Virus record (IMG/VR): IMGVR_UViG_3300035188_000849 | Location: 1-63,028 of that record | Length of the DNA stretch: 63,028 bases | Source of the DNA: a virus | Lineage: Duplodnaviria; Caudoviricetes | Strand: one strand, 5' to 3' | Part shown: positions 1-63,028 of the stretch, piece by piece | Position numbering within the stretch: position 1 is the stretch's first letter | Layout: each line of letters begins with the position of its first letter | The notes under the pieces: model-generated | Database searches by the model: none | Seen by the model: the letters and a program-made list of their open reading frames with translations, nothing else | What the model was told of the DNA's origin: nothing | Made by a program: the position numbers and the translations under genes

Positions 1-1
1 T

Positions 2-604
2 CATAATCCAATATCACACGAAGTGAAAGCATTGGGGTTTTTCATCAACAAACCAGAACACAAAAACGGAGTTGCAAATTATTCTGTCAGTGGAAACTAC
101 AGAGGCAATGAAATTCTTACCCATCAACTGGGTATTGGAAAATCCTTGATTCCCCTACCACAGCACCATCCAACACAGGAACATTCTGTTCGACATTTGG
201 TTGACAGGGCTTTTTCAAAAAAACCAACTAAGTATCTAAAGTACTTGAAGACTATTCATACTGGTCTTACAAATACCATAGAAGCACACAGACAAAAATG
301 GAATGACTCTCATAAGGCTGCTACAGAGTCTTTTCGTTCCATGAAACAAAAGACAGTGAATTCATTGAGTAATTCTGTTCCTATCGGTAGTACAATAGAA
401 CAACACCAACTGATGGCGCATCATCACTCTGAGACTGCGGCACAGCACGAAAGAAATATAAGAGAACTAGAGTTACATCGACAAACCATAACAAGACATG
501 CAAATGCCTTGGGTAGAATCTTTGGAGTTGATGCATCAGAGCAATCATCCGGTGATTTAAATTCAAGAAAAATAGTTTCCGGGGTATGGGATGAGGTTCT
601 ATAA
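2..604 (+). CDS. His-rich hypothetical protein, probably 5'-truncated by the window edge
   Basis: Frame of ORF 23..604 is open back to position 2; about 16 His in 193 aa; no family recognised. Confidence 0.6.
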   Translation, partial: HNPISHEVKALGFFINKPEHKNGVANYSVSGNYRGNEILTHQLGIGKSLIPLPQHHPTQEHSVRHLVDRAFSKKPTKYLKYLKTIHTGLTNTIEAHRQKWNDSHKAATESFRSMKQKTVNSLSNSVPIGSTIEQHQLMAHHHSETAAQHERNIRELELHRQTITRHANALGRIFGVDASEQSSGDLNSRKIVSGVWDEVL

Positions 605-933
605 TGATTGGGTTAGTCCGAGATAGATCATATAGAATAGTAAACAAACTATTCAATCCATCTTTGGATTGGATGAAAGACCAACTAGAAAAAAATGTTT
701 GTTTGGTTTTGTTCAAGAAAAAATTAAATGGGCAATATCGTTCGATGAAATGTACAAGGGATCTATCGAAATTGCCAAGAAACAGAAAAACCATGATTAG
801 CACTATTGAAAATCCTCACGGTTATGATAATATCATTACCGTATGGGAAGTAGAGAGCAGAGAATGGAAAAGTTTTTACTATGAATCCGTTCACTCTTTT
901 ACTGTGCTTCTAGAAACTTTGGAGAAAAAATAA
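604..933 (+). CDS. SH3/WYL_2-like (DUF2693-type) small phage protein
   Basis: Pattern F-K-K-x-N-G-x-x-R-x-M-x-C-T ... I-T-V-W-E-V-E-x-x-E-W-K-S-F typical of this T4-like phage family. Confidence 0.65.
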   Translation: MIGLVRDRSYRIVNKLFNPSLDWMKDQLEKNVCLVLFKKKLNGQYRSMKCTRDLSKLPRNRKTMISTIENPHGYDNIITVWEVESREWKSFYYESVHSFTVLLETLEKK

Positions 934-1203
934 ATGGAAAATTTAGAATATGTACAAACTCCTGTAGCCAAATTAGTTGAAGTTGGCAATCGTTGTGTTT
1001 TAATTCTTGAAGATTGGAACACAGAGGAAGCAATAGATGGCTACAGCCAAGAAGAAGTAAAGAGTTTGATTGAAATGTTACAGCAATCTCTTGATATAAT
1101 GTCTAGATACAATAGAGTGAACGATAAAATGCCACTCTTCGAAAATTGGGAGGAATCACAACCAAATGTTCAACAAGACTCCTCACCAACCAGAGTGGAT
1201 TGA
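934..1203 (+). CDS. hypothetical protein
   Basis: Abuts previous stop, GGAG upstream. Confidence 0.55.
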   Translation: MENLEYVQTPVAKLVEVGNRCVLILEDWNTEEAIDGYSQEEVKSLIEMLQQSLDIMSRYNRVNDKMPLFENWEESQPNVQQDSSPTRVD

Positions 1204-1387
1204 TAAACTTATCGAAGCGTCTGTGGATGCCGTAAAAGGCTATGAAGATTATTTGTTAGACAAAATCAAATACAATGATTTGGCTAAAATAATGAAAAAA
1301 CTTCATAATGCAATTCCAGACGAAAATCAACAACCACAAAAAGCAAAACGTATAGACCCAAAAGATTATAAACACTACTTTGATTAA
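1166..1387 (+). CDS. hypothetical protein
   Basis: GGAGG about 12 nt upstream; operon packing with guaC. Confidence 0.55.
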   Translation: MFNKTPHQPEWIDKLIEASVDAVKGYEDYLLDKIKYNDLAKIMKKLHNAIPDENQQPQKAKRIDPKDYKHYFD

Positions 1388-1389
1388 TT

Positions 1390-2439
1390 ATGAAAATAGA
1401 AGATGAAGTGAAGTTAGATTTTTCTGATGTATTAATTCGCCCCAAAAGAAGTGAATTAGAATCAAGAAATGAAGTATCGTTATTCCGCCGTTTTACATTT
1501 AACAATACGGTGTGGGAAGGCGTTCCAATTGCAGCAGCAAACATGGCTGGAGTTGGAACATTCGATGTTGCACAGAAACTATCGGCACACAGAATACTGA
1601 CTTGCATTCACAAATTTTATTCTGCCGAGAGTTGGGTTGACAACTACTATCAACAATATGCGATCAATCCAGATGTAGATTGCCTTGTCTATAGCATGGG
1701 AATGGGTGCGAATCCATACGAAGAATTACAAAAAGCAGAAGCAGTATTGGATAAATGTTCTTTTGTAAAATTCATTTGCATTGATGTTGCCAATGGATAT
1801 ACACAGAAGTTTGCAAACTATGTCAAGACTGTGCGAAAACATTTTCCAGACAAGATCATAATTGCGGGAAATGTTGTGACTAGAGAGATGACAGAAGCAT
1901 TGATTCTCTCTGGTGCAAACATTGTGAAGGTAGGTATTGGTCCTGGATCAGTATGCACAACAAGAAAAGTAACTGGAGTTGGTTATCCTCAATTGTCTGC
2001 GATCATGGAATGTGCAGATGCAGCACATGGTTTGGGTGGGCATGTAATGGCTGATGGTGGTTGCACTTGCCCTGGCGATGTTGCAAAGGCATTTGGTGCT
2101 GGTGGAGATTTCGTTATGTTGGGTGGTATGTTTGCCGGAACAGACGAAGCCGCCCAGTACGAGGTTGGAGAAGACGGAACAGAAACTAGAGTTTTCTATG
2201 GTATGTCCTCCGATGTGGCCATGAATAAGTTTAGTGGTGGTGTTGCATCGTATCGTGCATCCGAAGGAAAGAAAGTTGTTGTTCCGGAGTCAGGTCCAAT
2301 CGATGGGGTTGTGCAACAGATACTTGGTGGTCTTCGTTCTGCTTGCACATATATTGGAGCAAAACACTTGAAAGATTTCCCAAAATGTTGTACATTTATT
2401 CGTGTCAATCGTCAACTTAATACGATTTATGGAGTTTAA
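1390..2439 (+). CDS. guaC: GMP reductase
   Basis: KLDFSDVLIRPKRS, CIDVANGY, VKVGIGPGSVCTTR catalytic loop, ADGG, FYGMSS, YRASEGK; 349 aa with no CBS domains. Confidence 0.95.
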   Translation: MKIEDEVKLDFSDVLIRPKRSELESRNEVSLFRRFTFNNTVWEGVPIAAANMAGVGTFDVAQKLSAHRILTCIHKFYSAESWVDNYYQQYAINPDVDCLVYSMGMGANPYEELQKAEAVLDKCSFVKFICIDVANGYTQKFANYVKTVRKHFPDKIIIAGNVVTREMTEALILSGANIVKVGIGPGSVCTTRKVTGVGYPQLSAIMECADAAHGLGGHVMADGGCTCPGDVAKAFGAGGDFVMLGGMFAGTDEAAQYEVGEDGTETRVFYGMSSDVAMNKFSGGVASYRASEGKKVVVPESGPIDGVVQQILGGLRSACTYIGAKHLKDFPKCCTFIRVNRQLNTIYGV

Positions 2440-2441
2440 TT

Positions 2442-2606
2442 ATGAATAGCACAGATAGAAAAAATAAATTAAAAGTTTCTCGCCGTCGCAAGTTAAAGAA
2501 GCAAAGACTTCAACTTGAACTATTGAATGCCAGCAAAAAGACACTGGATCGTCTAGACAGACAGGGCTCGCTTCCAAAGATTGTAAAGCAAAAACTAGGT
2601 CGATGA
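2442..2606 (+). CDS. small, very basic protein (54 aa, MNSTDRKNKLKVSRRRKLKKQR...) not in ORF track
   Basis: Read manually; GGAG at 2431; fills the gap exactly and its TGA overlaps the next ATG (ATGA). Confidence 0.65.
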   Translation: MNSTDRKNKLKVSRRRKLKKQRLQLELLNASKKTLDRLDRQGSLPKIVKQKLGR

Positions 2607-3172
2607 ATATCTTTGTCTTAGACCAGAATCCTATTGTTGCTGCACAGCACATGTGTAACAAACATGTTGTCAAGATGATTGTTGAGTCTTGTCAACTGCT
2701 GTCAACAGCACACCATGTGTTGGATGGTAATAAGATTACCAGAGTTGCAAAAAATGGTCGCAACTATTCAACATATGAATGTGTGAATGATTTGTTTACT
2801 CCAAACATTCTTCGTTGTACTATGGTAAATCATCCTTGTACAATTTGGGTTCGATCCAGCCACATGGCATATAATTGGTTATGGTTACATGTAAGAGAAA
2901 TGTTGAATGTGTACAGCGAAAGATATGAGAAGATTCATTCCTATTATTCTTTGGTTCAATTTACTCTGATAAAGCATCCAAAAAATATTCCCCATGTTCC
3001 AATAGAACCATTTGCCCAAGCAATGCCAGATAAGTACAAAAATAACGATGCTGTAAATGCATATCGTGCCTATTACATAGGCGAAAAAAGTCGGTTTGCT
3101 AAGTGGCCTGACGGAAAAACCCCAAGTTGGTATCTTGACGGAATCAAACAACCTGCTATAATTTCAGCATGA
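2603..3172 (+). CDS. pyrimidine-dimer DNA glycosylase / endonuclease V-like protein
   Basis: MNIFVLD...HVVKMIVESCQLLSTAH, NHPCTIW, QAMPDKYK, AYRAYY motifs. Confidence 0.8.
   Translation: MNIFVLDQNPIVAAQHMCNKHVVKMIVESCQLLSTAHHVLDGNKITRVAKNGRNYSTYECVNDLFTPNILRCTMVNHPCTIWVRSSHMAYNWLWLHVREMLNVYSERYEKIHSYYSLVQFTLIKHPKNIPHVPIEPFAQAMPDKYKNNDAVNAYRAYYIGEKSRFAKWPDGKTPSWYLDGIKQPAIISA
3135..3162 (+). promoter_or_regulatory. sigma70-type promoter for tRNA-Leu
   Basis: TTGACG-N16-TATAAT. Confidence 0.7.
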
Positions 3173-3177
3173 CATAC

Positions 3178-3260
3178 GGGATTGTGGCGGAACTGGCAGA
3201 CGCAGCAGACTCAAAATCTGCCGCCCTTAAAGCGTGTGGGTTCGATTCCCACCTGTCCCA
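3178..3260 (+). tRNA. tRNA-Leu (CAA)
   Basis: Cloverleaf: GCAGA-CTCAAAA-TCTGC anticodon arm, long variable arm, GTGGG-TTCGATT-CCCAC T arm; no encoded CCA. Confidence 0.92.
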
Positions 3261-3315
3261 CTATGGAGACTGAGATGATTTACTAATTATGGACTATACT
3301 TGTATTATATTATAA

Positions 3316-3441
3316 GGAGTCTGCTCGCCTAAAGGCAGTTGGTGTTGATTGGTTTAGAGATATCCAAGCAGCACCGAAACTAAAACTCTCGTCGTAAGGA
3401 GAATCGACGCCTCCCCTGTAAGTACTAGGTAAACGACTTCC
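3316..3441 (+). ncRNA. candidate structured non-coding RNA
   Basis: Ends pair (GGAGTC/GACTTC); internal stems GGTGTTG..TTGG/CCAA..CAGCACC and CGTCG/CGACG; followed by terminator. Confidence 0.45.
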
Positions 3442-3466
3442 CCAGTAGCAATACTGGGGTTTTTTT
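3440..3466 (+). terminator. intrinsic terminator
   Basis: CCCCAGTA-GCAA-TACTGGGG followed by T7. Confidence 0.85.
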
Positions 3467-3483
3467 ATTTCTAAATATATTAT

Positions 3484-5160
3484 ATGAAGAATAAACGGCT
3501 AAAATTATTAAAATCATTAATGGAGCAAACACAAACATTTGATCCTGATGCGAATCAACATTTTTCAAAACTTTCACCAGAAGATCAAACTAAGGCAAGA
3601 GAAAGATTTGAAAGATTTGCTAGAGTTGGAGCCATAAACCCAAACACCGCGACTCCATTTGGTTGGAGGAGAGCAACAGGGCCTGTTCATGATCGTGATT
3701 TTCATGGAAGAACCACGGAAGACTATAAAAAAATATATCATGCAAATCGAAGAAGCGGTGCTTCACACGAAGAAGCATTGCAACATGTTCAGGGAATGAG
3801 AAAAAAAGCACATGAAGAGGGACTTGCTGCAATAAAAACTGGTAGAGCAGAACATCTTCGTGGCGAAAGAAATGCTAGAAATTTAACAGCAGCAGATCAA
3901 ATTAAAAGAGATAGTAGGGAATCTACTGACTTATTTCATGCAGCAATGGGCGCAGCCGGTAAAGCTCATGAGTATTTTACCAATGCTACTCAATCTTGGG
4001 ACAAACTATCTCCAGAGGCTACCAAACACCTTTCTTCCATTACACGAATGGCAAGACACGTTATACACAATACGGTTATCGGTGGTTTGAGAAAGGTTTC
4101 TGGTGATTTTGTAAAACACGCACAAGATAGATTTACTTCCAATTTTTCTGGAGTTAGACCTTCAGATTTTGGTTATAGTAAACCACATGACATTGTTCCA
4201 AGTTTAATACGACCAACAAGAGTTCAGCAAATACTAAAAAATTATTCTAATCTGTCCGGTTATCATGGACCCCATAAAGAATATGTTCATGATTTGTATC
4301 AGGGGCCCGATAGAGATGGTTTTGATCCCGGTGGCACTGACAGTAAACGAATGCATGATGTAGCATCACATATTGGTGAACTTGGAGACATACATCCATT
4401 CGCAAGACACCTTCATTTGGGTGCAAGCCATAGAACATCGTCCTCTACTTCTGCAATGCACCACTTTGAAGATATTATAGGTCATCATATGACCAGTCAT
4501 AGATCTTTAGCAGGAACTAGCGATACACCACACGAAGGATTCAGTAGACAGTGGACTAGTAGTTCTCCTATAGGTGCTTATAAATTTACACCACAACACG
4601 GAGATGTTGGAAGCAGAGTTGACGCAGAAAAAAGAAAAGATGTAGATCAGACTATTAGATCTGGAATGCATGATGTTATAGGCCACATTTGGGCAATACC
4701 AAATTTGTCTAGAAGTGATAGAAGAAATTTAATGAAACATTTTGAAGTACAAATGAGGCATCATAATGTAGCAGCAATGGCAAATCCTCGTATGTACGCT
4801 GAACATCACGCAGGGAAAGCAGCACAAGAAGCCGAAGCAGCAGCCAGCCAACGAGAACAAGCCAGAGAAAGAGCCAGGCAAAGAGCAAGTGCTGGTGGCT
4901 CTGGTGAAGCACCACCACCAAGAAGAAGTAGATGGGCTCATAGAGAACAACCACATGAGATTTTGGGTATTGGTCCAAATGCTTCTCCTGCTGAAATTAA
5001 AAGAGCATTCAGAAAATTATCATTACAGCACCATCCAGATCAGGGTGGAAGTGCTGAAATGTTTAAAAAGATAAACGATGCTCATGCACATATGAGTGGC
5101 AAGTTAAATGAAATGGTAATGATGCTTGCCGAATGGATCACAAAAAGATATAAAAAATAA
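3484..5160 (+). CDS. His-rich protein with C-terminal DnaJ J-domain
   Basis: PHEILGIGPNASPAEIKRAFRKLSLQHHPDQGGSAEMFKKINDA with intact HPD; CTAAATA late-promoter-like motif at 3471. Confidence 0.85.
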   Translation: MKNKRLKLLKSLMEQTQTFDPDANQHFSKLSPEDQTKARERFERFARVGAINPNTATPFGWRRATGPVHDRDFHGRTTEDYKKIYHANRRSGASHEEALQHVQGMRKKAHEEGLAAIKTGRAEHLRGERNARNLTAADQIKRDSRESTDLFHAAMGAAGKAHEYFTNATQSWDKLSPEATKHLSSITRMARHVIHNTVIGGLRKVSGDFVKHAQDRFTSNFSGVRPSDFGYSKPHDIVPSLIRPTRVQQILKNYSNLSGYHGPHKEYVHDLYQGPDRDGFDPGGTDSKRMHDVASHIGELGDIHPFARHLHLGASHRTSSSTSAMHHFEDIIGHHMTSHRSLAGTSDTPHEGFSRQWTSSSPIGAYKFTPQHGDVGSRVDAEKRKDVDQTIRSGMHDVIGHIWAIPNLSRSDRRNLMKHFEVQMRHHNVAAMANPRMYAEHHAGKAAQEAEAAASQREQARERARQRASAGGSGEAPPPRRSRWAHREQPHEILGIGPNASPAEIKRAFRKLSLQHHPDQGGSAEMFKKINDAHAHMSGKLNEMVMMLAEWITKRYKK

Positions 5161-5161
5161 G

Positions 5162-5189
5162 TTGATTGGCTTGCGTTGAGCGTTATAAT
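5162..5189 (+). promoter_or_regulatory. sigma70-type promoter for tRNA-Lys/Glu
   Basis: TTGATT-N16-TATAAT. Confidence 0.6.
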
Positions 5190-5204
5190 TGGAGTCGTTA
5201 ATGC

Positions 5205-5278
5205 GCCTCCATAGCTCAGTCCGGTAGAGCAGTTGACTTTTAATCAATTGGTCCTAGGTTCGAATCCTAGTGGGGGCA
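5205..5278 (+). tRNA. tRNA-Lys (TTT)
   Basis: GCCTCCA/TGGGGGC acceptor, GTTGA-CTTTTAA-TCAAT, CTAGG-TTCGAAT-CCTAG. Confidence 0.95.
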
Positions 5279-5293
5279 CTTACAATTGAATAC

Positions 5294-5367
5294 GCGCTCA
5301 TAGATTAACTGGCTAAATCCCCGCCCTTTCAAGGCGGTGAGTCGGGGTTCGAGTCCCCGTGGGCGTA
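5294..5367 (+). tRNA. tRNA-Glu (TTC)
   Basis: GCGCTCA/TGGGCGT acceptor, CCGCC-CTTTCAA-GGCGG, CGGGG-TTCGAGT-CCCCG. Confidence 0.92.
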
Positions 5368-5369
5368 TT

Positions 5370-5540
5370 ATGAAGACATCTGAGATTCATGTTACTTTTG
5401 TCGATGATAACGAGAAAGATATTATCTTTTTTGTTTTGTGTTTCAAGGATGAAACTATCGTGAAGAAATTTGCTTTCAAGAACAGAGACAAGGCAGAAGA
5501 GACTGCACTTTCTTGGAACAATTCTGTTGACAATAACTAA
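5370..5540 (+). CDS. small hypothetical protein (MKTSEIHVTF...)
   Basis: ATG just after tRNA-Glu; the longer track ORF starts inside the tRNA. Confidence 0.5.
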   Translation: MKTSEIHVTFVDDNEKDIIFFVLCFKDETIVKKFAFKNRDKAEETALSWNNSVDNN

Positions 5541-5554
5541 AAAAAGTTTATAAT
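5527..5554 (+). promoter_or_regulatory. consensus sigma70-type promoter
   Basis: TTGACA-N16-TATAAT. Confidence 0.8.
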
Positions 5555-5564
5555 GTGTTTTGTA

Positions 5565-5617
5565 AAGAAGTGAGGGTTGATGAGACTTACTCCCACTTCT
5601 TGAGTGAACAAGTCTCA
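5565..5617 (+). promoter_or_regulatory. 5' leader able to form an H-type pseudoknot just upstream of the RBS
   Basis: S1 5565-5577/5589-5601 (12 of 13 pairs), S2 TGAGACTT 5581-5588/AAGTCTCA 5610-5617. Confidence 0.55.
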
Positions 5618-5635
5618 AAAAGGATTCTTTTTACT

Positions 5636-5905
5636 ATGGCTAATACTCTTAGCAAGACTCGCAAGGTCATCAACTATCTTGCAAACGGTAATTCAATTAC
5701 CGCTGCCGAGGCTCGCGCCCGCTTTGGCGTTCGCAACCTCCGCGCCACGATCAGCAACATTCGTGAACTGGTCGAGCGTTTTGGAAATTGGGAGATCGAC
5801 ACTGACGTTTCTCCCACGGGCAAGACCCGTTACACCATGGTCGACACTCATCCGGGTGATCGCGCCTATGGTTTCCGTGCAGACGGTACTCGTTACCTAC
5901 TCTGA
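5636..5905 (+). CDS. winged helix-turn-helix DNA-binding protein
   Basis: KVINYLANGNSITAAEARARFGVRNLRATISNIR; AAGGA RBS at 5620; start placed at MANTLS. Confidence 0.7.
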   Translation: MANTLSKTRKVINYLANGNSITAAEARARFGVRNLRATISNIRELVERFGNWEIDTDVSPTGKTRYTMVDTHPGDRAYGFRADGTRYLL

Positions 5906-5953
5906 AAAACTAAGACTGCCCTCCTAATCGATCCATAGTGATTACAGTCATTG

Positions 5954-5984
5954 GGGTGCTGCTAGAGGGAGCAGCACCCTTTTT
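5954..5984 (+). terminator. intrinsic terminator
   Basis: GGGTGCTGCT-AGAGGG-AGCAGCACCC then T5. Confidence 0.85.
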
Positions 5985-6014
5985 ATTTTGTCATAAATAT
6001 TTTGGAGGATTTAT

Positions 6015-6236
6015 ATGGAACCAAAGTATTTTTATGCTAAAGTAGAAATAGATGGACGTTGTGTTGATTTGCTATTGACTAACTCTGAAACTGTCAGAGC
6101 ATATAGTAGAGCAAAAGAAAATCCTTCTATGGTTAGTGATGTTCGTGGATATACAGAACTTTGCTGCGAAGTTCCTGTAGAAACTCGTAAGTGCAGCATT
6201 TGGGAAAAACTTTTAGGCAAATGTAATTGCCAATAA
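6015..6236 (+). CDS. hypothetical protein
   Basis: CATAAATA at 5992 and GGAGG RBS. Confidence 0.6.
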   Translation: MEPKYFYAKVEIDGRCVDLLLTNSETVRAYSRAKENPSMVSDVRGYTELCCEVPVETRKCSIWEKLLGKCNCQ

Positions 6237-6246
6237 TGGAGATAAT

Positions 6247-6588
6247 ATGTCATCGATTAAAATGGTTCGTTTGAGTTCTGGTGAAGAAATTATTTGTAAG
6301 TGGAGAGTTGATAAAGATGCAGATTCCAAGATTCATATTTTAAAGGATGCTGCAATTCTTTTCCCAATGGGACAAGGTAAGTTGGCATTTGCAAAGTGGA
6401 TGCCTTATGTTTCAGAAGAGCAACATAAGTATGGTATAACTGTTCCTGAGAAATTTGTGATGTTTGTTGTTGATATTGATGCTGAAATGGAAAAGCAATA
6501 CCAATCAATGATTAGTGGTCTTGTTGTTCCAAGCAATGGATCAGTAAGTGGTGGACCACTCGGAGCAGGATTGAAACTTACGACTTGA
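6247..6588 (+). CDS. conserved T4-like phage protein, probable Sm-like fold
   Basis: IKMVRLSSGEEIIC ... FAKWMPY pattern seen in T4-like phages; GGAG RBS. Confidence 0.6.
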   Translation: MSSIKMVRLSSGEEIICKWRVDKDADSKIHILKDAAILFPMGQGKLAFAKWMPYVSEEQHKYGITVPEKFVMFVVDIDAEMEKQYQSMISGLVVPSNGSVSGGPLGAGLKLTT

Positions 6589-6612
6589 CAGGAATCGAAC
6601 AACAGATATAAT
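6585..6612 (+). promoter_or_regulatory. consensus sigma70-type promoter for four-tRNA cluster
   Basis: TTGACA-N16-TATAAT. Confidence 0.85.
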
Positions 6613-6622
6613 TTTGTTGTCG

Positions 6623-6696
6623 GTTCCCGTAGCTCAGTTGGATAGAGCATTCGCCTTCTAAGCGAATGGTCAGTGGTTCGAATCCACTCGGGAACG
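6623..6696 (+). tRNA. tRNA-Arg (TCT)
   Basis: GTTCCCG/CGGGAAC, TTCGC-CTTCTAA-GCGAA. Confidence 0.95.
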
Positions 6697-6697
6697 T

Positions 6698-6770
6698 TCC
6701 TCTGTAGCTCAGTAGGTAGAGCGGGAAGCTGTTAACTTCCATGTCACTGGTTCGATTCCAGTCGGAGGAG
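6698..6770 (+). tRNA. tRNA-Asn (GTT)
   Basis: TCCTCTG/CGGAGGA, GGAAG-CTGTTAA-CTTCC. Confidence 0.95.
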
Positions 6771-6777
6771 TTTGAGC

Positions 6778-6849
6778 GCCACTTTAGCTCAACGGTAGAG
6801 CCTTGCTTTTGTAAAGCAGAGGTTGCGGGTTCGAATCCCACAGGTGGCT
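6778..6849 (+). tRNA. tRNA-Thr (TGT)
   Basis: GCCACTT/AGGTGGC, TTGCT-TTTGTAA-AGCAG. Confidence 0.9.
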
Positions 6850-6851
6850 TG

Positions 6852-6933
6852 GCGAGTATACTCAAGCGGTCAACGAGGTCTGACTGTAAATCAGATGGCA
6901 GCGCCTACGGGAGTTCGAATCTCTCTGCTCGCA
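6852..6933 (+). tRNA. tRNA-Tyr (GTA)
   Basis: GCGAGTA/TGCTCGC, TCTGA-CTGTAAA-TCAGA, long variable arm. Confidence 0.93.
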
Positions 6934-6949
6934 TTGTGTAGGAGGTTTT

Positions 6950-7069
6950 ATGGAAGGAAAACATGGAGCCGGAAAAGGCGATTCGTATAGACCAGTAAAT
7001 TATAAAAAATGGTCTGATAATTGGGACAAGATATTTAAAAAGAAATCTAAGAAGGAGAAAAAGAAATGA
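6950..7069 (+). CDS. small basic protein (39 aa, MEGKHGAGKGDSYRPVNYKKWSDNWDKIF...) not in ORF track
   Basis: Strong AGGAGG RBS; stop overlaps next ATG (ATGA). Confidence 0.7.
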   Translation: MEGKHGAGKGDSYRPVNYKKWSDNWDKIFKKKSKKEKKK

Positions 7070-7278
7070 ACTATAGACCAGGTGAAGGTTACGATAAAGG
7101 ATATACTTGCAGAATGAGTGGTGGATCTAAGCCAGTACAAGCGGCTACACCATCTGATGCATATTGGCAAGAATATTCCACAGGGTGGGAAGATGCCAAT
7201 GAAAAGATCATCAATGAAGCAAGAGCAAGAAATGGTATGCTGAATGAACACGGAAAACAGCAATTCTTGCAAGACTGA
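7066..7278 (+). CDS. ribosome modulation factor (RMF)-like protein
   Basis: G-Y-x-x-G-Y-x5-G ... Y-x-x-G-W-x-x-A spacing resembles RMF; AAGGAG RBS. Confidence 0.45.
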   Translation: MNYRPGEGYDKGYTCRMSGGSKPVQAATPSDAYWQEYSTGWEDANEKIINEARARNGMLNEHGKQQFLQD

Positions 7279-7293
7279 AGAATCTGTACTAAA

Positions 7294-7329
7294 AAATCAT
7301 CCTCTCTACCAAAATAGAGAGGATGATTT
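7294..7329. terminator. 15-bp perfect inverted repeat between convergent genes
   Basis: AAATCATCCTCTCTA-CCAAAA-TAGAGAGGATGATTT. Confidence 0.65.
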
Positions 7330-7372
7330 GCTTTATAGATTGATGAAAGAAAACGAAGAACTTAAGACTGAA

Positions 7373-9793
7373 TTAGAGTATTGGAGCAAAAATTGTTCCA
7401 ATTAAATGACCATTAGCCAAATATACATTTATATTATTTTGTTGCTTTGTACAATAAGCCAAAACATAAGTTGCTGGTATTTCTCTAGCAACTAAAGAAT
7501 TAATTGGGGATTTTTCTCTCCCTCGTGTCAAAAAATTATTTTGACCAGAACCAGATAATATGGGTTGGTCAAACAGATTCGATGGACCACTTTCTTTTTC
7601 AACTCTAAACGATAAAAATTCTCTAGAGTCAAATAAAACATTTCTATCTGCGCCACATGGTGAATTTGTACTAGATCCATTTGAATTGTCTTTGAGATCT
7701 GAGTATTCATTGCATGAAATTAAATTGATTGTATCAATTTTTGGAACAATTATTAAATATTGATTTTCATTTAAATTTTTTAATTCTGAGTTATCAATTA
7801 ACATAAAATTATTCATTAATTTTATAAAACTTAAATCATAATAATCGTTGCCACCAATATTGACATAATCATCTATTGTTCCTTCTGTCCTTCTGACTCC
7901 TCTTTGTTTAGAATGCAACATATACCAACCTTCATTTGTGTTAATCTCATAATTAACTACTCCATTTATAGTTCTGGAATTTAAAGACACCAAATCTTTA
8001 GAAATTGGTATAATTTTATTAACACGATAAAATCCGTTAAATAAATTATCTCTTTGTGATGTTCCCAGTATATCAATATTTGAAGATATTAAAAATTCTT
8101 TACTCAACCAATTTTTATTATACTCAATAAATAAACTTTGGTTTTTATAAAATTTTTCTTGTAATTCGTTTAGTTCAGATGCTTGAAGCATTCTTTTTTC
8201 TTTAAAATCTATTAAATTTGCATTTTGATATATTGAATTTGTAGATTCTCTAGAAAAGTAAGGATTGTTTTTAAGCGGGAAGTTAAATTCTGATTCTTGA
8301 GATAAATTTGGTAAATTTGCAGATTCTTCAATAAACAAAGGACCAAAACTATATGTGGCAATTTCTGGTTTTTGTATTGATCTCAGAAATGTATTTTGTC
8401 TATAAGTAATTGATCCAAATGACCCATCTCCAAAACCTATTAGTTCTAGAGGATCATTATCTGGATAGCCTGGAATTGATTCTTCGGGATGATATATATT
8501 AGGCAAACACCAAGTGTTTATATCTACAGTTTTAGTTTCATCGTTTAAATAAAATATATTTTCTGGATTACATCTATTTAAATCTGGAGTTCCAATATTT
8601 TTTCTAGCGGCCCCGTGTTTGTGATTGGAAAATCCAAGAAATAGAGTTTCTCCCTCATTTGATACAGTAAAAACTGATGCACCATCATCACCCTGTCCTC
8701 CGGTGTGTATCCAATCATTCATTACCCAATTGTCCTCAAACTGCGTTATGCCCCAAAACGTTCCAAATCCATAAGTTTCTGGTAAATTTCTGTCGGGTCT
8801 TCCAACATAAGAACCACTTGAATTTTTCTTAATTATTGCTTTTGTTACAGTTGCATTTTGACTGACACCATAAGTAGGAAAGTTTTCTTTGACTTTTCCA
8901 ACTAAAACTTTATATCTTTTTATTCTTTGGGGTATTGGTTCTTGTCCTTTTTTCATTCTGAATAAAGTAAAAGGCTCTTCATTTATTATTATTGTACCGA
9001 TGCCATAATTATCACATGTGTCTGGTGGATCAAGAATAACATCAAATGCTTTACAAGCACACTCAAATACTCTAGTAATAAATTCATTTATTTCTGGATC
9101 AAAGAATGAAGCCGTTGTATCAGCGCACGGTGGACCTACTGAGTGACCAATTCTATAAAGGTATTCCTCTCCACCATCTTCATATGAAGGTCCTGTATTT
9201 TCTAGCAATACTGCACCAGAAAGAAGAAACGACCCGTTGAACCATAAATTCATATCATTCCAATATTCTGCGCTTTCTATATCCGTTGGTTTTATTATTC
9301 TAGATGGATATCTTAGTCCGTCATCTGGTGCTTTTAATCCAAAATTTTCTAAACATTCTGGAACCGTACCCCCTGAATTTTCTACAGCAGTTCCGTATAA
9401 GTTACAACTCCAAAACGCTCCGCTGCATTGGCCAATTTGATCGCTTAATTTAGAATAGGAGTATTGAGCAGCACATCTAGGCCATGGTAAAGCTTGACAT
9501 ACATTATATCCTTCATAACATTCTGGTAAATCAAGATCATAACACGGTCTACAATAAACCGATCCACCATCTCCTAATCTTCTTATACCAAATATAACAC
9601 CACTAAAGTCTAATTGTAATGGTATTGTTTCTCCATCTACAGTTATTGTTTCAGAATTGGTAAATATATTTTCATTCAAAGATATTGGATATGCTGTTCT
9701 GTATTGTGGATAAACTTGTGGTGTTGTATTATAGTTAAATATACTAACTTTATTCAATACAGAAGGTGTGTTTAGTCTGTGAATCCATGTCAT
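7373..9793 (-). CDS. probable virion protein with C-terminal DUF4815-like module
   Basis: FKEKRMLQASELNELQ and PCGADR motifs shared with 34881..35615; start probably MTWIH (9793). Confidence 0.6.
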   Translation of the reverse strand: MTWIHRLNTPSVLNKVSIFNYNTTPQVYPQYRTAYPISLNENIFTNSETITVDGETIPLQLDFSGVIFGIRRLGDGGSVYCRPCYDLDLPECYEGYNVCQALPWPRCAAQYSYSKLSDQIGQCSGAFWSCNLYGTAVENSGGTVPECLENFGLKAPDDGLRYPSRIIKPTDIESAEYWNDMNLWFNGSFLLSGAVLLENTGPSYEDGGEEYLYRIGHSVGPPCADTTASFFDPEINEFITRVFECACKAFDVILDPPDTCDNYGIGTIIINEEPFTLFRMKKGQEPIPQRIKRYKVLVGKVKENFPTYGVSQNATVTKAIIKKNSSGSYVGRPDRNLPETYGFGTFWGITQFEDNWVMNDWIHTGGQGDDGASVFTVSNEGETLFLGFSNHKHGAARKNIGTPDLNRCNPENIFYLNDETKTVDINTWCLPNIYHPEESIPGYPDNDPLELIGFGDGSFGSITYRQNTFLRSIQKPEIATYSFGPLFIEESANLPNLSQESEFNFPLKNNPYFSRESTNSIYQNANLIDFKEKRMLQASELNELQEKFYKNQSLFIEYNKNWLSKEFLISSNIDILGTSQRDNLFNGFYRVNKIIPISKDLVSLNSRTINGVVNYEINTNEGWYMLHSKQRGVRRTEGTIDDYVNIGGNDYYDLSFIKLMNNFMLIDNSELKNLNENQYLIIVPKIDTINLISCNEYSDLKDNSNGSSTNSPCGADRNVLFDSREFLSFRVEKESGPSNLFDQPILSGSGQNNFLTRGREKSPINSLVAREIPATYVLAYCTKQQNNINVYLANGHLIGTIFAPIL

Positions 9794-9828
9794 AGTAAAA
9801 ATATGTATAAACATAAATACAAGTACAA

Positions 9829-9914
9829 GACGGGCTCGCGAACTACGCTGTTCGTGCGAAAAAGGAACTTCGCTACCTTTCGACCGTCAGGGGGGGATTC
9901 GGGTAATCCCCCCT
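9829..9914 (+). ncRNA. candidate small structured RNA plus terminator hairpin
   Basis: CATAAATA at 9812; closing stem GACGG/CCGTC; two internal hairpins; GGGGGGATT/AATCCCCCC hairpin. Confidence 0.5.
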
Positions 9915-9936
9915 ATCTTTTTCTACATATAGTAAC

Positions 9937-11301
9937 ATGGCAGAAGAAATAGCAAACATAAAAGTAATTCCAGTTGTTTATGAAAAAGGCACAACGGGTT
10001 CCTATGTCTTAGATTTGCGTGGGGAAAAGAAAATAATAAAATTTGGCGATAATGTTGAAAAAAATGATGATTGGGAATCAATTGTCTATTCTGAATTCAC
10101 TGGTTCTCCGAGAGTTGACATTGTTACAAATTTGGCAGATCCAACAATACCAAAATTATTTTTGGATGTAATCGTTCCAGAACTACAGGAAAATAGAATA
10201 GAAGCAGGTCTAGTTCTTTATGAAAATTGGGCAGATTTACCTTCAATCTATCCAGATCATCCTAATGGAATTTCTTTTAACTCGGCTTTGTTTAAAACTA
10301 ATTTACAAACAGAATTAGATAAATGGTCTGGTGTAACAAATTATCAAACATTCTTTAATAATTATCCTCATGATATTGAAGTAGGATATGAATCATATGT
10401 CTCTGGAAAAATAAACGGATATACTGGTGATGGTGTAGATATTCCTGGCATAACAGGGCCATTAGTTTTAAATGGTATTACTTTACTTAGTCTTACTTTG
10501 ACTGCTGCAAAGGAATTATCTCCTTCTTCTAGGGTTTATGAATACCACGCACCAGTTCTACCTTATAATTTTCCAAGTCCTGCTTTGGGGGCGGATTGGT
10601 ATCAAAGAAGCAATATTGGATATACAGAGAGTGATCAAGCATATGCAGATTTCAAGATAATGGCTCTGCAAAGATTTTCAGATAAAGTGAATCTTATAAA
10701 AGGAAGTTCGGATCTGATAAATCTTGAGGTTTATCCAAAACACTTTGCTGGATACACTTATCCGATGGGTGAATTTGAGTTTGGTTATCCAGATCAATTT
10801 GCGCTCAAAGCAAATGGAACAAAGGAATATACCTATGTTTCAATCAAGGGTGCATATGATAATATTCCAACTAGTAAAAGAGTACAGTTGCAAACCAGTC
10901 CGGTGATTTATAATGGATCTGGTTATTTAATATCTCAACTTACATCTGTTGCTGCTGTTCAGCAATTGGATGCCTTAATTTGGACTAATGAGTTTCTAGC
11001 AAATTACATTATAAAACCAGCAAAGGATGCCGGAGCCAGAAGTATGTTTATTTGGCATCCTTGGTATCAAGATACAATAATAGCCGGCAGACCATTAACT
11101 GGTATATGGAATTCTGACGGTGATAATTTAACACTAGTGACAAGAAAACTAATTAATGATTTATTTACTGACACTGGATATACAGGCACTATAGGGCTGA
11201 CAAATGATTCTGCATGGGCAGCACAAAGTACAAAAATATACGCATTGACGGCTGCCACAGAAAAGACAGTTTCTATGGCTGATCTTTTCAGACAACTTTA
11301 A
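9937..11301 (+). CDS. hypothetical protein (454 aa)
   Basis: Long ORF; composition like the virion proteins; no family recognised. Confidence 0.65.
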   Translation: MAEEIANIKVIPVVYEKGTTGSYVLDLRGEKKIIKFGDNVEKNDDWESIVYSEFTGSPRVDIVTNLADPTIPKLFLDVIVPELQENRIEAGLVLYENWADLPSIYPDHPNGISFNSALFKTNLQTELDKWSGVTNYQTFFNNYPHDIEVGYESYVSGKINGYTGDGVDIPGITGPLVLNGITLLSLTLTAAKELSPSSRVYEYHAPVLPYNFPSPALGADWYQRSNIGYTESDQAYADFKIMALQRFSDKVNLIKGSSDLINLEVYPKHFAGYTYPMGEFEFGYPDQFALKANGTKEYTYVSIKGAYDNIPTSKRVQLQTSPVIYNGSGYLISQLTSVAAVQQLDALIWTNEFLANYIIKPAKDAGARSMFIWHPWYQDTIIAGRPLTGIWNSDGDNLTLVTRKLINDLFTDTGYTGTIGLTNDSAWAAQSTKIYALTAATEKTVSMADLFRQL

Positions 11302-11303
11302 TA

Positions 11304-11331
11304 TTGATTTTTATCATTAGTTTGTTATAAT
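11304..11331 (+). promoter_or_regulatory. sigma70-type promoter with extended -10
   Basis: TTGATT-N16-TATAAT with TG ahead of -10. Confidence 0.7.
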
Positions 11332-11338
11332 TCGTGTC

Positions 11339-11716
11339 ATGCAAGTTTGTCGTGCTGAAGAATATCTTCAATTGGCATATCCAATGTGTCTTAGTATTCC
11401 TAGACAGAAGAAGCATGTCTCTTTGATCATTTGCAAAAAGAGAATTATTTCTGTTGGTATGAATTACTTCAAGACCCATCCAAAAGCAAAAGAGATTGGA
11501 TATCAATACGAGGAAATGCATTCTGAACTTGATGCCTTTCGCAAACTAGACAAGCAAGATAGGCAAAAAAAACTACATCTCATTAATGTCCGTTTCAATC
11601 GATTCGGTCAAATGAGAATGTCAAAGCCGTGTGAAAAATGTTTACCGTGGTGTATTGAAGTTTTTCACACAATTCACTATACTACTGATAACGGTGTTAT
11701 CCGTCTTAACTACTAA
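11339..11716 (+). CDS. cytidine/dCMP deaminase-superfamily Zn-dependent deaminase
   Basis: IISVGMN, HSE and KPCEKC zinc-binding motifs. Confidence 0.8.
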   Translation: MQVCRAEEYLQLAYPMCLSIPRQKKHVSLIICKKRIISVGMNYFKTHPKAKEIGYQYEEMHSELDAFRKLDKQDRQKKLHLINVRFNRFGQMRMSKPCEKCLPWCIEVFHTIHYTTDNGVIRLNY

Positions 11717-11727
11717 AAGGAGTAATT

Positions 11728-12030
11728 ATGATTTATCGTACTAGACTGTTTGGATCTGTTGAATCTTTTGTTTGCGCTCTTGTAACCGCTGGTCTTTTTG
11801 TTCACTTTTCTGGTGCAAATTTCGACAATGTTTTGGCTGTAGTTATGGCTATTGCTTCTGTTGGATTTGTTTATCTTGGTATTTCATCCTACAAGGATAA
11901 GAACGAAGATCTTCGTAGTGAACTTCGTGTTGAGCGTGAGTTCACCGCCCAAGAGGATACTAAGCGCGAACTGAATGATCGAATTGCTGGTCTTGAGCGT
12001 GAGTTCAATAATCTAGCAAACAAGAACTAA
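11728..12030 (+). CDS. two-TM membrane protein with C-terminal coiled coil
   Basis: Two hydrophobic stretches; AAGGAG RBS. Confidence 0.65.
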   Translation: MIYRTRLFGSVESFVCALVTAGLFVHFSGANFDNVLAVVMAIASVGFVYLGISSYKDKNEDLRSELRVEREFTAQEDTKRELNDRIAGLEREFNNLANKN

Positions 12031-12040
12031 TCTTGTTGTT

Positions 12041-12114
12041 GGCACGGTAGACCAATAGGCAGAGTCAATAGACTTAAAATCTGTGTAGTGTGGGTTCGAG
12101 TCCCACCCGTGCTA
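12041..12114 (+). tRNA. tRNA-Leu (TAA) with short variable loop
   Basis: GGCACGG/CCGTGCT, ATAGA-CTTAAAA-TCTGT, variable region GTAGT only. Confidence 0.9.
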
Positions 12115-12123
12115 TTTTAGGAG

Positions 12124-12357
12124 ATGCAAATGTTTCGACTTCATATTGATATTCCACTTTCAATGACAGAACAAGATTCAGTTTCTATTTCTCAGAAGAT
12201 TATCGACCTTCTAGAAAAAGAAAAGATGTTGACTTTTGGTGTGGAACAGGTAAATTATCGTTTGGGACACGACGAAGATCGTCAAAAGAGCAATTACTTG
12301 ATCAAGAATGAAAATGGTCATGTCTCAAACAAAAAGTGTCACATTTATTGGATGTGA
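12124..12357 (+). CDS. hypothetical protein
   Basis: AGGAG upstream; start may be the second Met (12130). Confidence 0.6.
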   Translation: MQMFRLHIDIPLSMTEQDSVSISQKIIDLLEKEKMLTFGVEQVNYRLGHDEDRQKSNYLIKNENGHVSNKKCHIYWM

Positions 12358-12363
12358 CTTCAT

Positions 12364-12436
12364 GGGATGTGGGGGTCTGGGAGGCCCAGCCTTGCTTATA
12401 ACGAGGTGGCAGTAGGTTCGAATCCTATACATCCTA
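12364..12436 (+). tRNA. tRNA-Ile (TAT), atypical D arm
   Basis: GGGATGT/ACATCCT, CCTTG-CTTATAA-CGAGG, GTAGG-TTCGAAT-CCTAT; G at position 8. Confidence 0.8.
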
Positions 12437-12439
12437 TTT

Positions 12440-12447
12440 TATAAATA
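12440..12447 (+). promoter_or_regulatory. T4-type late promoter
   Basis: Exact TATAAATA 17 nt before ATG 12465. Confidence 0.7.
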
Positions 12448-12464
12448 AGGTACGGAGAATTAAT

Positions 12465-12890
12465 ATGGCCAAATTTTCAGTACCAGCCGGTTGTAGAGAT
12501 GCGATGACAAACCTTCATAACGCCCACAATGAGCGTTATAACCGCATAAAAACAAAACTAACTCAAGCAAGAGTAGACGCAAAGGAAAGTGATCGTCTAA
12601 TCGGTGCATATATGGACACCCATAATGTTCTGCATGGCGCAGTCCAAAAAGCATTATCTGCAAAGGTAACAGAAATGCCCGACACAGTTAGAGACACACT
12701 ACATGCCGCTAGTGTTCATGCCGGTGATGTTCATTCGTCATTGACAAAAGGCCAAAGAGGCGCTGATATTGGAAGACAAACTGTTGCTGGAAAGCCAGTA
12801 GGATCTAAAATGGCTGGACAAAAAGTAGATCCACAGACACATCTACTAAAAGTAATTTCCGATATTAGAACTAGACACGGCAAACAGTAA
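12465..12890 (+). CDS. His/Ala-rich basic late protein
   Basis: Late promoter plus GGAGA RBS. Confidence 0.65.
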   Translation: MAKFSVPAGCRDAMTNLHNAHNERYNRIKTKLTQARVDAKESDRLIGAYMDTHNVLHGAVQKALSAKVTEMPDTVRDTLHAASVHAGDVHSSLTKGQRGADIGRQTVAGKPVGSKMAGQKVDPQTHLLKVISDIRTRHGKQ

Positions 12891-12907
12891 ACGTTATACT
12901 GTTTGAC

Positions 12908-13048
12908 ATGAAAAACAAAAACTACTTAGAAAAGGTGCTTATTAATTCATTTGCATTTCTTTTGGTGTCTTTTGGTATAACAATGATGATTCTTTCTTTT
13001 TCATTCATGTGTGACACCATTAAAAAGATTGAAATTTACACAAAATGA
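12908..13048 (+). CDS. small membrane protein (46 aa) not in ORF track
   Basis: MKNKNYLEKVLINSFAFLLVSFGITMMILSFSFMC...; ATGA overlap with next gene. Confidence 0.5.
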   Translation: MKNKNYLEKVLINSFAFLLVSFGITMMILSFSFMCDTIKKIEIYTK

Positions 13049-13227
13049 TAGACATTGAAATTCGATTAATGGAATTGGCCAATAAATGGCGATATGCAAA
13101 CCAAGAAGTATATGATGTTTGCAGAGATGCCGTTGAACAAATTCGTTTGTTGAGAGTCACTAACCCAAAGAAAACAATGCCATATGATCCCGGAACCAGT
13201 GGTTGGGGTAAGGGTAAAGATGAATAA
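13045..13227 (+). CDS. hypothetical protein
   Basis: ORF packing. Confidence 0.55.
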   Translation: MIDIEIRLMELANKWRYANQEVYDVCRDAVEQIRLLRVTNPKKTMPYDPGTSGWGKGKDE

Positions 13228-13390
13228 CGAGAAAAAATATTTTACCTACTACGATGCATTATTTGCAACCGCAATTTTGTGCATAACATTCTTTATGCAA
13301 CTCATAGTATTTGAACGTTTGGAAACTCGCGTTAAGGATCTTGAAATCAAAATTTCAGCATATGAATTCCGAAACTCGCAATTTGATTGA
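13220..13390 (+). CDS. small membrane protein (MNNEKKY...)
   Basis: One hydrophobic segment; overlaps neighbours. Confidence 0.5.
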   Translation: MNNEKKYFTYYDALFATAILCITFFMQLIVFERLETRVKDLEIKISAYEFRNSQFD

Positions 13391-13922
13391 TCACTACCAC
13401 TACTGGAACACAGATGCCATCATTGCTGATCTTGAGACTAAGCGGTTTAACTATAGTGTTTTGTGTTGCAATATTGGCAACGATTTTAATATCGCAACTG
13501 TGGTACGCAATGCGAATGCATTTTTGGCGAAGGAAGTAGTGATCTATGGCAATAAGAAATACGATAGACGGGGGACTGTCGGTACTCATCACTACACCAA
13601 ATTCCGTCATGTTAAAGGCATTGAAGATCTCGGCTCCTACATTGAAGAAACTATTTCCAAGTATGAAGGCAAAGTTAAATTATTGGGAATTGACAATGTA
13701 CCTGAAGCAAAAGATGTAAACACATTTGATTTTGATCCAAGTGTGCATTATATTATGATTTTTGGTCAGGAACAAATTGGAATTCCTGCCAATGTTTTGT
13801 CTATGTGTGATGATCTTCTTTACATTCCCCAGTACGGCTCTGTGAGAAGCATCAATGTTGGTACTGCCTCTGGTATTATAATGAACAATTATTGTGCCAA
13901 GGTTCACTCCTTCGTGGTGTAA
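13362..13922 (+). CDS. SpoU/TrmH-family (SPOUT) RNA 2'-O-methyltransferase
   Basis: NIGNDFNIATVVRNANAF, IFGQEQIGI, IPQYGSVRSINVGTASGI motifs; start placed at MNSETR. Confidence 0.9.
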   Translation: MNSETRNLIDHYHYWNTDAIIADLETKRFNYSVLCCNIGNDFNIATVVRNANAFLAKEVVIYGNKKYDRRGTVGTHHYTKFRHVKGIEDLGSYIEETISKYEGKVKLLGIDNVPEAKDVNTFDFDPSVHYIMIFGQEQIGIPANVLSMCDDLLYIPQYGSVRSINVGTASGIIMNNYCAKVHSFVV

Positions 13923-13978
13923 TGGTAGCACAAGAGGCTTTGAACCTCTTTGTCTAAGTTCGAATCTTAGCGAAGGAA
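13908..13978 (+). tRNA. tRNA-Gln (TTG)
   Basis: TCCTTCG/CGAAGGA, AGAGG-CTTTGAA-CCTCT, CTAAG-TTCGAAT-CTTAG. Confidence 0.93.
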
Positions 13979-13980
13979 TT

Positions 13981-14256
13981 ATGAAAGACACTTTTAAATC
14001 TCGTTATAATCAAAAGCGCACAATCACAGAACAAGGTGATGGTTCTTACTTGGTTGAGGGAGAGAGCCGGTATTATCGCTGTGGTGCTAATGAAGGAGAG
14101 GATAGCATTTGGATGGTAGACTTTGAAGGTGGTCCATTTATTGCTGTTGGCGATCCTTTGCTTGGTTCCAAGAAAGAATATGGAACAGTAACTAGAATCG
14201 AAATTCTTAAAGAACAAAAAGAAGGTAGTTTTGCCGTAAAAGTATTTTGTGAATAA
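13981..14256 (+). CDS. hypothetical protein (MKDTFKSRY...)
   Basis: ATG directly after tRNA-Gln. Confidence 0.6.
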   Translation: MKDTFKSRYNQKRTITEQGDGSYLVEGESRYYRCGANEGEDSIWMVDFEGGPFIAVGDPLLGSKKEYGTVTRIEILKEQKEGSFAVKVFCE

Positions 14257-14264
14257 ATACTTGT

Positions 14265-14645
14265 ATGGCTGATCAATTTTCTTTCAATATCGATCCATCA
14301 TTACTAGAAGGTGATTTTGGCTTTAGCACAGTAAACCAAGAAGAACTTGGTAGTTTGCTTTCTCCTAGTCTGACTGAGCCAGAAGAAATATCTGCTATTA
14401 AGTCAAAACTAGATTTGATTTTAGAGATGAATTCCACATGCGAAGGTGCAATGGCTGTAAAGTCTCAATATGACGAATTGCTCAAAGCCAGAATGACCGA
14501 AATCGAAAAAGTAATACTACCTCTTCTCGCTAGTCTTAAAAAGAACAAAGCAAAAGATTATATCTTTTGGCCAGGCGCACAGAGAGAAGCCCAGTGTGAT
14601 CTTCAAATTCAAAAACTTTTATCCTTGACTCGCGCAAAACTTTGA
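14265..14645 (+). CDS. conserved T4-like phage hypothetical protein
   Basis: DFGFS and PLLASLKKNKAKDYIFWP motifs; AATAAATA at 14252. Confidence 0.7.
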   Translation: MADQFSFNIDPSLLEGDFGFSTVNQEELGSLLSPSLTEPEEISAIKSKLDLILEMNSTCEGAMAVKSQYDELLKARMTEIEKVILPLLASLKKNKAKDYIFWPGAQREAQCDLQIQKLLSLTRAKL

Positions 14646-14653
14646 ATTATAAT
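14625..14653 (+). promoter_or_regulatory. sigma70-type promoter for tRNA-Gly
   Basis: TTGACT-N17-TATAAT. Confidence 0.75.
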
Positions 14654-14661
14654 TCAGTTGT

Positions 14662-14733
14662 GCGGGTGTAACTCAGTGGTAGAGTGTTGGTTTTCCAAAC
14701 CAATTGTCGAGGGTTCGATCCCCTTCTCCCGCT
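14662..14733 (+). tRNA. tRNA-Gly (TCC)
   Basis: GCGGGTG/CTCCCGC, TTGGT-TTTCCAA-ACCAA, GAGGG-TTCGATC-CCCTT. Confidence 0.92.
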
Positions 14734-14739
14734 TACTAT

Positions 14740-14820
14740 GCGTAGTTCAGTGTGTGATGCTGACTAGGATCATTGGTTGCAAACAGTGATTGAGTATGGG
14801 TGCAGGCCCCACGCTACGCT
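14740..14820 (+). tRNA. non-canonical tRNA-like element, Cys-type (GCA anticodon, U discriminator)
   Basis: GCGTAGT/GCTACGC acceptor; TCAGT/GCTGA stem; GATCATTG/CAGTGATT stem with TTGCAAA loop; TGGG-TGCAGGC-CCCA arm. Confidence 0.55.
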
Positions 14821-14822
14821 TT

Positions 14823-15170
14823 ATGAATACATTATTTGTTGAAAATAGAACTGAAGAGTGGCAAAAATATAATAGTTATTGTGGTACTAATAAATGGTTT
14901 GCTGGCTGGGCTATTAATTATAATGCCGCTACAAATGGTTTAGGTTATCAAAATTATGATTATGTTGTAATTGGAGACACACTCGGAGATGGTGAATCCC
15001 CGGTGTCTTTTGTGAAATACATTATCGATAATCGTATAAAAATTGGTACAATATTATTGTTCATAGAAAATAGTCATTTAAGGCAGACTATTGAAGATGA
15101 ATTTCTTAAAAACTTTTATTCAGTAAAAATTTTTACCAATTCTTGGGAAGAAACTTTTGCTAATAAATAA
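14823..15170 (+). CDS. receiver-like domain protein (degenerate)
   Basis: MNTLFVEN ... YDYVVIGDTLGDG resembles the LFLDD ... LDHDLG pattern of cyclic-phosphate-processing receiver domains. Confidence 0.45.
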   Translation: MNTLFVENRTEEWQKYNSYCGTNKWFAGWAINYNAATNGLGYQNYDYVVIGDTLGDGESPVSFVKYIIDNRIKIGTILLFIENSHLRQTIEDEFLKNFYSVKIFTNSWEETFANK

Positions 15171-15172
15171 CT

Positions 15173-15435
15173 TTGGTATTGTTGATCTCGGATAGAAACA
15201 CGAACAGCACTGGGGTTCGAATCCCCACGACTCCATTAGCCTAACCGAAGGATTCTGCAATTCCTTAGAGATGGCGAGACAAGTCCTCGTAGCAGCGGGG
15301 CACAATTAGGGGTCGAAAGGAATCGACTGGCGTAGAGTATTGAAGAAGGAGATACCCGACACGGGTAACAAGTGTCGTAAATAAACAGTTGCAACAACAA
15401 AAGCCGCACCAATGCGGATGGCTGCTTAAAGCAGT
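15173..15435 (+). ncRNA. ssrA: circularly permuted (two-piece) tmRNA; tag ATTKAAPMRMAA
   Basis: T arm and 3' acceptor strand (TGGGG-TTCGAAT-CCCCA-CGACTCC-A, 15211-15235) precede the 5' strand GGGGTCG (15309); G3:U70 pair; pk1-like pairing; tag frame 15391-15429 ends Ala-Ala-stop. Outer ends approximate. Confidence 0.9.
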
Positions 15436-15442
15436 GGGGTTT

Positions 15443-15477
15443 CCCGGTTTTCCCGCGACTGAAAAACCGGGTTTTTT
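15443..15477 (+). terminator. intrinsic terminator after tmRNA
   Basis: CCCGGTTTT/AAAACCGGG then T6. Confidence 0.8.
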
Positions 15478-15478
15478 A

Positions 15479-15506
15479 TTGAATGCCAATTTAGTTTTAG
15501 TATAAT
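15479..15506 (+). promoter_or_regulatory. sigma70-type promoter
   Basis: TTGAAT-N16-TATAAT; ATG 6 nt after -10 implies a leaderless mRNA. Confidence 0.6.
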
Positions 15507-15512
15507 ACAATT

Positions 15513-15806
15513 ATGCCAAAACGAGTATGGGATAACATTGACGAAGAAGCAGTTTCTCAAGGTAATGCATTTCGTCGGCAACTCACTCAGATTGCCAAAC
15601 GAGCAATGGGTAAGCAAATTATCAAACAACGCAAAATGCACCTAGACGGTGTTTATGTCGTTCAACGCAAACTTGTGGGTGTGAAATTCCTGCCGCTAGG
15701 ATTGAAGCACTACCATATACCACTAAATGTGTCAAGTGTTCTGATGCCAAGCCATATGTTGGCTTCATGGATTGGTATCATAAGACAGCACCCGAACTTG
15801 TTATGA
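15513..15806 (+). CDS. basic hypothetical protein; C-terminal half may be an out-of-frame artefact
   Basis: From about 15670 the -1 frame encodes a recognisable zinc finger. Confidence 0.45.
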   Translation: MPKRVWDNIDEEAVSQGNAFRRQLTQIAKRAMGKQIIKQRKMHLDGVYVVQRKLVGVKFLPLGLKHYHIPLNVSSVLMPSHMLASWIGIIRQHPNLL

Positions 15807-15868
15807 TCAACTCAGGAGATAAAGAAAATCTCCGAAGAGCGCAACGAGTCTCAAACAGAGCCCGCTAA
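15655..15868 (+). pseudogene. DksA/TraR C4-type zinc-finger protein, frame-disrupted or frameshift-expressed
   Basis: 15674-15868 reads CGCEIPAARIEALPYTTKCVKCSDAKPY...RAR*; no in-frame start; out-of-frame ATG at 15655. Confidence 0.7.
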
Positions 15869-15882
15869 ACAGCGGGTTTTTT
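15859..15882 (+). terminator. intrinsic terminator
   Basis: CCCGCT-AAAC-AGCGGG then T6. Confidence 0.75.
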
Positions 15883-17236
15883 ATTTCACATTAATTTTGA
15901 TCGATAACTTTCTATCGGCAGATGTCAGATAGAAAGTTGTATTCTTTTGGCCTGTTTTTATTGATATGTAAGAATTTGAAGTTCCTGGCAGACCAATATT
16001 CAACACATCTTCCGTGATTCTTGTTATCTTGGAATTTGGTTCTGTTGATGAAAAGGTAAATAAATTGTTCAATAGAGTTGGGCTTGTGAGTATAAATTTA
16101 AGAGTTGTGTTTTTATCTACTTGTAATTCGGAAATGACGCCACTATTGCTTGCTAGCGTGTTATTTGTCTTTTTCAGTTCGATGATATTGAATTTGGTCT
16201 TTGGTCTGACATAAGAAACAGATTCAACCACCCCCACCGTTTCTTCTGTGGTGGTTTGTGCTGAAGAAGTAATTCCGGCTATAAACTGTTGAGATTGTTG
16301 GCTAATTATTTCAATATCAACATCTTCACATGTTGTGTTCGCTGTGTATGTTGATAGTATTGCGTTTAGTTGTTTTTTCCGTTCATCACACAAAAACATA
16401 TTTTGGCAAGGTATGCAAACGGGGCTTCCCTGTGGGAAGTTCAATACGCATGTTCCATATGTTTTATCATTTATATTAGCATTTGTTTTTGATTCGCCTT
16501 GAAGATACAAATTAACTAAGATAGGCGAACCAATTAAATTTTCATTTGCTATAGTCTGATCTACTTGTAAATTTTCAAAGCCATCTGAATCTACAAATAT
16601 GTTCATAACCTTGAACTTTTTATTTTGATTGCTTTGAGAGCCACTAAATTCAATATAGTCCCCTATTCGTACTCCCATTTTGGTAAATGAGAAAAGACCA
16701 TTAGACAGGGTATTTTTGATTAAGTTTTTTCTTTGATTTGAAGAAGAAACCGTGGTGGAAACCTTTGAGAGTTGTGGTGTTGTGACAAAAAACTTTGGAT
16801 TATATAAATCCTTTTTTGTTGAAACGTTAGTAGCAGACACCAACTCTGCTCGTATTATTGTGTTCTGATCAAATGATTTGAATGTATAGATTCCAGATAA
16901 ATTTGATTTTACATTATTAGAATCTTCAACATAGTTTGCGTTTGAAAATTCAAATGTTATACCAGATTGAACTGAATTAAAGAACGAAGAAATAAAAGCC
17001 AAATCGTCTGGATTTTTAGAATTGCTGTAATCTATTACAACCTTTGTCTGTGAATCATAAAACAAAAATGAGGGTGTTGTGGTTAATGACCTATTTTTCT
17101 TGAATGTATAGTCTTCTGTTGATGAAAAAATTAATCCAAAGAATACATCACTTGCAACCAGATAAAATGATCTAGTGTCTAAGTTTGTAAATGCTCTTTT
17201 GGTATTTTTTCTAAAACCAGACATATTAAGAGCCAA
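15881..17236 (-). CDS. hypothetical, probably virion structural protein
   Basis: 451-aa Ser/Thr/Asn-rich ORF coupled to upstream gene. Confidence 0.6.
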   Translation of the reverse strand: MALNMSGFRKNTKRAFTNLDTRSFYLVASDVFFGLIFSSTEDYTFKKNRSLTTTPSFLFYDSQTKVVIDYSNSKNPDDLAFISSFFNSVQSGITFEFSNANYVEDSNNVKSNLSGIYTFKSFDQNTIIRAELVSATNVSTKKDLYNPKFFVTTPQLSKVSTTVSSSNQRKNLIKNTLSNGLFSFTKMGVRIGDYIEFSGSQSNQNKKFKVMNIFVDSDGFENLQVDQTIANENLIGSPILVNLYLQGESKTNANINDKTYGTCVLNFPQGSPVCIPCQNMFLCDERKKQLNAILSTYTANTTCEDVDIEIISQQSQQFIAGITSSAQTTTEETVGVVESVSYVRPKTKFNIIELKKTNNTLASNSGVISELQVDKNTTLKFILTSPTLLNNLFTFSSTEPNSKITRITEDVLNIGLPGTSNSYISIKTGQKNTTFYLTSADRKLSIKINVK

Positions 17237-18485
17237 TATAACTTAGTTGCTGAGTTCCCTCCACAGAACGAGCATATAAGGCACTAACGTTACTGCACTC
17301 TATGTAAATGCTTTCTCCTGGCTCTAACGGATATCCATCTATTGGATTTCTAGTTAAATTTCCACCACCAATATAAACTATCGCAGTGTTTGAACTACTT
17401 GCCTTCAGTGTAACACCAACTTGTAGTGGAGTATTTGAGTTTACTTGTGTTACTGATGGAGTCAAAGAAATTGTTGCGCTTGACACCTTAGATGGTCTGG
17501 TGATTTCGCTAATCCTTGCTCGTAGATTTCCGCTTGTTATATCGGTTCTAATGTTTGATATAGGAGATGTGTTTGTTTTGATGTCAGTCAATCTCCCAAT
17601 CAAATTGCTGTTTTCGCCGGATAGAGCAGCAACTATAGCAGAATCATCAATAGAAATTTCATTAGTTACATCTACGTTTAGCGGAGTTGTTGCAGTAACT
17701 TCTATTGCATCTCCGTTTTCACCTTTAACAATTATTGCACCACCAGAGGTTGTTCCGGCAACAACTAGTGGAATGTTATTGTTATTGAAAACACCAACGC
17801 TTGCTCCTACATTTACTGTTGCTGTAAATCCAGCATTAGTCATATAAACATTGAGTGCATTTGATGTTGAATTTAGTGTTGTACCAGATGAATCATAAAG
17901 TCTGGTTAGGACTTTGGAACCCAAGTCAGAGCCCAACACAGATACAGTATCTGTTACTGCGTTCAGTGCTCTTCCACCACTTACAGTAACGGTTCCAGTT
18001 ACTCTTACGCTATCGTTAGATGAAGATAGATATCTTCCACCAGTTATTGTGATTGGATTTACTGTTATACCCCCAGAACCGGCACCACCGATAATAACTG
18101 GTTGTGAAATATTAACTGTGCCTGTTACTCCAACTAGAGTTCCATTAGTAATTCCCTGAACTCTGGCTGTTACTGGAAGTTCATAGCCAGTACTACCTCT
18201 CACATAAACAAAACTTCCTGTGGTTCCAGTATTTGTAACTGTTACAGCGCCGCTAATTGTTCCTGTAATTCCAACTCTAGTTGCTGGATTTGCTGAATAA
18301 ATATTTACTGGTAGTGGTGTTGTTTGTGAGACTCTGAATGATTCTGCACTGGCACCCCATACTAGTTTTGTTAGTTGAACGTGAGCAGCATCTGCGCTTA
18401 AACCATTGACAAATAGATAATCCGTGGCTATACTTGCAGTGTTTCCTGAAACATCAATGGTCAGATCTTTATCGGTGTCTGGCAT
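17226..18485 (-). CDS. Gly/Thr/Val-rich virion structural protein
   Basis: Repeated VTGTV-like strands; C-terminal VYIG..GYPLEPGES module; GGAGA RBS. Confidence 0.65.
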   Translation of the reverse strand: MPDTDKDLTIDVSGNTASIATDYLFVNGLSADAAHVQLTKLVWGASAESFRVSQTTPLPVNIYSANPATRVGITGTISGAVTVTNTGTTGSFVYVRGSTGYELPVTARVQGITNGTLVGVTGTVNISQPVIIGGAGSGGITVNPITITGGRYLSSSNDSVRVTGTVTVSGGRALNAVTDTVSVLGSDLGSKVLTRLYDSSGTTLNSTSNALNVYMTNAGFTATVNVGASVGVFNNNNIPLVVAGTTSGGAIIVKGENGDAIEVTATTPLNVDVTNEISIDDSAIVAALSGENSNLIGRLTDIKTNTSPISNIRTDITSGNLRARISEITRPSKVSSATISLTPSVTQVNSNTPLQVGVTLKASSSNTAIVYIGGGNLTRNPIDGYPLEPGESIYIECSNVSALYARSVEGTQQLSYIGS

Positions 18486-18538
18486 TAAAAATCTCCGTAT
18501 TAAGTAAAGTATGTATAACTATAGAAATAGGACAGTAA

Positions 18539-18766
18539 ATGATATTTGATATTGAAAAGCAACAGCAGTTTTGTAAAAAAGTAGAAAACCATGTCAAAAA
18601 ATGGGACTGTACCTATTTAGAGGCAGTCATAGCAGTCACAGAGGATATGGAAATTGAACCAGAGGTATCTGCCAAGTTTTTGACAAAACCAATTATTGAG
18701 AAGATTCAAGAAGAGGGTAGGCAGATAAATCTTCTACCAAAAATAAAAAATAAACTTCCAATCTAG
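18539..18766 (+). CDS. gp33: late transcription coactivator gp33
   Basis: TYLEAV...EIEPEVSAKFLTKPIIEKIQEEG..INLLPK; position before gp32. Confidence 0.88.
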   Translation: MIFDIEKQQQFCKKVENHVKKWDCTYLEAVIAVTEDMEIEPEVSAKFLTKPIIEKIQEEGRQINLLPKIKNKLPI

Positions 18767-18852
18767 CAATAATCTGTTATAATTACTTATGTTCGTGGCG
18801 GGGAGTTCCCGTCTTTCACACTAGCAGTGGGTAGATCCCACAAAGGATTTAG

Positions 18853-19770
18853 ATGTCATCATTTAGCGATTTTAAAAAGAAGGCAAAGTCTAGCATTAGC
18901 GACTTAACCAAGGCTTTAGAAAGCCTTGATGGAAAGAAGGATTACAAGGATGATCGTTTGTGGAGGCCTGAGCCAGATAAGTCTGGTAACGGCTATGCGG
19001 TTATTCGCTTCCTACCCGCTCCGAAGAACGAAGAACTCCCATTTGTGAAGATGTATTCACATGCCTTTCAGGGCAAGGGTGGTTGGTTCATTGAAAATTG
19101 TCTAACAACTAACGGTGGTAAGTGCCCCGTTTGCGAATTGAACAATGAACTTTGGAACAGCGGCATTGAAACAGACAAGAATATTGCAAGAGAGAGAAAG
19201 CGTAAGTTGACTTATATCTCTAACATTCTTGTGGTTAAGGATGAAGCAAATCCACAAAATGAAGGTAAGGTTTTCTTATTCAAGTATGGAGTTAAGATCT
19301 TTGATAAGATCAAAGAAGCCATGTATCCTGAATTCAAGGATGAGCAAGCAATTGATCCATTTAACTTTTGGTCTGGTGCGGACTTTAAGTTGAAGATTCG
19401 TAAGGTGGCTGGATACACCAATTACGATAAGTCAGAATTTGCAGCATCATCTCCACTATTCGGTGGCGACGATGCAAAACTTGAGGCCCTTTGGAATAAG
19501 CAATATTCTCTACAGGATTTTGTCGCACCAAAGAATTTCAAGGAGTATTCTGCACTGAAGTCTCGTCTGTATGAAATTCTTGGCGACGATATTCGTTCTA
19601 CTCTAATGGAGAACACAAGTCGAGCCGAAGACGAGACAGAAGAACCAAACCCTTTTGATGCTCCCAGTCGCACCAAACCTTCACCAAAGAAGCAAGAACC
19701 GGCTCCAACAGATGAGCCGGGCGAGGAAATGGATTCCTTGTCTTACTTCCAGAAATTGGCTGAAGAGTAA
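18853..19770 (+). CDS. gp32: single-stranded DNA-binding protein gp32
   Basis: DKSGNGYAVIRFLP, HAFQGKGGWFIENC, CPVC, NYDKSEF, acidic tail. Confidence 0.97.
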   Translation: MSSFSDFKKKAKSSISDLTKALESLDGKKDYKDDRLWRPEPDKSGNGYAVIRFLPAPKNEELPFVKMYSHAFQGKGGWFIENCLTTNGGKCPVCELNNELWNSGIETDKNIARERKRKLTYISNILVVKDEANPQNEGKVFLFKYGVKIFDKIKEAMYPEFKDEQAIDPFNFWSGADFKLKIRKVAGYTNYDKSEFAASSPLFGGDDAKLEALWNKQYSLQDFVAPKNFKEYSALKSRLYEILGDDIRSTLMENTSRAEDETEEPNPFDAPSRTKPSPKKQEPAPTDEPGEEMDSLSYFQKLAEE

Positions 19771-19771
19771 G

Positions 19772-19800
19772 AAAAAACCCCGCGAAAGCGGGGTTTTTTT
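19772..19800. terminator. bidirectional intrinsic terminator
   Basis: A6-CCCCGC-GAAA-GCGGGG-T8 between convergent genes. Confidence 0.9.
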
Positions 19801-19802
19801 AT

Positions 19803-21338
19803 TTAACCATATTCTCGTCTATAGTTTGGAAGCATAAAGGAGTCTTCGGCAGTCTTCTTATAAATGTCATATTGATATGCAATGTTCGTGACATTTACAG
19901 TAGAACCACCTGTCTGTAAAACAACATTTGCTTTTTTATCTTGATCATCTTTTTTCTGAGAAGCACCGAAAAGAGATTGCATCAAAGCAAATCCCGGACT
20001 CATCATGGCCGCTGCTCCTAATCCTGCACCAAGACCAGAAGCAACACCACCTATAGCAGAACCAATTCCTTGAAGAGCACCACCGACAACACTGCCCACA
20101 CCACTACCACTTTCTGGTTTTTGTGATTCAATTGTTGATTGTGCGTCTTCACCAATGTCATCTGTTGCTTCTTTTCTCTGAAGACCACCAGAGGATTGTT
20201 GCATTGCAGAGAATTGTGCAGATGACTGTTTTTGTTTTTCTAGTTCCGCACCCAAGTCTTTTGATTCTTCTTTTGTTGCTGCTTTGACGGAGGCACCAGA
20301 GGAACCAGAGACAGAGGACATCAATCCCTGAACTTTACCCACTTGTTTTTCTACTTCTTCTTTAACGACTTCTGTGCCTTCTCTCATTGCTGCTTTTGCT
20401 GCTTTTAATCCCGTTTTTGCTAAACCACCCAAGCCTTTAGCGATTCCACCTGCGGCTTTCATTCCGGCTTTTGCTACTTTAGCAACTTTGGCAGCACCAG
20501 TAACCACTCCCAAGAAATGTGCTGGAGTTTCAATTTGAATTGCTCCTGTTTCATTAATCGATGGTTTATTTTGAAGTTGTCCTGATTGAACCATATTAAT
20601 AAGACTCATTTTATCGTGTCTTGCCAAAAGAACAGAACTCTGTTGATTTAATCCGTCTGTTGCCAAAATTTTTAATCCAGATTCTTTTTGCTTTGGTTCT
20701 TGTTGTTTTAATCTTTGCATCATTTCAACTGGTATTACAGAACCAGTATCTTGGTCAATTATTTCTTTTCCTGCCTCCCCAACCAAAGCCGCTTCTTTCT
20801 TACCGGGTTTATCTGTATTGAGAAACACTATTTTTGGTGGTTCGTTTCCACCAGCAGTAGTTGCATTTGGTTCTAATTTTGCTTTTATTTGTTCTATGTT
20901 TTTTCTGGTTGGGACTAGACTGTTAGAAAAATCAGATTTTACACCAATTTTTCCAGACTTATACGCAGGAATTGATAACAAATTATTGTTGAATTTATCC
21001 GTTTTTATTTTATTTGTAAGTGTTCCAATTTTGAATACAGATAGTAATTGTTTTTCTTCATTTTTTGGAAGAAGAACTGAGTAATTTGTTTCAATTTTTG
21101 CAAAATTTGGTTTCTTTGGAGAAGTATTAGTGTTTGTTTCCACTAAAACTTGTTTTAATTCTGGGGAATCTTCCATAGATTCTTCTGGTTTTATTAATTT
21201 TGGTAAAACTTCTATGGTTTTTTGATAAATTTTTTCAACAATAGGAGAAACTTTATTTAATTTCAAAAAAGGCAAAACTTTTTTCTTAAGTTCTTGCGTC
21301 AAGAATTTTTTAATTTGAGTTTTTTGTGCCTTTTTCAT
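19803..21338 (-). CDS. probable tail-length/tape-measure-like protein (gp29 position)
   Basis: Ala/Gly/Lys-rich helical repeats (GGIAKGLGGLAK, GSAIGGVASGLGAG); directly after gp26/gp51. Confidence 0.45.
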   Translation of the reverse strand: MKKAQKTQIKKFLTQELKKKVLPFLKLNKVSPIVEKIYQKTIEVLPKLIKPEESMEDSPELKQVLVETNTNTSPKKPNFAKIETNYSVLLPKNEEKQLLSVFKIGTLTNKIKTDKFNNNLLSIPAYKSGKIGVKSDFSNSLVPTRKNIEQIKAKLEPNATTAGGNEPPKIVFLNTDKPGKKEAALVGEAGKEIIDQDTGSVIPVEMMQRLKQQEPKQKESGLKILATDGLNQQSSVLLARHDKMSLINMVQSGQLQNKPSINETGAIQIETPAHFLGVVTGAAKVAKVAKAGMKAAGGIAKGLGGLAKTGLKAAKAAMREGTEVVKEEVEKQVGKVQGLMSSVSGSSGASVKAATKEESKDLGAELEKQKQSSAQFSAMQQSSGGLQRKEATDDIGEDAQSTIESQKPESGSGVGSVVGGALQGIGSAIGGVASGLGAGLGAAAMMSPGFALMQSLFGASQKKDDQDKKANVVLQTGGSTVNVTNIAYQYDIYKKTAEDSFMLPNYRREYG

Positions 21339-21344
21339 TTATGT

Positions 21345-21530
21345 TTACGCTTGTTTTAGTTTTTCGTTCATTTCTTCTATGTGTTTTCTCATCATTTCTA
21401 CAAAAAGTGTTCTCTCCCACGGTATCATTCTTTCAATTTGATCAATTGGTACTTTATGTTCAAAGAATATTTGAAAATTTATCTTTAGAACTTCTACTAA
21501 ATTTGCATAACCAAAAATAATTCTAAAAAA
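21345..21530 (-). CDS. gp51: gp51-like baseplate hub assembly module, predicted -1 frameshift extension of gp26
   Basis: Reads FFRIIFGYANLVEVLKINFQIFFEHKVPIDQIERMIPWERTLFVEMMRKHIEEMNEKLKQA*; MIPWER motif; no ATG/GTG/TTG before MIPWER. Confidence 0.8.
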   Translation of the reverse strand, partial: FFRIIFGYANLVEVLKINFQIFFEHKVPIDQIERMIPWERTLFVEMMRKHIEEMNEKLKQA

Positions 21531-22234
21531 TCGGAAAATCCTCGTATTGTAATGTCTCTTTTTACACCATCTTTTGTGGTGTATTCTATTTTTTGCTCAA
21601 TTGTGGGTATTTCTTTCAAAAAGTTTAGCAAATTTTTAAATTGTTTTGCTGTAAGTGTTTCCAAAAACTGTATAACTTCTTCATGAGGCACGTCTTTTGT
21701 ATAATATTGTTCTTCTCCGGACTGAATTTCTTCTATACACAGAGATAAAAGTTCTAAAACACCAGTTTCGTCTTCTTGGATATTGAATTTATTAAGTTTT
21801 AGATACACATCAAGAGTCGGTTGTGCTAAAACTACAGAAATTGAAGAATCTAATGCTATTTTGTTCTTAGGTTTCTTGTTTGTGACTTTAGTATTTCTTA
21901 AATCTACAAATGATTGTACTTTTTCGTTAGTAACTGGACATGTAATATAACATTCCACTACTTCACCAACAGATTTTTCTCTTATTTTCAAAAATAAGTA
22001 TTCTAAATCACAAAATGGCAAATTTTTACAGTCGTTGTCTGGTAAACCAGTAACACACGAATTTATAACCTCTTGTATGGTTGTCATCAAGTTGTCGAAT
22101 GAAGAAGTTTCTTTTGCTATCAATAGATTCTTCTCTTCCCTGACAACAAATGGTCTATAAGTTACTCTTTTTTGTGTAATTGGCAAAATTTCAGTATACT
22201 TTGGTGTTTTTTCTATTAACAGTTCTTTTAGCAT
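21497..22234 (-). CDS. gp26: baseplate hub subunit/chaperone gp26
   Basis: YRPFVVREEKNLL, DLEYLFLKIREKSVGE, CP; AATAAATA at 22263-22256. Confidence 0.92.
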   Translation of the reverse strand: MLKELLIEKTPKYTEILPITQKRVTYRPFVVREEKNLLIAKETSSFDNLMTTIQEVINSCVTGLPDNDCKNLPFCDLEYLFLKIREKSVGEVVECYITCPVTNEKVQSFVDLRNTKVTNKKPKNKIALDSSISVVLAQPTLDVYLKLNKFNIQEDETGVLELLSLCIEEIQSGEEQYYTKDVPHEEVIQFLETLTAKQFKNLLNFLKEIPTIEQKIEYTTKDGVKRDITIRGFSDFLELFLVMQI

Positions 22235-22271
22235 TATAATTTCACTTTCTTATGATATTTATTTTTCAAGT

Positions 22272-22841
22272 TTAAGATTGTCCCGGTAAATATTGATAAC
22301 TGGTATAGAAAATATTTACGCTAAATCTGACAACTGAATTCATTTCTATTGCATCAAACTTGGCTGGCAATATTTCTAGGGGAATACATTCTTTTAATAA
22401 TATTGTGTAATTTATTTCGTTGGTTTGTGACAATGCTTCTATTTTTATATCTCTTTTTATGTCATCAAAATAACCAACTCTATTGACTAACGTTCCTCCG
22501 GTTCCTAAACCAGATAATCCATTTGCATCTATTGTTGCGATAGTTTGCCAGTCTTCGAAGTATTTTCTGCTATTCCAGTTTCCTTCGATTGCAAAATCAA
22601 ACAAATTATTATTGTATTCTATGCCATATATTGCTGGTATTGGTGACATGGCACCGGACAGAAAATCACCATATGCTTTAAGTTTCTTAGATGGTATTTG
22701 TGCTAAAGGACAAAGAAATACCTGTTGACTTCCATTTGGTGGGATTATAATCACTCTATATCTACTAGAAGTCTGTACTCCATTGTTTTGTTTTAAATAT
22801 TCAAATAAACCACCCGGATTTCCGGGAAATAGGGATGACAT
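22272..22841 (-). CDS. tail tube-like protein (gp19/gp54 family)
   Basis: SRYRVII, RKYFEDWQ, VGYFDD, FSVNIFY tube-fold motifs. Confidence 0.7.
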   Translation of the reverse strand: MSSLFPGNPGGLFEYLKQNNGVQTSSRYRVIIIPPNGSQQVFLCPLAQIPSKKLKAYGDFLSGAMSPIPAIYGIEYNNNLFDFAIEGNWNSRKYFEDWQTIATIDANGLSGLGTGGTLVNRVGYFDDIKRDIKIEALSQTNEINYTILLKECIPLEILPAKFDAIEMNSVVRFSVNIFYTSYQYLPGQS

Positions 22842-23282
22842 TTAATTTTTTCCTCTGAAAAGATTATTTTCGGTTAAAACCATGAATTTCCATCCGTTTT
22901 TTGAGCAAAATTTAGATGCAGAGTCCCACTTAGATTTATTTATCTGATATTGAACCATCTCTGTTAAAAATGTTCTATTACTCTTCTCGCCACGCTTTGG
23001 TTCTTTTGTCTGTTTATCTGGTTTTATTTCTACAACTATTGTTTCTATTTCATTTTGTTTTTTAACTTCAAAAAGAAAATCAGGATAATACATGTGAACT
23101 TTATTATCTACTGGAGAAACATAAGGAATCTGTAGTTCTTCGCTAGACCATCTAATTACATTAGAATTTTCGTCCAAATATTTACAGAAGGTTCTTTCCC
23201 AAAGAGACCTACATATAATGTTGTCGGGGTTGCCGACGTACTTTTGTGGATTTTTTGGTTTATATTTACTCTTGTAGGCCAT
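22842..23282 (-). CDS. gp4: head completion nuclease gp4
   Basis: MAYKSKYKPKNPQKY, RSLWE, WSSEE, YYPDF, VEIKP. Confidence 0.93.
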   Translation of the reverse strand: MAYKSKYKPKNPQKYVGNPDNIICRSLWERTFCKYLDENSNVIRWSSEELQIPYVSPVDNKVHMYYPDFLFEVKKQNEIETIVVEIKPDKQTKEPKRGEKSNRTFLTEMVQYQINKSKWDSASKFCSKNGWKFMVLTENNLFRGKN

Positions 23283-23291
23283 AGGAATCTA

Positions 23292-24086
23292 ATGTCAAAT
23301 ACAGTTCAGTATCCAACCTCTAATACTTATCAATCCAGAGTAGCAGCTTGGGTATCTTTTACACCACAAAATTTTAGCACTAGATCAGACACAAAAAAAG
23401 CAGTAAAAAATGGTGGGGGTTCTGGATATATGCTTCCCCTTCAAAGATATTCTAGCCCAAATTCTGCTGGTTATGCAGAAGTTGAGCCATCTGGAATAGA
23501 ACAAATAGGAATGGGAATACGAGATCTAGTAACAGGGGGTGGTGTTGGTAGATTGTCTAATACAATTGACTCAGTTATTAGCGTGGTAAATCCACTTGGA
23601 TTTGGTGTTGGCGATGTAACAAATGTTCTATCTGGTATGAAAGGCTCGGCTCTACAGGAAGTTTCCAACAGTGATTTATTATTTCAGCAAACTGCTAAAA
23701 GGCCACACTCATTTGGTTTTAGTTTATATGCAAAAAATAAAGCAGATGCTCAAGCCATAGACACAATAGTAAATGGATTTCAAACTAGACTATACCCATT
23801 CATGGAAACCAGAACACTGAATCGGGTTTCTCCTCCTCCAATGTGGGGAATAAAAATAATACCAAATGGAGGAGCCTCTAATTCTTTGGTTTTAGAAAAT
23901 TCAATACAACCGTCTGTTTTGGTAAATTGCTCCATAACTCGTTTGGATGCAAATGCACCAGTATTAACTAGAGATAATTATTATATGGGCATTGATTTAA
24001 CTTTATCTTTCACAGAAATCGAACCAGCCTATAGGTCATATGACAATCCAGAAAAACTATTCATGCGTTCAGACTTTGTTTGGTAA
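23292..24086 (+). CDS. gp48: baseplate tail-tube cap gp48-like
   Basis: RPHSFGFSLYAKN..DA, PP.WGIK, LTLSFTEIE; divergent from gp4, before gp53. Confidence 0.65.
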   Translation: MSNTVQYPTSNTYQSRVAAWVSFTPQNFSTRSDTKKAVKNGGGSGYMLPLQRYSSPNSAGYAEVEPSGIEQIGMGIRDLVTGGGVGRLSNTIDSVISVVNPLGFGVGDVTNVLSGMKGSALQEVSNSDLLFQQTAKRPHSFGFSLYAKNKADAQAIDTIVNGFQTRLYPFMETRTLNRVSPPPMWGIKIIPNGGASNSLVLENSIQPSVLVNCSITRLDANAPVLTRDNYYMGIDLTLSFTEIEPAYRSYDNPEKLFMRSDFVW

Positions 24087-24091
24087 TACCA

Positions 24092-24988
24092 ATGAGATAT
24101 TTTTCCTTACTTCCCACAATTAAGTATAAATTTACAAATGGAGAGTACACCATTGTAGATTTATTTTCTAAAGTTGGTTTCAATGAAGAGTTTTTTAAAA
24201 ACACAACACTTTATTATGAAGAACAAAGAGATAATATTTTATCCCCAGAGAGACTATCTTTAGAAAAGTATGAAACTTTTGATTACTACTGGTTATTAAT
24301 GATGGCAAATAAAGTAGTGGATGTCAACACAGATTGGCCAACAATTCAAGAAGATTTTGGAACTTTATTGGAAACCGAATCCAAGAAAACAACATATTAC
24401 ATTTATGAAAATGCAAACATCATAGAAAACGACATTTTATATGTCGATGAAACTTCATACGGTGTGATTGAATCTTGGAATCCTTTCTATAAAGCAATTG
24501 TAATAAAAGAAAACTATAATTTACCAACAGATCTAACTGGAACAGAGTTTGAAATACGAAGATTAGATGGATCTGGTGGTTTTATAAGCATTGTCAATTA
24601 TTGCAATCCCTCCTCAAATGCATTTAGTTCTTTTGGTTCAATGCCTTATTTGCAATCAATTAATAGAATAAGAAGAGGAGAAGGATGCTGTCTAAATCCT
24701 TTTCTTAAGGTAGTTTCTAACGAGGTCACTGACGAACTATTACTCAATACTTGTGAACAGACTGCAAAAACTGCATTTGAGCAAAGTGTAATATACAAAA
24801 TAGTTAATAATATTCAAGTAAATGGTATTTCAGTAAGAACACAAGAACAAAGATTGACTTCAGAATATGTGGATAAAATCAAACTAAACATCATTAATCC
24901 ACAATTGATGGGAAGTTTGGAAGATAAGATAAAACTGCTATTCAATGATAAAAGTGAAACAGCAAATAATATTTTTAGGATTGGTTAA
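24092..24988 (+). CDS. gp53: baseplate wedge gp53-like
   Basis: MRYFSLLP, PERLS..Y....YYWLLMMAN.V.D...DWP. Confidence 0.8.
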   Translation: MRYFSLLPTIKYKFTNGEYTIVDLFSKVGFNEEFFKNTTLYYEEQRDNILSPERLSLEKYETFDYYWLLMMANKVVDVNTDWPTIQEDFGTLLETESKKTTYYIYENANIIENDILYVDETSYGVIESWNPFYKAIVIKENYNLPTDLTGTEFEIRRLDGSGGFISIVNYCNPSSNAFSSFGSMPYLQSINRIRRGEGCCLNPFLKVVSNEVTDELLLNTCEQTAKTAFEQSVIYKIVNNIQVNGISVRTQEQRLTSEYVDKIKLNIINPQLMGSLEDKIKLLFNDKSETANNIFRIG

Positions 24989-24990
24989 AA

Positions 24991-27900
24991 ATGCCTGATC
25001 AAACAAGTGAAATAACACAAGAATTTATTAATCTAAAAATTCACGAAATAAAGATTATTGGAAAAGATAATCAAGTTTATGAAATTTATCCAAAAAGTCC
25101 AAACTTTGGTTATCAGTCAATGACAATAACCGAAGGTATGTTCGAGGCTTCTTTGCATGGTACTCTTTCTTTAAGAGATATAAATTCTACACCTGAGCAA
25201 ATTAATTTTTCTGCATTTGATGATATCGTCATCAAGATGGAAAATCCAGAAATACCAAATTCATTTAAATCTCTTAGATTTAAGATTTATAATGTAAAGG
25301 CATATGGAGATCAAATTAAAGAAAATTTGATAAAAGAAGAATCAAACATTCCCAAAATAGAGTTAAAAGTTGATTTTGTTTCTTATGAACATTATCTACT
25401 TACATATAAAGAATTTTCAGAATTGGCTGGTTTAACTGGTGCGGATATTATCACAAAAATTTCCACAAGTAGTCTTGGTTCTTCCCAACAAGTTGGTTTA
25501 GTTAATAGCATTAATGACAGGTTTTTTAAAACAGGAAAGACCAATTCTGACACCACACAAAAACCAATGTACATCGAAGAGTCGAGAAATTGGGTTTGGT
25601 ATAAACAAAACCAATCAATGTATCCTTGGGGTAAACTTAATAGACCACTTAAAGCGGCTCAACTTTTGCAATTTTTGGCAGAATATGCTGTTTCCGATTC
25701 TAATCCTAATGCATGTAACTTTATGTTTTGGCAGGATATGGATCGATGGAATTTTAGAAGTATAGAGTCTTTATTAAGAGAACCAGTCGTTAGACAGTAT
25801 TTTGTTTCAAACATACCAACACAAGTAGGAAACATTTATAGCCTTAAAATTGTAAATGAATCTAATTTTTTAAGACTATTTGAATCAAATGCATTTGCTG
25901 CCAAATATTACTTGGTTGAACCAAAGTGGAATCAACCATATAGAGAATACCTTGATTATAATGAATCACATTCCATAACAGAAGTAGTTTACAATTATTT
26001 TAGAGATTATAATAAATGGTTAAAGGTAGAAAAATATCCACTGCTTCCTTCTGGAATAACAACCGAACCAACAGCAGCAAATGTAATAAACGACAATGTT
26101 TCTGGTTACTTCTCCAAGTCTTTTAACAATAGAGATAAAACTGTTGCATGGGATCATCATGGTTATACCTTTTCTAATAGAGAGGGAACAATTACATGGC
26201 AACCAATGTTTGATCAGGTAGATCTTGATGGAGAAGTTTGCAGAAAAATCCAAAAAGACATTAAGCAAAAATTAAAAGATAAAAGAATAGAATATGCCAA
26301 TAAGAAAAATCTAAAAGAAAAATGGAAAGTATATAAGTGTAGTATCTGTTGTGATTCTTCTTCATTAGAACCAGAAGGAACAGAAGTTTTTAGTTCGGAG
26401 TATGGTATTGTTGCCGCTGGTGCCTTTACTGACTTGGTAAACTACAATAAGTCTGAAGGTTTTAGTGGATCTAGGCAATTCCCAATTGGTTTGACATTTA
26501 GTTATGATTTGTCGCAGGAACCATTCAATAAGACCATTGGAAACTTGATGTATCTTCGTGAAGTTCCAGACATACAAACAAAATATTTGTATGATTTAGA
26601 ACTAAAGAGAATTGATATTGCTAGAGAACGATTAGAAAAACAAATTCAATACCTAGAATCTGCCAAACAAAATGCATTAGAAAAACCAGTATGTGAAGAG
26701 GATGAAAACACACAACCTTGGGAATATTGTGATAATGCAAATAGTGCATTAAATCCATTAGTAAGTTGCTTCTGCACTCAAGAGAAAAAAGATGAGTACA
26801 TAGAAATTTACTATAATGCCCCAATTAGAAATAGACAAGAACTATTGGCATCTGATTATTTTACAAAAATGAAAGATATTATTGAAGAAGAAAAAACAAA
26901 CTTCTCGACAATATATGAACAATATAAAGGAAGAACTGCCTTCTTTGTTTCAAGTGAATTAGGATTTACCGCAGATAATTCCGAGCAAAATCTTTTTAAT
27001 GTCAAATCAATAACTAGAATTCCAATTAGGGGCAGTAAATACGAGAAACTGGCAAAAAAGAGAGTTTTAGAGGAATTTGTAAAAAACTCTGGTGTTACTT
27101 TTACATTTAAGGGTTTTTCTCCGGGGACAACTTCATATTATCCATATGAAATTTTTTACAATAATGATTCATCAATTGATCCGTCTGTAAAACATCCCCA
27201 CTACGATTCTGGTTATAATTTTGATATAGGATTTGGTGCAAATCCACATTTTTCAGTTTTTGATGAAATCGGAGGACCAAACTCTGGATCTCCTCTGGGA
27301 AATGATCCATATCTTTCTTTATTGTATTATGTTTCTATTAGGGCAAAAATAGTTAGTAAGTTTGTTGAAAAAACTGCCATTTTAATTAATGAAAATAATG
27401 GGTGCGATTCATCGAATCTTAAAATTGGTGGTTATTCTTCTGAATCAACAGACTTTTTTAACTACACATACGTTGATTCAAATCCTGCAAAATTAAGTCA
27501 ACCTGAAATAGTTAAAAGAATTTTAAAAGAAAGAATAACAGGGGAATTATTATCCTATGATATAGAGTATACTAACAATGGAGCAATATTAAAAAGAATT
27601 TCTCCAGAAGTTTGTAACAGACCAAACGAAAAAACTATAGAAATAACAATAGAATATGATGAAGTATATTCTAATAATCTAGGAAATTCTTACTTAACAC
27701 AATTTGATTCATCAAATCCAACCGCAATATGTGTACATACTCCGTTTGGGTTAGAACGGTTGGACTTTGATCCAATTGAATATCTAAATTCTAGAAATTT
27801 GATCGATCTGCGTGAACCAGAAGAGGGAGAGGAACCAAAAAGACCGATTGAGAAAATTTTGGAAGAAATAGAAAGTTTTGTTCGTATTGAGTTCCAAACC

Positions 27901-29658
27901 CCAATTGGAGTAAATACTGTTTATGATTTTCCAAAAGGATTTTACGATACCCCCGGTTCAGAATATTATTTACCATATCATGTTTTCCTAAATGCCGGTC
28001 CTTTTGGTGCAAAGTCTGTAGATTACAACATCTCAGTATTGGGACAAGATCCTTATGGTTTTGATGTTGCAGTAAAAAGAATAAACAAAAAGAAACACGA
28101 ATTAAAGCCAGAAAATAAAGCATTAGTTAATAATAAAGATTATCATATTGTTGAAAATGGATACTACAAAAATACTTCTTTAAATTTGTTCACCAATTGG
28201 CAACAGCAACCAATAACTTATGGTTTTTCTCCTACAATTTCTTATAATTCTGTTCCAAACCCATATAACTATTATTCCAAAAAATCCGACACTTATTTAA
28301 ATTTTGGTTTAAACAAACTAGACTCGGATGAACACAGAATTAGACAAACTGATTTCACTTATGGTGATTATATTGGAACTAATTTGTCTGAAATCTTTTA
28401 CCACGATTTGCTAAGTAGTATTACTAGAAAAAATCCTTTATCTTTACCTAATTCTTACTTTGAATTTAGTAATTCGAGATTAGATGGAACTGCCATATCT
28501 GCAAATTCAAGATGGAGACAAACAGTTAGTCTACCAGATTTTGGAGAGGGTGACTATACAAAACAAAATGAAAGCTTTGGCAGAACTAATGGAAGTGATG
28601 AAATCTATGAGAATAAACAAATTCAAATAACAAATGATAAATTGTTGTCAGATATTTTATTGCCAGGAAACGTCTTTGGTTATTACCAACCGCAAGAAAA
28701 TTCTCCACTACCAATATCTACAGATTATTTTAAATCATTTGCATCATATAATCCATCAGAAAACGGAAAAACTGGTTGGCTTTCTTTCTTTGAATTAGAT
28801 CTAAGAAACAGAAACATAAGAGAAGACAAAGATACACCAGAGCAAGAAACAACTTTCTATGGTAATTATTACGGTGTTGCAATTTGGAGTCACCCTCAAA
28901 TACCACAAGAAATGTCTCATGTTTGGAAAAATGATATTTCTGGAGAAACTGAGTATGGACTAGTAGGTCCAGAATTAGAACCAGAGGACTCCACATTTGA
29001 CAGAAACTTTGCTGCTCAATTTATGGTGATATCTAGACAAACACCAGAAAACAATCCATGTAAAGACTATCCTTGTTCCAACCCAGAGCCGGTTGATAAT
29101 TCTACTTGCCCAGATAATGATCCTATCTGCAATTGTCCTTGTCAGGAACTCAGACCTGACAAAATGACAGTTGGTTTTACTGGGCCAGAACCAACATATG
29201 CCGAACTTAGACAATTAGAACAAGAGATAAAAGAATGTGATCTAATCGAGAATGTCTTAGGGGAAGACTGGTTAGGTTGTGTTTGGGGTAAACCCAACGA
29301 TCTATTGAATTGTGATTGTCCATGTATTGGCACAAAGTTCTTGGATTATTTGAAGTATTCTCAAACATATTGCACATTCTGGCAAACACCACCAGAAAGA
29401 CCTCTTCTTCGTAATGCACAAATGATGCAAATCAACGCTAATAAAATAGTGATATCCCTGAATGGTGATTTTACCCTAAGACCAGGAACAAAAATAAGTC
29501 TAAATTTAGGAACAAAGAGATATTCGGGAACTTGGCTGGTTCAAAGCATAGTCCATGATATTGCAAAGACAAAACATTACATGGATGTGGTATTGATTCG
29601 AGACACAGAATATCTAAATCCAAACACAAGATCAGAAAAATTGGTACTAAATAACTAA
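24991..29658 (+). CDS. giant baseplate hub-like protein (gp27/gpD-type termini with large insertion)
   Basis: N-terminal ITEGMFEASLHGTLSLRD, FMFWQD...NFRSIESL; C-terminal NGDFTLRPG...YSGTWLVQSIVH...LIRD. Confidence 0.6.
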   Translation: MPDQTSEITQEFINLKIHEIKIIGKDNQVYEIYPKSPNFGYQSMTITEGMFEASLHGTLSLRDINSTPEQINFSAFDDIVIKMENPEIPNSFKSLRFKIYNVKAYGDQIKENLIKEESNIPKIELKVDFVSYEHYLLTYKEFSELAGLTGADIITKISTSSLGSSQQVGLVNSINDRFFKTGKTNSDTTQKPMYIEESRNWVWYKQNQSMYPWGKLNRPLKAAQLLQFLAEYAVSDSNPNACNFMFWQDMDRWNFRSIESLLREPVVRQYFVSNIPTQVGNIYSLKIVNESNFLRLFESNAFAAKYYLVEPKWNQPYREYLDYNESHSITEVVYNYFRDYNKWLKVEKYPLLPSGITTEPTAANVINDNVSGYFSKSFNNRDKTVAWDHHGYTFSNREGTITWQPMFDQVDLDGEVCRKIQKDIKQKLKDKRIEYANKKNLKEKWKVYKCSICCDSSSLEPEGTEVFSSEYGIVAAGAFTDLVNYNKSEGFSGSRQFPIGLTFSYDLSQEPFNKTIGNLMYLREVPDIQTKYLYDLELKRIDIARERLEKQIQYLESAKQNALEKPVCEEDENTQPWEYCDNANSALNPLVSCFCTQEKKDEYIEIYYNAPIRNRQELLASDYFTKMKDIIEEEKTNFSTIYEQYKGRTAFFVSSELGFTADNSEQNLFNVKSITRIPIRGSKYEKLAKKRVLEEFVKNSGVTFTFKGFSPGTTSYYPYEIFYNNDSSIDPSVKHPHYDSGYNFDIGFGANPHFSVFDEIGGPNSGSPLGNDPYLSLLYYVSIRAKIVSKFVEKTAILINENNGCDSSNLKIGGYSSESTDFFNYTYVDSNPAKLSQPEIVKRILKERITGELLSYDIEYTNNGAILKRISPEVCNRPNEKTIEITIEYDEVYSNNLGNSYLTQFDSSNPTAICVHTPFGLERLDFDPIEYLNSRNLIDLREPEEGEEPKRPIEKILEEIESFVRIEFQTPIGVNTVYDFPKGFYDTPGSEYYLPYHVFLNAGPFGAKSVDYNISVLGQDPYGFDVAVKRINKKKHELKPENKALVNNKDYHIVENGYYKNTSLNLFTNWQQQPITYGFSPTISYNSVPNPYNYYSKKSDTYLNFGLNKLDSDEHRIRQTDFTYGDYIGTNLSEIFYHDLLSSITRKNPLSLPNSYFEFSNSRLDGTAISANSRWRQTVSLPDFGEGDYTKQNESFGRTNGSDEIYENKQIQITNDKLLSDILLPGNVFGYYQPQENSPLPISTDYFKSFASYNPSENGKTGWLSFFELDLRNRNIREDKDTPEQETTFYGNYYGVAIWSHPQIPQEMSHVWKNDISGETEYGLVGPELEPEDSTFDRNFAAQFMVISRQTPENNPCKDYPCSNPEPVDNSTCPDNDPICNCPCQELRPDKMTVGFTGPEPTYAELRQLEQEIKECDLIENVLGEDWLGCVWGKPNDLLNCDCPCIGTKFLDYLKYSQTYCTFWQTPPERPLLRNAQMMQINANKIVISLNGDFTLRPGTKISLNLGTKRYSGTWLVQSIVHDIAKTKHYMDVVLIRDTEYLNPNTRSEKLVLNN

Positions 29659-29659
29659 T

Positions 29660-30064
29660 ATGGCATCACCAAAATACAGAGACTTGAACATTTTCTTCAA
29701 CAAAAATCAAGAAACCGGGGATATATCATTTTCTACCGGAAACTCTTCCATTGTTCAATCTATAAAAAATATAGTATTGACTAAAAAGGGAGAAAGACCA
29801 TTTAATCAATATTTTGGAACAAGATTGACTGATATTTTGTTTGATTCACCAACATATGCGGAGTTGGCTTTACTTAGAAGCGAAATAAGAACTGCTCTTG
29901 ATTCATTAGAACCAAGAATAAAAGTAAATTCTGTTGACATACTATACCCAATAATGGAGTCAACTGAAAGTTCAGACATTAAAATAAATATTAAGTATGT
30001 CTTAAATCAGGGGTCAGTAAACACACAAGAGCAAACTTTAATACTAACGGTAAACGAACTATGA
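29660..30064 (+). CDS. gp25: baseplate wedge gp25
   Basis: QSIKNIVLTKKGERPF..FG, LEPRI. Confidence 0.92.
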   Translation: MASPKYRDLNIFFNKNQETGDISFSTGNSSIVQSIKNIVLTKKGERPFNQYFGTRLTDILFDSPTYAELALLRSEIRTALDSLEPRIKVNSVDILYPIMESTESSDIKINIKYVLNQGSVNTQEQTLILTVNEL

Positions 30065-31815
30065 CAACAATTAACTTATCAGAACTAGATTTTGGTAATA
30101 TCCGGGCATCTCTTGTCAATTATTTGAAAAAACAAGACACCGTAAAAGACTTAAACTTTGAAGGTTCGGCCGTAAATTTTCTATTAGATTTATTAGCATA
30201 TAACACATTATATTATGCGCACTTTGCGAATATGATATCAGGTGAGGCATTTTTAGATACTGCTCAACTAGAAAGATCTGTTGTATCTCTGGTAAAACCT
30301 TTAGGTTATGTTTTACCAACGAAAACTAGTTCTGTTGGAAGAATAAAATTAACTAATGTTACCACCAGCACAGTTTTAAAGCCATTTACTGTTAATGTTG
30401 TTGGTTCCACACCAGAAGGAATTCGTTATCAGTTCTGGAACGTTGATGAGTTGTTAGTTGGTCCCAATAACGAAACTGAATATTTTAGCATTTATGAGGG
30501 AACTTATGTTTCTTTGGGATTTGGGGGAGATGGTTTTGACTTCCCAGAACAAAGAATACTAATTCCAGACTTAAACATGGATATAAAAACTCTTAAAGTC
30601 TCTGTAAAAAGAGCACAAGATGAAGAATATTTGTATTGGAATTTAATTGATACTTATTCTGGTGGGTATGTTGATCAAACATCTAATTTATATTCATTGG
30701 AGAGAACAACATCTGGGTTTGTTGTTAAGTTTCAGGTAACAGCAAATGCAAATTATAATTTAGTCGCAGGTGATTTGGTTAAAGTTGAATACTTGTCATC
30801 AAATGGATCTAATTCAAATAATTCATCCAACTATACTGGTGGTTTAATTCCAAGTGGTTCGTCTATTGTGTTTTTACAACCATCATTTGGTGGATTAGAC
30901 TCCCCAAATTTAAGTTCAGCAAAAACTGTTGCTCCTCTAGTTTTTTCAGCACAGCAAAGATTAGTGACAAAATTAGATTATATTGGGTTTTTGGCTCAAT
31001 TAGGATATTCTAATGGCGTTAATGTTTGGGGTGGAGAAGAAAACACACCACCAATGTATGGAAGACTTTTATTTTCTATTAATGGAATACAAACAGCAGA
31101 TAATAGTCTAGTAAAACAATTATTAAGCAAGATAAAAGAAAGATCTATAGTTACTATATTACCAGAGTATATTCCTCCAGTTTCTTTGGTTGTTAACTTA
31201 ACTTTACAGACAACATATAATTCAGAAACTGTCACTATTATGCCGGAAGAGGCTATAGATCTTATTGTTAATGATATCAACAGTGAATATAAAATTGGTT
31301 CCTTTAATAATAACCTAACAGAAGATAAAATCAGAAACACAGTTCAAAAATATCCCGGCTACTTTTTAACTAGAATATCTGATGTTGAGTTAGAATATAC
31401 AGTAGTTCCTTCTACTAGAAGTGTAACATTAAATTACAAAAATCAAATTAATCGGGTAGAATCAACAACAGCAGGAAATGGTATTACATCAACTTTGTTT
31501 GAAAGTCCATATTTCCCAACATCTAAAGTACAAATATACGATGTCCCAATCTTATATCCGGCAAATTCAATAAATCCACCAGTTATTGGAAAATTAAAAT
31601 TATTTTCCAGAGATGAAAATACAAATAATGTTGATGATTTAAATGTGGTGGTTGGGGAAATTGATTATAAAACAGGAATAGTTTCACTTTATCCGGGCAT
31701 CTCAACCCAATCTTTCAAATTATATGCAAAACCAAAGGCAGCAACTACGGTTTTAGCAAAAGATGAAGTGTATTTAACACTGAATATAAATGCAGAACAA
31801 CCACAAGAAATTTGA
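30061..31815 (+). CDS. gp6: baseplate wedge gp6
   Basis: ELDF..IRASL, FEGSA..LLDLLAYNT, EAFLDTAQL, QQRLVT..DY, WGGEEN.PP.YG. Confidence 0.92.
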   Translation: MTTINLSELDFGNIRASLVNYLKKQDTVKDLNFEGSAVNFLLDLLAYNTLYYAHFANMISGEAFLDTAQLERSVVSLVKPLGYVLPTKTSSVGRIKLTNVTTSTVLKPFTVNVVGSTPEGIRYQFWNVDELLVGPNNETEYFSIYEGTYVSLGFGGDGFDFPEQRILIPDLNMDIKTLKVSVKRAQDEEYLYWNLIDTYSGGYVDQTSNLYSLERTTSGFVVKFQVTANANYNLVAGDLVKVEYLSSNGSNSNNSSNYTGGLIPSGSSIVFLQPSFGGLDSPNLSSAKTVAPLVFSAQQRLVTKLDYIGFLAQLGYSNGVNVWGGEENTPPMYGRLLFSINGIQTADNSLVKQLLSKIKERSIVTILPEYIPPVSLVVNLTLQTTYNSETVTIMPEEAIDLIVNDINSEYKIGSFNNNLTEDKIRNTVQKYPGYFLTRISDVELEYTVVPSTRSVTLNYKNQINRVESTTAGNGITSTLFESPYFPTSKVQIYDVPILYPANSINPPVIGKLKLFSRDENTNNVDDLNVVVGEIDYKTGIVSLYPGISTQSFKLYAKPKAATTVLAKDEVYLTLNINAEQPQEI

Positions 31816-33119
31816 TGTTAACAACATTAATTAAAACTTCTGCTCAAACACAACCTTTACCAACAGTATTGGAACAGGCTATAGCATTTAGAAGTTATGC
31901 TGTAGAGGTTTCTGGTGAAAATTTTTGTACTTCTCCTGTTGGAATAGAAGGACAGATACCATTTTGGTTAAAACAAAATTATGGTAATAATAGCAACGAT
32001 AGTTATTTAATAGATTTTATCAAAAGTTATTATAATTGGCTTTACTGTGGGTTTAAAAAAGATCAATCAAGTTTAACTCCATATGAAATAGAAGATTTAT
32101 TTGACATTGATAAAGTTCCAGATGCTTTTATTGAACAATATATTAAAACTTATGCTCCATTCATATCAATTTCAATAATACAGAAAAATTCTGATGATTT
32201 TAATGAAATTACATTACAAAATGTTAGATCTTTTATCAAATCAATCAAAAATGATTTTTTAATTTCTAAAGGCACAGAAGGAGCATATCGTTATTTGCTC
32301 AAGACTTTATTTGATATAAAAAATGTTAACATAGATTATCCTAAAAAATATTTAATGAGATTAAATGGTGGTAAATTTAGCAATATTAGTTGGGATTTAG
32401 TACCAAACTCTATAATAGATTTACCTGATAATTTCGATCCAAATAATCCAATACAAAACGACATATTGGCTGAAAATGTAGGATATAATACGGAAAATAG
32501 ACCTAATTTATTTGGCTCTGCATTAAACGAATCTATTCTTCCTGATGATAATTTTTGGCAAGAATACTCTTATATTTTAACATCTGATGCTTCAGTTGAT
32601 GAAGTAATAAATTACAAAAACACAGTTCTAGCTGGTACTCATCCTGTTGGTACTGTTAGTTTCTTTGAACAATATGTTTCTATCGGAGACACAACTATTC
32701 CATCTGATTCTCCCTTGGGGGGAATTATTGATGTAGATTATTCTGAACTACCAATTATTGAAAAATATTTATTGTTATATCCAAACATATCAACAGATGT
32801 CATTTCTGATCCTAATTATGTTACTACTTTTTATGAACAATATTATACTGTACCCCCAGAAATTTCTCCTTGCACTCATATTGCAACATATGTTTGTTAC
32901 TGTTGTGTATTTAACTGCAATCCATCTGGTATTACTGGTTTTTTTACTCAGCATCTATTTCCAAATTGGGACCCAGAAATAAAAACAGAAATAGAAAAAC
33001 CAAATGGAACATTGGGTGACATGACTATTGGAAGTTTTTTAGAACTTTCTGGAAATTTACCAAGTCCAAATATACCATACAAGGAGTGTATAAACGATTG
33101 CCCAACATGTTTCTTATAA
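31812..33119 (+). CDS. baseplate wedge gp7-like
   Basis: FIKSYYNWL, SKGTEGAYRYLLKTLF, FWQEYSYIL, HPVG; follows gp6. Confidence 0.7.
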   Translation: MMLTTLIKTSAQTQPLPTVLEQAIAFRSYAVEVSGENFCTSPVGIEGQIPFWLKQNYGNNSNDSYLIDFIKSYYNWLYCGFKKDQSSLTPYEIEDLFDIDKVPDAFIEQYIKTYAPFISISIIQKNSDDFNEITLQNVRSFIKSIKNDFLISKGTEGAYRYLLKTLFDIKNVNIDYPKKYLMRLNGGKFSNISWDLVPNSIIDLPDNFDPNNPIQNDILAENVGYNTENRPNLFGSALNESILPDDNFWQEYSYILTSDASVDEVINYKNTVLAGTHPVGTVSFFEQYVSIGDTTIPSDSPLGGIIDVDYSELPIIEKYLLLYPNISTDVISDPNYVTTFYEQYYTVPPEISPCTHIATYVCYCCVFNCNPSGITGFFTQHLFPNWDPEIKTEIEKPNGTLGDMTIGSFLELSGNLPSPNIPYKECINDCPTCFL

Positions 33120-33144
33120 GCATGACATGTTTCTAAAGCATCAA

Positions 33145-33152
33145 TATAAATA
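33145..33152 (+). promoter_or_regulatory. T4-type late promoter
   Basis: Exact TATAAATA before ATG 33161. Confidence 0.7.
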
Positions 33153-33160
33153 GGAAAAAT

Positions 33161-34879
33161 ATGAGTAATATTAATCAAATAAAATCGTATACATCAAACT
33201 CTATAAAAAAAGAAATTACTAACTTTTTTGTATTTTTGGGTGGTGTTTCTGGTGGAAGTGAAACAGTTGCAGATGAAACTGATATTTCTGTTTTATCTAG
33301 AATAACAAAAAATGATGTATCATTAGTAACAAATAGAGTTAATTGGGCACGAGGCGCAGAATACACTCCATTTTATATTGGTTCTTCTGGTGACAATACT
33401 TATGTGTATAATAAAACAACAGATATGGTTTACTTGTGTGTTGGTAAAAATCAACCAATCGGATTAATTGGAGAAACTACAATTTTATCAACAAACGAAC
33501 CAAACCATTATGTTGGTGTTAAAACTTACTCTGATGGATACTCTTGGATGTCTTTGTATCGTTTGGATTTTTTCTTGAGTAAGTTTTTAACTTTAACCGA
33601 ACTACCAATAAACAGCCTGTATGATTTTTCCTCAGAACCAACTTCCATTTCCTATACAACAAAATATGATTCAATTTGTGCCGGTGGTGATGCTGGAGCC
33701 ACCGGAGATTGTTATTTTTATTACAACGAAGACAGCAAAGATCCAATAACTTCTCAAATTTATAAAAAAGGAGACAGAGTTTCTGGAATAGGAGAAGAAA
33801 ACTGGATATGTGCAACTTGTCATAGTGTTGGTTCTTTGTTAAATTACAAATCGGTTCATATAATTGGTTCCTTACAGTCTGAAATTGAAAGAAATTCACT
33901 AGATCAATTAGAATTAAAAATTAATGAAAATCAACTAGATGTAAATGATAAATTTTATATCCAATATCTAAATTACGATTATTATAGACAAACAAATAAA
34001 GGTCTAATTTCTTTACAATTAGATGTTTCATCTTTATCGATAGAAGATAGAATTGTTAAAGAAGAAAAACCAGAAATAACTATTTTAGATCCAATTGGAT
34101 TTGAGGCATCTGCAAATATAGAAACCTATTATGACATTCGTAGAAATGCTTTTATTGCAAACGGAATAACTTTACGAAGTTCTGGTAGAGATTTTATTAA
34201 TCCATCATTTGTTATACCAAATGCCATTAGTTCAAAGTTACAAAATTCAATAAAAGCTGTAATATTACCAGACATTTCCGATCCCTCTGTATTTTTGCCA
34301 AATGTTAAAATTTCAGTGATAAAACAATTAACTTCGGTAGATTTACAAGAAATTGGGTCAAATCAAGAAGTATTTACTAAAACCGGAATAGTATCTAATG
34401 TAAGGGGACTAGATGATTCTAACCCAGTATTTGATTTGGATCAAAATGAACCACTTAGAGGAAGAACAACATCTAAAATAAAACTAGAGCCAACTTCTTC
34501 AGAATTACCAACTCTAGTCGAAGGTGAAGTTTTTATAGACTCTATTGGAGCATCAGAAACTATAACTATTAAAAATCAAAAATCAAAAGCAAATTCTTTA
34601 GATTATACTTCAAAATTAGTTTCTAAATTGGATGAATTCGTGGAATCAACTCCTGTATCATCTACCCTAGAAATTTCTGGAGTTGATGAATTGTTATTAG
34701 GTTTTAATGGAAAATTGAGAGTCAATATAGATAACACAGAATATGTAATTACTGAAGTTTCTTTACCAGAATATAAGATAGATAATATAGAATATGTTGC
34801 TACTAGGAATTTAGATAAAAACATAATATTAGAACAAACTGGTTCCCAATCCTCAATAAAATTATCATTTATCTTCTAA
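33161..34879 (+). CDS. baseplate wedge gp8-like
   Basis: RVNW..G..Y, VYLCV, EP.H, DGYSW..LY. Confidence 0.7.
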   Translation: MSNINQIKSYTSNSIKKEITNFFVFLGGVSGGSETVADETDISVLSRITKNDVSLVTNRVNWARGAEYTPFYIGSSGDNTYVYNKTTDMVYLCVGKNQPIGLIGETTILSTNEPNHYVGVKTYSDGYSWMSLYRLDFFLSKFLTLTELPINSLYDFSSEPTSISYTTKYDSICAGGDAGATGDCYFYYNEDSKDPITSQIYKKGDRVSGIGEENWICATCHSVGSLLNYKSVHIIGSLQSEIERNSLDQLELKINENQLDVNDKFYIQYLNYDYYRQTNKGLISLQLDVSSLSIEDRIVKEEKPEITILDPIGFEASANIETYYDIRRNAFIANGITLRSSGRDFINPSFVIPNAISSKLQNSIKAVILPDISDPSVFLPNVKISVIKQLTSVDLQEIGSNQEVFTKTGIVSNVRGLDDSNPVFDLDQNEPLRGRTTSKIKLEPTSSELPTLVEGEVFIDSIGASETITIKNQKSKANSLDYTSKLVSKLDEFVESTPVSSTLEISGVDELLLGFNGKLRVNIDNTEYVITEVSLPEYKIDNIEYVATRNLDKNIILEQTGSQSSIKLSFIF

Positions 34880-34880
34880 C

Positions 34881-35615
34881 ATGACTACAGTTAATATATC
34901 AACAAATTTAGGTTCGCATCCAAACTTTGCTCCTCCAACGTTTGGTGTTATTGATTTTGGTACACCAACTACCGGACCATTTTCTGTTGGTTATAAAATG
35001 ATAGCATTTGAGCCTGGAAAAATTTTACAGGCACAAGAATTAAACGAAATTCAATTTAGAATGAACGTTCACCAAACATTAACCATGCAAATGACTTCAA
35101 ATTGGTTAAATGAAATTATAGTGTTTGGAACCACAGATTCATTTGGTCCTGGGTGGGACGGGGCTACTCCAATTAAACCAAATAATATACTTTATAACAG
35201 ATTAACAGATACTTTATTTTTTGAAAAAAGACAGTGGTATTTGTGTAAAGCAAATTCAAATGGTTTGTTTTTTTGGTTATATTTAAGTGCTACTAATGAA
35301 ATTTTCTATGATGCTTCTGCGGTTTCTCCAAATAATTATATTGGTTTTACTCTAAACACCACAGCAGACGGAGAATATACTGGTGAATTGGTAAATTGCA
35401 ATACTGTTGGAAATATAAATTCTCAGGGAGCAGTAACAAAGCATCAGTTAACTCTTAAAAATTCTTCTGTCTGTGGTTCTTCAAGATATTACTTAAGAAT
35501 AACAGGAATAACAGAATCTGTAAACCAAATAACTAATGAATTTGTAGGAATTGTTCAAAAAAGACAAGACGGTTATTATTACCTAAATAATATTAAAGTA
35601 AGAGAAACCACATAA
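34881..35615 (+). CDS. DUF4815-like virion protein (short)
   Basis: FEPGKILQAQELNEIQ motif. Confidence 0.6.
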   Translation: MTTVNISTNLGSHPNFAPPTFGVIDFGTPTTGPFSVGYKMIAFEPGKILQAQELNEIQFRMNVHQTLTMQMTSNWLNEIIVFGTTDSFGPGWDGATPIKPNNILYNRLTDTLFFEKRQWYLCKANSNGLFFWLYLSATNEIFYDASAVSPNNYIGFTLNTTADGEYTGELVNCNTVGNINSQGAVTKHQLTLKNSSVCGSSRYYLRITGITESVNQITNEFVGIVQKRQDGYYYLNNIKVRETT

Positions 35616-35616
35616 T

Positions 35617-37623
35617 ATGTCAGACTATCCCGGTATAACAACACTTAATTTAGGCAATACCTTTGGTGCTTGGTATAACAAGACAAATGAATTAATAACC
35701 AGAACCAATACACTTCAGGTTGGAAGTATAACAGCCGGTGATGGTTTAATTGTGTCAAAACACCCAAGTATAGCCGGCGGTTATACTCTGTCAATATCAA
35801 ATACTATCAACAAAAATGTGACTTTTTTGGGAGATGTTGATATTCAAGGCACATTGAGTTATGCCTATGGCGGAGAAGCAACAATATCTGCCATTGCGCT
35901 TTCTGTTCCAATAGATTCGGGTATTACAGTTGGAAACATAGTTTATATTGACTCTGACGGAATAGCACAGAAAGCAATTGCAAACGATGAATGCTCTGCC
36001 GAAGTATTGGGAATAGTAGTAGGATTTACTGGCTCTAATGCACAGGTTGCAGTTTCTGGAAAAATATCTGGATCTTCCACCATTGCAAATTTCCTAGGAA
36101 TTACTGGTGGAACTTTACAAAAAGGAACAGTATATTTCTTGAGTTCCGGTATATCTGGAGCAGGAACTACTTTACAACCAAATGCAATAGAGAACGTTTC
36201 AAAACCAGTCTTATTAGGAATAACATCAGATGTTGGAATAATTCTTCCATATAGAGGATTCAAGGGAGTTACTTCAAGTGGTAGTTTCACTAGTTATGGT
36301 GGTTTATGTGGGGGTTATTCTGGACCAATAGTAACAAGCATCAATTCTGCAAATTCATACCGCAGTTCTTCACAAAGAGATTATGAACAGGGAATATCAA
36401 GAACTTCTGGAGATGTACTCGGAATAAATTCGATCACTTATTTTTACGATGGAGGAGAAGGTACTGTTACTATCGATAGTTATGGGCTATTATTTGACAG
36501 GATAAACTATGTGATTCCTTGGGGTGGATTTGCAAATTACATTTCTAATCCTCTTAATTCTGGTAAGCGTGGATGGAGGCAGTCTCAAACAACTTCTGCT
36601 GGAGTTAAAGAAATTGAGTTAGAAGTACCAAAAACAAATATTAAAAGATATAATTTGTTTTCAACTTCTGGAATTACCACAGATGTTTGGAGATTGAAAA
36701 ACATTAAAGTTCATGTGGAAGAGACACCACTAAGGTCTTTTTCATTTTCATTAATTAGAGTTATAAATCGTTTAGGAAACACAAATTATTCATTTAATAC
36801 TAATTCAGACACTTCTGGAGTTGAAGAGGCACCCGGAAAACTCGGAATTAGATTTGGTATTCAAGAAATATCTGGAATAAATGCTAGAGTTTCCGTGAAT
36901 GGTAGTGCAAATTCGATTACCTCTTTAACTATTTTAGAACCAAAAACTATTTTGCCATTTAAAGTTTTCTTTGATGGTGTTACCTATTCTGGTGATGGTT
37001 CTACCGCCGGAGATCTAAGAATTACTCCAAACTGGTCAACATTTAGTGGTGCTATAACAACTAATGATGGTCGCATTTTATACGGTCAACAAAATCCAAC
37101 GCCAGGAAATGGTAAATATCCAATAATATATGGAGCAGAAAATCTCTCTTTGAGCAATCTCGATGATGTAGTTTCTACACTTTCTAACAGAAATTATACA
37201 TGGATCATTAATAGTCACATAGTAGGAAATACTGGAGATCAAAAATTAGTATCAGAAATAATAAAAAGTTCAGTAGAGGGAAATTCGATAGATTTTGATG
37301 GAACTTTGAGTGGAATTACTATGGATACAGCAATTTTAGGATGGAATGCAACTTATGGAGCAGTATCAGAAGGATTATACATTCATTTATATGATTCAGA
37401 AATAACCAAACCAATTGCTGGTATTGGAACAATAGATGGAACTGAACACCAGAAAACTGGAACAATTTATTTGGAAATGACAAAATTAGATATTAATACT
37501 CTAACAGAGTCTGGACCGGTAATAATTCCAGTAAGATTTGAAAGAGATTTACATTATATTAAAAATTCTGGTAAAGATATCACCACAGATAATAGAAGAT
37601 TCCCACCCGGAACAGAACTATGA
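35617..37623 (+). CDS. tail fibre/baseplate-associated structural protein
   Basis: N-terminal TFGAWYNKTNEL; KAIAN...AEVLGIV module. Confidence 0.6.
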   Translation: MSDYPGITTLNLGNTFGAWYNKTNELITRTNTLQVGSITAGDGLIVSKHPSIAGGYTLSISNTINKNVTFLGDVDIQGTLSYAYGGEATISAIALSVPIDSGITVGNIVYIDSDGIAQKAIANDECSAEVLGIVVGFTGSNAQVAVSGKISGSSTIANFLGITGGTLQKGTVYFLSSGISGAGTTLQPNAIENVSKPVLLGITSDVGIILPYRGFKGVTSSGSFTSYGGLCGGYSGPIVTSINSANSYRSSSQRDYEQGISRTSGDVLGINSITYFYDGGEGTVTIDSYGLLFDRINYVIPWGGFANYISNPLNSGKRGWRQSQTTSAGVKEIELEVPKTNIKRYNLFSTSGITTDVWRLKNIKVHVEETPLRSFSFSLIRVINRLGNTNYSFNTNSDTSGVEEAPGKLGIRFGIQEISGINARVSVNGSANSITSLTILEPKTILPFKVFFDGVTYSGDGSTAGDLRITPNWSTFSGAITTNDGRILYGQQNPTPGNGKYPIIYGAENLSLSNLDDVVSTLSNRNYTWIINSHIVGNTGDQKLVSEIIKSSVEGNSIDFDGTLSGITMDTAILGWNATYGAVSEGLYIHLYDSEITKPIAGIGTIDGTEHQKTGTIYLEMTKLDINTLTESGPVIIPVRFERDLHYIKNSGKDITTDNRRFPPGTEL

Positions 37624-38723
37624 CTAACAATCTTTTAATAAACGGAAATTTCGACTTATGGCAAAAAGGAACTACATTTAGTATACCTTGGGACCATCCT
37701 GACAGTTTTACAAGTTACACTGCTCCCAATTTAAAAATAGCAGACAGATGGTATGTTCATGACACACTGGGGCGAGGTGTTGGCAGCACTGGTTCTGTCT
37801 ATTTTTACAGAGAAACATTTTCTCAAAATTCTCAATTCTCATCATTTGCAAATTATTATTTAACCATTCAAAATCAATTAACAGACATTGAAAGTGGTTT
37901 TTTATACATCGAAAACAAACAAGAAGATTGCAAAAAATATTCAAATATTCCTCTCAGTTTTTCGTTTTATGCAAAAACATTGAACGGAGTTACTGGAATA
38001 ACAATGTCATGTTATTACAGACAGGCTATTCACCCAGATAATAAAGAAGTGGGTGTTGTGTTTTCTGAAAACATAGAATTACAGCCACAGTGGAATTTTT
38101 ATTCTTTCAATTTTACACCATTTGCTTCTAATTTTTCTGGAATATCTGGTGATCATTATTTTTCAGTTGGTTTTAGAGCCAACCCAAATTCTAATTTTAG
38201 TATAGCAAATGTTCTTTTACAAGAAAACAAAAACGACAATAATAGTTTTATTTTATTAACAGATCCTGAAGAGGAAAAGAAAAGACAAGAAAAATATTAC
38301 AAAACTTCATATCCAATTGGGTTTACTGCTGGTTCTGTTACTATTACAAACGAAAACGACACATCTGCTGTTTTTATAACAACAACTCCTAATTATTCTA
38401 GTAATTATACCTTCGATGTACCAATGAGAAAAATACCAACGATTACAACATATTCTCCAAAAAGTGGTACACAAAATGATGCTTATAACAAAACTGCCAC
38501 AAAGGATATGAGATTAACATCTGGAACTAGGGGTTGGAATCAAGCAACAAGATTTTCACCAACCGGAGCAGAGACAATTTCTTCTATAGGAAATACATAT
38601 GGCATACAATTTAATATTTCATCCGGTGCAGTAGTTTTTGATGATTTGTTGGTTCATTTTGTTGCGGATGCGGATATTGATACTGGTTCGTCTGATAGAG
38701 GATTAGAAACATTAGATTTTTAA
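37620..38723 (+). CDS. tail fibre-associated protein, carbohydrate-binding-like
   Basis: NLLINGNFDLWQKG, ADRW, LSFSFYAK, VPMRKIPT pattern of phage tail proteins. Confidence 0.65.
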   Translation: MTNNLLINGNFDLWQKGTTFSIPWDHPDSFTSYTAPNLKIADRWYVHDTLGRGVGSTGSVYFYRETFSQNSQFSSFANYYLTIQNQLTDIESGFLYIENKQEDCKKYSNIPLSFSFYAKTLNGVTGITMSCYYRQAIHPDNKEVGVVFSENIELQPQWNFYSFNFTPFASNFSGISGDHYFSVGFRANPNSNFSIANVLLQENKNDNNSFILLTDPEEEKKRQEKYYKTSYPIGFTAGSVTITNENDTSAVFITTTPNYSSNYTFDVPMRKIPTITTYSPKSGTQNDAYNKTATKDMRLTSGTRGWNQATRFSPTGAETISSIGNTYGIQFNISSGAVVFDDLLVHFVADADIDTGSSDRGLETLDF

Positions 38724-38735
38724 AAGAGGATATAA

Positions 38736-39956
38736 ATGTCATCTTGCACAAATAATTCAATAATCTCCGCAACATTTGTTCCCTCAACAGACGCCACTAA
38801 TGGCAGAAGAATTTCCTTTCAACAAAAAACAGATACTAACTGGGACCCAACCATTCAAGCCGGTAATGTAATTAGATTCGATGTTGACGAAGTAATTTTT
38901 ACAAAGTCAATAGCAAATCCATATATTAATGAAGAACCAGATTTGTCTGTTGCAGAAGTTGTTGGTATAGTAGAATCTATATCACAAATAAACGGAGTTA
39001 CTTATGCCACTGTAGTAACACATGGTTTGATAAACTATCCAGGTCTAACTTTTAATTCTACTGATGGTGGTGCTGGTGGCACTGATATATTCTTTCTCAG
39101 TCCGACTACTTTAGGTGGAATAACATCAGGAGTAGAAGAAAGCCGTGGTTATGTTATAAAACCTGTTCTTCAGGTTTGTCCTGTTTCTGAAACAGATTAT
39201 AACAGCATAGTTGTAAACTACCTTGGTTATGAATCTTCTGAATCAGAAGCAGCCACTCTTAGACTTGGTGAATCAACAGTAGGAGATATAAAGGTTGTAG
39301 ATGCAAATGCAGAATTGCCAAGAGGATGGATAGAGGGAAGTCTTCCACAATATCTTCCTGTAAGGGAATACTCAGAGGCATATCAAATTTATTCAACAAC
39401 ATATGGTTCACACGAAACATTAACAGTAAATGGAACTTCTAGTTTTGTTTCGTCATTATTAAACGCATCAATAAGACCAATAGATCCAACAACTGGTAGA
39501 GGGGTTCAAAATTTCTTTAAAGTAATTTCTGTTGACACCTTAACTAATAAAATAGTAACAGAACACACAACAAATAAACATGAATTTTGGAAACCACAAT
39601 ATACCAAATATGAAATATTAAACTATGTGTCTCCTCAACCAGCGTTACCAAATGATAGGCCAACTATAGTCCGTATAAATGTTACAAACGGAGAAATAAC
39701 ACATTTTAAAACTCCAAAAATTGAAACTAATTTAGTTGTAAATTCAGGAAACGAAGATCAATTGGTATCATTTAATACAAAGACACTATTGAGAGTTAAA
39801 AGAGATACTTCTGCCGCTTATTTACCAGAACAAATATTGTTTACTAATGTGGATGTTGGTGGAGTAATAAAAACCAAAAATATTTCAGATTTGGATCAAA
39901 AACTAGTAGAAATTGAGACAAGAATAGTTGCATTAGAACAAGCGTTAGGATTATAA
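38736..39956 (+). CDS. tail fibre-associated structural protein
   Basis: AEVVGIV module shared with 35617..37623; collar-like VGDIK...LPRGW; C-terminal coiled coil. Confidence 0.6.
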   Translation: MSSCTNNSIISATFVPSTDATNGRRISFQQKTDTNWDPTIQAGNVIRFDVDEVIFTKSIANPYINEEPDLSVAEVVGIVESISQINGVTYATVVTHGLINYPGLTFNSTDGGAGGTDIFFLSPTTLGGITSGVEESRGYVIKPVLQVCPVSETDYNSIVVNYLGYESSESEAATLRLGESTVGDIKVVDANAELPRGWIEGSLPQYLPVREYSEAYQIYSTTYGSHETLTVNGTSSFVSSLLNASIRPIDPTTGRGVQNFFKVISVDTLTNKIVTEHTTNKHEFWKPQYTKYEILNYVSPQPALPNDRPTIVRINVTNGEITHFKTPKIETNLVVNSGNEDQLVSFNTKTLLRVKRDTSAAYLPEQILFTNVDVGGVIKTKNISDLDQKLVEIETRIVALEQALGL

Positions 39957-39957
39957 A

Positions 39958-42804
39958 ATGGCTTCAATACGGGGTAGTAGCCAATTTAGACAGTTAAAGG
40001 GAGCAACCGTATTTGGTATAACCGGACCTGTAGGGCCCACAGGTGCAACCGGAGCAAATAATCCAGGACCAACTGGTGCTACTTCTGAAAAATATGCCAT
40101 AGACATAGATATCACTGGTTCTTATATTTTAAGAACTCAGTTCTATGATGGTGATCGTATAGCGGCATCTGGAAAATTATACGGCATAACAGGAAATACA
40201 GTAGTAATATTAGATGGTAAAACCGGACCTACTGGTAGTGGATATGTTTTTGCAGGATCATCTGCTGCAAATAGAGAAGTAACACTAAGAGGAATAACTG
40301 GGAGCACTGGATTTAGAGCATTTGTTGGGGTTACTTCAGACAATGAAACAATAACAATTTTTGTTGAAAAATATGATGGTGAATATACTCTTTTCTCTGG
40401 AACATTTACAGACATAATTGCAACAGATAATTCTTTAAATTTAATTGGAATTACTTCTGCAAAATATGGAGAGTTTACTCAAACTCTATTGATAAGAAAA
40501 GCAAATGTTTTTGAAAAAGTAAAATCTCAAGCAGGAAATACAGGATCTCTTACATATACTGCTCAACAATTTGGTTCGTTTCCTATTGAAACTTTAAACA
40601 TTAATTTAGATCCTGTTAATTCTTATAACAACAATAAAGATAGAAATTCTAGATCAAAGGTATTTTCTATTGACTTAAATTCATTTGGCTACCAATTAAT
40701 ACAAATAAACATAACAGACCCACCAGTAGATGAACCAATTGGTTTTAGTCTTCATTTACAAAATGGTCCAGGATATAATCCTTCAAGTGTATCAACAGAA
40801 ACAGTTTTATTTAAATCTGTTAGTGGTAAGCCAATTCAATTTCCATTAAATAAACAGCCATGTGTTTATCTACAGAATAAAAGTTATGTAATTCATTTTG
40901 TTTCAATAAAAGATACATGGTATGCATATGTGTTTGGAAGCGATTCTGGAGATGAATCTTTTTTCTGTGATAGTGAAGAATATTTTGCTTATTCATCAAA
41001 TCAATCTAATGTACTAAATGATTATTATGGAATAACTGGTGCATGTTGTACTCCAACTGGTTGTACTTTAACAACACTTTATGGTTGCACTGGATACTTT
41101 GTAGGAGCCGGTAGTACCTGTGGAACAATAGGAACTAATAGTATCTGTTCTGAGCAACTGGGTTCATGTTGTGTTAAAAACATAGTTGATGGAAAAGTAA
41201 ATCAATATTGTATTGATGATATTAGTGCAATTGATTGTCTTTCTTTGAGAGATAATTCAACAGACACAACTTTTGGTGGTATTGGAAAAACATGTTTAGA
41301 TTTAAATTGTTCAAATTCGTTTGATACTATTGGTGGCTGTTGTGATGGGTTTGGCAATTGTTCTGAGTTAGAAGAAACTCAATGTATTTTAAGTGGCGGA
41401 AACTACTTGGGTGATGGAGTTTTATGTTATTCTGAAAATAAACAACCAACTTGTTCAACTGGTATTGGTGCTTGTTGCAAATCTGGAATATGCACAGAAG
41501 AAACAATAACTAGTTGCTTACAGTCTGGGGGCAGATACTATGGCTCTGGTATAAGTTGTGGAGATGTCATGTGTTCTGCTGCATCTCTTTCGTGTGGTGA
41601 ATCTATAGGAGTTCCCATTAAGCCAGGAGATGTTATTGGTGGTGGTGTTGTTGTTGGCATTTACAACCCAAAACAATCTAAATTACTGGGAGCAGCACAT
41701 GCGTTTTCTTCTACCGGAATTACATCAACCTTCATGTTTGGCGGAGAAACCTTAGCAAAGTATTATCAAAGTGAAATTGATTATGTTGGTTATGGTTTAA
41801 CCGGAGAACAATGCGATGTTACAACAGGACAGCAATTAGATTCATATTATTTGATTGTTTCTTTGAATCATGCCGCAGTTAATTCTAACGGAGATTTGAT
41901 TAATCCAACTGAAGAAAGTTCTTCAAAGGAACAATTTGTTTGGTACGGATCTGGCATTGGTTGGGGTCCAATTTTAAATCTTCAAACTTATAGACCTGAT
42001 GATTTTACATTTTTGAACCAAACTTATGATTCTCTTTATATGAGATATGGAGAGGGTTATTATGGAATAACCGGGGAATCTTTAGACATAATAATAGAAA
42101 CTACATTCCAAACCTGTTATGAGACTAGAAAAAACGGAACTGATCCAGTTGCTAGACTATTTACTAGAAATATAAAAACATCAAATGGTATATGGAACAG
42201 AAACTGGGGGTTGTACAATACTATTCGCATGATTTCCGCTGATAACGCACATTACTTAAAATTAAAGAAATCTGGAATTTACACAGAAACTGATTTTGAT
42301 TGTGGGCAGAATATAACTTCTATTCAAGTGTGTAGTTTGTTTGATTCTACTGATACAACAAACTCGGTTGGTTTGACAGCAAATCCATCTGGATTGTCTG
42401 ATTGGTATTTACCAAGTCATGATGAACTTGCTTTTATTGCCGCTAATGTTGTTACAGATTCTACAAATTCTTATAATGGTTTTGATCTGAATTCAGCAAT
42501 TCTTCAACAAAACGGAACTCCAATTTATGGCTGGTATTGGTCTTCTACTGGATCTTTTGATATAACTAATAAAGAAGAGGGAGTTTATATTAATGGAAAA
42601 CCAAATCATGGATCTGTTGCGTGGGCAATTTATTTTGATGAAAATGGATCTTCCTCTAATTTTAAGGTAAAAAAAGAAGACAGACAAAAAGAATTAAAGG
42701 TTAGACCAATACGAGCAATTCGATGTGATGGAGTTATTCCAAATACAAATAAACCAGAATATAAATTATGGAAATTACCAAAATTATTAAGAGATAATAT
42801 CTAA
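39958..42804 (+). CDS. Cys-rich fibre-like protein: collagen-like N-terminus, GACC repeats, Lcl/DUF1566-like C-terminus
   Basis: GPVGPTGATG; GACC/GSCC repeats; DWYLPSHDEL, YWSST, AWAIYF, VRPIR. Confidence 0.7.
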   Translation: MASIRGSSQFRQLKGATVFGITGPVGPTGATGANNPGPTGATSEKYAIDIDITGSYILRTQFYDGDRIAASGKLYGITGNTVVILDGKTGPTGSGYVFAGSSAANREVTLRGITGSTGFRAFVGVTSDNETITIFVEKYDGEYTLFSGTFTDIIATDNSLNLIGITSAKYGEFTQTLLIRKANVFEKVKSQAGNTGSLTYTAQQFGSFPIETLNINLDPVNSYNNNKDRNSRSKVFSIDLNSFGYQLIQINITDPPVDEPIGFSLHLQNGPGYNPSSVSTETVLFKSVSGKPIQFPLNKQPCVYLQNKSYVIHFVSIKDTWYAYVFGSDSGDESFFCDSEEYFAYSSNQSNVLNDYYGITGACCTPTGCTLTTLYGCTGYFVGAGSTCGTIGTNSICSEQLGSCCVKNIVDGKVNQYCIDDISAIDCLSLRDNSTDTTFGGIGKTCLDLNCSNSFDTIGGCCDGFGNCSELEETQCILSGGNYLGDGVLCYSENKQPTCSTGIGACCKSGICTEETITSCLQSGGRYYGSGISCGDVMCSAASLSCGESIGVPIKPGDVIGGGVVVGIYNPKQSKLLGAAHAFSSTGITSTFMFGGETLAKYYQSEIDYVGYGLTGEQCDVTTGQQLDSYYLIVSLNHAAVNSNGDLINPTEESSSKEQFVWYGSGIGWGPILNLQTYRPDDFTFLNQTYDSLYMRYGEGYYGITGESLDIIIETTFQTCYETRKNGTDPVARLFTRNIKTSNGIWNRNWGLYNTIRMISADNAHYLKLKKSGIYTETDFDCGQNITSIQVCSLFDSTDTTNSVGLTANPSGLSDWYLPSHDELAFIAANVVTDSTNSYNGFDLNSAILQQNGTPIYGWYWSSTGSFDITNKEEGVYINGKPNHGSVAWAIYFDENGSSSNFKVKKEDRQKELKVRPIRAIRCDGVIPNTNKPEYKLWKLPKLLRDNI

Positions 42805-45743
42805 TGCCATCAATCGGTTCATCTTCAATTTTAAGAGGTCTGGTAATAGGAAATTCAACCTATATTACTGGACCAACTGGCCCAACAGGGCCCACTGGTG
42901 CAACCGGACTGTCTATAACCGGACCAACAGGACCAGATGGTATAAAATTTGAATCAATAGAATTGGTTGGAAATACACTACACATAAATTATAGCGATGA
43001 TAATGTTTTTTATATTGGTGTTACTGGACCATCTGGTAGTTTAAAAAGATTAGATAATCCAAATTTTATTGTATCTTTTACTGGTGCTTCTGAATTTGTA
43101 AATCCATTTGCTGGAATATCTTTAAATGATCCATATCTCTTTTATTTTAAAACACTCAAAGTAGTAGGAGAGGCAACTGCTGGTATTAGTTTAGATTCAA
43201 TTTATATTGCTAGTCCAATTTTTCCAGATTTGGTTCCACCAGCATATCCAGTAGGACCAACTGGTTCTTTGTTATATGTAAATGCAACCAATGCCTCACT
43301 AATAGATTTTACAAAAGATACTCATACAAAATATTTTAGATCAATAATTTCTAGACAGCCCGGAAGCGAATTGGGAATTACTCTTGATACTTTCTCTTTT
43401 AAAGAAAGCCAAGATTATATAACCCAATTTAAAAATAATCAAAATTTTAATTTTAACTGGTACAATACAACAAAAACCAATATAGATTCTTATCTTAATT
43501 CAGTTGATGTTACTTATTCAATTTTGCCATGTGGAATAACTGGAACATGTCAAAGAACAGATCAATCTATTTTTATATTTGCAAGAGATGAAGATAGAAA
43601 TGTTTATCCCAAAATGTCGTTTAGAGCAGAGGGTATAACACTATATCCAACTTCCTCTGGATTGACTGGCTACACCGGACCTCTGACTATTAATGTCGTA
43701 GGAAAAGGAATAACTTATACTTCTCAAACATATTCTTCATCTAGGATAGGATCTTGTTGTTATTGTAGTGTAGATGCAGAGTCACAAGACCCTAGTTTGG
43801 TTCAGAGATCTTGTATAGACTATGCAACACAAGATTTTTGCAATTCAATAAATGGAAATTTTAGTTTTAACTCGTGTACATCGAGATATCTGACTGGAGA
43901 TTGTTATTCTGGTGGTGCGTGCTGTGTTAATGGAACATGCCTAGAAACAAATAAAGAATTTTGTGAAAAAGTTTATGGAACATTTTATTCTAATATTAGA
44001 TGTTCCGAATTAGATGGATGTCCTAATACTTGTTCCTTAGAGGCTTCTTGTTGTGTAGAAGGAAACTGTTATTCACTTCCAAGTGGAGAATCTTCTGAAC
44101 AGATTTGCCGACAACTCAATGGAAAGTATTCAGAAGAATCATGCGAGGACAGAAATTGCTGTTTAGATGGATTTTTAGGAGCATGTTGTTTTGGTTCTAC
44201 AGACTGTAAGGATGATTACACACCAAAACAATGTGCAGAAGAGAACGGGTTTTATCAAGGAGCAGGAAGTTTGTGTTCTGCCTCAACCTGTTGCAAAGAT
44301 ACTTTACAACAAAGTCAATCTTTAAATTTTCAAACACAAGAAAGTAGAGATATTAACTTTGACATAAAAGTTGGTGATTACTTTGAGGGTGGAATTGTAG
44401 CAGGATTTGTTGGTTATCCACCCCCAAGCCAATTTGTCGAAGATTTATATTTTGCAAAGGGCGAAGTAATATCTGAAATAGAAAACTATACAAATACTTC
44501 TGTCTCTCGTTATGTTGCCGTTAATGGTGTCTATAATGGAAGTTTAAAATGCAATTGTTCTAATTTTTCACCATCACGGTATATCACCATAGAAGATTTA
44601 GGAAAATCAAATGGAAAAGCAGTTGCATCTGCCATTAAATCTTTATCCGGTGTTAATGATCAATTGAACTTAACATTCTACAACCGTTTAACTGATGCTT
44701 GTTTGTTGGATGAAGGAAAAGTATGTAATTTTAAATCTGTAGAAAGTAAAAAATACGGATTTAATCCGGTACTTGCTTATAAAAAATTATCTCAACAAAT
44801 TCACGGGGAAAGCATACCAAGTGCTTGGGTTTTAATTGTTGCACCGGAAGATTTTGGCACAGAAAATTTATCTTTTGGAATGAGCATGTCAGTAAACGGA
44901 TATGCGGTTCCATCTGGATTTGAAACATTTAAAGATTCTTTGTGGCAAGATATGATGATTGCACCATATGGAACCAGTGTATTTGATGGACTAATTAATA
45001 CCAGATTGTTTGATTACACTACAATTGAAAGAAATACTTGGTTCATTCCATCAAATTATACTTTATCTGGAAGTCTACAAACAATAGATCCTCTAGCATA
45101 TTACAGATTCAAACACCCTAAACTTAACTACTGGTCAGCAGATATTAATCAACAACTATTAACCACAAACTCAGAGTATTTTAAAGAAAAATACAGAGAT
45201 ATGTGGAATTCTGTAAATACAGAAACTACGGCTTTATATCAAATTAGTAATAAAAATAAAAACGGTTATAATGGTTACTCTGATTGGTATATTCCAAGTG
45301 CTCTGGAATTAAACATTATATACTATAATTTAAACAAAATAAACAATGGAATTGTATATAACTCAGAAAGTACATGGAGAACTATTTCAAATACTGCCAA
45401 ATATTGGACATCAACAACTGGTGGTAAGTTAACAAATGTTAAAAACTATGTCTCTGGAAACTCCGGAGTAAAAACATACGAACAATATGATAACAATCTA
45501 GAGGGTATAATAACAACCGGAATTCCAGAAGTTGATTCTTGGAGAAGATATAAACTTGCACAGGCGCATAGGGCATATTCTCAAAACTTTTTGTCTGGAA
45601 AAATGGAATCTATTTTAAAAACCACAAGAGGAGCAAAATTAAGGGCTTGCAGAATGGTTCCTATATATTTTAAACCTGTCAATTTAGAAAATCAATTTGA
45701 ATATAGTTTTAAAACATTGAATAGTTGCTCATCCTGTAGGTAA
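42804..45743 (+). CDS. Cys-rich fibre-like protein with the same architecture
   Basis: GPTGPTGPTGATG; GSCC/GACC repeats; GYSDWYIPSALEL, YWTST, LRACR. Confidence 0.7.
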   Translation: MPSIGSSSILRGLVIGNSTYITGPTGPTGPTGATGLSITGPTGPDGIKFESIELVGNTLHINYSDDNVFYIGVTGPSGSLKRLDNPNFIVSFTGASEFVNPFAGISLNDPYLFYFKTLKVVGEATAGISLDSIYIASPIFPDLVPPAYPVGPTGSLLYVNATNASLIDFTKDTHTKYFRSIISRQPGSELGITLDTFSFKESQDYITQFKNNQNFNFNWYNTTKTNIDSYLNSVDVTYSILPCGITGTCQRTDQSIFIFARDEDRNVYPKMSFRAEGITLYPTSSGLTGYTGPLTINVVGKGITYTSQTYSSSRIGSCCYCSVDAESQDPSLVQRSCIDYATQDFCNSINGNFSFNSCTSRYLTGDCYSGGACCVNGTCLETNKEFCEKVYGTFYSNIRCSELDGCPNTCSLEASCCVEGNCYSLPSGESSEQICRQLNGKYSEESCEDRNCCLDGFLGACCFGSTDCKDDYTPKQCAEENGFYQGAGSLCSASTCCKDTLQQSQSLNFQTQESRDINFDIKVGDYFEGGIVAGFVGYPPPSQFVEDLYFAKGEVISEIENYTNTSVSRYVAVNGVYNGSLKCNCSNFSPSRYITIEDLGKSNGKAVASAIKSLSGVNDQLNLTFYNRLTDACLLDEGKVCNFKSVESKKYGFNPVLAYKKLSQQIHGESIPSAWVLIVAPEDFGTENLSFGMSMSVNGYAVPSGFETFKDSLWQDMMIAPYGTSVFDGLINTRLFDYTTIERNTWFIPSNYTLSGSLQTIDPLAYYRFKHPKLNYWSADINQQLLTTNSEYFKEKYRDMWNSVNTETTALYQISNKNKNGYNGYSDWYIPSALELNIIYYNLNKINNGIVYNSESTWRTISNTAKYWTSTTGGKLTNVKNYVSGNSGVKTYEQYDNNLEGIITTGIPEVDSWRRYKLAQAHRAYSQNFLSGKMESILKTTRGAKLRACRMVPIYFKPVNLENQFEYSFKTLNSCSSCR

Positions 45744-45746
45744 AAT

Positions 45747-48700
45747 ATGCAAGACGATATCGGTTACAGTTCAATTTTTCCTACCAGCGGCGCCGGATTT
45801 GCTGGTTCAAAAGGGCCAACAGGGCCAACTGGTTCTCCTCAACCAATTCCAGGCTCAACTGGAGCAACTGGTTCTGATTCTTCTTATATTGTTTCCATCG
45901 AAGTTAATCAAGATGGTCAAATAGAAGCCTTATCATCTGATGATATCATATCTGTTACTGGTACTCTAAAGGGGCCAACCGGAATATATGCAGGTCTTAC
46001 TGCTTTATCTGTAGGAAATGGTATCCCTTTCATTAAAGGTGTCTGTGGTGGAATAACTTTTGATTTTTATAATATAAGAACTTCCGGAAGTTTGGGTATA
46101 ACTTATAGCGAAGACGGAAGTTTAAAAATAACTATATCACAAACAAACAGTGAATCTGGTGGAATATCAGCATCAACTGAACCAAATAGAATAGTTTATA
46201 TACAAAGAAACACACACATAATGTCAACTGACCTGATTCCACAGGTTTCCACCAATTCAAATAGAATAGGTAGTTTAAATTATAGTTATGTAAATTTTGG
46301 AGGAGAAACCGCAGGAAGAAATGTAGTTTCTGATATTAGAGAAACAATTCTTTCAGCAGGACCTATTAGAATTGGTGAAAAAATAGTAACTTTGGATAAC
46401 TTTTATGATCATGGTGGTGCCGATGGTATAACTTTAGATGTTTCTAGAGCAACTGTCTTTGAATTAACAACCCCAATTGGAATAAAAGCATTTAAACATA
46501 ATCCAATACCAGAGGGACAGATAATGTCTGTTACTATGGTTGTTCACGGTGAAGATGTTTGGAATTTTCCAAATGACGTTGTTTTTGACCAAAGTAGTTC
46601 TCCAGTTTTTTATCCCGGTACTAATATATTACATTTATGGAAATCTTCAGATAGTTCAATATGGAGAGCCAATTTTTCTGCTAGAGGATTTGGCGTTTCA
46701 GAAATAACTGATCCTGGCTCTAAAGGTTCTTGTTGTTATTACGATGCTGATGGAACTAGAAGATGTGTTGAATATGCAACACAGACATATTGTAATGAAA
46801 AAAATGGAACATTTGCTGCATTTACTTCTTGTACAAATAATCCCTGTGTTACTAGTGACGATAATGGTGAGTTTAATGGTATTTGCTGTTCTGAAGGAAG
46901 ATGCATACCAAATATAGACATTAACCTGTGTCAAGCAATAAATGGCTATTTTATTGAAGGTATAACTTGTGGTCAATTTGGTTTATATCCTGACGATGAT
47001 GCTTCCAATCTTTCAACCGAAGAAAATATATCAGGACTTTGTTACAATAAATGCAAAGAACCCTCTATTTGCTGCAAAGATGGATTATGTTTAGGAAATT
47101 TAACACAGGAACACTGCGAACAAGTTTTAGGTGGAAAAATAGTAGCAGCGAGTAATTGCGTAACTGCTTCTTGTTGTGATCATGTAAACGCACCCGGTGC
47201 TTGCTGCAAAGCAAATGAAGATAATACTTATGAGTGCTCCCAAGTAAATACTCCGTTTGAATGTTTATCTTCTGGTGGAATTTACATGGGAAGAAACAGT
47301 TCATGTGAAACAATTAATTGTTCTTGCGACATCAACGAAACTACAACTTGCTATAGATGTGATCAAGGAACTAATGGTTGCAACTGTGTGCCAGAATTAA
47401 TAAGTTCCGGAACTTGTAATAGTTTTGGTTATTATGATACACCAACAGAATGCTCAAATAATTGTATACAAAAAACCTGTTATAAATGCAATGGTACAGT
47501 GTGTGAACAAACAACCAGTTGTAGCACTTGCCCTGATGGGTATACAGAGGGATCTTGTATACAAGATATAACATGTCAAACAAAAACATGCTATAAGGAG
47601 TGTGAAAATTGTCAATGTGACAGTCAAATAGTTTCTGCCGATGAACAATGTCCAGATGAATATGAAAATAGTTCATGCGATTGTGATACTTCAATATGTG
47701 ATAGACAAATTGCTTGTTTTTGGTGTTTTCCTCAGACAAATTCAAATATTGCTAACTTGTCACCACTAACTTCTGGTGGATGGGCAACTCTCGCAGCAAG
47801 ACATATGCAAGCACCATACAGAGCAGTTGCATTTTTAAATAGCGAAGGAATAACAAGATTAAATAACCATACAAGTCAATCAGAACAACTAAGTATTACA
47901 TTACCATCACTAGATGGCTCAACTACCAGAATTGTAAATGTATTAACTGAACAATATACAGAAGATGGAACTACATATGAGATTCCTTATTTTGTTGAAA
48001 CTCTAACTTCTAATACAAATATAAATGTTGCCAACCTACCAACAGCACCAGCAACTATTCATTCTAATCCACTTAGCGTAACTGGTTCATACAGATGTTA
48101 TTATATTGGTTCTTATCAACATTCTACAGCAAATCCAATAGAAAACAGAACTAGATGTTTAAATGCATTTGGTTATCAAAACGTAAATCAACAAAAATGT
48201 AAACTGTGTGATAAGATGGAAGAAATTAATTACGAACTATTACCAACCCCAGACTTTCCAGAAGGTACTTACAATATAAGTTCTGTTGAACCTTATAGTG
48301 TAATAATTAATGATTACTCTGCTTATGCACCATTTCCACCTTTATGGGGGAGAATGACACAGGCTTGGGAAACACAATTTTGTGGTTTGGGTTTATATTT
48401 TAGACAAACTTTGAATTTAAGATTGATGAGTGATCAAAGAATATTAGAAATGTGTCATTCTGCAAGAACCGGACAATTAAAAGGTTTTATGCATAAATTA
48501 ATGCAAAAATTTAAATCTGGTTATCAAGGTAAAAATGAAATATTGAATGACATGGTAGCAGGTATGAATACTGCTCTGGGAAGACCAGAATATGTAGGTC
48601 CTCATGTAAATACCATATTTTCTGCTTTCCCCGCGAGCCATTTTATACAGTACGATCCATATTTATTATCCACCATTGTTCCTGAAACTTATGGGTCTCC

Positions 48701-49682
48701 TTTGCAAATTGCGTATCATAAATCAACAAACACAAATAATCTACCGCTTCATGTTAGTTGTGCTAGAGATGGAACTGCGGAATGGACTAACTGGAATAAC
48801 GATAATATAATTGATCCAGAAGATCCCGGTACAGTTTTTGAATCTACTAATTGGTGGCAAAGATTAAGAGGTTGGTATTTGCCGTGGTATAATGAAAGAA
48901 TTGGTGCATATGGAGAATCATTAGCAGAGATTGATAATTATGATAATTGGAGTGATGAAACTAAATTAAGAATTTTATCATATTATTATCCACTACAAGA
49001 CGGTTCTCCCATTTTAGATGAAAGTTCTGAGGGAACTTTAGATCAATTAACTGGAGAATTATTTTTCTATAAACCCGAAGATCAGGAATTTGGTCCAATA
49101 CAAGGTGGAGCAAGTTTAATTGCAATTCCACCACCAATTGGAACACCACCAGAAGCCTATGGAACAACAGCAACAAAAAATGTTCCTATTAATGGTGTAT
49201 CAAAAGGTTTACCCAGAGGAATTTTTGGAAGAAACCTAAGATATAATCTAGACAAATTTAGAACAGCAACCGTGTTTTACCATGAGGAAAACGGTGTTTT
49301 AGTACAAACTATGCCATTTGTTCCTCTTGGAGACAAACATGTTTCTGTTCCAGTTCTTTATATTAATGGATGGTTTGATTCTTCTGCGGAATGTACTACT
49401 TCGTGGGGTCCTCAGTGTATAGGTCTAGGAGGTCCTTGTAGTAATTCTCCGCCTTGCACTGCAACTCCGGGATGTTGGGGTTGTGCCGGAACTGGTGGTG
49501 GAAATGGAAGTAATTGGTTTGCTAATGTAGGACTAATTGGAACTTCTTATGATTTTACTTCGGAAACAGCACCACTAGTTCAAAATTCAACAACCAATAG
49601 TAAAACAAAAAATGTTAAAATTGCAGATGGAATCTGTGTAAATATGTTATGTCCAGAATGTGATTCATACGAAAGTTGCTAA
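45747..49682 (+). CDS. very Cys-rich fibre-like protein (1311 aa)
   Basis: GPTGPTG; GSCC/GICC/GACC repeats then TCYxC repeats; no Lcl-like end. Confidence 0.65.
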   Translation: MQDDIGYSSIFPTSGAGFAGSKGPTGPTGSPQPIPGSTGATGSDSSYIVSIEVNQDGQIEALSSDDIISVTGTLKGPTGIYAGLTALSVGNGIPFIKGVCGGITFDFYNIRTSGSLGITYSEDGSLKITISQTNSESGGISASTEPNRIVYIQRNTHIMSTDLIPQVSTNSNRIGSLNYSYVNFGGETAGRNVVSDIRETILSAGPIRIGEKIVTLDNFYDHGGADGITLDVSRATVFELTTPIGIKAFKHNPIPEGQIMSVTMVVHGEDVWNFPNDVVFDQSSSPVFYPGTNILHLWKSSDSSIWRANFSARGFGVSEITDPGSKGSCCYYDADGTRRCVEYATQTYCNEKNGTFAAFTSCTNNPCVTSDDNGEFNGICCSEGRCIPNIDINLCQAINGYFIEGITCGQFGLYPDDDASNLSTEENISGLCYNKCKEPSICCKDGLCLGNLTQEHCEQVLGGKIVAASNCVTASCCDHVNAPGACCKANEDNTYECSQVNTPFECLSSGGIYMGRNSSCETINCSCDINETTTCYRCDQGTNGCNCVPELISSGTCNSFGYYDTPTECSNNCIQKTCYKCNGTVCEQTTSCSTCPDGYTEGSCIQDITCQTKTCYKECENCQCDSQIVSADEQCPDEYENSSCDCDTSICDRQIACFWCFPQTNSNIANLSPLTSGGWATLAARHMQAPYRAVAFLNSEGITRLNNHTSQSEQLSITLPSLDGSTTRIVNVLTEQYTEDGTTYEIPYFVETLTSNTNINVANLPTAPATIHSNPLSVTGSYRCYYIGSYQHSTANPIENRTRCLNAFGYQNVNQQKCKLCDKMEEINYELLPTPDFPEGTYNISSVEPYSVIINDYSAYAPFPPLWGRMTQAWETQFCGLGLYFRQTLNLRLMSDQRILEMCHSARTGQLKGFMHKLMQKFKSGYQGKNEILNDMVAGMNTALGRPEYVGPHVNTIFSAFPASHFIQYDPYLLSTIVPETYGSPLQIAYHKSTNTNNLPLHVSCARDGTAEWTNWNNDNIIDPEDPGTVFESTNWWQRLRGWYLPWYNERIGAYGESLAEIDNYDNWSDETKLRILSYYYPLQDGSPILDESSEGTLDQLTGELFFYKPEDQEFGPIQGGASLIAIPPPIGTPPEAYGTTATKNVPINGVSKGLPRGIFGRNLRYNLDKFRTATVFYHEENGVLVQTMPFVPLGDKHVSVPVLYINGWFDSSAECTTSWGPQCIGLGGPCSNSPPCTATPGCWGCAGTGGGNGSNWFANVGLIGTSYDFTSETAPLVQNSTTNSKTKNVKIADGICVNMLCPECDSYESC

Positions 49683-52247
49683 ATGTCAATCCAATTTAGA
49701 ACAAAATCTCGAACATCAATAAATTATTCTAGTTTCATTGGAAACAGCGGATTGACTGGCTGTTGCTATGTTTACGAAAATAATGAAGTTGTTCAGAATC
49801 AAAATTATACATTATCACAATGCAATCAACAAGACGGACTATTTAAACCCGGAACATGTGATCCAACTTTTAACTTATTACCATCTTCGATGGGTTGCTG
49901 CTGTGCATGTTCATTAAAAGAAGAAACCGGAAATCCACTATCCTCACTTACACTCTGTGAATGTGAAAGTATAAGTGGCAAATGGACACTGGGTTCATGT
50001 GATAATTTAACTGAAAATGAATATTGTATATCTGGAACTCAAGAACAATCAAACACAATAGATTTTAGAAACAAAAAAGCATGTTGTCATCCAAGCATAT
50101 CAGAGGATGGAACTGTTTTTTCTGATTGCACTGACGTTTGTAGCGAAAAGGAGTGTGCAGAAAAAGCAATAGTTCCTTATACTGCCACATATTACAACAA
50201 CGGAAGAGTGTGTGATGTTGAAGTTGGTTCTGCCGCATCTGTGAGAGATGAATGTAAATTATCTGAATCTAGCAAAGTAATATTAAATTCTTGTGAAAAT
50301 GGAACAAATTTGTTTTGTTGGAACAAGGGTGGTCAGAATAGATGTGATTTTAAATACGAATTTAGTGATATTTTATTACAATCTTTATATCCGGGAAGTT
50401 ATTTTGAAAATGTAAATCAATACGTTGTTCAATTGAAGAATTTTTCATCTCCACAAAATTTAAGTATTGCCATATTGGGTTCACAATATGGATCATCTTT
50501 TCCAGACATAGAAGATTTTGCAAAATCTCTTCTAATTAGAATAAAAAAAATATGTCCGGGAAGTTTGTCGTTCGATAATTCAATATCCGAGCCAGATAAG
50601 TGGATTGATGGATATTTTGCCTTAATGGACAATAACAACATTCCACGTTATTATTCTTCTCCGAATTATATTTCTAATAATTTTGAAAATTCTGCCAACT
50701 CTCCAATTCCAACCCAAACACCAATAGCGCCAGTAAAGGATTTAATTGCGACTAGAACATTTAGTGCTTGGATTGATTCATCAAATAATGTCAAAATTTT
50801 TGGAAGATTTTATTCTGGAAGTTTAAATCAATACAAAACATTTAGTATAAGCACAAAACTTAAAAAAATATACCAACACAATTTGGCGCCAGTGGGTTTT
50901 GATACTCATCAATCTATACCAGAATATTCTACAGTAGGATTTGTTGGACAGAAGTTGGATGGAACTTTTGAATATTTTTCTCCATTTATTTCACAAATTC
51001 AACAACTTCAACAGATACAACAAATAATCAGAAGTTTACCACCAAAGGATTATGTTAATGCATCTTTTGGAAACAGTACTTTCTGCGGAATAGAAGCAGA
51101 TGGAACAATGTCTTGTGTTTCTCTAAACAACGAACTATTACAAAAATATCCGATAAACAAAAAGTATAAATTGGTTTCTTGCACCAGTGCTCTTTCCAGT
51201 GAGTTCTCAGGAATAAACAACCCAAACAATGAATATTGTTTTGCCGTAGACGAAGATAATAAATTTGTAAAAATGTCATCCCAACTATTTGAGTTCTACA
51301 GAGAACCTTCTTCATCAAATACTGATGTAATTGGTTTGTCTTGTTACAATAATTATTGTTTGTCTGTAGTTGAGCCTGATGAGAATATTTGTAACAGCCA
51401 ATTACTGGGAAGTTGCTGTACATGTACAGAAGACATAACAAATTGCATTCAAACAATTCAAGGAACTTGTTTAGAACTGGGTGGTGATTTTACAAGCGGC
51501 GGAATATGTTGTAATTTAAATCAAACAGAAAATTGTATTAATTGCTCTAATATTCCAAACTGCAACAATTTTACAATAATATCTTCTACTAGTTCTGAAT
51601 CAGACCTTCCAACCTCAGAATTGACATATTATAAAGATGGATTATATGTTGGCATTTTTGAACCGGGAAGTCCAATAAATCAACAGGGATCTATTGTAAA
51701 CGGAAACCCATATACTGGAAATGCACTTAACTATAAACCTAATGTAGTTGGTTATGGTACTACTTCCAAAAAATGGGCAATCATAGTGTCTCCAAGTGAT
51801 TATGAATTGAATTATTTAAATGAAGATTCGGAGAATCAAGAAATAATACCAGCATCAATGTATGATGGTCTTTGGAATACTTACGGAAACAATAATGAAT
51901 ATTTTGGAATTATGTCCAAAACAATGCAAACTTTACGAGAAAAATCTAGGCTTTCTGGGTGGTATCTACCTTCTAAAAATGAATTAGAGTTTATCAATAA
52001 ACAAATAAATCATGGATTTTTTATACCAGAGATATTTAAATCTTTAAAGAATGAAATTTACTTGACCTCTACACCATATTTTAAAATAAATTCTGATACA
52101 ATATTTGACATAGATAAACAAATATTTGAAGGCAATTCGTTTATGTATGGTCAAAATTTTAGTAAATTAGATTATGGTACTATATACTTAGTACCAAGAA
52201 CTAAAAATGTAAATGTTCGTCTTATAAGACGAATTGAATTGGAGTAA
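49683..52247 (+). CDS. Cys-rich fibre-like protein with RCC1-like segments and Lcl/DUF1566-like C-terminus
   Basis: GCC repeats; FGNSTFCGIEADGTMSC; GWYLPSKNEL, YLTST, VRLIRR. Confidence 0.65.
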   Translation: MSIQFRTKSRTSINYSSFIGNSGLTGCCYVYENNEVVQNQNYTLSQCNQQDGLFKPGTCDPTFNLLPSSMGCCCACSLKEETGNPLSSLTLCECESISGKWTLGSCDNLTENEYCISGTQEQSNTIDFRNKKACCHPSISEDGTVFSDCTDVCSEKECAEKAIVPYTATYYNNGRVCDVEVGSAASVRDECKLSESSKVILNSCENGTNLFCWNKGGQNRCDFKYEFSDILLQSLYPGSYFENVNQYVVQLKNFSSPQNLSIAILGSQYGSSFPDIEDFAKSLLIRIKKICPGSLSFDNSISEPDKWIDGYFALMDNNNIPRYYSSPNYISNNFENSANSPIPTQTPIAPVKDLIATRTFSAWIDSSNNVKIFGRFYSGSLNQYKTFSISTKLKKIYQHNLAPVGFDTHQSIPEYSTVGFVGQKLDGTFEYFSPFISQIQQLQQIQQIIRSLPPKDYVNASFGNSTFCGIEADGTMSCVSLNNELLQKYPINKKYKLVSCTSALSSEFSGINNPNNEYCFAVDEDNKFVKMSSQLFEFYREPSSSNTDVIGLSCYNNYCLSVVEPDENICNSQLLGSCCTCTEDITNCIQTIQGTCLELGGDFTSGGICCNLNQTENCINCSNIPNCNNFTIISSTSSESDLPTSELTYYKDGLYVGIFEPGSPINQQGSIVNGNPYTGNALNYKPNVVGYGTTSKKWAIIVSPSDYELNYLNEDSENQEIIPASMYDGLWNTYGNNNEYFGIMSKTMQTLREKSRLSGWYLPSKNELEFINKQINHGFFIPEIFKSLKNEIYLTSTPYFKINSDTIFDIDKQIFEGNSFMYGQNFSKLDYGTIYLVPRTKNVNVRLIRRIELE

Positions 52248-52253
52248 TAAATT

Positions 52254-52838
52254 ATGAGTGAAAATTCTTCGTGTTCAAATAAACCAAATCCAATCGAATT
52301 TAGAACTGTAGCAGTCCCAGACAATAAAAGTGTTATCTCCAAAAAGATAGGGATGATTCAAAGTTTTGCCATGTCTTTGACTTCTAGAGGATTAAACGAG
52401 AAAAAAATCAACCGGGCAACTAAGCAACTCAGAGTATTAAGTTGTTTTGGAGATAAGCACCTAAACGGTGTAGTTCCTCCATGCGAACACCTAAAGGAAA
52501 GCAAAACAGAGGGACAATACTTCTGTGGTGGATGTGGTTGCGGAGATAGACAAGGAACTTGGTTGGTAGCCAACGGAAACGACTACAGTAAACTAGATTA
52601 TCCAAAACTTAATTGCCCAATAACTATGCCAGGGTTTACTAATTATACCCCAAGTAAACCAGATGAAGCAGTTGCACCAATAACTAGAAAATATTACATT
52701 GAAAATATTGCTTTTGAGGATCTTAATAAGATGCCTGTCACTTTACCAGATATGCCAGAAGCAATGCGTAAAGTAATGGACGAACGAGAAGCCAAGATGT
52801 TGGAGCAAAATAAACTGAATAGTCAACCACTTCAGTAA
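52254..52838 (+). CDS. Cys-cluster hypothetical protein
   Basis: C..PPC..FCGGCGCG..LNCP. Confidence 0.65.
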   Translation: MSENSSCSNKPNPIEFRTVAVPDNKSVISKKIGMIQSFAMSLTSRGLNEKKINRATKQLRVLSCFGDKHLNGVVPPCEHLKESKTEGQYFCGGCGCGDRQGTWLVANGNDYSKLDYPKLNCPITMPGFTNYTPSKPDEAVAPITRKYYIENIAFEDLNKMPVTLPDMPEAMRKVMDEREAKMLEQNKLNSQPLQ

Positions 52839-52872
52839 TATTTAAAGCCATAAATAACTTTAAGGAGAATTT

Positions 52873-53679
52873 ATGGCAGCACCAAACTCAAGACAAACCC
52901 TAATTGAGTATGCTTTAAGACAACTTGGAGCACCAGTTGTTGATATCAATGTGGATTGGCAACAATGTGAAGATCGTCTTGATGATGCACTTCAATACTT
53001 CTCAGAGAGACACTTTGACGGAGTAGAAAGAGCATATTTCCTGTATACGTTAACTGAACAGGACATGACAAACGAATACATCAACACGGATGATTTGGGA
53101 CCAGTGAATGGTTTTGGTGGTGATGGTCCTACCGGAAAAGATATTCTCAGTGTCGTCAAAGTATTTCAGTTTGGCCCATTTAGCAATATTTCGATGTTTG
53201 ATGTTCGATATCAAATGGCTCTAACTGACTATTTTGGTATCAATACAAATCTTATGTCTAGCAGAAATATGGGTCTTGCACAATATGACAGCACAAAGAG
53301 ATATATCAATATGATTCAAGATCTCTTTCAACCAGAAAAAACTGTTAGATTCAGCAAAGTAACAAATAAACTTCAAATCGAAATGAATTGGAGAGAAGAG
53401 TTAACAGTTGGTAGAAAAATTATAATTGAAGCCTATGTTTCATTAGATCCACAAAAATTTCCAGAGATCTACAATGATCGCCTATTGAAAAAATATGTAA
53501 CAGCACTTATCAAGAAACAATGGGGAATGAATATGGCTAAGTTTGGTGGTGTTCAACTACCTGGCGGTGTTACTCTTCGTGGTCCAGAGATAGTTGCAGA
53601 AGCAATTGGAGAAATTCAATTAATTGAAGCACAAGTTCAACTTGAATACGAACTACCAATTAACTTCATGATGGGTTAA
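52873..53679 (+). CDS. gp13: neck protein gp13
   Basis: LRQLGAPVVDINVD, HFDG, KKQWGMNMAKF.GVQLPGG; CATAAATA at 52849. Confidence 0.95.
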   Translation: MAAPNSRQTLIEYALRQLGAPVVDINVDWQQCEDRLDDALQYFSERHFDGVERAYFLYTLTEQDMTNEYINTDDLGPVNGFGGDGPTGKDILSVVKVFQFGPFSNISMFDVRYQMALTDYFGINTNLMSSRNMGLAQYDSTKRYINMIQDLFQPEKTVRFSKVTNKLQIEMNWREELTVGRKIIIEAYVSLDPQKFPEIYNDRLLKKYVTALIKKQWGMNMAKFGGVQLPGGVTLRGPEIVAEAIGEIQLIEAQVQLEYELPINFMMG

Positions 53680-53682
53680 TAA

Positions 53683-54594
53683 ATGGCTAAAAATCCCTAC
53701 TTCAAAGATTATTCAGGTGAACAAAATATCATCGAAGATCTCTCAATTGAGATCATTAAAACGATGGGTAGGGAGATGCTTTATATTCCGAGAGAACAAT
53801 ATAACGGAATAACAGAATTCGGCGAAGCACAATATAAGTACACCAAAATTTTTCCTTTGGAAATGTATATTGCCTCAGTAAATGGTTTTGAAGGACAGGG
53901 AGATATAATTTCTAAATTTGGTCTTGAAGTAAGAGATAAAGTAAACTTAATAGTATCAAGAAAAAGATTTGATCAAGAGGTAGGGGAAAGATACGGTATT
54001 ACCAGACCGCGAGAAGGAGATTTAATTTACTTTCCCCTCAGCAAAGGATTGTTTGAAATAAACTTTGTTGAACATGAAAATCCATTTTATCAAGCAGGAA
54101 AATTGTACACTTATTTTCTAGTATGTGAACTCACCACAATTGACGGTGATGAGTTTAGAACCGAAAATAGTGAAGTTGATATAGTACAAGACGAAATAAA
54201 AACAAAAATTTACGAATTGTCTATTACTACTAGTGTAAATTCAGTATCTAGATATGCCGATGGTGAGACTGTTTATCAGGTGTACGGAGTTACTGGTGGT
54301 TCCTACTCAACGGCAACCGGAGAAGCAACTCTAATAAGACATGACTTTACAAACAGCAAATTATTGATTGCCGGCATAAGTGGTTCTTTTAACTATGCGG
54401 GACAAACAATCAGGGGAAGAAGATCTGGTGCAGAATTCTACGTTACCGGAATGACTGGAACAAATATAGTCATACCAATATCTCCAGTTACAAATGAAAC
54501 ACTGGGAGACAATGAAGTTATAGAAATGGACAAAGACTTTAATGAAATTTATGATTTTACTGACATTGATCCATTCTCGGAGGGTAATTACTAA
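53683..54594 (+). CDS. gp14: neck protein gp14
   Basis: EQNIIEDL, YIPR, SKFGLE, RPREGDLIYFP, VEHENPFYQ. Confidence 0.95.
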   Translation: MAKNPYFKDYSGEQNIIEDLSIEIIKTMGREMLYIPREQYNGITEFGEAQYKYTKIFPLEMYIASVNGFEGQGDIISKFGLEVRDKVNLIVSRKRFDQEVGERYGITRPREGDLIYFPLSKGLFEINFVEHENPFYQAGKLYTYFLVCELTTIDGDEFRTENSEVDIVQDEIKTKIYELSITTSVNSVSRYADGETVYQVYGVTGGSYSTATGEATLIRHDFTNSKLLIAGISGSFNYAGQTIRGRRSGAEFYVTGMTGTNIVIPISPVTNETLGDNEVIEMDKDFNEIYDFTDIDPFSEGNY

Positions 54595-55259
54595 TGTTTG
54601 ATTATTTTTACAACGAAACTCTTCGAAAAATTACTTTAGCGTTTGGTGGACTGTTTGATGAAATATACATCGAAAAGAAAACACCAGAAGACACAATAGA
54701 AAGAGTCAGAGTTCCTTTGACTTATTCTAGTAAAGAAAAATTCATAAGAAGACTAAACGAGGCAAGTTCTATTTCAAATAATGTAAAAATTGAAACGTAT
54801 TTGCCAAAAATGTCATTTAGTATGGTAAACATGGGTTATGATGTTTTGCGAAAAGTAAACAAAGTAAATAGAAAGTTCAAAGTAACTGGTACAGGAGAAA
54901 ACAGTAAAACATATCAAGGTTTTACAGAAGTTCCGTATAATGTTCAATTTGAAGTTGGTGTTTATACAAGAAATGTAGAAGATAACTTACAAATTATAGA
55001 ACAAATCATTCCTTACTTTTCTCCAGAATTTATTGTGACTTTAAAAATGAATAAATTAGATACCCACGTTGATGTGCCTATAGTATTAACAGGTATCAAT
55101 TTTACAGACACATATGATGGAGATTTTTTAACAAGAAGAATGGTAACATCAAATTTAAACTTCATAGCAAAGGCTCATGTGTTTGCAAAAGTTGTTGAAG
55201 GTGGTTCTGGAATAATTAAAGAAGTTGATGTTAATGTTTTTGAGGATGATGAACTATGA
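54594..55259 (+). CDS. gp15: tail sheath stabiliser/terminator gp15
   Basis: YFYNETLRK, VPLTY..KEKF, LPKMSF, QIIEQIIPYF.P. Confidence 0.95.
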   Translation: MFDYFYNETLRKITLAFGGLFDEIYIEKKTPEDTIERVRVPLTYSSKEKFIRRLNEASSISNNVKIETYLPKMSFSMVNMGYDVLRKVNKVNRKFKVTGTGENSKTYQGFTEVPYNVQFEVGVYTRNVEDNLQIIEQIIPYFSPEFIVTLKMNKLDTHVDVPIVLTGINFTDTYDGDFLTRRMVTSNLNFIAKAHVFAKVVEGGSGIIKEVDVNVFEDDEL

Positions 55260-55711
55260 ATGATAAAGTTCCACCGATATTTGACACAATTTCTGAAAGT
55301 CTCGGAGTCGAGTTCAATCCAAGCAAAAAAGAAATCACTTTACCAAAAGAAAAACTTGAAGAGCACGAAGAAAGAAAAGTTGAATCTGATTTTGAATATG
55401 CAAGAAAGAATCTTAAAGAACTTATCGATAAAGGAATGATAAGTTTAGAAAATGCAATTTCGTTGGCAGAAAGTCTAGATCAGCCTCGTGGTTTTGAGGT
55501 GGTATCCACCTTTGCAAAGCAACTAGCAGAAATGAACAAAGATTTAATGGATCTCCACAAGCAAAAGAAAGAGATTCAAAAAGAAAACATCACAGTAAAT
55601 AACAACACAACAAATGCCATATATGTTGGTTCGACAAGTGATCTCCAAGATCTTATAAACAAAGATCGGAGCAGAAAGAAGGCATTAGGTAATGGGGAAG
55701 AACAAAGATAA
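55256..55711 (+). CDS. gp16: terminase small subunit gp16
   Basis: DFEYARKNL, PRGFEV, NNTTNAIYVGSTSDLQ. Confidence 0.93.
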   Translation: MNDKVPPIFDTISESLGVEFNPSKKEITLPKEKLEEHEERKVESDFEYARKNLKELIDKGMISLENAISLAESLDQPRGFEVVSTFAKQLAEMNKDLMDLHKQKKEIQKENITVNNNTTNAIYVGSTSDLQDLINKDRSRKKALGNGEEQR

Positions 55712-57359
55712 AAGTTATCTAGGAAACCCAAACTTAAAGGGACCTGGTGTATCAATTGAGTTCACAAAAGAACAAATTGATGAATATGTTAAGTGTGCAA
55801 ACGATCCAATCTATTTCGTAAAAAATTACGTTAAGATTGTAACTCTAGACAGAGGTTTAGTACCCTTTGAACTATACGACTACCAAGAAGACATGGTTCG
55901 TAAGTTCCACGACAATCGTTATATCATAGCAAAATTACCCAGACAGTCTGGTAAATCTACAACAGTAATTGGATATATTCTACATTACATACTCTTTAAT
56001 CAAAATATGAGCGTGGCAATGTTGGCAAATAAACAATCAACTGCTCGCGAAATGTTATCAAGATTAAAACTTGCATATGAGTATTTACCAAAGTGGTTAC
56101 AACAGGGCATCCTAGAATGGAACAAAGGTTCTATTCAATTGGAAAACGGATCAAAGATTTTGGCATCTTCTACTTCGGCTTCCGCTGTTCGTGGTGGATC
56201 GTACAATATGTTGTTTTTGGACGAGTTCGCATTCGTTCCACAAAATATTGCTGAAGAGTTTTTTAGTTCAGTGTTCCCAACTATTACTTCAGGTATCAGC
56301 ACAAAGGTACTGATTATTTCAACCCCTAACGGCTTGAATATGTTCTATAAACTATGGAAAGGTGCAAATAAAAAAGCCGGAGATCCCGGTAAAAATGAAT
56401 ATGTTCCAATAGAAGTACACTGGTCGCAAGTTCCAATCACAGCCGGTGGAAAATTAAGGGATCAAAAATGGAAAGAAGAGATGATAAAGCAAACATCGGA
56501 AAAGCAATTTGAATCCGAGTTTGAATGTAACTTTTTAGGATCTTCTAATACTTTAATATCAACAGCAAAATTAAATTCAATGTCTTGGTCTGATCCAATA
56601 TTACTAACAAAAGAAGGATTGACTGTTTATGAAGAACCAAAAGAAGATCATTTATATTTTATAACAGTTGATACTGCCAGAGGACAAGGTAGAGACTATA
56701 GTGCATTTACTGTAATCGACGCAACATCTTCTCCTTATAAATTGGTTTGTAAATTTAGAAACAATTTAATATCTCCTATGCTTTTTCCAACGGTCATAGA
56801 AAAAACAGGACACAAATATAATAAAGCATATGTGTTTGTAGAAATTAATGATATTGGTGGACAAGTTGCAGATATTTTACATAGCGAATTAGAATATGAA
56901 CACATACTTATGTCTAGCATGAAAGGCAGAAAAGGACAAGTTGTAACTGGTGGATTTGGTAAAGGAGAAGCAGTATTTGGAGTTAGAACCACCAGTCAAG
57001 TCAAACGACTTGGTTGTTCTGTTTTAAAAAATTTAATAGAACAAGATAAATTGCTTTTAGAAGACTACGACATATTAAATGAACTAATGTCATTTGTTAG
57101 TAAAGCCCAAAGTTACTCGGCCGAAGATGGACACACAGATGATTTAGTTATGTCTTTGGTTTTGTTTGCTTGGTTGTCTCGTCAACCATATTTTAAGGAA
57201 CTAACCAATTTGGATACTAGATTGGCTCTATTTAAGAACGAAATCAAACAATTAGAGGAAGATTTGGCACCATTTGGGTTTATTTCTACCTATGACGAAG
57301 AAGATACAAAGACTTTTACTGATGGTAATGATATTTGGAGTACAGAAAGACTAAAATAA
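55692..57359 (+). CDS. gp17: terminase large subunit gp17
   Basis: YLGNPNLK, PRQSGKST, LFLDEFAF, STPNG, nuclease DTARG and DDLVM. Confidence 0.97.
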   Translation: MGKNKDKSYLGNPNLKGPGVSIEFTKEQIDEYVKCANDPIYFVKNYVKIVTLDRGLVPFELYDYQEDMVRKFHDNRYIIAKLPRQSGKSTTVIGYILHYILFNQNMSVAMLANKQSTAREMLSRLKLAYEYLPKWLQQGILEWNKGSIQLENGSKILASSTSASAVRGGSYNMLFLDEFAFVPQNIAEEFFSSVFPTITSGISTKVLIISTPNGLNMFYKLWKGANKKAGDPGKNEYVPIEVHWSQVPITAGGKLRDQKWKEEMIKQTSEKQFESEFECNFLGSSNTLISTAKLNSMSWSDPILLTKEGLTVYEEPKEDHLYFITVDTARGQGRDYSAFTVIDATSSPYKLVCKFRNNLISPMLFPTVIEKTGHKYNKAYVFVEINDIGGQVADILHSELEYEHILMSSMKGRKGQVVTGGFGKGEAVFGVRTTSQVKRLGCSVLKNLIEQDKLLLEDYDILNELMSFVSKAQSYSAEDGHTDDLVMSLVLFAWLSRQPYFKELTNLDTRLALFKNEIKQLEEDLAPFGFISTYDEEDTKTFTDGNDIWSTERLK

Positions 57360-57404
57360 CCAAAACAATAAATAAAAGCAGTAAGGCATCTCTAGGAGAT
57401 TAAC

Positions 57405-58556
57405 ATGGCAACAAGACCTAATGTACAAGTATCTGTAGTAGACAATTCATTCGTCATAGTAGGCGCAGAGGGAGCAAGCACACACGTTTCCGGTATGTTT
57501 AGCCTAACCACACCCTCGCTAGTTGATATATTCGGAACCACCGCAGAAAACGATCAAGGATACATGACAGTCACCTCTTTGGGTGACTGGGTAACTAGAC
57601 TCAATGGTACAACTTATGGTGGAGTAACCGGACAAGGACCAACTGGTGGTTGGAAAACAGATTGGTATTCTGCATATAATTACTTGACATATGGTGGTGC
57701 TCTAAACATAGCAGAATCAGCAACTACATTCTTTGATACCTCTATTCTTCTAGATTCTGTCTTCACATCAACTCTAACTCAATCACAAGCAACAGCAGTC
57801 GAAAACACTGTCTCGGATAGAGCAGATTTAGTTGGAATTATTGGTGTAACTTACGCAGGATATACCGCCGGTGGCACCGTACCATCGGGTGTAACTTCCT
57901 CATTCACCCTAGCAGCAGATTCGAATATCTTTGCTGTTGGTGGAGAAAAAGTTATGTTGGGTCTTTCAAATAGCACAGTTGGCGAAAACTTTGTAACCAT
58001 TCCACTCGCTTCTGATGCCGCTGGTTGCTTTGCTAGAACGGATAGAGATGCAAATGCTTGGTTCTCACCAGCAGGAACCCGCCGAGGTAGAATTCTTAAC
58101 ACAGTTCGTTTGATAAAAAATCCAAAGAACCTAGAACAAGATTACCTTTATACAGCCAAAATTAACTCTGTAATTGGAGTACCGGGTGAGGGAACATTCT
58201 TGTTTGGTGACATAACTCAAGAAGGAACTGCTTCTTCTTCTCTAACTAGAGTTAATGTAGTTAGACTCATCAATTATATCAAGAAGGTTTTAGGAAATAC
58301 TGCAAGAACAGTTCTATTCGAAGTAAATGATTCTGCAACTCGTTCGTTGTTTGGAAATGCTGCAAACGGATTCCTTCAAACCATCAAAGAAGGAAGAGGT
58401 TTGTTTAACTACAGAGTAGTTTGTGATGAAACAAACAATCCAGCAAATATCATAGACGCAAATCAATTTGTTGCCGATATTTACATTCAACCAACCAAGT
58501 CCATCAATTACGTTAAAATTACTATAACTAATCTAAATACTAGCGTACAACTATAA
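57405..58556 (+). CDS. gp18: tail sheath protein gp18 (short form)
   Basis: WFSPAGTRRG, LFGD, RVNVVRL, FEVND, VVCDETNN, IQPTKSINY; AATAAATA at 57367. Confidence 0.9.
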   Translation: MATRPNVQVSVVDNSFVIVGAEGASTHVSGMFSLTTPSLVDIFGTTAENDQGYMTVTSLGDWVTRLNGTTYGGVTGQGPTGGWKTDWYSAYNYLTYGGALNIAESATTFFDTSILLDSVFTSTLTQSQATAVENTVSDRADLVGIIGVTYAGYTAGGTVPSGVTSSFTLAADSNIFAVGGEKVMLGLSNSTVGENFVTIPLASDAAGCFARTDRDANAWFSPAGTRRGRILNTVRLIKNPKNLEQDYLYTAKINSVIGVPGEGTFLFGDITQEGTASSSLTRVNVVRLINYIKKVLGNTARTVLFEVNDSATRSLFGNAANGFLQTIKEGRGLFNYRVVCDETNNPANIIDANQFVADIYIQPTKSINYVKITITNLNTSVQL

Positions 58557-58583
58557 GTAATTTAACACACGGAGAAATAACAC

Positions 58584-59129
58584 ATGAGTATTCATTCAAT
58601 CTCAACATTTACTAGTAATTTTAACGGAGGAACAAGACCAAACCGTTTTAGAATTACTGGTTCAATTCCAGGCCTTGGAAACGCACAAGCATTTCATGAA
58701 ACAGGTATTTACTGCTTGGCATCAACAATGCCCGAAAGCACAGTTGGTATAATTCCAATTCCATTTCGCGGAAGAATTTACAAATTTCCAGGCGATAGGC
58801 AATATTCTGAATGGAATGCAACACTCTTAGATGATACAGGAAATAATGCAACTTGGCAACTTTGGCACGAATGGTCACAAAGATTTAATAGTCACGAAGA
58901 CAACATTGCAGCAGATAGAACTCATATTTCAGAGTTCTGTGCTGATCTAACCATTGAACAACTAGATCACCAATCTGATGCAGTTATTAAATCTACTCAA
59001 TTAGTCAATGCTTGGCCTGTTGTGGTTGGACCAATTGCATTTGACATGGGTTCAGCAAATACACTAACACAATTCCAAGTAACTGTTGCATATAGTCACT
59101 ACACAAGTCCAACCGTAAGAAATCCGTAA
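58584..59129 (+). CDS. gp19: tail tube protein gp19
   Basis: GGTRPNRF, IPFRGR..KFPGDR, NAWP. Confidence 0.93.
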   Translation: MSIHSISTFTSNFNGGTRPNRFRITGSIPGLGNAQAFHETGIYCLASTMPESTVGIIPIPFRGRIYKFPGDRQYSEWNATLLDDTGNNATWQLWHEWSQRFNSHEDNIAADRTHISEFCADLTIEQLDHQSDAVIKSTQLVNAWPVVVGPIAFDMGSANTLTQFQVTVAYSHYTSPTVRNP

Positions 59130-59151
59130 GGATTAAGAAAGTTCTTATATT

Positions 59152-60723
59152 ATGGCATTACCTGATATATTTGGGTTTAGTTTTGGTAAAAAGAAGGAGC
59201 AGGAACCTAATCTAGAATCAACTCAGATTCCAGTAACACCTGAGCCTTACGACGGAACTTATACATTTGAAACTGGAGGAGTCTTTGGTACATCCATTGA
59301 CTTCTCCGGTTCTATTAGGGACGAGAATCAATTAATAAACCAATATAGGGGAATGGCACTACATCCAGAGGTAGATGCCGCTGTAGAGGATATAGTTAAT
59401 GAATCTATTGTTTCTGGTGAAGACAGAAAACCAATCAAACTAAATTTGGATTATGTCAATCTACCAGATACAATTAAGACAAAACTATATTTTGAATACA
59501 ATCAAATATTAAAACTTTTAGACTTTACAAACAAATCACACGAAATTTTTAGAAGATGGTATATCGATAGCAAAATTTATTATTATAAGGAAATAGATAA
59601 ACAAAATCCACAAAAAGGATTGGTTTCTTTAATTCCTATTGATCCAGTAAAGATCAAAAAAGTAAGAAAGATTGAAAAAGAAAGATCAAGAGTAGCAAAT
59701 GGTCAAATTATACCATTTGTAAAAAAGATCGAAGAGTATTATGTTTATACAGACACCGACAAGGAAGCATTATATCCAACTACACCATCTGGGTATAAAT
59801 TTAGTGTAGATTCAATTTCTTACTGTCATTCTGGAATTGTTGATGCTGTAACAAAACGAGTAGTTGGATATTTGCAAAAAGCAATTCGTCCATTGAACAT
59901 GTTACGGCAAATTGAAGATGCGGTTGTAATCTATAGAATATCTCGCGCACCTGAACGTAGAATTTTCTATGTCGATGTTGGTAACTTACCAAAACAAAAA
60001 GCCGAGCAATATCTTAGAGAGATAATGAATCGGTATCGCAACAAATTAACTTATGATTCTGCTACCGGACAAATAAGAGATGACAGAAACCATCTTCATA
60101 TGTTAGAAGATTTCTGGATGCCTAGAAGAGAAGGTGGTCGTGGTACTGAAATTACCACTCTAGATGGTGGTCAAAACTTGGGAGAAATGGAAGACGTTCT
60201 ATATCTCCAAAAGAAACTCTATAGAGCACTAAACGTTCCTATCTCTCGTCTTGAATCTGAAACAGGATTCAATATGGGTAGATCAGCAGAAATAACAAGA
60301 GATGAAGTTAAGTTCTATAAGTTTATAGAAAGACTTCGTTTGAAATTTGCATCTCTGCTAACAGATCTTCTAAAAACACAAGTTATTCTCAAGGGAATAA
60401 TGACTGAGGAAGAATGGAATAAAGTTCAACAAGATATTGCATTTAAATTCAACAAAGATTCATATTTTAACGAACTAAAAGAAAACGACATACTTCGTGA
60501 CCGCTTAGAGATGCTAAATAATCTGTCGGTGTTTGTTGGAAGATATTACTCAGATGAATTCATCCGAAAGAATGTCTTAAAGCAAACAGACGAAGAGATT
60601 ATTGAAATTAACGGTCAGATTGCTAAAGAACAGCAAGAAGCCTTAATCAAAACTGTGGAACAACAACAACAGATGTTGGCTTTGGGAATTCAACCACAAC
60701 CAGAAGAAGGCGAACAACAATAA
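59152..60723 (+). CDS. gp20: portal protein gp20
   Basis: IYRISRAPERRIFYVDVGNLPK, EDFWMPRREGGRGTEITTL. Confidence 0.97.
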   Translation: MALPDIFGFSFGKKKEQEPNLESTQIPVTPEPYDGTYTFETGGVFGTSIDFSGSIRDENQLINQYRGMALHPEVDAAVEDIVNESIVSGEDRKPIKLNLDYVNLPDTIKTKLYFEYNQILKLLDFTNKSHEIFRRWYIDSKIYYYKEIDKQNPQKGLVSLIPIDPVKIKKVRKIEKERSRVANGQIIPFVKKIEEYYVYTDTDKEALYPTTPSGYKFSVDSISYCHSGIVDAVTKRVVGYLQKAIRPLNMLRQIEDAVVIYRISRAPERRIFYVDVGNLPKQKAEQYLREIMNRYRNKLTYDSATGQIRDDRNHLHMLEDFWMPRREGGRGTEITTLDGGQNLGEMEDVLYLQKKLYRALNVPISRLESETGFNMGRSAEITRDEVKFYKFIERLRLKFASLLTDLLKTQVILKGIMTEEEWNKVQQDIAFKFNKDSYFNELKENDILRDRLEMLNNLSVFVGRYYSDEFIRKNVLKQTDEEIIEINGQIAKEQQEALIKTVEQQQQMLALGIQPQPEEGEQQ

Positions 60724-61160
60724 TGACTCTTAGACCAGAATTCACTGCGCTTATCTCAGAAGACAAAGAAGCATTCAAAACCGAATTGACTTCTTTGATT
60801 CAAGTTAAGTTAACTGAAAAGATGGGTGAATTATACGTTAAAGAATGTGCATTGCTGTTCGAAAAGACTAAAGTTTTACCAAAGAAAAAAGAAGAAAAAG
60901 TAGAAATCCAAGAAAACACCGCAGTTGTTTATATGCCAATTGACGAGATCAATAACGCTATAAACACCAACAGAACTAACTGGATGGTTGCTAAGGATGG
61001 TTCTCAACTTGAAGTAACCCCACAAATGGCAAAATATTTGGCAGAACTTTACAAAACTCTAAATAATTCACATAAGGACAAGTTAGTAAACCTCATTCTT
61101 GAATCCGATCATGGATTTAAGAAAGCAGTAAAAACTGCGGAAAAGTTATACCGGAGATAA
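60723..61160 (+). CDS. probable prohead core protein
   Basis: Between gp20 and gp21 where T4 has gp67/gp68. Confidence 0.55.
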   Translation: MTLRPEFTALISEDKEAFKTELTSLIQVKLTEKMGELYVKECALLFEKTKVLPKKKEEKVEIQENTAVVYMPIDEINNAINTNRTNWMVAKDGSQLEVTPQMAKYLAELYKTLNNSHKDKLVNLILESDHGFKKAVKTAEKLYRR

Positions 61161-61162
61161 AA

Positions 61163-61723
61163 ATGGACACCAATAACCTAATCAAAAGCGTAATTCAAGA
61201 AAACATCGTAGAAACCAAAAAGATCGCCCATGAACTTCTAATGCAGAAGTTATCCGAAAGACTTCAATCGAAGTTTGATGAGTACGCTCCCGCTAATTTC
61301 CTAGACGAGTCTGAAGAGGTTGAAGAACAACCAGATTCAGTAGAAGCCGAAAATGAAGAAGAAGAAATTGATGAGGAAATCAATTCTCGTCGTGCTGAAC
61401 TAGCCTCTTTGTTGGAAAAGAAAAAGCACAAGAAAGAAAAAGAGGAAGAGGAGAAAGAGGAAGAAGACGAGGAAGAGAAGGAAATGGGTGAGTATGGACA
61501 CGATGACGAGGAAATGGGTGAAGATGGACTTGTTTATGAAGACGAGTGCGAAGACTGCAAAGAACAAGAAAATGATGCAGAACAAATGAACAAGAAAGCC
61601 TTTGGTATCGCCGAAGGACTTGTTGGTAAACAACACAAACTAGATGTTGCTAAACCAAAGGGAAAACTTACTTCCGCTGATTTCAAGGCACTAAGAAGTA
61701 AAAGAAAAGGAAAGAAAAATTAA
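61163..61723 (+). CDS. acidic prohead core-like protein
   Basis: Poly-Glu tracts; C-terminal QHKLD...ADFKALR motif. Confidence 0.6.
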   Translation: MDTNNLIKSVIQENIVETKKIAHELLMQKLSERLQSKFDEYAPANFLDESEEVEEQPDSVEAENEEEEIDEEINSRRAELASLLEKKKHKKEKEEEEKEEEDEEEKEMGEYGHDDEEMGEDGLVYEDECEDCKEQENDAEQMNKKAFGIAEGLVGKQHKLDVAKPKGKLTSADFKALRSKRKGKKN

Positions 61724-62367
61724 TGAAACTCATTACAGAAACAATAGAAGATATTAATTACCTCGTAGAAGGCACAGGTGATAAAAAGTCCCTCTTTATT
61801 GAGGGAGTCTTTATGGTTTCTGATGAGGTAAATCGAAACGGTAGAGTCTATCCATATGATACTCTAAACAAAGAGGTTGGAAGATATATTACCGAATTCG
61901 TACATTGCAATCGTGCCTTTGGTGAACTTGGTCACCCATCGGGTCCAACTGTTAACTTGGATAGAGTTAGTCACAGAATCATTATGTTAGAGTTCCGTAA
62001 GAACAAAGTTTACGGAAAGGCTAAGATAATGGAAAATACTCCAATGGGTAAAATTGCATATGAACTAATTAACGAGGGAGCAAAACTTGGAGTTAGTTCT
62101 AGAGCAATGGGTTCATTGGTTGAACAAAATGGTAAGAAAATAGTTCAAGGTGATTTGATGCTTTCTGCTGTTGACATCGTTGCAGATCCATCTGCTCCCG
62201 GTGCATTTGTCAATGGAATCATGGAAGGCAAAGAATGGGTTTGGAACAATGGATCTTGGTTGGAAAAAGATCTAATTGAAGCCAAAAACATGATTAAGAA
62301 AACATCATCAAAAAATCTAGAGAAAAAAGCATTAACACTGTTTGAAACATTTATCAAAAATCTTTAA
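61723..62367 (+). CDS. gp21: prohead protease gp21
   Basis: MKLITE, NRNGRVYP, GELGHP, GVSSRAMGS, DIVADPSAP. Confidence 0.96.
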   Translation: MKLITETIEDINYLVEGTGDKKSLFIEGVFMVSDEVNRNGRVYPYDTLNKEVGRYITEFVHCNRAFGELGHPSGPTVNLDRVSHRIIMLEFRKNKVYGKAKIMENTPMGKIAYELINEGAKLGVSSRAMGSLVEQNGKKIVQGDLMLSAVDIVADPSAPGAFVNGIMEGKEWVWNNGSWLEKDLIEAKNMIKKTSSKNLEKKALTLFETFIKNL

Positions 62368-63028
62368 TGCTTCGTTTTTCAAAATACATTTCTGAACAGC
62401 CTGTCTCTGGTGCAGAGGCGGCCGCGGCGGCCAGAGCAAGAACATCTGGAGTCGAAGATATAGATCTAGATGTGTCTTCTCCTGCAAATCAAGCAAGAAG
62501 ATTGCAAGACATCAGAAGTGGTAGATTTGCATCAACAACAAATTTGTCTGCTGTAGAGAGATCGTTGATGCAGCCAAATCCACGCAATACACAAAATCGC
62601 AGGACTGGTAATGTAGTAATTGATCCAACAGAAAACCCAACTTTTTTTAATAACAACCCATTAGTAAATACAGCAAATTTAGGCAGATCTATTAATTCCC
62701 AGAGAAATAGAATTGAAGGAGGTTCAGAAGTAAATGTTCCTCCTATGTTAGATCCTTCCGTTTTAGGAAGACCCGCTGTTAGTGCCGCATTGGGAAGAGA
62801 GGGAAGAACTCCTACCCAATTTGCTGTTCCTCAAACAGTCGGAAACCAAGGAACTGGTTTTAGTGGTGTTGGTATAAGAGCACAAAATAGACAAGCCGCT
62901 GCTGCACGACTAGGACAAATTCAAACATCAAAAGGAATGGGTATAATGAGGACCCTACTTGGTGCTGTTGCTTCTTCGATGCAAAGACAAGACATTAAAG
63001 CAAGAAAATTTGGAGCGAGCGATAGAGC
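62367..63028 (+). CDS. 3'-truncated probable internal head protein (MLRFSKYISEQ...) not in ORF track
   Basis: Open to window end; TAATG coupling; N-terminus resembles the T4 capsid-targeting sequence. Confidence 0.65.
   Translation, partial: MLRFSKYISEQPVSGAEAAAAARARTSGVEDIDLDVSSPANQARRLQDIRSGRFASTTNLSAVERSLMQPNPRNTQNRRTGNVVIDPTENPTFFNNNPLVNTANLGRSINSQRNRIEGGSEVNVPPMLDPSVLGRPAVSAALGREGRTPTQFAVPQTVGNQGTGFSGVGIRAQNRQAAAARLGQIQTSKGMGIMRTLLGAVASSMQRQDIKARKFGASDR

What the first reader, a model, noticed from the sequence alone, without database searches (positions are those of the whole stretch)
14740..14820. Non-canonical Cys-type tRNA-like RNA
Seen: 6 nt after tRNA-Gly, a cloverleaf with a 7-bp acceptor stem, a 5-bp stem starting with no connector, a 4-nt linker, an 8-bp anticodon stem around (G)TTGCAAA and a T-like loop TGCAGGC. 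Known: GCA anticodon plus U73 are the main CysRS identity elements, and both are present. Inference: either a remodelled functional tRNA-Cys, which would suit the very Cys-rich tail proteins of this phage, or a tRNA mimic or decoy against anticodon nucleases. Standard scanners may miss it.
Basis: partly seen in the sequence, partly recalled or inferred. Interest (0 to 1): 0.7.

Follow-up and report, generated by a model that had tools for sequence, protein, structure and literature searches.

The report
Anticodon-less tRNA-shaped RNA of lake phages

Summary
It belongs to a family: 55 copies and 37 distinct sequences in viral and metagenome contigs. All lie on the tRNA strand inside tRNA/tmRNA arrays of T4-like phages. 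Covariation is strong: 97.2% of cells are paired, 17 of 24 pairs show double changes, and 0 of 500 shuffles reach this.

The tRNA-Cys reading fails.
- ARAGORN and the Rfam tRNA model never call the element.
- The 'anticodon' loop is 2-9 nt long and takes 15 different forms. One variant has only a tetraloop.
- GCA is absent in 9 of 37 sequences and sits in shifting registers in the others.
- The acceptor pairs are C2-G71 and G3-C70, the reverse of the bacterial Cys set.

What is conserved:
- the acceptor end G1-C72, C2-G71, G3-C70, with U73 in 33 of 37 (the same as the phage's own tRNA-Gly);
- a CUAG linker;
- a T-like loop UGCARGY.

My best reading is a non-decoding tRNA mimic. It would be transcribed with tRNA-Gly from a sigma-70-like promoter and cut out by the tRNA-processing enzymes. 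What it does in trans is unknown; a Gly-type acceptor or a decoy are possibilities.

The apical loop changes fast but mostly stays self-complementary. This allows a bolder reading, a kissing-loop dimer, which is unproven. No RNA data were available.

The parts
14625..14653 (+). sigma-70-like promoter (TTGACT-17-TATAAT) 8 nt upstream of tRNA-Gly; likely start of the transcription unit tRNA-Gly, element, ORF, tmRNA
   Evidence: 11 of 12 matches, the best of 16 sites in 11500-16000. This is a consensus match only. TATAAT/TACAAT also precedes tRNA-Gly in L003 and L002.
14662..14733 (+). canonical tRNA-Gly(UCC), acceptor GCG.../...CGC with U73
   Evidence: ARAGORN; Rfam tRNA 67 bits
14740..14820 (+). 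the tRNA-shaped element (81 nt), type A of the family
   Evidence: covariance model R1 102.5 bits; covariation
14740..14746 (+). acceptor stem, 5' strand (pairs with 14813-14819). Pairs 1-3 (G-C, C-G, G-C) are invariant; pairs 4-7 covary.
   Evidence: pairs 1-3 are 37 of 37 identical; pairs 4-7 have double changes in 6, 7, 2 and 1 sequences
14747..14763 (+). D-like arm: 5-bp stem joined to the acceptor with no connector; 7-nt loop GUGUGAU
   Evidence: helix 2: 100% paired, 4 of 5 pairs with double changes. Loop is GUGUGAU in 29 of 37, GUGUGAC in 5, other in 3.
14764..14767 (+). linker CUAG
   Evidence: CUAG in 36 of 37, AUAG in 1. L164 (type B) has CCAG.
14768..14791 (+). long arm: 8-bp stem plus 8-nt apical loop GUUGCAAA (14776-14783). 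This is the supposed anticodon arm.
   Evidence: helix 3: 99.3% paired, 7 of 8 pairs with double changes. The loop has 15 sequence types.
14792..14796 (+). junction strand GAGUA (GAG is conserved in type A)
   Evidence: GAG starts this segment in 36 of 37
14797..14811 (+). T-like arm: U-A plus GGG/CCC stem and 7-nt loop UGCAGGC (family consensus UGCARGY)
   Evidence: all 37 loops fit UGCA[AG]G[CT]. The stem becomes GAGG/CCUC in type B (L096 second copy, L164, L139), which supports the 7-nt-loop register.
14813..14820 (+). acceptor stem 3' strand (14813-14819) and discriminator U (14820); no encoded CCA
   Evidence: Discriminator is U in 33 of 37 and G in 4. None of the window's 11 tRNAs encodes CCA either.
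14823..15170 (+). ORF of 115 aa whose ATG lies 2 nt after the element; no family hit. In L001 the same ORF follows tRNA-Gly directly.
   Evidence: no Pfam hit; no PHROG hit for the longer TTG form
15175..15429 (+). circularly permuted (two-piece) tmRNA gene. In 14 of 31 viral contigs the element lies 3 nt upstream of this gene.
   Evidence: Rfam RF04321, 60.8 bits against a gathering score of 47; flanks
15857..15880 (+). terminator-like hairpin with T run; likely end of the unit
   Evidence: 10 pairs, 5 G-C; consensus match only

Best explanation
Proposed mechanism, step by step. (1) It is transcribed on the tRNA strand, here from the sigma-70-like promoter at 14625-14653 together with tRNA-Gly, a small ORF and the two-piece tmRNA. 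This is inferred from layout. (2) It folds into a four-way junction: a 7-bp acceptor stem, a 5-bp arm stacked directly on it, an 8-bp long arm and a T-like hairpin. The helices are shown by covariation; the 3D shape is inferred. (3) It keeps an acceptor stem and a T-like arm, and only 2-6 nt separate it from its neighbours. It would therefore be cut out by RNase P and 3' trimming, and given CCA, like the flanking tRNAs. This is inferred. (4) It cannot decode, because the apical loop has no fixed length, frame or triplet. This is shown. Its short T stem and UGC in place of T-Psi-C probably keep it away from EF-Tu and the ribosome. This is inferred by analogy with staphylococcal non-proteogenic tRNA-Gly. 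(5) Selection acts on the acceptor end (G1-C72, C2-G71, G3-C70, mostly U73, the same as the phage's own tRNA-Gly and the bacterial glycine set) and on the T-like loop UGCARGY. I therefore think it acts in trans as a tRNA mimic recognised at its acceptor/elbow end. Most likely it is either a glycine-accepting, ribosome-excluded carrier or a sink for a host factor that binds tRNA acceptor ends. Step 5 is the weakest and is inference only.
For: It is a family, not a one-off. Scans of viral contigs gave 30, 31 and 32 stretches. The metagenome scan gave 35 stretches, 34 of them confirmed by model R1. Together this makes 55 matches and 37 distinct sequences. Three divergent type-B copies were added later (L096:7981-8069, L164, L139).

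The structure covaries. 97.2% of cells are paired, 17 of 24 pairs have double changes and 0 of 500 shuffles reach this; slid controls give 33-52% pairing. The MAFFT-only alignment gives the same picture.

The structure is strand-specific. G-U/U-G pairs are frequent: 27 of 37 at pair 7, 35 of 37 at pair 12 and 24 of 37 at the base of the long arm. The reverse strand scores 22 bits against 99.5.

It always sits in tRNA arrays. In 31 viral contigs the next gene, 2-4 nt downstream, is the tmRNA in 14, tRNA-Tyr in 11, tRNA-Ser in 2 and tRNA-Glu in 2. One has an ORF (the window) and one is unclear.

GC content is 51% in a 35% GC genome, like the tRNAs.

It does not decode. There are 15 loop types of 2-9 nt, and L042/L043 carry a tetraloop. 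ARAGORN never calls it. Rfam tRNA gives no match even at E<=10.

The acceptor end is invariant while pairs 4-7 covary. Other tRNAs of the window start with GGG, GCC, GUU, UCC or UGG, so GCG is not a general processing requirement.

The bacterial glycine determinants U73, G1-C72 and C2-G71 come from passages of PMC9976931. That non-proteogenic tRNA-Gly lacks G18-G19 and U55 and is excluded from EF-Tu comes from passages of PMC13443448.

Type A (L037) and type B (L139) occupy the same slot, between the same ORF end (...YYYDI[E/K]PTK*) and the tmRNA. The slot is therefore conserved across strong sequence divergence.
Against: There is no expression or end-mapping data. No RNA run holds the stretch, and the contigs laid did not cover the element usefully.

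The single-sequence fold is not significant (z = -1.53).

The closest relative by the flanking protein (L001, 96% identity) lacks the element in the fully covered stretch from tRNA-Gly through ORF and tRNA-Tyr to tmRNA. None of 29 more distant relatives' records has it (these are fragments, 3-70% complete). It is therefore dispensable.

The glycine idea lacks C35/C36, which are part of the Gly set. Four of 37 members have G73.

Invariance of some motifs is partly built in, because the search patterns required them: ACTAG, TGAG and GGGTGCA, and TGTGTGATG.

The family is narrow. It was found only in lake-type viral and metagenome contigs. There was no match in 50,697 GenBank phage records and no cellular genome match apart from one 9.5-kb contig binned in a MAG.
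Confidence: 0.7

Rival explanations
1. Pure punctuation. The tRNA-like fold has no trans function. It only gives RNase P and the 3' processing enzymes a handle to separate neighbouring transcripts: the mRNA from the tmRNA precursor, or tRNA-Gly from the leaderless ORF at 14823.
For: In 14 of 31 viral contigs it lies between an ORF or tRNA and the tmRNA gene with a 3-nt spacer. In the window an ATG follows it by 2 nt, as after tRNA-Glu (5370) and tRNA-Gln (13981). A free, fast-changing or even truncated apical loop (L042) fits a role limited to the acceptor and T side. L001 uses tRNA-Tyr in the same place before the tmRNA.
Against: In 11 of 31 contigs it is sandwiched between tRNA-Gly and tRNA-Tyr, and in others between other true tRNAs. 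No extra processing handle is needed there. In the window the tmRNA is preceded directly by an ORF, so the tmRNA does not need it. The 8-bp long arm is maintained by 7 covarying pairs, and the loop and linker motifs are conserved beyond what RNase P needs. L096/L101 carry two copies in tandem.
Confidence: 0.15
2. One reading: a remodelled but functional tRNA-Cys(GCA), charged by CysRS and used to translate the Cys-rich tail-fibre genes.
For: U73 is present in 33 of 37. The GCA trinucleotide is in the loop of 28 of 37. Passages of PMC9976931 say U73 alone can confer Cys identity on minihelices. Four ORFs at 39958-52247 have 3.4-5.3% Cys, and no tRNA-Cys is found in the window.
Against: The loop is 8 nt here and 2-9 nt in the family. 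GCA falls in different registers (GUUGCAAA against ACUUGCAAG). It is replaced by UUAUAA, UGUACA, GCGC-type or GAUC apexes, or by a tetraloop, in otherwise near-identical backbones. The stem is 8 bp instead of 5. Acceptor pairs 2-71 and 3-70 are the reverse of the bacterial Cys determinants. There is no G18G19 and no T-Psi-C. ARAGORN and the Rfam tRNA model give nothing.
Confidence: 0.03
3. A decoy or inhibitor aimed at a host anticodon nuclease: the long arm mimics a target tRNA's anticodon arm and soaks up the nuclease.
For: Phage tRNA arrays are known counter-measures to tRNA-cleaving defences (recalled, not tested here). Fast loop evolution could reflect an arms race.
Against: A decoy must resemble the target's anticodon stem-loop. 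Here the stem is 8 bp, the loop length varies, and no loop matches a constant tRNA anticodon loop. The L042/L043 lineage has lost the loop but keeps the rest. The conserved parts are at the opposite end of the molecule.
Confidence: 0.06
4. A DNA-level element (a palindromic protein-binding site, origin or recombination hairpin), or a decaying tRNA pseudogene, rather than a functional RNA.
For: The apex of the long arm is often a perfect DNA palindrome (TTGCAA, TTATAA, TGTACA, TTTGATCAAA). The element is absent from the closest relative.
Against: Frequent G-U pairs make the helices imperfect on the opposite strand, and the reverse strand scores 22 against 99.5 bits. Four helices that bring the two ends together covary, which a DNA site does not need. 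A pseudogene would not keep 97% pairing through 17 compensated pairs.
Confidence: 0.04

Closest known systems
Canonical bacterial or phage tRNA-Cys(GCA)
   Same: 7-bp acceptor stem; U73 in most members; a GCA trinucleotide in the commonest apical loop; position inside a tRNA array; no encoded CCA, like its neighbours.
   Different: No connector at positions 8-9, a 5-bp first arm, a 4-nt D-to-anticodon linker, an 8-bp 'anticodon' stem and a loop of variable length and sequence. The T loop is UGCARGY and there is no G18G19. Pairs 2-71 and 3-70 are C-G/G-C, not G-C/C-G. Not recognised by ARAGORN or Rfam RF00005.
Staphylococcal non-proteogenic tRNA-Gly (NP1-NP3), glycine donors for FemXAB (passages of PMC13443448 and PMC4574755)
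   Same: Glycine-type acceptor end. Loss of the conserved D-loop G18-G19 and of U55 in the T loop. Expected exclusion from EF-Tu and the ribosome. Encoded next to ordinary tRNAs.
   Different: The NP tRNAs keep a UCC anticodon and a near-canonical cloverleaf and are proven GlyRS substrates. The phage element has no anticodon and a different junction layout. No charging data exist and no Fem-type transferase was looked for. This is an analogy of principle, not homology.
Phage T4 stable RNAs 'species 1' and 'species 2' (rnaC, rnaD), co-transcribed and processed with the T4 tRNA cluster; function still unknown. Recalled, not from any call: one search found no paper in the library.
   Same: Non-tRNA small RNAs embedded in a T4-type tRNA cluster, presumably matured by the tRNA-processing enzymes through an acceptor-like stem.
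   Different: As I recall, the T4 RNAs are longer (about 120-140 nt). No sequence or structure comparison could be made here. No match to the element was found in the GenBank phage collection, which includes T4-like phages.
Irregular tRNAs and allo-tRNAs (8/4, 9/3) of bacteria and phages, and tRNA-Other of Bacillus cereus (passages of PMC5389517)
   Same: Non-canonical cloverleaves found in phage tRNA clusters, some with longer anticodon stems. Some are proposed to be regulatory or charged in unusual ways.
   Different: Allo-tRNAs keep a 12-bp acceptor/T branch, a long variable arm and a readable anticodon. Extending the acceptor to 8 or 9 pairs does not work here: positions 8 and 9 do not pair with the bases before the 3' strand (read).
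L065:8197-8270(-), a tRNA-Gly(UCC)-like gene in an unrelated high-GC phage tRNA array
   Same: The same unusual T arm (GGG-UGCAAGU-CCC), CUAG in the D region, GAG before the T arm, and a place right after a tRNA-Gly. Missed by ARAGORN.
   Different: It has a standard 76-nt cloverleaf with a 5-bp anticodon stem, the loop CUUCCAA and an encoded CCA. It scores 24.1 bits with Rfam tRNA but only 24 bits with R1. It may mark the kind of tRNA-Gly from which the element descends. This is one sequence only and the link is not tested.
Kissing-loop dimerisation hairpins such as the HIV-1 DIS: 6-nt self-complementary loop flanked by purines. Recalled. Of the review PMC7357161 only the listing and the start of its abstract were seen.
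   Same: A hairpin whose apical loop carries a 4-8-nt self-complementary core. The core changes between lineages yet stays self-complementary.
   Different: No evidence of dimers here. Eight of 24 arm types are no more dimer-prone than shuffled loops. Symmetric mutation of a DNA palindrome could give the same pattern.

Membership tests
tRNA-Cys (decoding) | Recognised as tRNA by covariance or heuristic detectors | tested here: not met
   ARAGORN finds 11 tRNAs in the window but not this one, and it never calls any family member. Rfam RF00005 gives no match at E<=10 over 14600-15500 or over both copies in L096. The only Rfam row touching the element is sR4 at 14819-14859, E=5.2, which is noise.
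tRNA-Cys (decoding) | 7-nt anticodon loop with U33 and G34-C35-A36, conserved in relatives | tested here: not met
   The loop is 8 nt here. There are 15 loop types of 2-9 nt in 37 distinct sequences. GCA is absent in 9 of 37 and in shifting registers in the others.
tRNA-Cys (decoding) | Discriminator U73 | tested here: met
   U at 14820. U in 33 of 37 and G in 4 of 37. U73 is also the bacterial tRNA-Gly discriminator.
tRNA-Cys (decoding) | Bacterial acceptor determinants G2-C71 and C3-G70 (Table 1 of PMC9976931) | tested here: not met
   All 37 have C2-G71 and G3-C70; table read.
tRNA-Cys (decoding) | Cysteinylation by CysRS and use on the ribosome | not testable with these tools
   Needs in vitro charging and tRNA sequencing.
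Canonical tRNA fold (any specificity) | 2-nt connector at 8-9, 4-bp D stem with G18G19, 5-bp anticodon stem, 5-bp T stem with T54-Psi55-C56 | tested here: not met
   0-nt connector, 5-bp first arm with loop GUGUGAU, 4-nt linker, 8-bp long stem, 3-4-bp T stem with loop UGCARGY.
Non-decoding tRNA-like RNA processed from a tRNA operon | Conserved acceptor-type stem joining the 5' and 3' ends, supported by covariation | tested here: met
   Helix 1 is 98.5% paired and 4 of 7 pairs have double changes.
Non-decoding tRNA-like RNA processed from a tRNA operon | Same-strand position inside tRNA arrays with tRNA-like short spacers | tested here: met
   In 29 of 31 viral contigs a tRNA or the tmRNA follows within 2-4 nt. 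tRNA-Gly precedes within 3-6 nt in 14 of the 33 rows.
Non-decoding tRNA-like RNA processed from a tRNA operon | A discrete mature RNA with processed ends and added CCA | not testable with these tools
   No RNA run holds the stretch, and the contigs laid gave no ends.
Non-proteogenic tRNA-Gly type (ribosome-excluded glycine carrier) | Glycine acceptor set G1-C72, C2-G71 (G3-C70) and U73 | tested here: met
   Pairs 1-3 are invariant in 37 of 37 and U73 is in 33 of 37. The set was read. The same bases occur in the window's tRNA-Gly.
Non-proteogenic tRNA-Gly type (ribosome-excluded glycine carrier) | Glycine anticodon (C35, C36) and proven glycylation | tested here: not met
   No UCC or GCC in any loop. 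Glycylation is not testable here.
Any Rfam 15 family | Match to a curated covariance model | tested here: not met
   There is no gathering-level match on the element and no meaningful match at E<=10.

The most novel reading that the evidence does not exclude
The element is a self-pairing tRNA mimic. Its long arm ends in a self-complementary loop through which two copies kiss (or a type A and a type B copy, as in the tandem pair of L096). The fast turnover of that loop, which nevertheless keeps the palindrome, would set partner specificity between phage lineages, as with retroviral dimerisation sites. The apex forms seen are UUGCAA, UUAUAA twice independently with UUGUAA as the G-U intermediate, UGUACA, CGCG, and GAUC. 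A dimeric tRNA-shaped RNA with two Gly-type acceptor ends would be a new kind of phage effector.
Probability: 0.15. Interest if true: 0.8.

Novelty: new variant of a known kind. Interest (0 to 1): 0.55.

Why it matters
Phage tRNA arrays are usually read as codon-usage or anti-defence toolkits made of ordinary tRNAs. Here a conserved, covarying, tRNA-shaped RNA that cannot decode sits among them, and the standard annotators (ARAGORN, Rfam) miss it. That shows these arrays also carry tRNA mimics.

The family comes ready for experiment. It has a defined covariance model and about 40 natural variants. There are natural 'mutants': a truncated arm, a G73 variant, type B copies and tandem copies. The hypotheses are clear: RNase P processing, CCA addition, glycylation and dimerisation.

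If the RNA is charged, it would be the first phage analogue of the ribosome-excluded glycine tRNAs of staphylococci. If it is a decoy, it would point to a host factor that reads tRNA acceptor ends.

It also corrects a tempting mis-annotation as tRNA-Cys.

Tried and rejected
Tried without result:
- Close relatives in the GenBank phage collection. Only the neighbouring tRNAs matched. The element itself gave only chance hits of 22-25 nt at E of about 1-10. The L065 tRNA-like region gave no match.
- RNA evidence. 'No RNA holder listed'. 14 lake-water DNA runs from as many studies hold half or more of the sampled words. Four runs labelled RNA-Seq (probably DNA) with small shares were laid. Their contigs cover parts of tRNA-Gly and the tmRNA of relatives. 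They give no usable cover, ends or joints on the element.
- Wider family. 0 of 29 records of more distant relatives match R1 at E<=0.1 (these are fragments). R1 was run on 79 of them and added only L164 and L139. R2 run on 100 loci added nothing new; its L157 hit is a normal tRNA-Val.
- Cellular homologues. Of the 8 genome contigs stretches, only L111 is a true match (97.3 bits). It is a 9.5-kb contig in a Bacteroidota MAG, identical in type to the viral L057, so probably a binned phage contig.
- Literature. Searches found no description of such an element. From these I saw only listings and the passages cited. Supplements are closed, so tRNA tables in the supplements of phage papers (for example PMC9004378) could not be checked.

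Considered and rejected:
- An 8/4 or 9/3 allo-tRNA fold. Positions 8 and 9 do not pair with the bases before the 3' acceptor strand.
- A GNRA-type tetraloop register for the T-like hairpin (the RNAalifold choice). It is rejected because type B (GAGG/CCUC) and L065 (UUGGG/CCCAA) fit only the 7-nt-loop register.
- Pairing of the apical loop with the T-like loop (both contain UGCA). It is rejected because the T loop stays UGCA when the apex changes to UAUA, GUAC, CGCG or GAUC.
- The element as part of the tmRNA. The ARAGORN 'tmRNA*' calls overlap its last ~28 nt in relatives. The same calls overlap tRNA-Tyr in L001, and the Rfam model starts after the element, so this is a boundary artefact.
- A known ribozyme or riboswitch. 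No Rfam match, and the downstream gene differs between relatives.

The dimer test is mixed. Compared with 200 loop shuffles each, 10 of 24 arm types are in the most dimer-prone 5%, 6 lie at 5.5-10.5% and 8 at 20% or more. cofold models extended duplexes, not true kissing complexes. Symmetric deamination or template switching in a DNA palindrome could also keep the apex self-complementary.

Full report
THE OBSERVATION

The window is a 63-kb, 35% GC fragment of an uncultured T4-like myovirus. CheckV puts it at about 27% complete. It encodes a baseplate wedge protein, a large terminase and a portal; the portal is about 52% identical to those of cyanomyophages. The DNA is held almost only by lake-water metagenome runs.

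ARAGORN finds 11 tRNAs. Rfam finds the same 11 plus a circularly permuted tmRNA at 15175-15429. Neither reports anything at 14740-14820.

- a 6-nt spacer after tRNA-Gly(UCC);
- a 7-bp acceptor stem (six Watson-Crick pairs and one U-G);
- a 5-bp stem with no connector, around the loop GUGUGAU;
- the linker CUAG;
- an 8-bp stem around the 8-nt loop GUUGCAAA;
- GAGUA;
- a T-like hairpin, U-GGG-UGCAGGC-CCC-A;
- one C, the acceptor 3' strand, and U73.

ViennaRNA returns the same four-way junction. Alone it is not significant: z = -1.53, and 18 of 200 shuffles fold as well.

IT IS A FAMILY

The protein encoded just upstream (14265-14645) led to 31 related viral loci. Two of them (L002, L003) carry the same element beside tRNA-Gly, tRNA-Tyr and the tmRNA. 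The closest one, L001 (96% protein identity), does not. There the order is tRNA-Gly, the small ORF, tRNA-Tyr, tmRNA.

Motif scans then widened the set:
- IMG/VR gave 30, 31 and 32 stretches.
- The metagenome collection gave 35 stretches.
- A covariance model (R1) confirmed 34 of those 35 and all the viral ones.
- In all there are 55 matches and 37 distinct sequences.

Three strongly divergent 'type B' copies were then found:
- a second copy in tandem in L096/L101 (38.9 bits);
- L164, between two tRNA-Ser genes (49.9 bits);
- L139 (32.6 bits).

L139 (type B) and L037 (type A) sit in the same slot. It lies 6 nt after the stop codon of the same ORF (...YYYDI[E/K]PTK*) and 3 nt before the tmRNA. 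The two types therefore replace each other at one locus.

The family was not found elsewhere:
- none in 29 records of more distant relatives (fragments);
- none in 50,697 GenBank phage records;
- none in Rfam;
- none in cellular genomes, except one short contig binned into a MAG.

THE STRUCTURE IS SELECTED, AS RNA, ON THE tRNA STRAND

On the MAFFT alignment of the first 18 distinct sequences, 97.9% of cells pair, 13 of 24 pairs have double changes, and 0 of 500 shuffles reach this. On the 37 distinct sequences, 97.2% pair and 17 of 24 pairs have double changes, again with 0 of 500 shuffles. That alignment is fitted to the model, which favours the structure. Sliding the partners drops pairing to 33-52%.

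Helix by helix:
- Seven of the eight long-arm pairs covary. GAUCAUUG/CAGUGAUU and ACUUGUCU/AGACAAGU share almost no letters.
- Four of five pairs of the first arm covary.
- Acceptor pairs 4-7 covary.
- The T-like stem is invariant GGG/CCC in type A but GAGG/CCUC in type B. This fixes the register with a 7-nt loop.

G-U pairs are common (27, 35 and 24 of 37 at three positions), and the reverse strand scores 22 bits against 99.5. The constraint is therefore on the transcript of the tRNA strand, not on duplex DNA.

CONTEXT

In 31 viral contigs the gene 2-4 nt downstream is:
- the tmRNA in 14;
- tRNA-Tyr in 11;
- tRNA-Ser in 2;
- tRNA-Glu in 2;
- unclear in 1;
- an ORF in the window.

tRNA-Gly is the upstream neighbour in 14 of the 33 rows.

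In the window a near-consensus sigma-70-type promoter (TTGACT-17-TATAAT, 14625-14653) lies 8 nt before tRNA-Gly. A strong terminator-like hairpin lies at 15857-15880. The likely unit is tRNA-Gly, element, 115-aa ORF, tmRNA. None of the window's tRNAs encodes CCA, and all are followed by U-rich trailers like the element's.

These facts make co-transcription and tRNA-type processing the natural inference, but no read data could test it.

WHY IT IS NOT tRNA-Cys

- The loop takes 15 forms of 2-9 nt in 37 sequences.
- In the commonest two, GUUGCAAA and ACUUGCAAG, the GCA triplet falls in different positions relative to the stem.
- Within one otherwise identical backbone (the L003/L040 group) the loop reads GUUGCAAA, GUUGUAAA, GUUAUAAA, GUGUACA, GUACAAA, UUUGCAAG or GUUGCAAC.
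- L073/L086 and L102 have GCGC-type loops, and L139 has a GAUC apex.
- L042/L043 have only a 6-bp stem with a UGUU tetraloop, while the rest of the molecule is intact.
- The stem is 8 bp.
- Acceptor pairs 2-71 and 3-70 are the reverse of the bacterial Cys determinants (passages and Table 1 of PMC9976931).
- The D and T loops lack G18G19 and U55.

The Cys-rich ORFs are real (3.4-5.3% Cys at 39958-52247) but irrelevant to this RNA.

WHAT IS CONSERVED, AND THE MECHANISM I COMMIT TO

The invariant or nearly invariant parts are:
- G1-C72, C2-G71 and G3-C70 (37 of 37);
- U73 (33 of 37);
- the YNAG linker (CUAG in 36 of 37);
- the C before the 3' acceptor strand (37 of 37);
- the T-like loop UGCARGY (37 of 37, and also in type B).

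Part of this is imposed by my search patterns. The acceptor bases were not in the pattern, and only CGC was in that. GCG is not a general start for this phage's tRNAs.

The acceptor end equals that of the phage's own tRNA-Gly and matches the bacterial glycine set, minus the anticodon bases C35 and C36.

A T loop without U55 and a D loop without G18G19 are the hallmarks of the staphylococcal non-proteogenic tRNA-Gly species. Those are charged by GlyRS but kept off EF-Tu (passages of PMC13443448 and PMC4574755).

An unrelated high-GC phage (L065) carries a nearly canonical tRNA-Gly(UCC)-like gene with the same UGCAAGU T arm, right after a tRNA-Gly. ARAGORN misses it and Rfam tRNA scores it below threshold, at 24.1 bits. 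It hints at a tRNA-Gly ancestry, but it is a single case.

My best explanation is therefore a processed, non-decoding tRNA mimic read at its acceptor/elbow end. Glycylation without ribosomal use, or titration of a host factor that binds tRNA acceptor ends, are the most likely activities. I give the general reading about 0.7. Any specific activity gets much less.

RIVALS

Pure punctuation (0.15) fits the contigs where the element precedes the tmRNA or an ORF start. In this window ORFs begin 2 nt after tRNA-Glu, after tRNA-Gln and after the element. It does not explain the copies sandwiched between two true tRNAs, the covarying 8-bp arm, the conserved loops, or the tandem pair.

An anticodon-nuclease decoy (0.06) conflicts with the loop being the least conserved part.

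A decoding tRNA-Cys (0.03) and a DNA element or pseudogene (0.04) are contradicted by the data above.

THE ODD APICAL LOOP

The apex is mostly self-complementary. The forms are UUGCAA, CUUGCAAG, UUAUAA (in two different backbones, with UUGUAA as a possible G-U intermediate), UGUACA, CGCG, and UUUGAUCAAA.

The central four bases of a hairpin loop cannot pair in cis. The pattern therefore needs another cause. One is pairing in trans (kissing or an extended duplex). Another is a symmetric mutational process acting on a DNA palindrome.

A cofold test against loop shuffles is mixed. Ten of 24 arm types fall in the top 5%, 6 fall near 5.5-10.5%, and 8 are no better than shuffles. I keep the dimer idea as the most novel reading, at about 0.15.

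NOVELTY AND VERDICT

Non-decoding tRNA-like RNAs are a known kind. Examples are the T4 species 1 and 2 RNAs (recalled), tRNA-Other and irregular tRNAs, and non-proteogenic tRNA-Gly.

This family has a junction layout, T loop and variable palindromic apex of its own. It is in no Rfam model, and I found no description of it in four literature searches (supplements closed).

I rate it a new variant of a known kind, with interest 0.55. The structure and the family are solid. The function is open, and no expression data exist yet.

Noticed in passing
window 15175-15429 (+): Circularly permuted (two-piece) tmRNA gene: Rfam RF04321, 60.8 bits, with G3-U70 in the acceptor stem as read from the alignment. 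ARAGORN misses it in the window but calls permuted tmRNAs in relatives, with tags such as ANIKAAPMRMAA, ANELAMAA and AAPMAMAA.
   Followed up: partly
window 5370, 13981, 14823: ORFs begin with ATG exactly 2 nt after the 3' end of tRNA-Glu (56 aa), tRNA-Gln (ORF to 14256) and the element (115 aa). This suggests mRNAs whose 5' ends are made by tRNA processing (leaderless, or without a Shine-Dalgarno sequence), a mitochondrion-like punctuation layout.
   Followed up: partly
window 13311-13922 (+): SpoU/TrmH-family RNA 2'-O-methyltransferase ORF (Pfam PF00588, E=5.3e-22) inside the tRNA region. Its last 15 nt overlap tRNA-Gln (13908-13978).
   Followed up: no
L065:8197-8270 (-): In an unrelated high-GC phage array of 23 tRNAs there is a 76-nt tRNA-Gly(UCC)-like gene with T loop UGCAAGU, D loop UGCUAGA (no GG) and an encoded CCA. 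It lies between tRNA-Gly(GCC) and tRNA-Ala. ARAGORN misses it, and Rfam tRNA scores it 24.1 bits, below the gathering score of 29. It is a possible phage counterpart of non-proteogenic tRNA-Gly.
   Followed up: partly
L096:7894-8069 and L101:502-677: Two copies of the element in tandem, type A then type B, 5 nt apart and followed by tRNA-Glu. Both apical loops contain UUGCAA/UUUGCAAA.
   Followed up: partly
window 39958-52247 (+): Four consecutive large ORFs (948, 979, 1311 and 854 aa) with 3.4-5.3% cysteine, against 1.8% over the 26 large ORFs counted (these four included). They are probably tail fibres. TGT outnumbers TGC 195 to 79.
   Followed up: no
window 1390-2439 and 3484-5160 (+): An auxiliary-type IMPDH/GMP-reductase ORF (PF00478, E=2.1e-72), and a 558-aa ORF with a C-terminal DnaJ domain (PF00226, E=4.6e-13), both among the tRNA genes.
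   Followed up: no
window 12363-12437 (+): tRNA-Ile(UAU) scores only 34.3 bits with Rfam tRNA, the weakest of the 11. It has an odd D region (GGGGGUCUGGGAGGCCC).
   Followed up: no
L111 (JBEGUW010000083.1, 9.5 kb): A contig binned into a Bacteroidota MAG carries an element identical in type to viral L057 (97.3 bits). It is most likely a phage contig mis-binned into the MAG.
   Followed up: no
L037, L041, L045 and other relatives: ARAGORN's permuted-tmRNA calls start about 28-31 nt upstream of the Rfam tmRNA start, so they swallow the 3' third of the element (or of tRNA-Tyr in L001). This boundary artefact could hide the element in automatic annotation.
   Followed up: yes

What the first reader, a model, noticed from the sequence alone, without database searches (positions are those of the whole stretch)
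15173..15477. Phage-encoded circularly permuted, minimised two-piece tmRNA
Seen: the 3' half of the tRNA-like domain (T arm plus CGACTCC-A, 15211-15235) lies upstream of the 5' half (GGGGTCGAAAGGAATCGAC, from 15309). The strands form a 7-bp acceptor stem with the G3:U70 alanine determinant. A pk1-like knot (TACC/GGTA; CGACAC/GTGTCG) and A-rich linker precede a tag frame GCA...GCT GCT TAA (ATTKAAPMRMAA), then a terminator. Known: permuted ssrA occurs in alphaproteobacteria, some marine cyanobacteria and a few betaproteobacteria; tags ending in AA are ClpXP degrons. Inference: the two pieces total only about 190 nt, leaving no room for pk2-pk4, and AATAAATA at 15162 suggests late-promoter expression. 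This may be an independent phage permutation supplying ribosome rescue during infection. No smpB is present in the window.
Basis: partly seen in the sequence, partly recalled or inferred. Interest (0 to 1): 0.9.

Follow-up and report, generated by a model that had tools for sequence, protein, structure and literature searches.

The report
Phage two-piece tmRNA gene
A large T4-like phage from lake water carries a real, circularly permuted (two-piece) ribosome-rescue RNA gene, but such phage genes are already known and this one is of ordinary size, so it is a new member of a known kind.

Summary
Window 15175-15478(+) is a circularly permuted tmRNA (ssrA) gene. Rfam RF04321 matches end to end at 60.8 bits (gathering score 47). 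I collected 60 unique relatives from IMG/VR viral contigs. Across them, 99.5% of base-pair cells pair, against 38-48.5% in slid controls. 21 of 38 pairs show compensatory double changes, and G3:U70 is kept in 60/60.

- Phage-encoded two-piece tmRNAs are already published (PMC9004378).
- The RNA is not minimised. Its pieces are 61 + 163 nt, against 62 + 179 (BUCT-ZZ01) and 64 + 171 (Melnitz).
- A second pseudoknot follows the tag.
- An independent permutation is unsupported. The best lineage model is beta-type, below threshold.
- The tag frame and stop are right, but the resume codon is more likely GCC 15403 (AAPMRMAA) than GCA 15391.

Features specific to this family:
- No encoded CCA, as in all 11 phage tRNAs of the window.
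- An intervening segment of about 5 to 173 nt across the family (73 nt here).
- No chromosomal bacterial counterpart found.

No smpB was found. Processing, charging and tagging are untested.

The parts
15162..15169 (+). AATAAATA, a T4-late-promoter-like motif. It overlaps the stop codon (15168-15170) of ORF 14790-15170 and ends 5 nt before the first base of the element.
   Evidence: Sequence. NATAAATA lies 13-38 nt upstream of ORF starts at 12465, 14265, 33161, 52873 and 57405. The exact motif sits 5-6 nt before G1 in 7 of 54 unique upstream contexts of the family. PMC9004378 gives 5'-TATAAAT-3' as the known T4-like late-promoter core (passage); the window's motif differs at the first base. 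Function is inferred.
15175..15235 (+). Acceptor piece (61 nt; 64 once CCA is added). It holds the P2 5'-side strands (15175-15179, 15199-15202, 15205-15207), the T arm (15211-15227), the acceptor 3' strand (15228-15234) and discriminator A15235. CCA is not encoded; TTA follows.
   Evidence: RF04321 alignment. RNAalifold and pair counts on 60 relatives: T arm 4/5 pairs covary, acceptor 4/7, P2a/b 7/7, P2 distal 2/5. The 5' end at 15175 is the model boundary and the family-conserved start, not a mapped RNA end.
15236..15308 (+). Intervening segment (73 nt), expected to be excised by tRNA-processing enzymes. It contains hairpins that are conserved in relatives.
   Evidence: The segment ranges from about 5 nt to about 173 nt across the family. 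Its internal helices are 80.4% paired against 35-51% in slid controls. Excision itself is inferred.
15309..15477 (+). Coding piece. In order: acceptor 5' strand GGGGTCG (15309-15315), D-loop-like AAAGGAATCGA, P2 3'-side strands (15327-15329, 15331-15334, 15352-15356), pk1, leader, tag, stop hairpin, second pseudoknot/terminator, U run.
   Evidence: The 3' end is inferred from the hairpin plus T6.
15357..15377 (+). pk1 stem 2: CGACAC (15357-15362) pairs with GTGTCG (15372-15377).
   Evidence: Stem 2: 3 of 6 pairs change on both sides. Stem 1: 100% paired, but 2 pairs vary on one side only (wobble) and none on both. Its 3' strand was fixed by the retrieval pattern.
15391..15429 (+). Tag region. 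Likely true resume codon GCC at 15403-15405. Stop TAA at 15427-15429. Encoded tag AAPMRMAA, or ATTKAAPMRMAA if resumed at GCA. Internal hairpin 15404-15408 / 15413-15417. The stop lies in the loop of hairpin 15421-15425 / 15431-15435.
   Evidence: ARAGORN at the 80% threshold and the RF04321 alignment give the GCA frame. All 60/60 relatives have an Ala codon 8 codons before the stop, and the stretch between GCA and that codon is 12 nt (32) or 13 nt (28). The stop hairpin is 100% paired.
15437..15477 (+). Second pseudoknot, which doubles as the intrinsic terminator. Stem 1: GGG 15437-15439 with CCC 15452-15454. Stem 2: CCCGGTTTT 15443-15451 with AAAACCGGG 15463-15471. Then T6 at 15472-15477.
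   Evidence: Stem 1 is invariant in 60/60. Stem 2 is complementary in all 60 under a positional constraint, with about 7 different sequence variants. Relatives with a short stem 2 carry a separate terminator hairpin. The terminator scan does not list it because the loop is 11 nt.
15479..15506 (+). Sigma-70-like promoter (TTGAAT-16-TATAAT) of the next gene (ORF 15513-15806). It marks the end of the tmRNA transcription unit.
   Evidence: 10 of 12 matches. Similar hexamers appear at the same place in relative L091 (by eye).
14625..14653 (+). Sigma-70-like promoter (TTGACT-17-TATAAT) ahead of tRNA-Gly (14662-14733). It could drive early co-transcription of tRNA-Gly, ORF 14790-15170 and the tmRNA.
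   Evidence: 11 of 12 matches. Co-transcription is inferred.

Best explanation
Window 15175-15477(+) is a functional, phage-encoded, circularly permuted tmRNA (ssrA) gene. It belongs to a divergent family carried by T4-like phages of lake water.

Proposed mechanism (shown = by sequence or comparison here; inferred = from established tmRNA and tRNA biology):
1. Transcription starts at the late-type motif AATAAATA (15162-15169) and/or by read-through from the sigma-70-like promoter at 14625. It ends at the hairpin plus U run at 15443-15477 (inferred).
2. Host tRNA-processing enzymes cut 5' of G15309 (RNase P) and trim after A15235, removing the 73-nt intervening segment. A CCA-adding enzyme supplies the unencoded CCA, as it must for all 11 phage tRNAs in the window. 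(Gene layout and absence of CCA shown; processing inferred.)
3. The 61-nt acceptor piece and the roughly 165-nt coding piece stay together through the 7-bp acceptor stem and the three-part P2 helix (pairing shown by covariation).
4. Alanyl-tRNA synthetase charges it through G3:U70 and discriminator A (identity elements shown, invariant in 60/60; charging inferred).
5. With host SmpB (no phage smpB found) it enters stalled ribosomes. Translation resumes most likely at GCC 15403 (about 2:1 over GCA 15391). It adds (A)AAPMRMAA and stops at TAA 15427. The product is marked by its C-terminal Ala-Ala for host proteases (inferred).

Benefit to the phage (inferred, as also proposed for phage Melnitz): ribosomes stay free while messages are being degraded during infection.
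For: - Model match: RF04321 matches full length at 60.8 bits against gathering 47.
- Relatives via gp32: 7 of 50 related viral records scanned carry the same element at 70.7-98.2 bits. All 7 are among the 16 with gp32 identity of 82% or more.
- Relatives via motif: an invariant motif retrieves 76 IMG/VR contigs, giving 60 unique full-length copies.
- Structure: on these 60, RNAalifold finds the tRNA-like domain, P2, pk1 stem 2 and the stop hairpin unaided. 47 pairs are predicted, 21 with double changes.
- Controlled count: 99.5% of 2280 cells pair, against 38.0-48.5% when the partner is slid. 21 of 38 pairs have double changes, reached by 0/500 shuffles. G3:U70 is 60/60.
- Tag: a tag of exactly 8 codons from an Ala codon to a stop, ending in AA, is present in 60/60.
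- Intervening segment: it varies from about 5 to 173 nt while both flanks stay conserved, as expected of an excised spacer.
- Context: the gene sits beside a tRNA cluster of 11 tRNAs at 3178-14733, all on the + strand. In 17 of 54 unique contexts a tRNA-Tyr ends 2-11 nt upstream.
- Known relatives: named related phages carry two-piece tmRNAs with similar piece sizes and gene order.
- Habitat: 14 lake or freshwater metagenome runs from 14 studies hold 0.61-0.89 of the stretch's sampled words.
Against: - ARAGORN misses the window's copy at default and 90% thresholds, and 19 of the 60 family members at default.
- Lineage-specific Rfam models are all below threshold for the window. Beta scores 23.5 against 84; alpha and cyano scored lower and were dropped by clan competition.
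- Folding energy alone is not significant (z -0.62; 28 of 100 shuffles fold as well).
- CCA is not encoded, whereas the RF04321 consensus, BUCT-ZZ01 and Melnitz all have CCACCA.
- No smpB was found in the window or in 5 relatives rated 58-76% complete. No CCA-adding enzyme was found in 5 records. All of these records are fragments.
- There is no RNA evidence of cleavage. Contigs from four RNA libraries cover parts of the element, the intervening segment included, and show no joint. Contigs cannot show RNA ends, and DNA can be present in such libraries.
- The family was gathered with a motif spanning the pk1 3' side and the leader, so invariance in that stretch is by construction.
- The sequences are related, so cell counts overstate the number of independent events.
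Confidence: 0.85

Rival explanations
1. The gene is a real permuted tmRNA, but it arose by a separate (fourth) permutation event inside a phage lineage rather than by descent from a bacterial two-piece lineage.
For: - No lineage-specific Rfam model reaches its threshold.
- For relatives L092/L093 the best partial lineage hit is cyano rather than beta, so assignment is unstable.
- The family motif is absent from one genome each of 185,579 bacterial and archaeal species.
- A looser motif found the element only on L174, a 9.5-kb, tRNA-packed scaffold of a MAG.
- The sequence of the 3' pseudoknot differs from the CTGAG...AAACAGAA stretch that I read by eye in both BUCT-ZZ01 and Melnitz.
Against: - Beta_tmRNA is the best lineage model for the window and 5 of 7 relatives, with significant E-values (2e-05 down to 1e-16).
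- Scores form a gradient up to BUCT-ZZ01 (94.5 bits, above threshold), which has the best-ranked gp6 match among named phages.
- Gene order, P2 layout, pk1 position, the stop-codon hairpin and the single 3' pseudoknot match BUCT-ZZ01 as I read it.
- The resume context ATAATT|GCT AAC GAA, present in 22/60, mirrors Melnitz's ATAATT|GCA AAC GAC. That argues for common descent of the coding piece.
- A permuted gene must have this order whatever its origin, so layout alone cannot show independence.
Confidence: 0.12
2. It is a tRNA-like decoy that binds SmpB or AlaRS and blocks the host's own trans-translation. On this view it does not tag proteins itself, like the tRNA-like-domain-only tmRNA of mycobacteriophage DS6A.
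For: - PMC4131195 and PMC11915505 (passages) report that a DS6A-like molecule inhibits tmRNA when expressed in E. coli.
- No phage smpB was found, so the RNA must compete for host SmpB.
- The start of the tag is ambiguous.
Against: - The full mRNA-like part is kept. pk1 stem 2 covaries, and an 8-codon Ala-to-stop frame ending in AA is present in 60/60.
- The stop sits in a conserved hairpin, followed by a conserved pseudoknot.
- A decoy would not need any of these.
Confidence: 0.04
3. It is a decaying relic of a captured host ssrA gene with no present function.
For: The window's copy scores lowest in the family (60.8 bits against 70.7-98.2 for the seven first relatives). ARAGORN misses it.
Against: - All identity and pairing elements are intact in the window.
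- Five other unique members encode the same 12-codon frame, ATTKAAPMRMAA.
- Compensatory changes across 60 unique copies show selection on structure.
- There are no disruptions of the acceptor stem, T arm or stop codon.
Confidence: 0.03

Closest known systems
Permuted (two-piece) tmRNA, Rfam RF04321, built from alphaproteobacterial, betaproteobacterial and cyanobacterial seeds (PMC11915505, passages)
   Same: - Gene order: acceptor piece, intervening segment, coding piece.
- T arm, 7-bp acceptor stem with G3:U70 and discriminator A.
- A P2 helix that joins the two pieces, and a pk1 hairpin before the tag.
- A tag ending in Ala-Ala plus a stop.
- The score is above the curated threshold.
   Different: - CCA is not encoded; the model consensus has CCACCA.
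- The score is modest (60.8 bits).
- The carrier is a virus, not a cell.
Phage-encoded two-piece tmRNAs: Methylophilales phage Melnitz (alpha-type, with a glutamine riboswitch) and Synechococcus phage BUCT-ZZ01 (beta-type)
   Same: - Carried by T4-like myoviruses of aquatic hosts, near tRNA genes.
- Similar piece sizes: 61+163 nt here, 62+179 nt in BUCT-ZZ01, 64+171 nt in Melnitz.
- A stop-codon hairpin and one pseudoknot after the tag, as I read them.
- The resume context resembles Melnitz's.
   Different: - They reach lineage-model thresholds (alpha 106.7 against 50; beta 94.5 against 84), and the window does not.
- They encode CCA.
- Melnitz has a glutamine riboswitch just downstream (52.8 bits), and the window has none.
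- Tags are ANDNYVPVDYALAA and ANDETFSMALAA, against AAPMRMAA or ATTKAAPMRMAA here.
- gp6 is only 28.6-30.2% identical.
Betaproteobacterial two-piece tmRNA, Rfam RF01850
   Same: It is the best-scoring lineage-specific model for the window and for 5 of 7 relatives. It aligns P2, the tRNA-like domain, the pk1 hairpin, the tag and the first 3' hairpin.
   Different: - 23.5 bits against a threshold of 84.
- The model's 5' leader and its last 3' hairpin have no counterpart in the window.
One-piece phage tmRNAs (mycobacteriophages of the Bxz1 group, Bacillus phage G) and the tRNA-like-domain-only form of phage DS6A (PMC4131195, passages)
   Same: A phage-borne ssrA without an accompanying smpB in the stretch examined.
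   Different: Those are unpermuted, or lack a tag frame altogether. The window's gene is permuted and keeps a tag frame.

Membership tests
Permuted two-piece tmRNA (Rfam RF04321) | Covariance-model score at or above the curated gathering score (47 bits), over the full model | tested here: met
   60.8 bits, model positions 1-213 of 213, at 15175-15429(+).
Permuted two-piece tmRNA (Rfam RF04321) | The 3' half of the tRNA-like domain is encoded upstream of the 5' half, separated by an intervening segment | tested here: met
   T arm and acceptor 3' strand at 15211-15235; acceptor 5' strand at 15309-15315; 73 nt between them. Same order in 60 relatives, with segments of about 5-173 nt.
Permuted two-piece tmRNA (Rfam RF04321) | A 7-bp acceptor stem with the alanine identity pair G3:U70 and discriminator A | tested here: met
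   GGGGTCG/CGACTCC plus A15235. G:U in 60/60; 4 of 7 pairs change on both sides; 99.8% of cells paired.
Permuted two-piece tmRNA (Rfam RF04321) | A T arm with a tRNA-type T loop | tested here: met
   TGGGG-TTCGAAT-CCCCA at 15211-15227. 4 of 5 pairs covary and 100% are paired.
Permuted two-piece tmRNA (Rfam RF04321) | A long P2 helix formed between the two pieces | tested here: met
   Three segments totalling 12 pairs. 9 have double changes, and 97.4-100% of cells are paired.
Permuted two-piece tmRNA (Rfam RF04321) | Pseudoknot pk1 upstream of the resume codon | tested here: inconclusive
   Stem 2 is supported (3 of 6 pairs covary). Stem 1 (TACC/GGTA) remains pairable but shows wobble changes only. 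It also overlaps the P2 distal helix, which has 2 double changes.
Permuted two-piece tmRNA (Rfam RF04321) | A short tag reading frame that starts at an Ala-type resume codon and ends in Ala-Ala plus a stop | tested here: met
   GCC 15403 (or GCA 15391) to TAA 15427-15429. An 8-codon Ala...AA frame is present in 60/60.
Permuted two-piece tmRNA (Rfam RF04321) | The precursor is cleaved into two RNAs that stay base-paired | not testable with these tools
   Only assembled contigs of RNA libraries were on hand. They show no joint and cannot show RNA ends.
Permuted two-piece tmRNA (Rfam RF04321) | Alanylation, SmpB binding and trans-translation activity | not testable with these tools
   These need biochemistry or genetics. 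No smpB in the window or in 5 large relatives.
Betaproteobacterial two-piece tmRNA (Rfam RF01850) | Score at or above the gathering score (84 bits) | tested here: not met
   23.5 bits for the window and 30.3-61.5 bits for five relatives. It is the closest lineage model, but membership is not shown.
Alphaproteobacterial (RF01849) and cyanobacterial (RF01851) two-piece tmRNA | Score at or above the gathering scores (50 and 70 bits) | tested here: not met
   Not listed for the window. Lower-scoring clan members were dropped below beta's 23.5 bits. Cyano reaches only 35 bits, and only in part, in L092/L093.
Standard one-piece tmRNA (RF00023) | An unpermuted gene with the 5' half first, and a score of 47 bits or more | tested here: not met
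   No RF00023 row for the window at E up to 10. The gene order is permuted.

The most novel reading that the evidence does not exclude
This may be a virus-only fourth lineage of two-piece tmRNA. It would have evolved within lake-water T4-like phages apart from the alpha, beta and cyano cellular lineages, either by its own permutation event or by long separate descent.

Its distinguishing traits would be:
- No encoded CCA.
- An intervening segment that can shrink to 5 nt or grow to about 170 nt.
- A structured, covarying RNA module inside many of those segments, which may have a function of its own.
Probability: 0.15. Interest if true: 0.6.

Novelty: new member of a known kind. Interest (0 to 1): 0.35.

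Why it matters
Phage-borne ribosome-rescue RNAs show that large phages bring parts of the translation quality-control system with them. This result adds a widespread freshwater family: at least 76 viral contigs in IMG/VR.

- Detection. ARAGORN, the tool used in the two phage surveys I read, misses 19 of the 60 unique members. The older lineage-specific Rfam models miss all those tested. Counts of phage tmRNAs from such surveys are therefore probably too low.
- Processing. The family offers natural variation that is useful for studying two-piece tmRNA processing. Intervening segments run from 5 to about 170 nt, and CCA is never encoded.
- Resume-codon choice. A 12- or 13-nt leader lies before a fixed 8-codon tag.

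It does not change what is known about how tmRNA works.

Tried and rejected
- ARAGORN. The tool and my own runs at default, -ps and -ps90 found no tmRNA in the window. At -ps80 it reported a permuted tmRNA with misplaced tRNA-domain coordinates but the same GCA-frame tag. I used it only as a weak cross-check.
- blastn against 50,697 GenBank phage records. Neither the 351-nt element (distant mode) nor 15 kb around it (near mode) matched.
- A long exact pattern for the tRNA-like core found nothing in viral contigs. The downstream ORF 15513-15806 has no confirmed relatives there. Both flanking ORFs have no Pfam or PHROG family.
- gp32 loci. Only 50 of the 80 loci (L011-L060) were scanned with RF04321. 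L061-L090 were not scanned.
- Folding energy of the window's copy alone is not significant. I rejected it as evidence either way.
- The terminator scan does not list the terminal hairpin. I read it by eye.
- First stem finder and frame index. The frame was off by one and the short stems were spurious. Redone.
- I first read 28/60 members as using a +1 frame from CAA. I rejected this in favour of a downstream resume codon.
- RNA libraries. No joint was seen and there is no information on RNA ends. 15100-15204 and 15484-15560 had no cover. None of this says anything about processing or about transcription limits.
- Bacterial genomes. The first motif gave 0 hits. The second gave 4, of which only L174 holds a tmRNA. 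The other three are taken as chance.
- The MAG label of L174 is not used as host evidence.
- Papers and other tools. Supplementary tables were closed. Table S1 of PMC9004378 and the supplements of PMC11915505 (its 79 phage tmRNAs) may already list members of this family, and I could not check. That no paper describes this particular family rests only on searches and the passages read.
Full report
WHAT IS THERE. The window is a whole IMG/VR viral contig of 63,028 bases, rated about 27% complete by CheckV. It has 35% G+C. It encodes T4-type structural and replication proteins: a gp6-like baseplate wedge, a gp32-like single-strand DNA-binding protein, large terminase, tail sheath and portal. Its gp6 is only 25-30% identical to gp6 of cyanomyoviruses and of Methylophilales phage Melnitz. 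Eleven tRNA genes lie at 3178-14733, all on the + strand.

Directly after ORF 14790-15170, the stretch 15175-15429(+) matches Rfam RF04321 (tmRNA_permuted) over the whole model. It scores 60.8 bits against a gathering score of 47. These are the T arm at 15211-15227, CGACTCC plus A at 15228-15235, GGGGTCG at 15309-15315 with G3:U70, and the CGACAC/GTGTCG hairpin. Also present are the frame ending GCT GCT TAA at 15429, a terminal hairpin with a T run, and AATAAATA at 15162-15169.

IS IT MORE THAN CHANCE? On the single sequence the evidence is mixed.
- The covariance model passes.
- ARAGORN finds nothing at default or 90% thresholds.
- The folding energy is not better than shuffles: z -0.62, with 28 of 100 shuffles folding as well.

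The decisive evidence is comparative. The gp32-like protein retrieved 80 related viral loci. I scanned the full records behind 50 of them. Seven carry the same element at 70.7-98.2 bits, and all seven are among the 16 closest by gp32. A motif that is invariant in these then retrieved 76 viral contigs, which gave 60 unique full-length copies.

RNAalifold, given no guidance, predicted the T arm, the acceptor stem, three P2 segments, pk1 stem 2, the stop-codon hairpin and a GGG/CCC helix. It predicted 47 pairs, 21 of them with double changes.

For my explicit 38-pair structure:
- 99.5% of 2280 cells pair, against 38.0-48.5% when the partners are slid by 1-3 columns.
- 21 pairs show changes on both sides, a count reached by 0 of 500 shuffles.
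- G3:U70 is kept in 60 of 60.

Two caveats apply. The sequences are related, so cells are not independent events. The retrieval motif fixes the 3' side of pk1 and the leader, so invariance there means nothing.

(a) Size. The acceptor piece is 61 nt (64 with CCA). The intervening segment is 73 nt. The coding piece is 163 nt to the end of the last stem, plus a U run. The two named phage two-piece tmRNAs that I dissected the same way measure 62 + 179 nt (Synechococcus phage BUCT-ZZ01) and 64 + 171 nt (Melnitz). The element is therefore not minimised, and 'about 190 nt' is an undercount.

(b) Pseudoknots. After the stop-codon hairpin (15421-15425 / 15431-15435) there is a second pseudoknot.
- Stem 1: GGG 15437-15439 pairs with CCC 15452-15454. 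It is invariant in 60/60.
- Stem 2: CCCGGTTTT 15443-15451 pairs with AAAACCGGG 15463-15471. In the window this stem is also the terminator stem.
- In relatives stem 2 takes about seven different complementary forms. Those with a short stem 2 have a separate terminator downstream.
- BUCT-ZZ01 shows a pseudoknot of the same topology after its tag. For Melnitz the script confirmed stem 2 only, and I read stem 1 by eye.

(c) pk1. Stem 2 has three covarying pairs. It also shares its 5' strand with the distal P2 helix GGTAT/ATACC, which has two genuine double changes. Both cannot form at once, so I leave stem 1 open.

(d) Tag.
- In 28 of 60 relatives one extra base follows the first GCA. The GCA frame then gives 5 residues (19 members), 22 residues (4 members) or no stop within the sequence examined (5 members).
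- All 60 have an Ala codon exactly eight codons before the stop.
- The stretch from the first GCA to that codon is 12 nt in 32 members and 13 nt in 28.
- In 22 of 60 the hexamer before that codon is ATAATT, followed by GCT AAC GAA. Melnitz's resume site reads ATAATT, then GCA AAC GAC.
- The simplest reading is that the downstream Ala codon is the resume codon and the variable stretch is untranslated leader.
- In the window this is GCC 15403, giving AAPMRMAA. I put this at about 2:1 over GCA 15391 (ATTKAAPMRMAA).

(e) CCA. After discriminator A15235 comes TTA. Every family member that I parsed reads TTA or TTC at that place. None of the window's 11 tRNA genes encodes CCA either. BUCT-ZZ01, Melnitz and the Rfam consensus all encode CCACCA.

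(f) Intervening segment. It ranges from 5-6 nt (for example L118, where five bases separate the discriminator from G1) to about 173 nt. That fits an excised spacer.

EXPRESSION SIGNALS.
- AATAAATA ends 5 nt before the first base of the element.
- The same NATAAATA motif lies 13-38 nt upstream of several ORFs, including the tail sheath gene at 57405 and the head-tail adaptor gene at 52873.
- Across 54 unique upstream contexts, 7 have the exact motif 5-6 nt before G1, the window among them. In none of the 7 does ARAGORN find an adjacent tRNA.
- In 17 contexts a tRNA-Tyr ends 2-11 nt upstream, and 30 have other contexts.
- The late-promoter idea is therefore plausible for a minority. Co-transcription with tRNAs looks common elsewhere.
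- The motif is not enriched overall. There are 11 on the + strand and 4 on the - strand. From base composition alone I estimate about 24 per strand (my own arithmetic, not a tool result).
- A strong sigma-70-like promoter at 14625-14653 precedes tRNA-Gly. Another at 15479-15506 follows the element.

PARTNERS. No SmpB gene (PF01668) was found in the window or in five relatives rated 58-76% complete. No CCA-adding enzyme (PF01743) was found in five records. All are fragments, so absence from the full genomes is not shown. The working assumption is that host SmpB, RNase P, 3'-end trimming enzymes, the CCA-adding enzyme, AlaRS and proteases are used.

LINEAGE.
- Melnitz is alpha-type: RF01849 at 106.7 bits against 50, with a glutamine riboswitch just downstream.
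- BUCT-ZZ01 is beta-type: RF01850 at 94.5 bits against 84.
- For the window and five of seven relatives, beta_tmRNA is the best lineage model. Scores are 23.5-61.5 bits, all under 84. For L092/L093 only partial cyano and standard-model hits were listed.
- The exact family motif is absent from one genome each of 185,579 prokaryotic species.
- A looser motif hit four contigs. Only L174 carries the element. It is a 9.5-kb scaffold with 16 tRNA hits in the 8 kb held, binned into a MAG, and it looks like a phage fragment.
- My reading is a divergent, phage-carried offshoot nearest the beta type. An independent permutation is not excluded but has no positive support.

HABITAT AND RNA.
- Fourteen lake or freshwater metagenome runs from 14 studies hold 0.61-0.89 of the stretch's sampled words. 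One of them may be the window's own source.
- Six RNA libraries hold small shares. I laid four of them.
- Their contigs come from relatives, at 90-99% likeness. They cover 15205-15303, 15309-15397, 15378-15439 and 15418-15480.
- Some run from a relative's intervening segment into the coding piece. No joint was seen.
- Contigs cannot show RNA ends, and DNA can be present in such libraries. Nothing follows about processing.

WHAT IS KNOWN.
- A 2014 survey listed only one-piece tmRNAs, plus one tRNA-like-domain-only form, in phages (PMC4131195, passages).
- A 2020 paper reported tmRNAs and SmpB in huge phages, found with ARAGORN (PMC7162821, passages).
- A 2022 paper described the two-piece tmRNA of Melnitz. 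It counted 53 unique two-piece forms among 133 unique phage tmRNAs, 50 of them from marine or aquatic samples. It too used ARAGORN (PMC9004378, passages).
- The 2025 database paper built RF04321 and lists 79 bacteriophage tmRNAs (PMC11915505, passages).
- ARAGORN at default finds 41 of the 60 unique family members, but not the window's copy.
- The kind is known and the current Rfam model detects this gene. The particular family seems undescribed in what I could search.

VERDICT. This is a real permuted tmRNA gene (confidence 0.85 that it is functional as such). It is a new member of a known kind, with modest family-level novelties: no encoded CCA, a very variable intervening segment, and no cellular counterpart found. 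It is not minimised, and it is not shown to be an independent permutation. Interest: 0.35.

Noticed in passing
window 15239-15301 (inside the intervening segment): The intervening segment is not random spacer. A closing helix GCC/GGC, a hairpin with a conserved TCTGCAA-type loop, and a second hairpin CCTCG-TAGCAG-CGGGG recur in the relatives that carry this type of segment. 80.4% of cells pair, against 35-51% in slid controls, and 10 of 16 pairs have double changes. Members with a 5-nt segment lack it, so the tmRNA does not need it. Its role is unknown.
   Followed up: partly
L118:4912-5173(-) and 11 similar unique copies (rows 2-13 of alignment A1): In one sub-family only 5-6 bases (for example TTCAC) separate the discriminator A from G1. 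In the precursor the acceptor stem is therefore capped by a tiny loop. That makes it an extreme case for RNase P and 3'-end processing.
   Followed up: partly
window 15386-15392 and 15455-15461: CAGTTGC, which includes the first two bases of the first GCA, is complementary to GCGACTG in the loop of the 3' pseudoknot. RNAalifold and the single-sequence fold both pair them. The 3' strand was not part of the retrieval motif. It is conserved in 60/60 apart from two positions, one of which switches U-A to U-G. If real, this helix closes the tag loop and argues against GCA 15391 as the resume codon.
   Followed up: partly
alignment A1 column 327; window 15391-15402: The leader before the 8-codon tag is 12 nt in 32 unique copies and 13 nt in 28. 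ARAGORN and the Rfam alignment pick different tag starts in different members. Automatic tag annotation in this family will be inconsistent.
   Followed up: yes
L096:1853-1934(-), and the same stretch upstream of the tmRNA in L098, L100, L108 and others: In many relatives an 82-83-nt tRNA-like gene ends 3-4 nt before the tmRNA. Rfam's tRNA model scores it at 55.6-55.9 bits. It has an unusual T-loop region (GGGTGCAGGYCCCTC). ARAGORN did not call it in the 130-nt contexts I gave it.
   Followed up: no
window 3178-14733: None of the 11 tRNA genes encodes CCA. One is called tRNA-Ile with anticodon TAT (12363-12437) and has the lowest Rfam score, 34.3 bits.
   Followed up: no
L174 (9.5-kb scaffold of a MAG whose record title says Bacteroidota): The 8 kb held carries 16 tRNA hits and a family-type permuted tmRNA (77.5 bits). 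It looks like a phage tRNA-array fragment binned into a bacterial MAG. That is weak as a host hint, and it is a possible source of false 'bacterial' tmRNA records.
   Followed up: partly
window 3484-5160(+): A 558-aa protein with a C-terminal DnaJ (J) domain (Pfam PF00226, 49.5 bits). This is a phage-encoded co-chaperone-like gene inside the tRNA region.
   Followed up: no
L008 (Synechococcus phage BUCT-ZZ01, record positions 116952-117248, - strand): This cultured freshwater cyanophage carries a beta-type permuted tmRNA. RF01850 scores 94.5 bits, above its gathering score, and RF04321 scores 111.9 bits. I did not check whether its GenBank record annotates the gene.
   Followed up: no

What the first reader, a model, noticed from the sequence alone, without database searches (positions are those of the whole stretch)
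21345..22234. Predicted programmed -1 frameshift fusing gp26 to gp51, like the lambda G/GT tail chaperones
Seen (minus strand): gp26 ends ...GAT TTT TTA GAA..., containing the heptamer U-UUU-UUA (plus 21524-21530) 8 codons before its stop. The -1 frame continues 59 codons as a gp51-like sequence with MIPWER. Between the previous in-frame TGA and MIPWER there is no ATG, GTG or TTG, so the first half of the domain has no start of its own. Gene order is tube-like gene, gp26, gp51, tape-measure-like gene. Known: U-UUU-UUA is a canonical -1 slippery site, and G/GT frameshifting between tube and tape-measure genes is conserved in many tailed phages but is not classically described for T4. Inference: gp26 and a roughly 296-aa gp26-gp51 fusion are the T4-like equivalents of G and GT.
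Basis: partly seen in the sequence, partly recalled or inferred. Interest (0 to 1): 0.85.

Follow-up and report, generated by a model that had tools for sequence, protein, structure and literature searches.

The report
Frameshifted gp26-gp51 tail chaperone gene
This lake-water T4-like phage most likely makes a short and a long tail-assembly chaperone from one gene by slipping back one base at a run of six T's, an arrangement shared by many T4-like phages and already described in print in 2022.

Summary
On the minus strand, gp26 (22234..21497, 245 aa) carries an in-frame T TTT TTA at 21530..21524. The -1 frame then runs 59 codons (21524..21348) as the C-terminal module of gp51. It has no ATG/GTG/TTG before the M of MIPWER.

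All 110 loci with this layout that I examined carry an in-frame T TTT TT(C/T/A) at the same place. These are the window, 100 metagenomic relatives and 9 named phages. The base before the run is always T, although its codon encodes Ser, Asp, Ala or Asn. Nine of 9 Straboviridae that have a separate full-length gp51 gene lack the heptamer.

T4 gp51 aligns collinearly across the junction of the predicted fusion, and T4 gp26 ends at the junction. gp26 and gp51 are therefore the short and long forms of one chaperone.

Two papers cite Vladimirov, Gautam and Davidson (Virology 2022) for exactly this: T4-like tail chaperones with poly-T slip sites, and some phages carrying separate short and long genes. 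I could not read that paper itself.

Public records I inspected still annotate gp51 as a tiny separate ORF or not at all. Verdict: a real feature and a new member of a known kind.

The parts
21497..22234 (-). gp26 = short tail/hub assembly chaperone (TAC-N), 245 aa, zero frame
   Evidence: ORF. PF12322 T4_baseplate 163.8 bits against a cut-off of 24.5, E 6e-48. phrog_150 E 5.5e-48. AF2 model pLDDT 87.8.
21524..21530 (-). slippery heptamer T TTT TTA (zero-frame codons D235-F236-L237)
   Evidence: Sequence. Invariant in 20 of 20 close relatives. T TTT TT(C/T/A) in 80 of 80 distant relatives and in 9 of 9 named phages with this layout. Positions 0-5 are T in 89 of 89 unique contexts.
21345..21524 (-). 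-1 frame extension: 59 codons (21524..21348) plus stop TAA (21347..21345); C-terminal module of gp51 (TAC-NC specific part)
   Evidence: Translation. phrog_634 'baseplate hub assembly catalyst' E 1.2e-13, and phrog_150 positions 230-280 of 282. Conserved from its first codon in 36 aligned relatives. Collinear with T4 gp51 residues ~195-245.
21539..21543 (-). Shine-Dalgarno-like GAGGA, 8 nt upstream of the heptamer; candidate stimulator (inferred)
   Evidence: Sequence. At the homologous Glu codon relatives use GAG 54 times and GAA 15 times, against 603 and 1541 elsewhere in the same genes (odds ratio 9.2). The two G's of the following Gly codon are invariant.
22272..22841 (-). tube-like paralogue immediately upstream (not the main tube gene, which is at 58584..59129)
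   Evidence: phrog_45 tail tube E 2.4e-10; the main tube gives phrog_45 E 1.3e-34. The same neighbour is annotated as a tail tube gene in phiM19, RHph_I1_18, DSL-LC03 and phiAS5.
19803..21338 (-). 511-aa ORF starting 7 nt after the extension's stop; candidate tape measure/hub protein (not established)
   Evidence: No Pfam or PHROG family. Weak local similarity to T4 gp29 (30% over 84 aa, E 0.009 for one comparison). Atlas model pLDDT 0.38; nearest named clusters are tape-measure families at 0.81-0.82, below the tool's bar.

Best explanation
One gene makes two proteins.

Most ribosomes read gp26 to its stop and make the 245-aa short chaperone. A minority slip back one base on U UUU UUA. The P-site tRNA-Phe re-pairs from UUU to UUU and the A-site tRNA-Leu from UUA to UUU. 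Those ribosomes continue for 59 codons and make a 296-aa long form, whose extra C-terminal module is what databases call cyanophage 'gp51'.

The pair corresponds to T4 gp26 (short) and T4 gp51 (long), which T4 and its close kin encode as two separate paralogous genes. It is the T4-like version of the lambda G/GT tail assembly chaperones. The shared N-terminal part presumably holds the tape-measure/hub protein, and the rare C-module presumably docks another tail or hub component.

Shown here: the sequence architecture, its conservation, the nucleotide-level constraint, and the collinearity with T4 gp51. Inferred: that slippage is ribosomal, its efficiency, stimulation by the upstream GAGG-like element, and all binding partners.
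For: 1. Architecture: an in-frame heptamer, a 59-codon -1 ORF, and no start codon before codon 33 of it.

2. Homology: gp26 matches PF12322 and phrog_150. The -1 ORF matches phrog_634 (E 1.2e-13) and the C-terminal end of phrog_150.

3. T4 as a natural in-frame fusion.
- T4 gp51 matches phrog_150 at positions 13-280 of 282 (E 2.6e-84), and T4 gp26 at 14-235 (E 6.7e-71).
- A profile of 84 unique predicted fusions aligns T4 gp51 without a break across the junction (profile 24-283 of 299, E 9e-13).
- The same profile aligns T4 gp26 up to the junction only (profile 11-239, residues 4-207 of 208).

4. Conservation.
- In-frame T TTT TTN is present in 20 of 20 close relatives and 80 of 80 distant ones at 31-38% identity.
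- It is present in 9 of 9 named phages with this layout: S-PM2, S-WAM2, DSL-LC03, DLP6, phiM19, Melnitz-1, RHph_I1_18, Desulfovibrio phage 7757 and phiAS5.
- In 11 of 11 GenBank records listed in both tblastn tables, the gp26 match ends on the same base where the gp51-module match begins, allowing for the query offset.

5. Nucleotide-level constraint.
- The base before the run is T in 89 of 89 unique contexts, although its codon is AGT, GAT, TCT, GCT or AAT. The background T share for these codons is 65%.
- The first Phe codon is always TTT (background 71%).
- Neighbouring third positions carry only 0.13-0.25 bits.

6. Coding signal in the -1 frame starts right at the heptamer. Second codon positions +10, +16 and +22 are invariant, and the first residues R-I-x-L-x-H are conserved.

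7. Natural control: 9 of 9 Straboviridae with a divergent full-length gp51 gene have no in-frame heptamer at the gp26 end. In T4, FF is written TTC TTT. Straboviridae phage phiAS5, which has the small downstream gp51, has T TTT TTC.

8. The site is not an assembly error.

9. Fold: the top three of 48,161 chains are the HK97 tail assembly chaperone 2ob9 (Z 6.9, rmsd 4.1, 84 aligned), 3klu (Z 6.5) and 3fgx (Z 6.4). All three fall on model residues 1-98, and the next hit is at Z 5.0.
Against: - No protein or RNA data: no run on record as RNA holds the stretch, so neither the fusion product nor the mechanism is observed.
- No stimulatory RNA structure. The 84 nt downstream in the window fold no better than shuffles (z -0.16), and RNAalifold finds no consensus pair in 85 relatives. 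A subset does fold better than mononucleotide shuffles (23 of 85 with z below -2).
- In 60 of 95 complete loci an ATG, GTG or TTG lies within 8 codons after the junction, so independent initiation cannot be excluded there.
- The fold matches are under the tool's trust bar of Z 8, and Foldseek against the PDB found nothing.
- The counts and P values ignore shared ancestry among the loci.
- A T6 run could also allow RNA polymerase slippage.
Confidence: 0.78

Rival explanations
1. Transcriptional slippage. RNA polymerase stutters on the T run and adds one U to a fraction of the mRNAs. Ordinary translation of those transcripts then gives the gp26-gp51 fusion. The products are the same; only the step differs.
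For: The conserved element is a homopolymer run, 6 T in 89 of 101 loci and 7-9 T in 12. No conserved downstream RNA structure was found. The title of Vladimirov et al. [quoted passage not shown]
Against: From general knowledge rather than any call here: efficient slippage by bacterial RNA polymerase usually needs runs of about 8-9 or more, and most loci have exactly 6. The run always sits in the X XXY YYZ phase, but shared descent could explain that. An SD-like element at a dnaX-like distance is enriched at the nucleotide level, which makes sense only for a ribosomal event.
Confidence: 0.12
2. No recoding. The gp51 module is a separate small protein of about 27-60 aa, translated from its own start or by re-initiation after the gp26 stop, as most GenBank records annotate it.
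For: Seven of the 9 named records inspected annotate a separate small 'gp51 / hub assembly catalyst' CDS or none at all; the ninth has no annotation. None of the eight annotated records carries a joined CDS. A canonical start lies within 8 codons after the junction in 60 of 95 loci.
Against: In 34 of 95 loci there is no ATG, GTG or TTG from the upstream -1 stop to 8 codons past the junction. In the window the first one is codon 33, which would leave a 27-aa peptide lacking the conserved R-I-x-L-x-H...Y-Y-x-x-N-F part. This model does not explain the invariant heptamer, the T at the X position, or the loss of both in phages with a full-length gp51. Sullivan et al. 2010 (passages) noted that cyanophage gp51 lacks the first ~200 aa of other gp51 proteins. 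The fusion supplies exactly that part.
Confidence: 0.07
3. Artefact or decay: a sequencing or assembly indel in a homopolymer, or a recently broken long gene.
For: Homopolymer runs are classic sites of sequencing error.
Against: Four independent public runs show no indel. All 110 of 110 loci share the same frame relation at protein identities as low as 27% to the window's gp26. None of 88 database homologues of 135-256 aa is an in-frame long form.
Confidence: 0.01

Closest known systems
T4-like tail assembly chaperones TAC-N / TAC-NC (T4 gp26 / gp51), as described by Vladimirov, Gautam and Davidson, Virology 2022;566:9-15. The paper is not held and is known here only through passages in citing papers.
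   Same: The protein family is the same (PF12322, phrog_150, phrog_634). The logic of a short form and a long form is the same. [quoted passage not shown]
   Different: T4 and the 8 other Straboviridae sampled encode the long form as a separate, divergently transcribed full-length gene and lack the heptamer. The window uses the one-gene, -1 arrangement. The window's clade differs in two details from most cyanophage-type relatives: it uses T TTT TTA rather than T TTT TTC, and 8 zero-frame codons follow the site rather than 0-2.
Phage lambda G / GT tail assembly chaperones (Levin et al. 1993 and Xu, Hendrix, Duda 2004, both recalled; their reference entries were seen)
   Same: [quoted passage not shown] The gene lies next to a tube-like gene and upstream of a large, poorly structured candidate tape-measure gene. 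The N-terminal fold finds solved TACs first.
   Different: No sequence similarity was detected: Pfam gives only PF12322. gp26 is about twice the size of classic TACs (2ob9 has 104 residues). The lambda heptamer is G GGA AAG (recalled), whereas here it is a U run. The neighbouring tube-like gene is a paralogue, not the main tube gene. Tape-measure identity is unproven.
E. coli dnaX -1 frameshift (A AAA AAG with an upstream Shine-Dalgarno-like stimulator and a downstream hairpin; Larsen et al. 1994, recalled)
   Same: An SD-like GAGG(G/A) lies about 8-10 nt upstream of the heptamer, with a GAG codon preference at that site (odds ratio 9.2).
   Different: No conserved downstream hairpin was found. 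The heptamer is different. In dnaX the shifted product is the shorter one, whereas here it is the longer one.
Phage T7 gene 10A/10B -1 frameshift at G GUU UUC (recalled; named as a poly-T slip site in the passage)
   Same: It is a U-rich slip site decoded by tRNA-Phe in a phage structural gene, and it yields a minor C-terminally extended form.
   Different: The protein is unrelated (a capsid protein), and the T7 heptamer is not a full X XXY YYZ.

Membership tests
T4 gp26/gp51 hub (tail) assembly chaperone family (PF12322; phrog_150 / phrog_634) | Significant match of the short ORF to the family profile | tested here: met
   PF12322 163.8 bits (cut-off 24.5), E 6.2e-48, profile 2-218 of 219. 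phrog_150 E 5.5e-48. BFVD fold matches to gp26-type proteins, E down to 1.8e-18, TM 0.84.
T4 gp26/gp51 hub (tail) assembly chaperone family (PF12322; phrog_150 / phrog_634) | The long form equals the short-form domain plus a C-terminal module collinear with T4 gp51 | tested here: met
   The -1 ORF matches phrog_634 (E 1.2e-13) and phrog_150 positions 230-280 of 282. The fusion profile aligns T4 gp51 residues 16-245 across the junction (E 9e-13) and T4 gp26 residues 4-207, ending at the junction.
Frameshifted tail assembly chaperone pair (lambda G/GT type) | [quoted passage not shown] | tested here: met
   110 of 110 loci with this layout. The X position and the first Phe codon are invariant in 89 of 89 unique contexts. 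The heptamer is absent in 9 of 9 two-gene phages.
Frameshifted tail assembly chaperone pair (lambda G/GT type) | Both products are actually made, the long one in a minor fixed ratio | not testable with these tools
   No RNA holder is listed and no protein data exist. This needs mass spectrometry, a western blot or a reporter assay.
Frameshifted tail assembly chaperone pair (lambda G/GT type) | Position between the tail tube gene and the tape measure gene | tested here: inconclusive
   The upstream gene is a tube-like paralogue (phrog_45, E 2.4e-10), but the main tube gene is 36 kb away. The downstream 511-aa ORF has no family and only weak tape-measure leads.
Frameshifted tail assembly chaperone pair (lambda G/GT type) | TAC fold of the shared N-terminal domain | tested here: inconclusive
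   VIA-align wide search: 2ob9 'HK97 tail assembly chaperone' Z 6.9, 3klu Z 6.5, 3fgx Z 6.4, all on model residues 1-98, with the next hit at Z 5.0. All are under the tool's bar of Z 8. That 3klu and 3fgx are TAC relatives is recalled (Pell et al. 2013), not given in their titles. Foldseek against the PDB gave no match at E 0.001 or better.
Frameshifted tail assembly chaperone pair (lambda G/GT type) | The short part binds the tape measure protein and the C-module binds the tube protein | not testable with these tools
   No experimental data exist. See Tried and rejected for the one modelling attempt.
dnaX-type stimulated -1 frameshift | Upstream SD-like element about 10 nt 5' of the heptamer | tested here: met
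   GAGGA lies at 21543..21539, 8 nt before the heptamer. In relatives the motif is GAG GGN with invariant GG, and GAG is preferred 54:15 against 603:1541 elsewhere in the genes. The motif is not clear in 3 of the 6 most divergent phages, by my reading. Function is untested.
dnaX-type stimulated -1 frameshift | Conserved downstream stem-loop | tested here: not met
   Window z -0.16. RNAalifold finds 0 consensus pairs in 85 sequences. Only a subset shows hairpins, and in differing registers.

The most novel reading that the evidence does not exclude
The shift may be driven by a minimal signal that has not, to my knowledge, been described for phage tail chaperones: a U6 run plus an internal Shine-Dalgarno-like GAGG about 8-10 nt upstream, as in dnaX, with no downstream RNA structure. 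This SD-like element would be under synonymous-site selection across T4-like phages of cyanobacteria, alphaproteobacteria, Methylophilales and lake bacteria. If so, host anti-SD pairing would set the ratio of short to long chaperone. Lineages that lost the signal, such as T4 and its close kin, would have had to duplicate the gene. I could not read the 2022 paper, so it may already cover this.
Probability: 0.3. Interest if true: 0.45.

Novelty: new member of a known kind. Interest (0 to 1): 0.3.

Why it matters
It settles what the tiny 'gp51' of cyanophages and other non-enteric T4-like phages is. Sullivan et al. 2010 (passages) noted that these gp51 proteins are only about 20% of the length of other gp51 proteins and lack the first ~200 residues. 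The small gp51 is the C-terminal module of a frameshifted long form of gp26.

It also links two T4 hub-assembly genes of long-uncertain role (review passages) to the general tail-chaperone scheme.

The practical gain is in annotation. None of the eight annotated GenBank/RefSeq records I inspected marks the slippage. They call a 40-60-aa ORF or nothing. The fixed motif NNT TTT TTN with a -1 continuation is an easy rule for annotating hundreds of Kyanoviridae-type genomes.

As a discovery it is not new, because the concept was published in 2022.

Tried and rejected
- **Complex modelling.** Complex prediction with the main tube protein (alignment A3) and the C-module (alignment A4) as partner returned 'no answer' (score 0.00 against a mark of 0.32, controls not folded). 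I draw nothing from it.
- **RNA evidence.** No RNA holder is listed for the stretch, so neither expression nor transcript slippage could be examined.
- **Downstream RNA stimulator.** The single-sequence fold and RNAalifold on 85 sequences gave nothing conserved. Per-sequence z-scores (mononucleotide shuffles only, 100 each) hint at hairpins in about a quarter of relatives, but in different registers. I did not pursue this.
- **In-frame long forms.** A word-index protein search with gp26 found 88 homologues of 135-256 aa and no long form. Only proteins of 134-429 aa were searched.
- **Foldseek against the PDB.** No match at E 0.001 or better.
- **The 511-aa ORF.** Pfam and PHROGs (also at E up to 10), BLASTP against T4 gp29, and the ESM Atlas gave no assignment.
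- **Direct comparison.** BLASTP of T4 gp51 against the window's pieces was insignificant. The relation shows only through profiles.
- **Nucleotide search.** A nucleotide search of the phage collection found only 3 short matches.
- **Literature.** Ten full-text searches were run, of which one failed on a too-short term. No held paper discusses gp26, gp51 and frameshifting together. Vladimirov et al. 2022 is not held, so what it shows, and whether it includes experiments, is known to me only from two citing passages.
- **Earlier notes of this scan.** None for this genome.
- **T4 gp26 relatives in viral contigs.** Only 7 close relatives were returned, so the negative control was built from 8 GenBank records plus one of those contigs.
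Full report
**What is there.**
On the minus strand, gp26 runs from 22234 to 21497 (245 aa). It matches Pfam PF12322 'T4 bacteriophage base plate protein' (163.8 bits against a cut-off of 24.5, E 6e-48) and phrog_150 'baseplate hub'. Codons 235-237 are GAT TTT TTA, so T TTT TTA sits in the X XXY YYZ phase at 21530..21524, eight sense codons before the TAG.

The -1 frame is open from 21596 to 21348. From the slip site it encodes 59 residues, RIIFGYANL...IERMIPWER...KLKQA, ending at TAA 21347-21345. Between the preceding -1 stop (TGA, 21599-21597) and the ATG of MIPWER there is no ATG, GTG or TTG (read).

This -1 ORF matches phrog_634 'baseplate hub assembly catalyst' (E 1.2e-13). It also matches the last 50 positions of the gp26 family profile phrog_150 (positions 230-280 of 282).

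**Chance and artefact.**
In 41 ORFs of the window (17,976 codons) there are 171 in-frame slippery-type heptamers, 12 of them T TTT TTN. Only three have a -1 frame open for 50 codons or more. One of the other two, at the end of the portal gene, simply reads into the next gene.

Contigs of four public lake or freshwater runs from four studies, none flagged as a possible source, cover the site with no inserted or deleted letters.

**T4 supplies the key.**
In T4, genes 26 (208 aa) and 51 (249 aa) are divergently transcribed neighbours. Both match the same family profile. gp26 covers phrog_150 positions 14-235 (E 6.7e-71). gp51 covers positions 13-280 (E 2.6e-84) and also matches phrog_634. So gp51 is a gp26-like protein with a C-terminal extension.

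I built the predicted -1 fusion products for the window and 94 complete related loci inside a script (84 unique sequences) and made a profile from them. T4 gp51 aligns to that profile in one piece across the junction (profile 24-283 of 299, residues 16-245, E 9e-13). T4 gp26 aligns up to the junction and ends there (profile 11-239, residues 4-207 of 208, E 3e-21). T4 gp51 is thus a natural in-frame version of the product that the window can only make by a -1 shift.

This also explains an observation by Sullivan et al. 2010 (passages read). They noted that cyanophage gp51 is only about 20% of the length of other gp51 proteins and lacks the first ~200 residues.

**Conservation.**
- Twenty of 20 metagenomic relatives at 67-98% identity keep GAT TTT TTA GAA TTA unchanged while the flanking codons vary synonymously.
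- Eighty of 80 relatives at 31-38% identity have T TTT TTC, T TTT TTT or T TTT TTA in frame. In 77 of them 0-2 sense codons follow the heptamer before the stop; the other three have 3, 4 and 9.
- In the 75 of these whose contig does not end too early, the -1 frame continues 54-69 codons past the gp26 stop.
- The exact tripeptide PWE is present in 63 of the 80. The others aligned have PFE or PYE.
- Nine of 9 named phages with the same layout also have the heptamer. They infect Synechococcus, Stenotrophomonas, Sinorhizobium, Rhizobium, Methylophilales, Desulfovibrio and Aeromonas.
- In 11 of 11 GenBank records that appear in both tblastn tables, the gp26 match ends on the base where the gp51-module match begins, allowing for the query offset.

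**Nucleotide-level constraint.**
Across 89 unique sequence contexts, the third base of the codon before the first Phe is always T. That codon is AGT, GAT, TCT, GCT or AAT, encoding four different amino acids. The same codon families end in T only 65% of the time elsewhere in these genes. The first Phe codon is always TTT, against a background of 71%. Neighbouring third positions are nearly random at 0.13-0.25 bits. These figures ignore shared ancestry and are descriptive only.

The -1 frame shows a coding pattern from its first codons. Second-position bases at +10, +16 and +22 are invariant, and R-I-x-L-x-H-x-x-L-x-x-Y-Y-x-x-N-F is conserved in 36 aligned sequences. This signal therefore begins upstream of any possible start in many loci.

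**A natural control.**
Nine of 9 Straboviridae have the T4 layout, with a full-length gp51 upstream on the other strand and gp25 downstream. They are T4, a Mosigvirus, a Jiaodavirus, a Dhakavirus, a Lazarusvirus, PSTCR6, a Krischvirus, AS4 and one IMG/VR contig. None has an in-frame heptamer at the gp26 end. T4 writes its FF as TTC TTT.

Straboviridae phage phiAS5 has the small downstream gp51 instead, and it has T TTT TTC. The run is therefore not needed for the protein. It is kept only where a -1 extension follows.

**Mechanism.**
The best reading is tandem -1 ribosomal slippage on U UUU UUA (U UUU UUC in most relatives).

I found no conserved downstream structure. The window's 84 nt fold like shuffles (z -0.16). 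RNAalifold finds no consensus pair in 85 sequences. A subset has local hairpins, with 23 of 85 at z below -2.

Upstream there is a Shine-Dalgarno-like GAGGA (21543..21539), 8 nt before the heptamer. In relatives it is GAG GGN with invariant GG. GAG is used 54 times against 15 GAA at that codon, whereas elsewhere in the genes the counts are 603 GAG and 1541 GAA (odds ratio 9.2). This resembles the upstream stimulator of the dnaX frameshift (recalled), but its function here is inference.

Transcriptional slippage on the T run is the main rival for the step at which the shift happens. The run is exactly 6 in 89 of 101 loci, which is short for polymerase slippage by general knowledge. No RNA data were available.

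Independent initiation of a small gp51, as most records annotate it, cannot be excluded in the 60 of 95 loci that have a start codon within 8 codons of the junction. However, 34 of 95 loci, including the window, have none. That model also leaves the heptamer unexplained.

**Function.**
The AF2 model of gp26 is confident (pLDDT 87.8, pTM 0.82). Foldseek finds gp26/gp51-type 'baseplate hub' proteins of many large myoviruses in BFVD (79 matches at E 0.001 or better) and nothing in the PDB.

An exhaustive structural alignment against 48,161 PDB representatives puts 'bacteriophage HK97 tail assembly chaperone' (2ob9, Z 6.9) first. It is followed by 3klu (Z 6.5) and 3fgx (Z 6.4), all on model residues 1-98, with the next hit at Z 5.0. 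I recall the latter two as prophage TAC relatives, which their titles do not state. These scores are below the tool's trust bar, so this is supportive rather than decisive.

The window is a T4-like structural module (35% GC). It encodes:
- gp32-like SSB;
- gp4-, gp48-, gp53-, gp25- and gp6-like proteins;
- neck proteins;
- terminase;
- sheath;
- the main tube gene at 58584..59129;
- portal;
- prohead protease.

The gene upstream of gp26 is a tube paralogue (phrog_45, E 2.4e-10). The 511-aa gene downstream has no family and only weak tape-measure leads. The G/GT-like synteny is therefore plausible but only half shown.

**Prior knowledge.**
Ten full-text searches, one of which failed on a too-short term, found no held paper that discusses gp26, gp51 and frameshifting together.

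- The PRFect paper (passage) says some T4-like phages carry one short gene and one longer fusion gene instead of frameshifting.
- A 2025 Viruses paper (passages) says poly-T sequences are known -1 signals in 'TAC-N genes of T4-like phages'.

The paper itself is not held, and I saw nothing of it. The concept is therefore published. Any of these may already be in the 2022 paper.

**Verdict.**
Interest is modest.

Noticed in passing
window 59152..61160 (+): The portal gene has an in-frame T TTG GGA 13 codons before its stop, and the -1 frame then stays open for 145 codons. This is the next ORF (60723..61160), which overlaps the portal stop. It is most likely an ordinary overlapping neighbour rather than recoding.
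   Followed up: no
window 35617..37623 (+): An in-frame A AAT TTC at codon 157 is followed by a -1 frame open for 53 codons, inside a 668-aa ORF with no family match. It was not examined further and may be chance.
   Followed up: no
GenBank/RefSeq records L001-L003, L106, L107, L109, L110, L125: None of these eight annotated records marks a joined or slippage CDS for gp26-gp51. Six call a separate 40-60-aa 'hub assembly catalyst', and two (DSL-LC03, S-WAM2) leave the extension unannotated.
   Followed up: partly
L027, L032, L034, L028, L026 (about 2-40 nt after the heptamer): Some cyanophage-type relatives have a predicted 8-11-bp hairpin starting a few bases after the slip site, but in different registers. 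No consensus structure exists across 85 sequences, and the window's clade has none.
   Followed up: partly
window 21506..21535: In two of the four runs laid (X12, X13), Logan contigs end and begin within this 30-base stretch around the heptamer, and one short contig runs on into unlike sequence. This may reflect strain micro-diversity or an assembly-graph branch at the low-complexity run. Runs X11 and X16 bridge it cleanly.
   Followed up: no
whole window: All 20 runs that hold the stretch are labelled lake-water or freshwater metagenomes. The nearest named relatives are marine cyanophages at only 27-37% gp26 identity. The window seems to belong to an uncultured freshwater T4-like lineage (35% GC) with a short 383-aa sheath protein (57405..58556) and a 1555-aa hub/tail protein (24991..29658).
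   Followed up: no
window 22842..23282 (-): The gp4-like head completion protein (phrog_218, E 1e-53) also matches Pfam TnsA-like endonuclease N-terminal domain (PF08722, E 3.9e-21).
   Followed up: no
L116 (IMG/VR contig, 58% identical to T4 gp26): Its gp26 ends GAG TTT TTT AAA. That is a run of six T in the wrong phase for X XXY YYZ, and the -1 frame stops at once. A T6 run alone therefore occurs in a two-gene phage without an extension.
   Followed up: no
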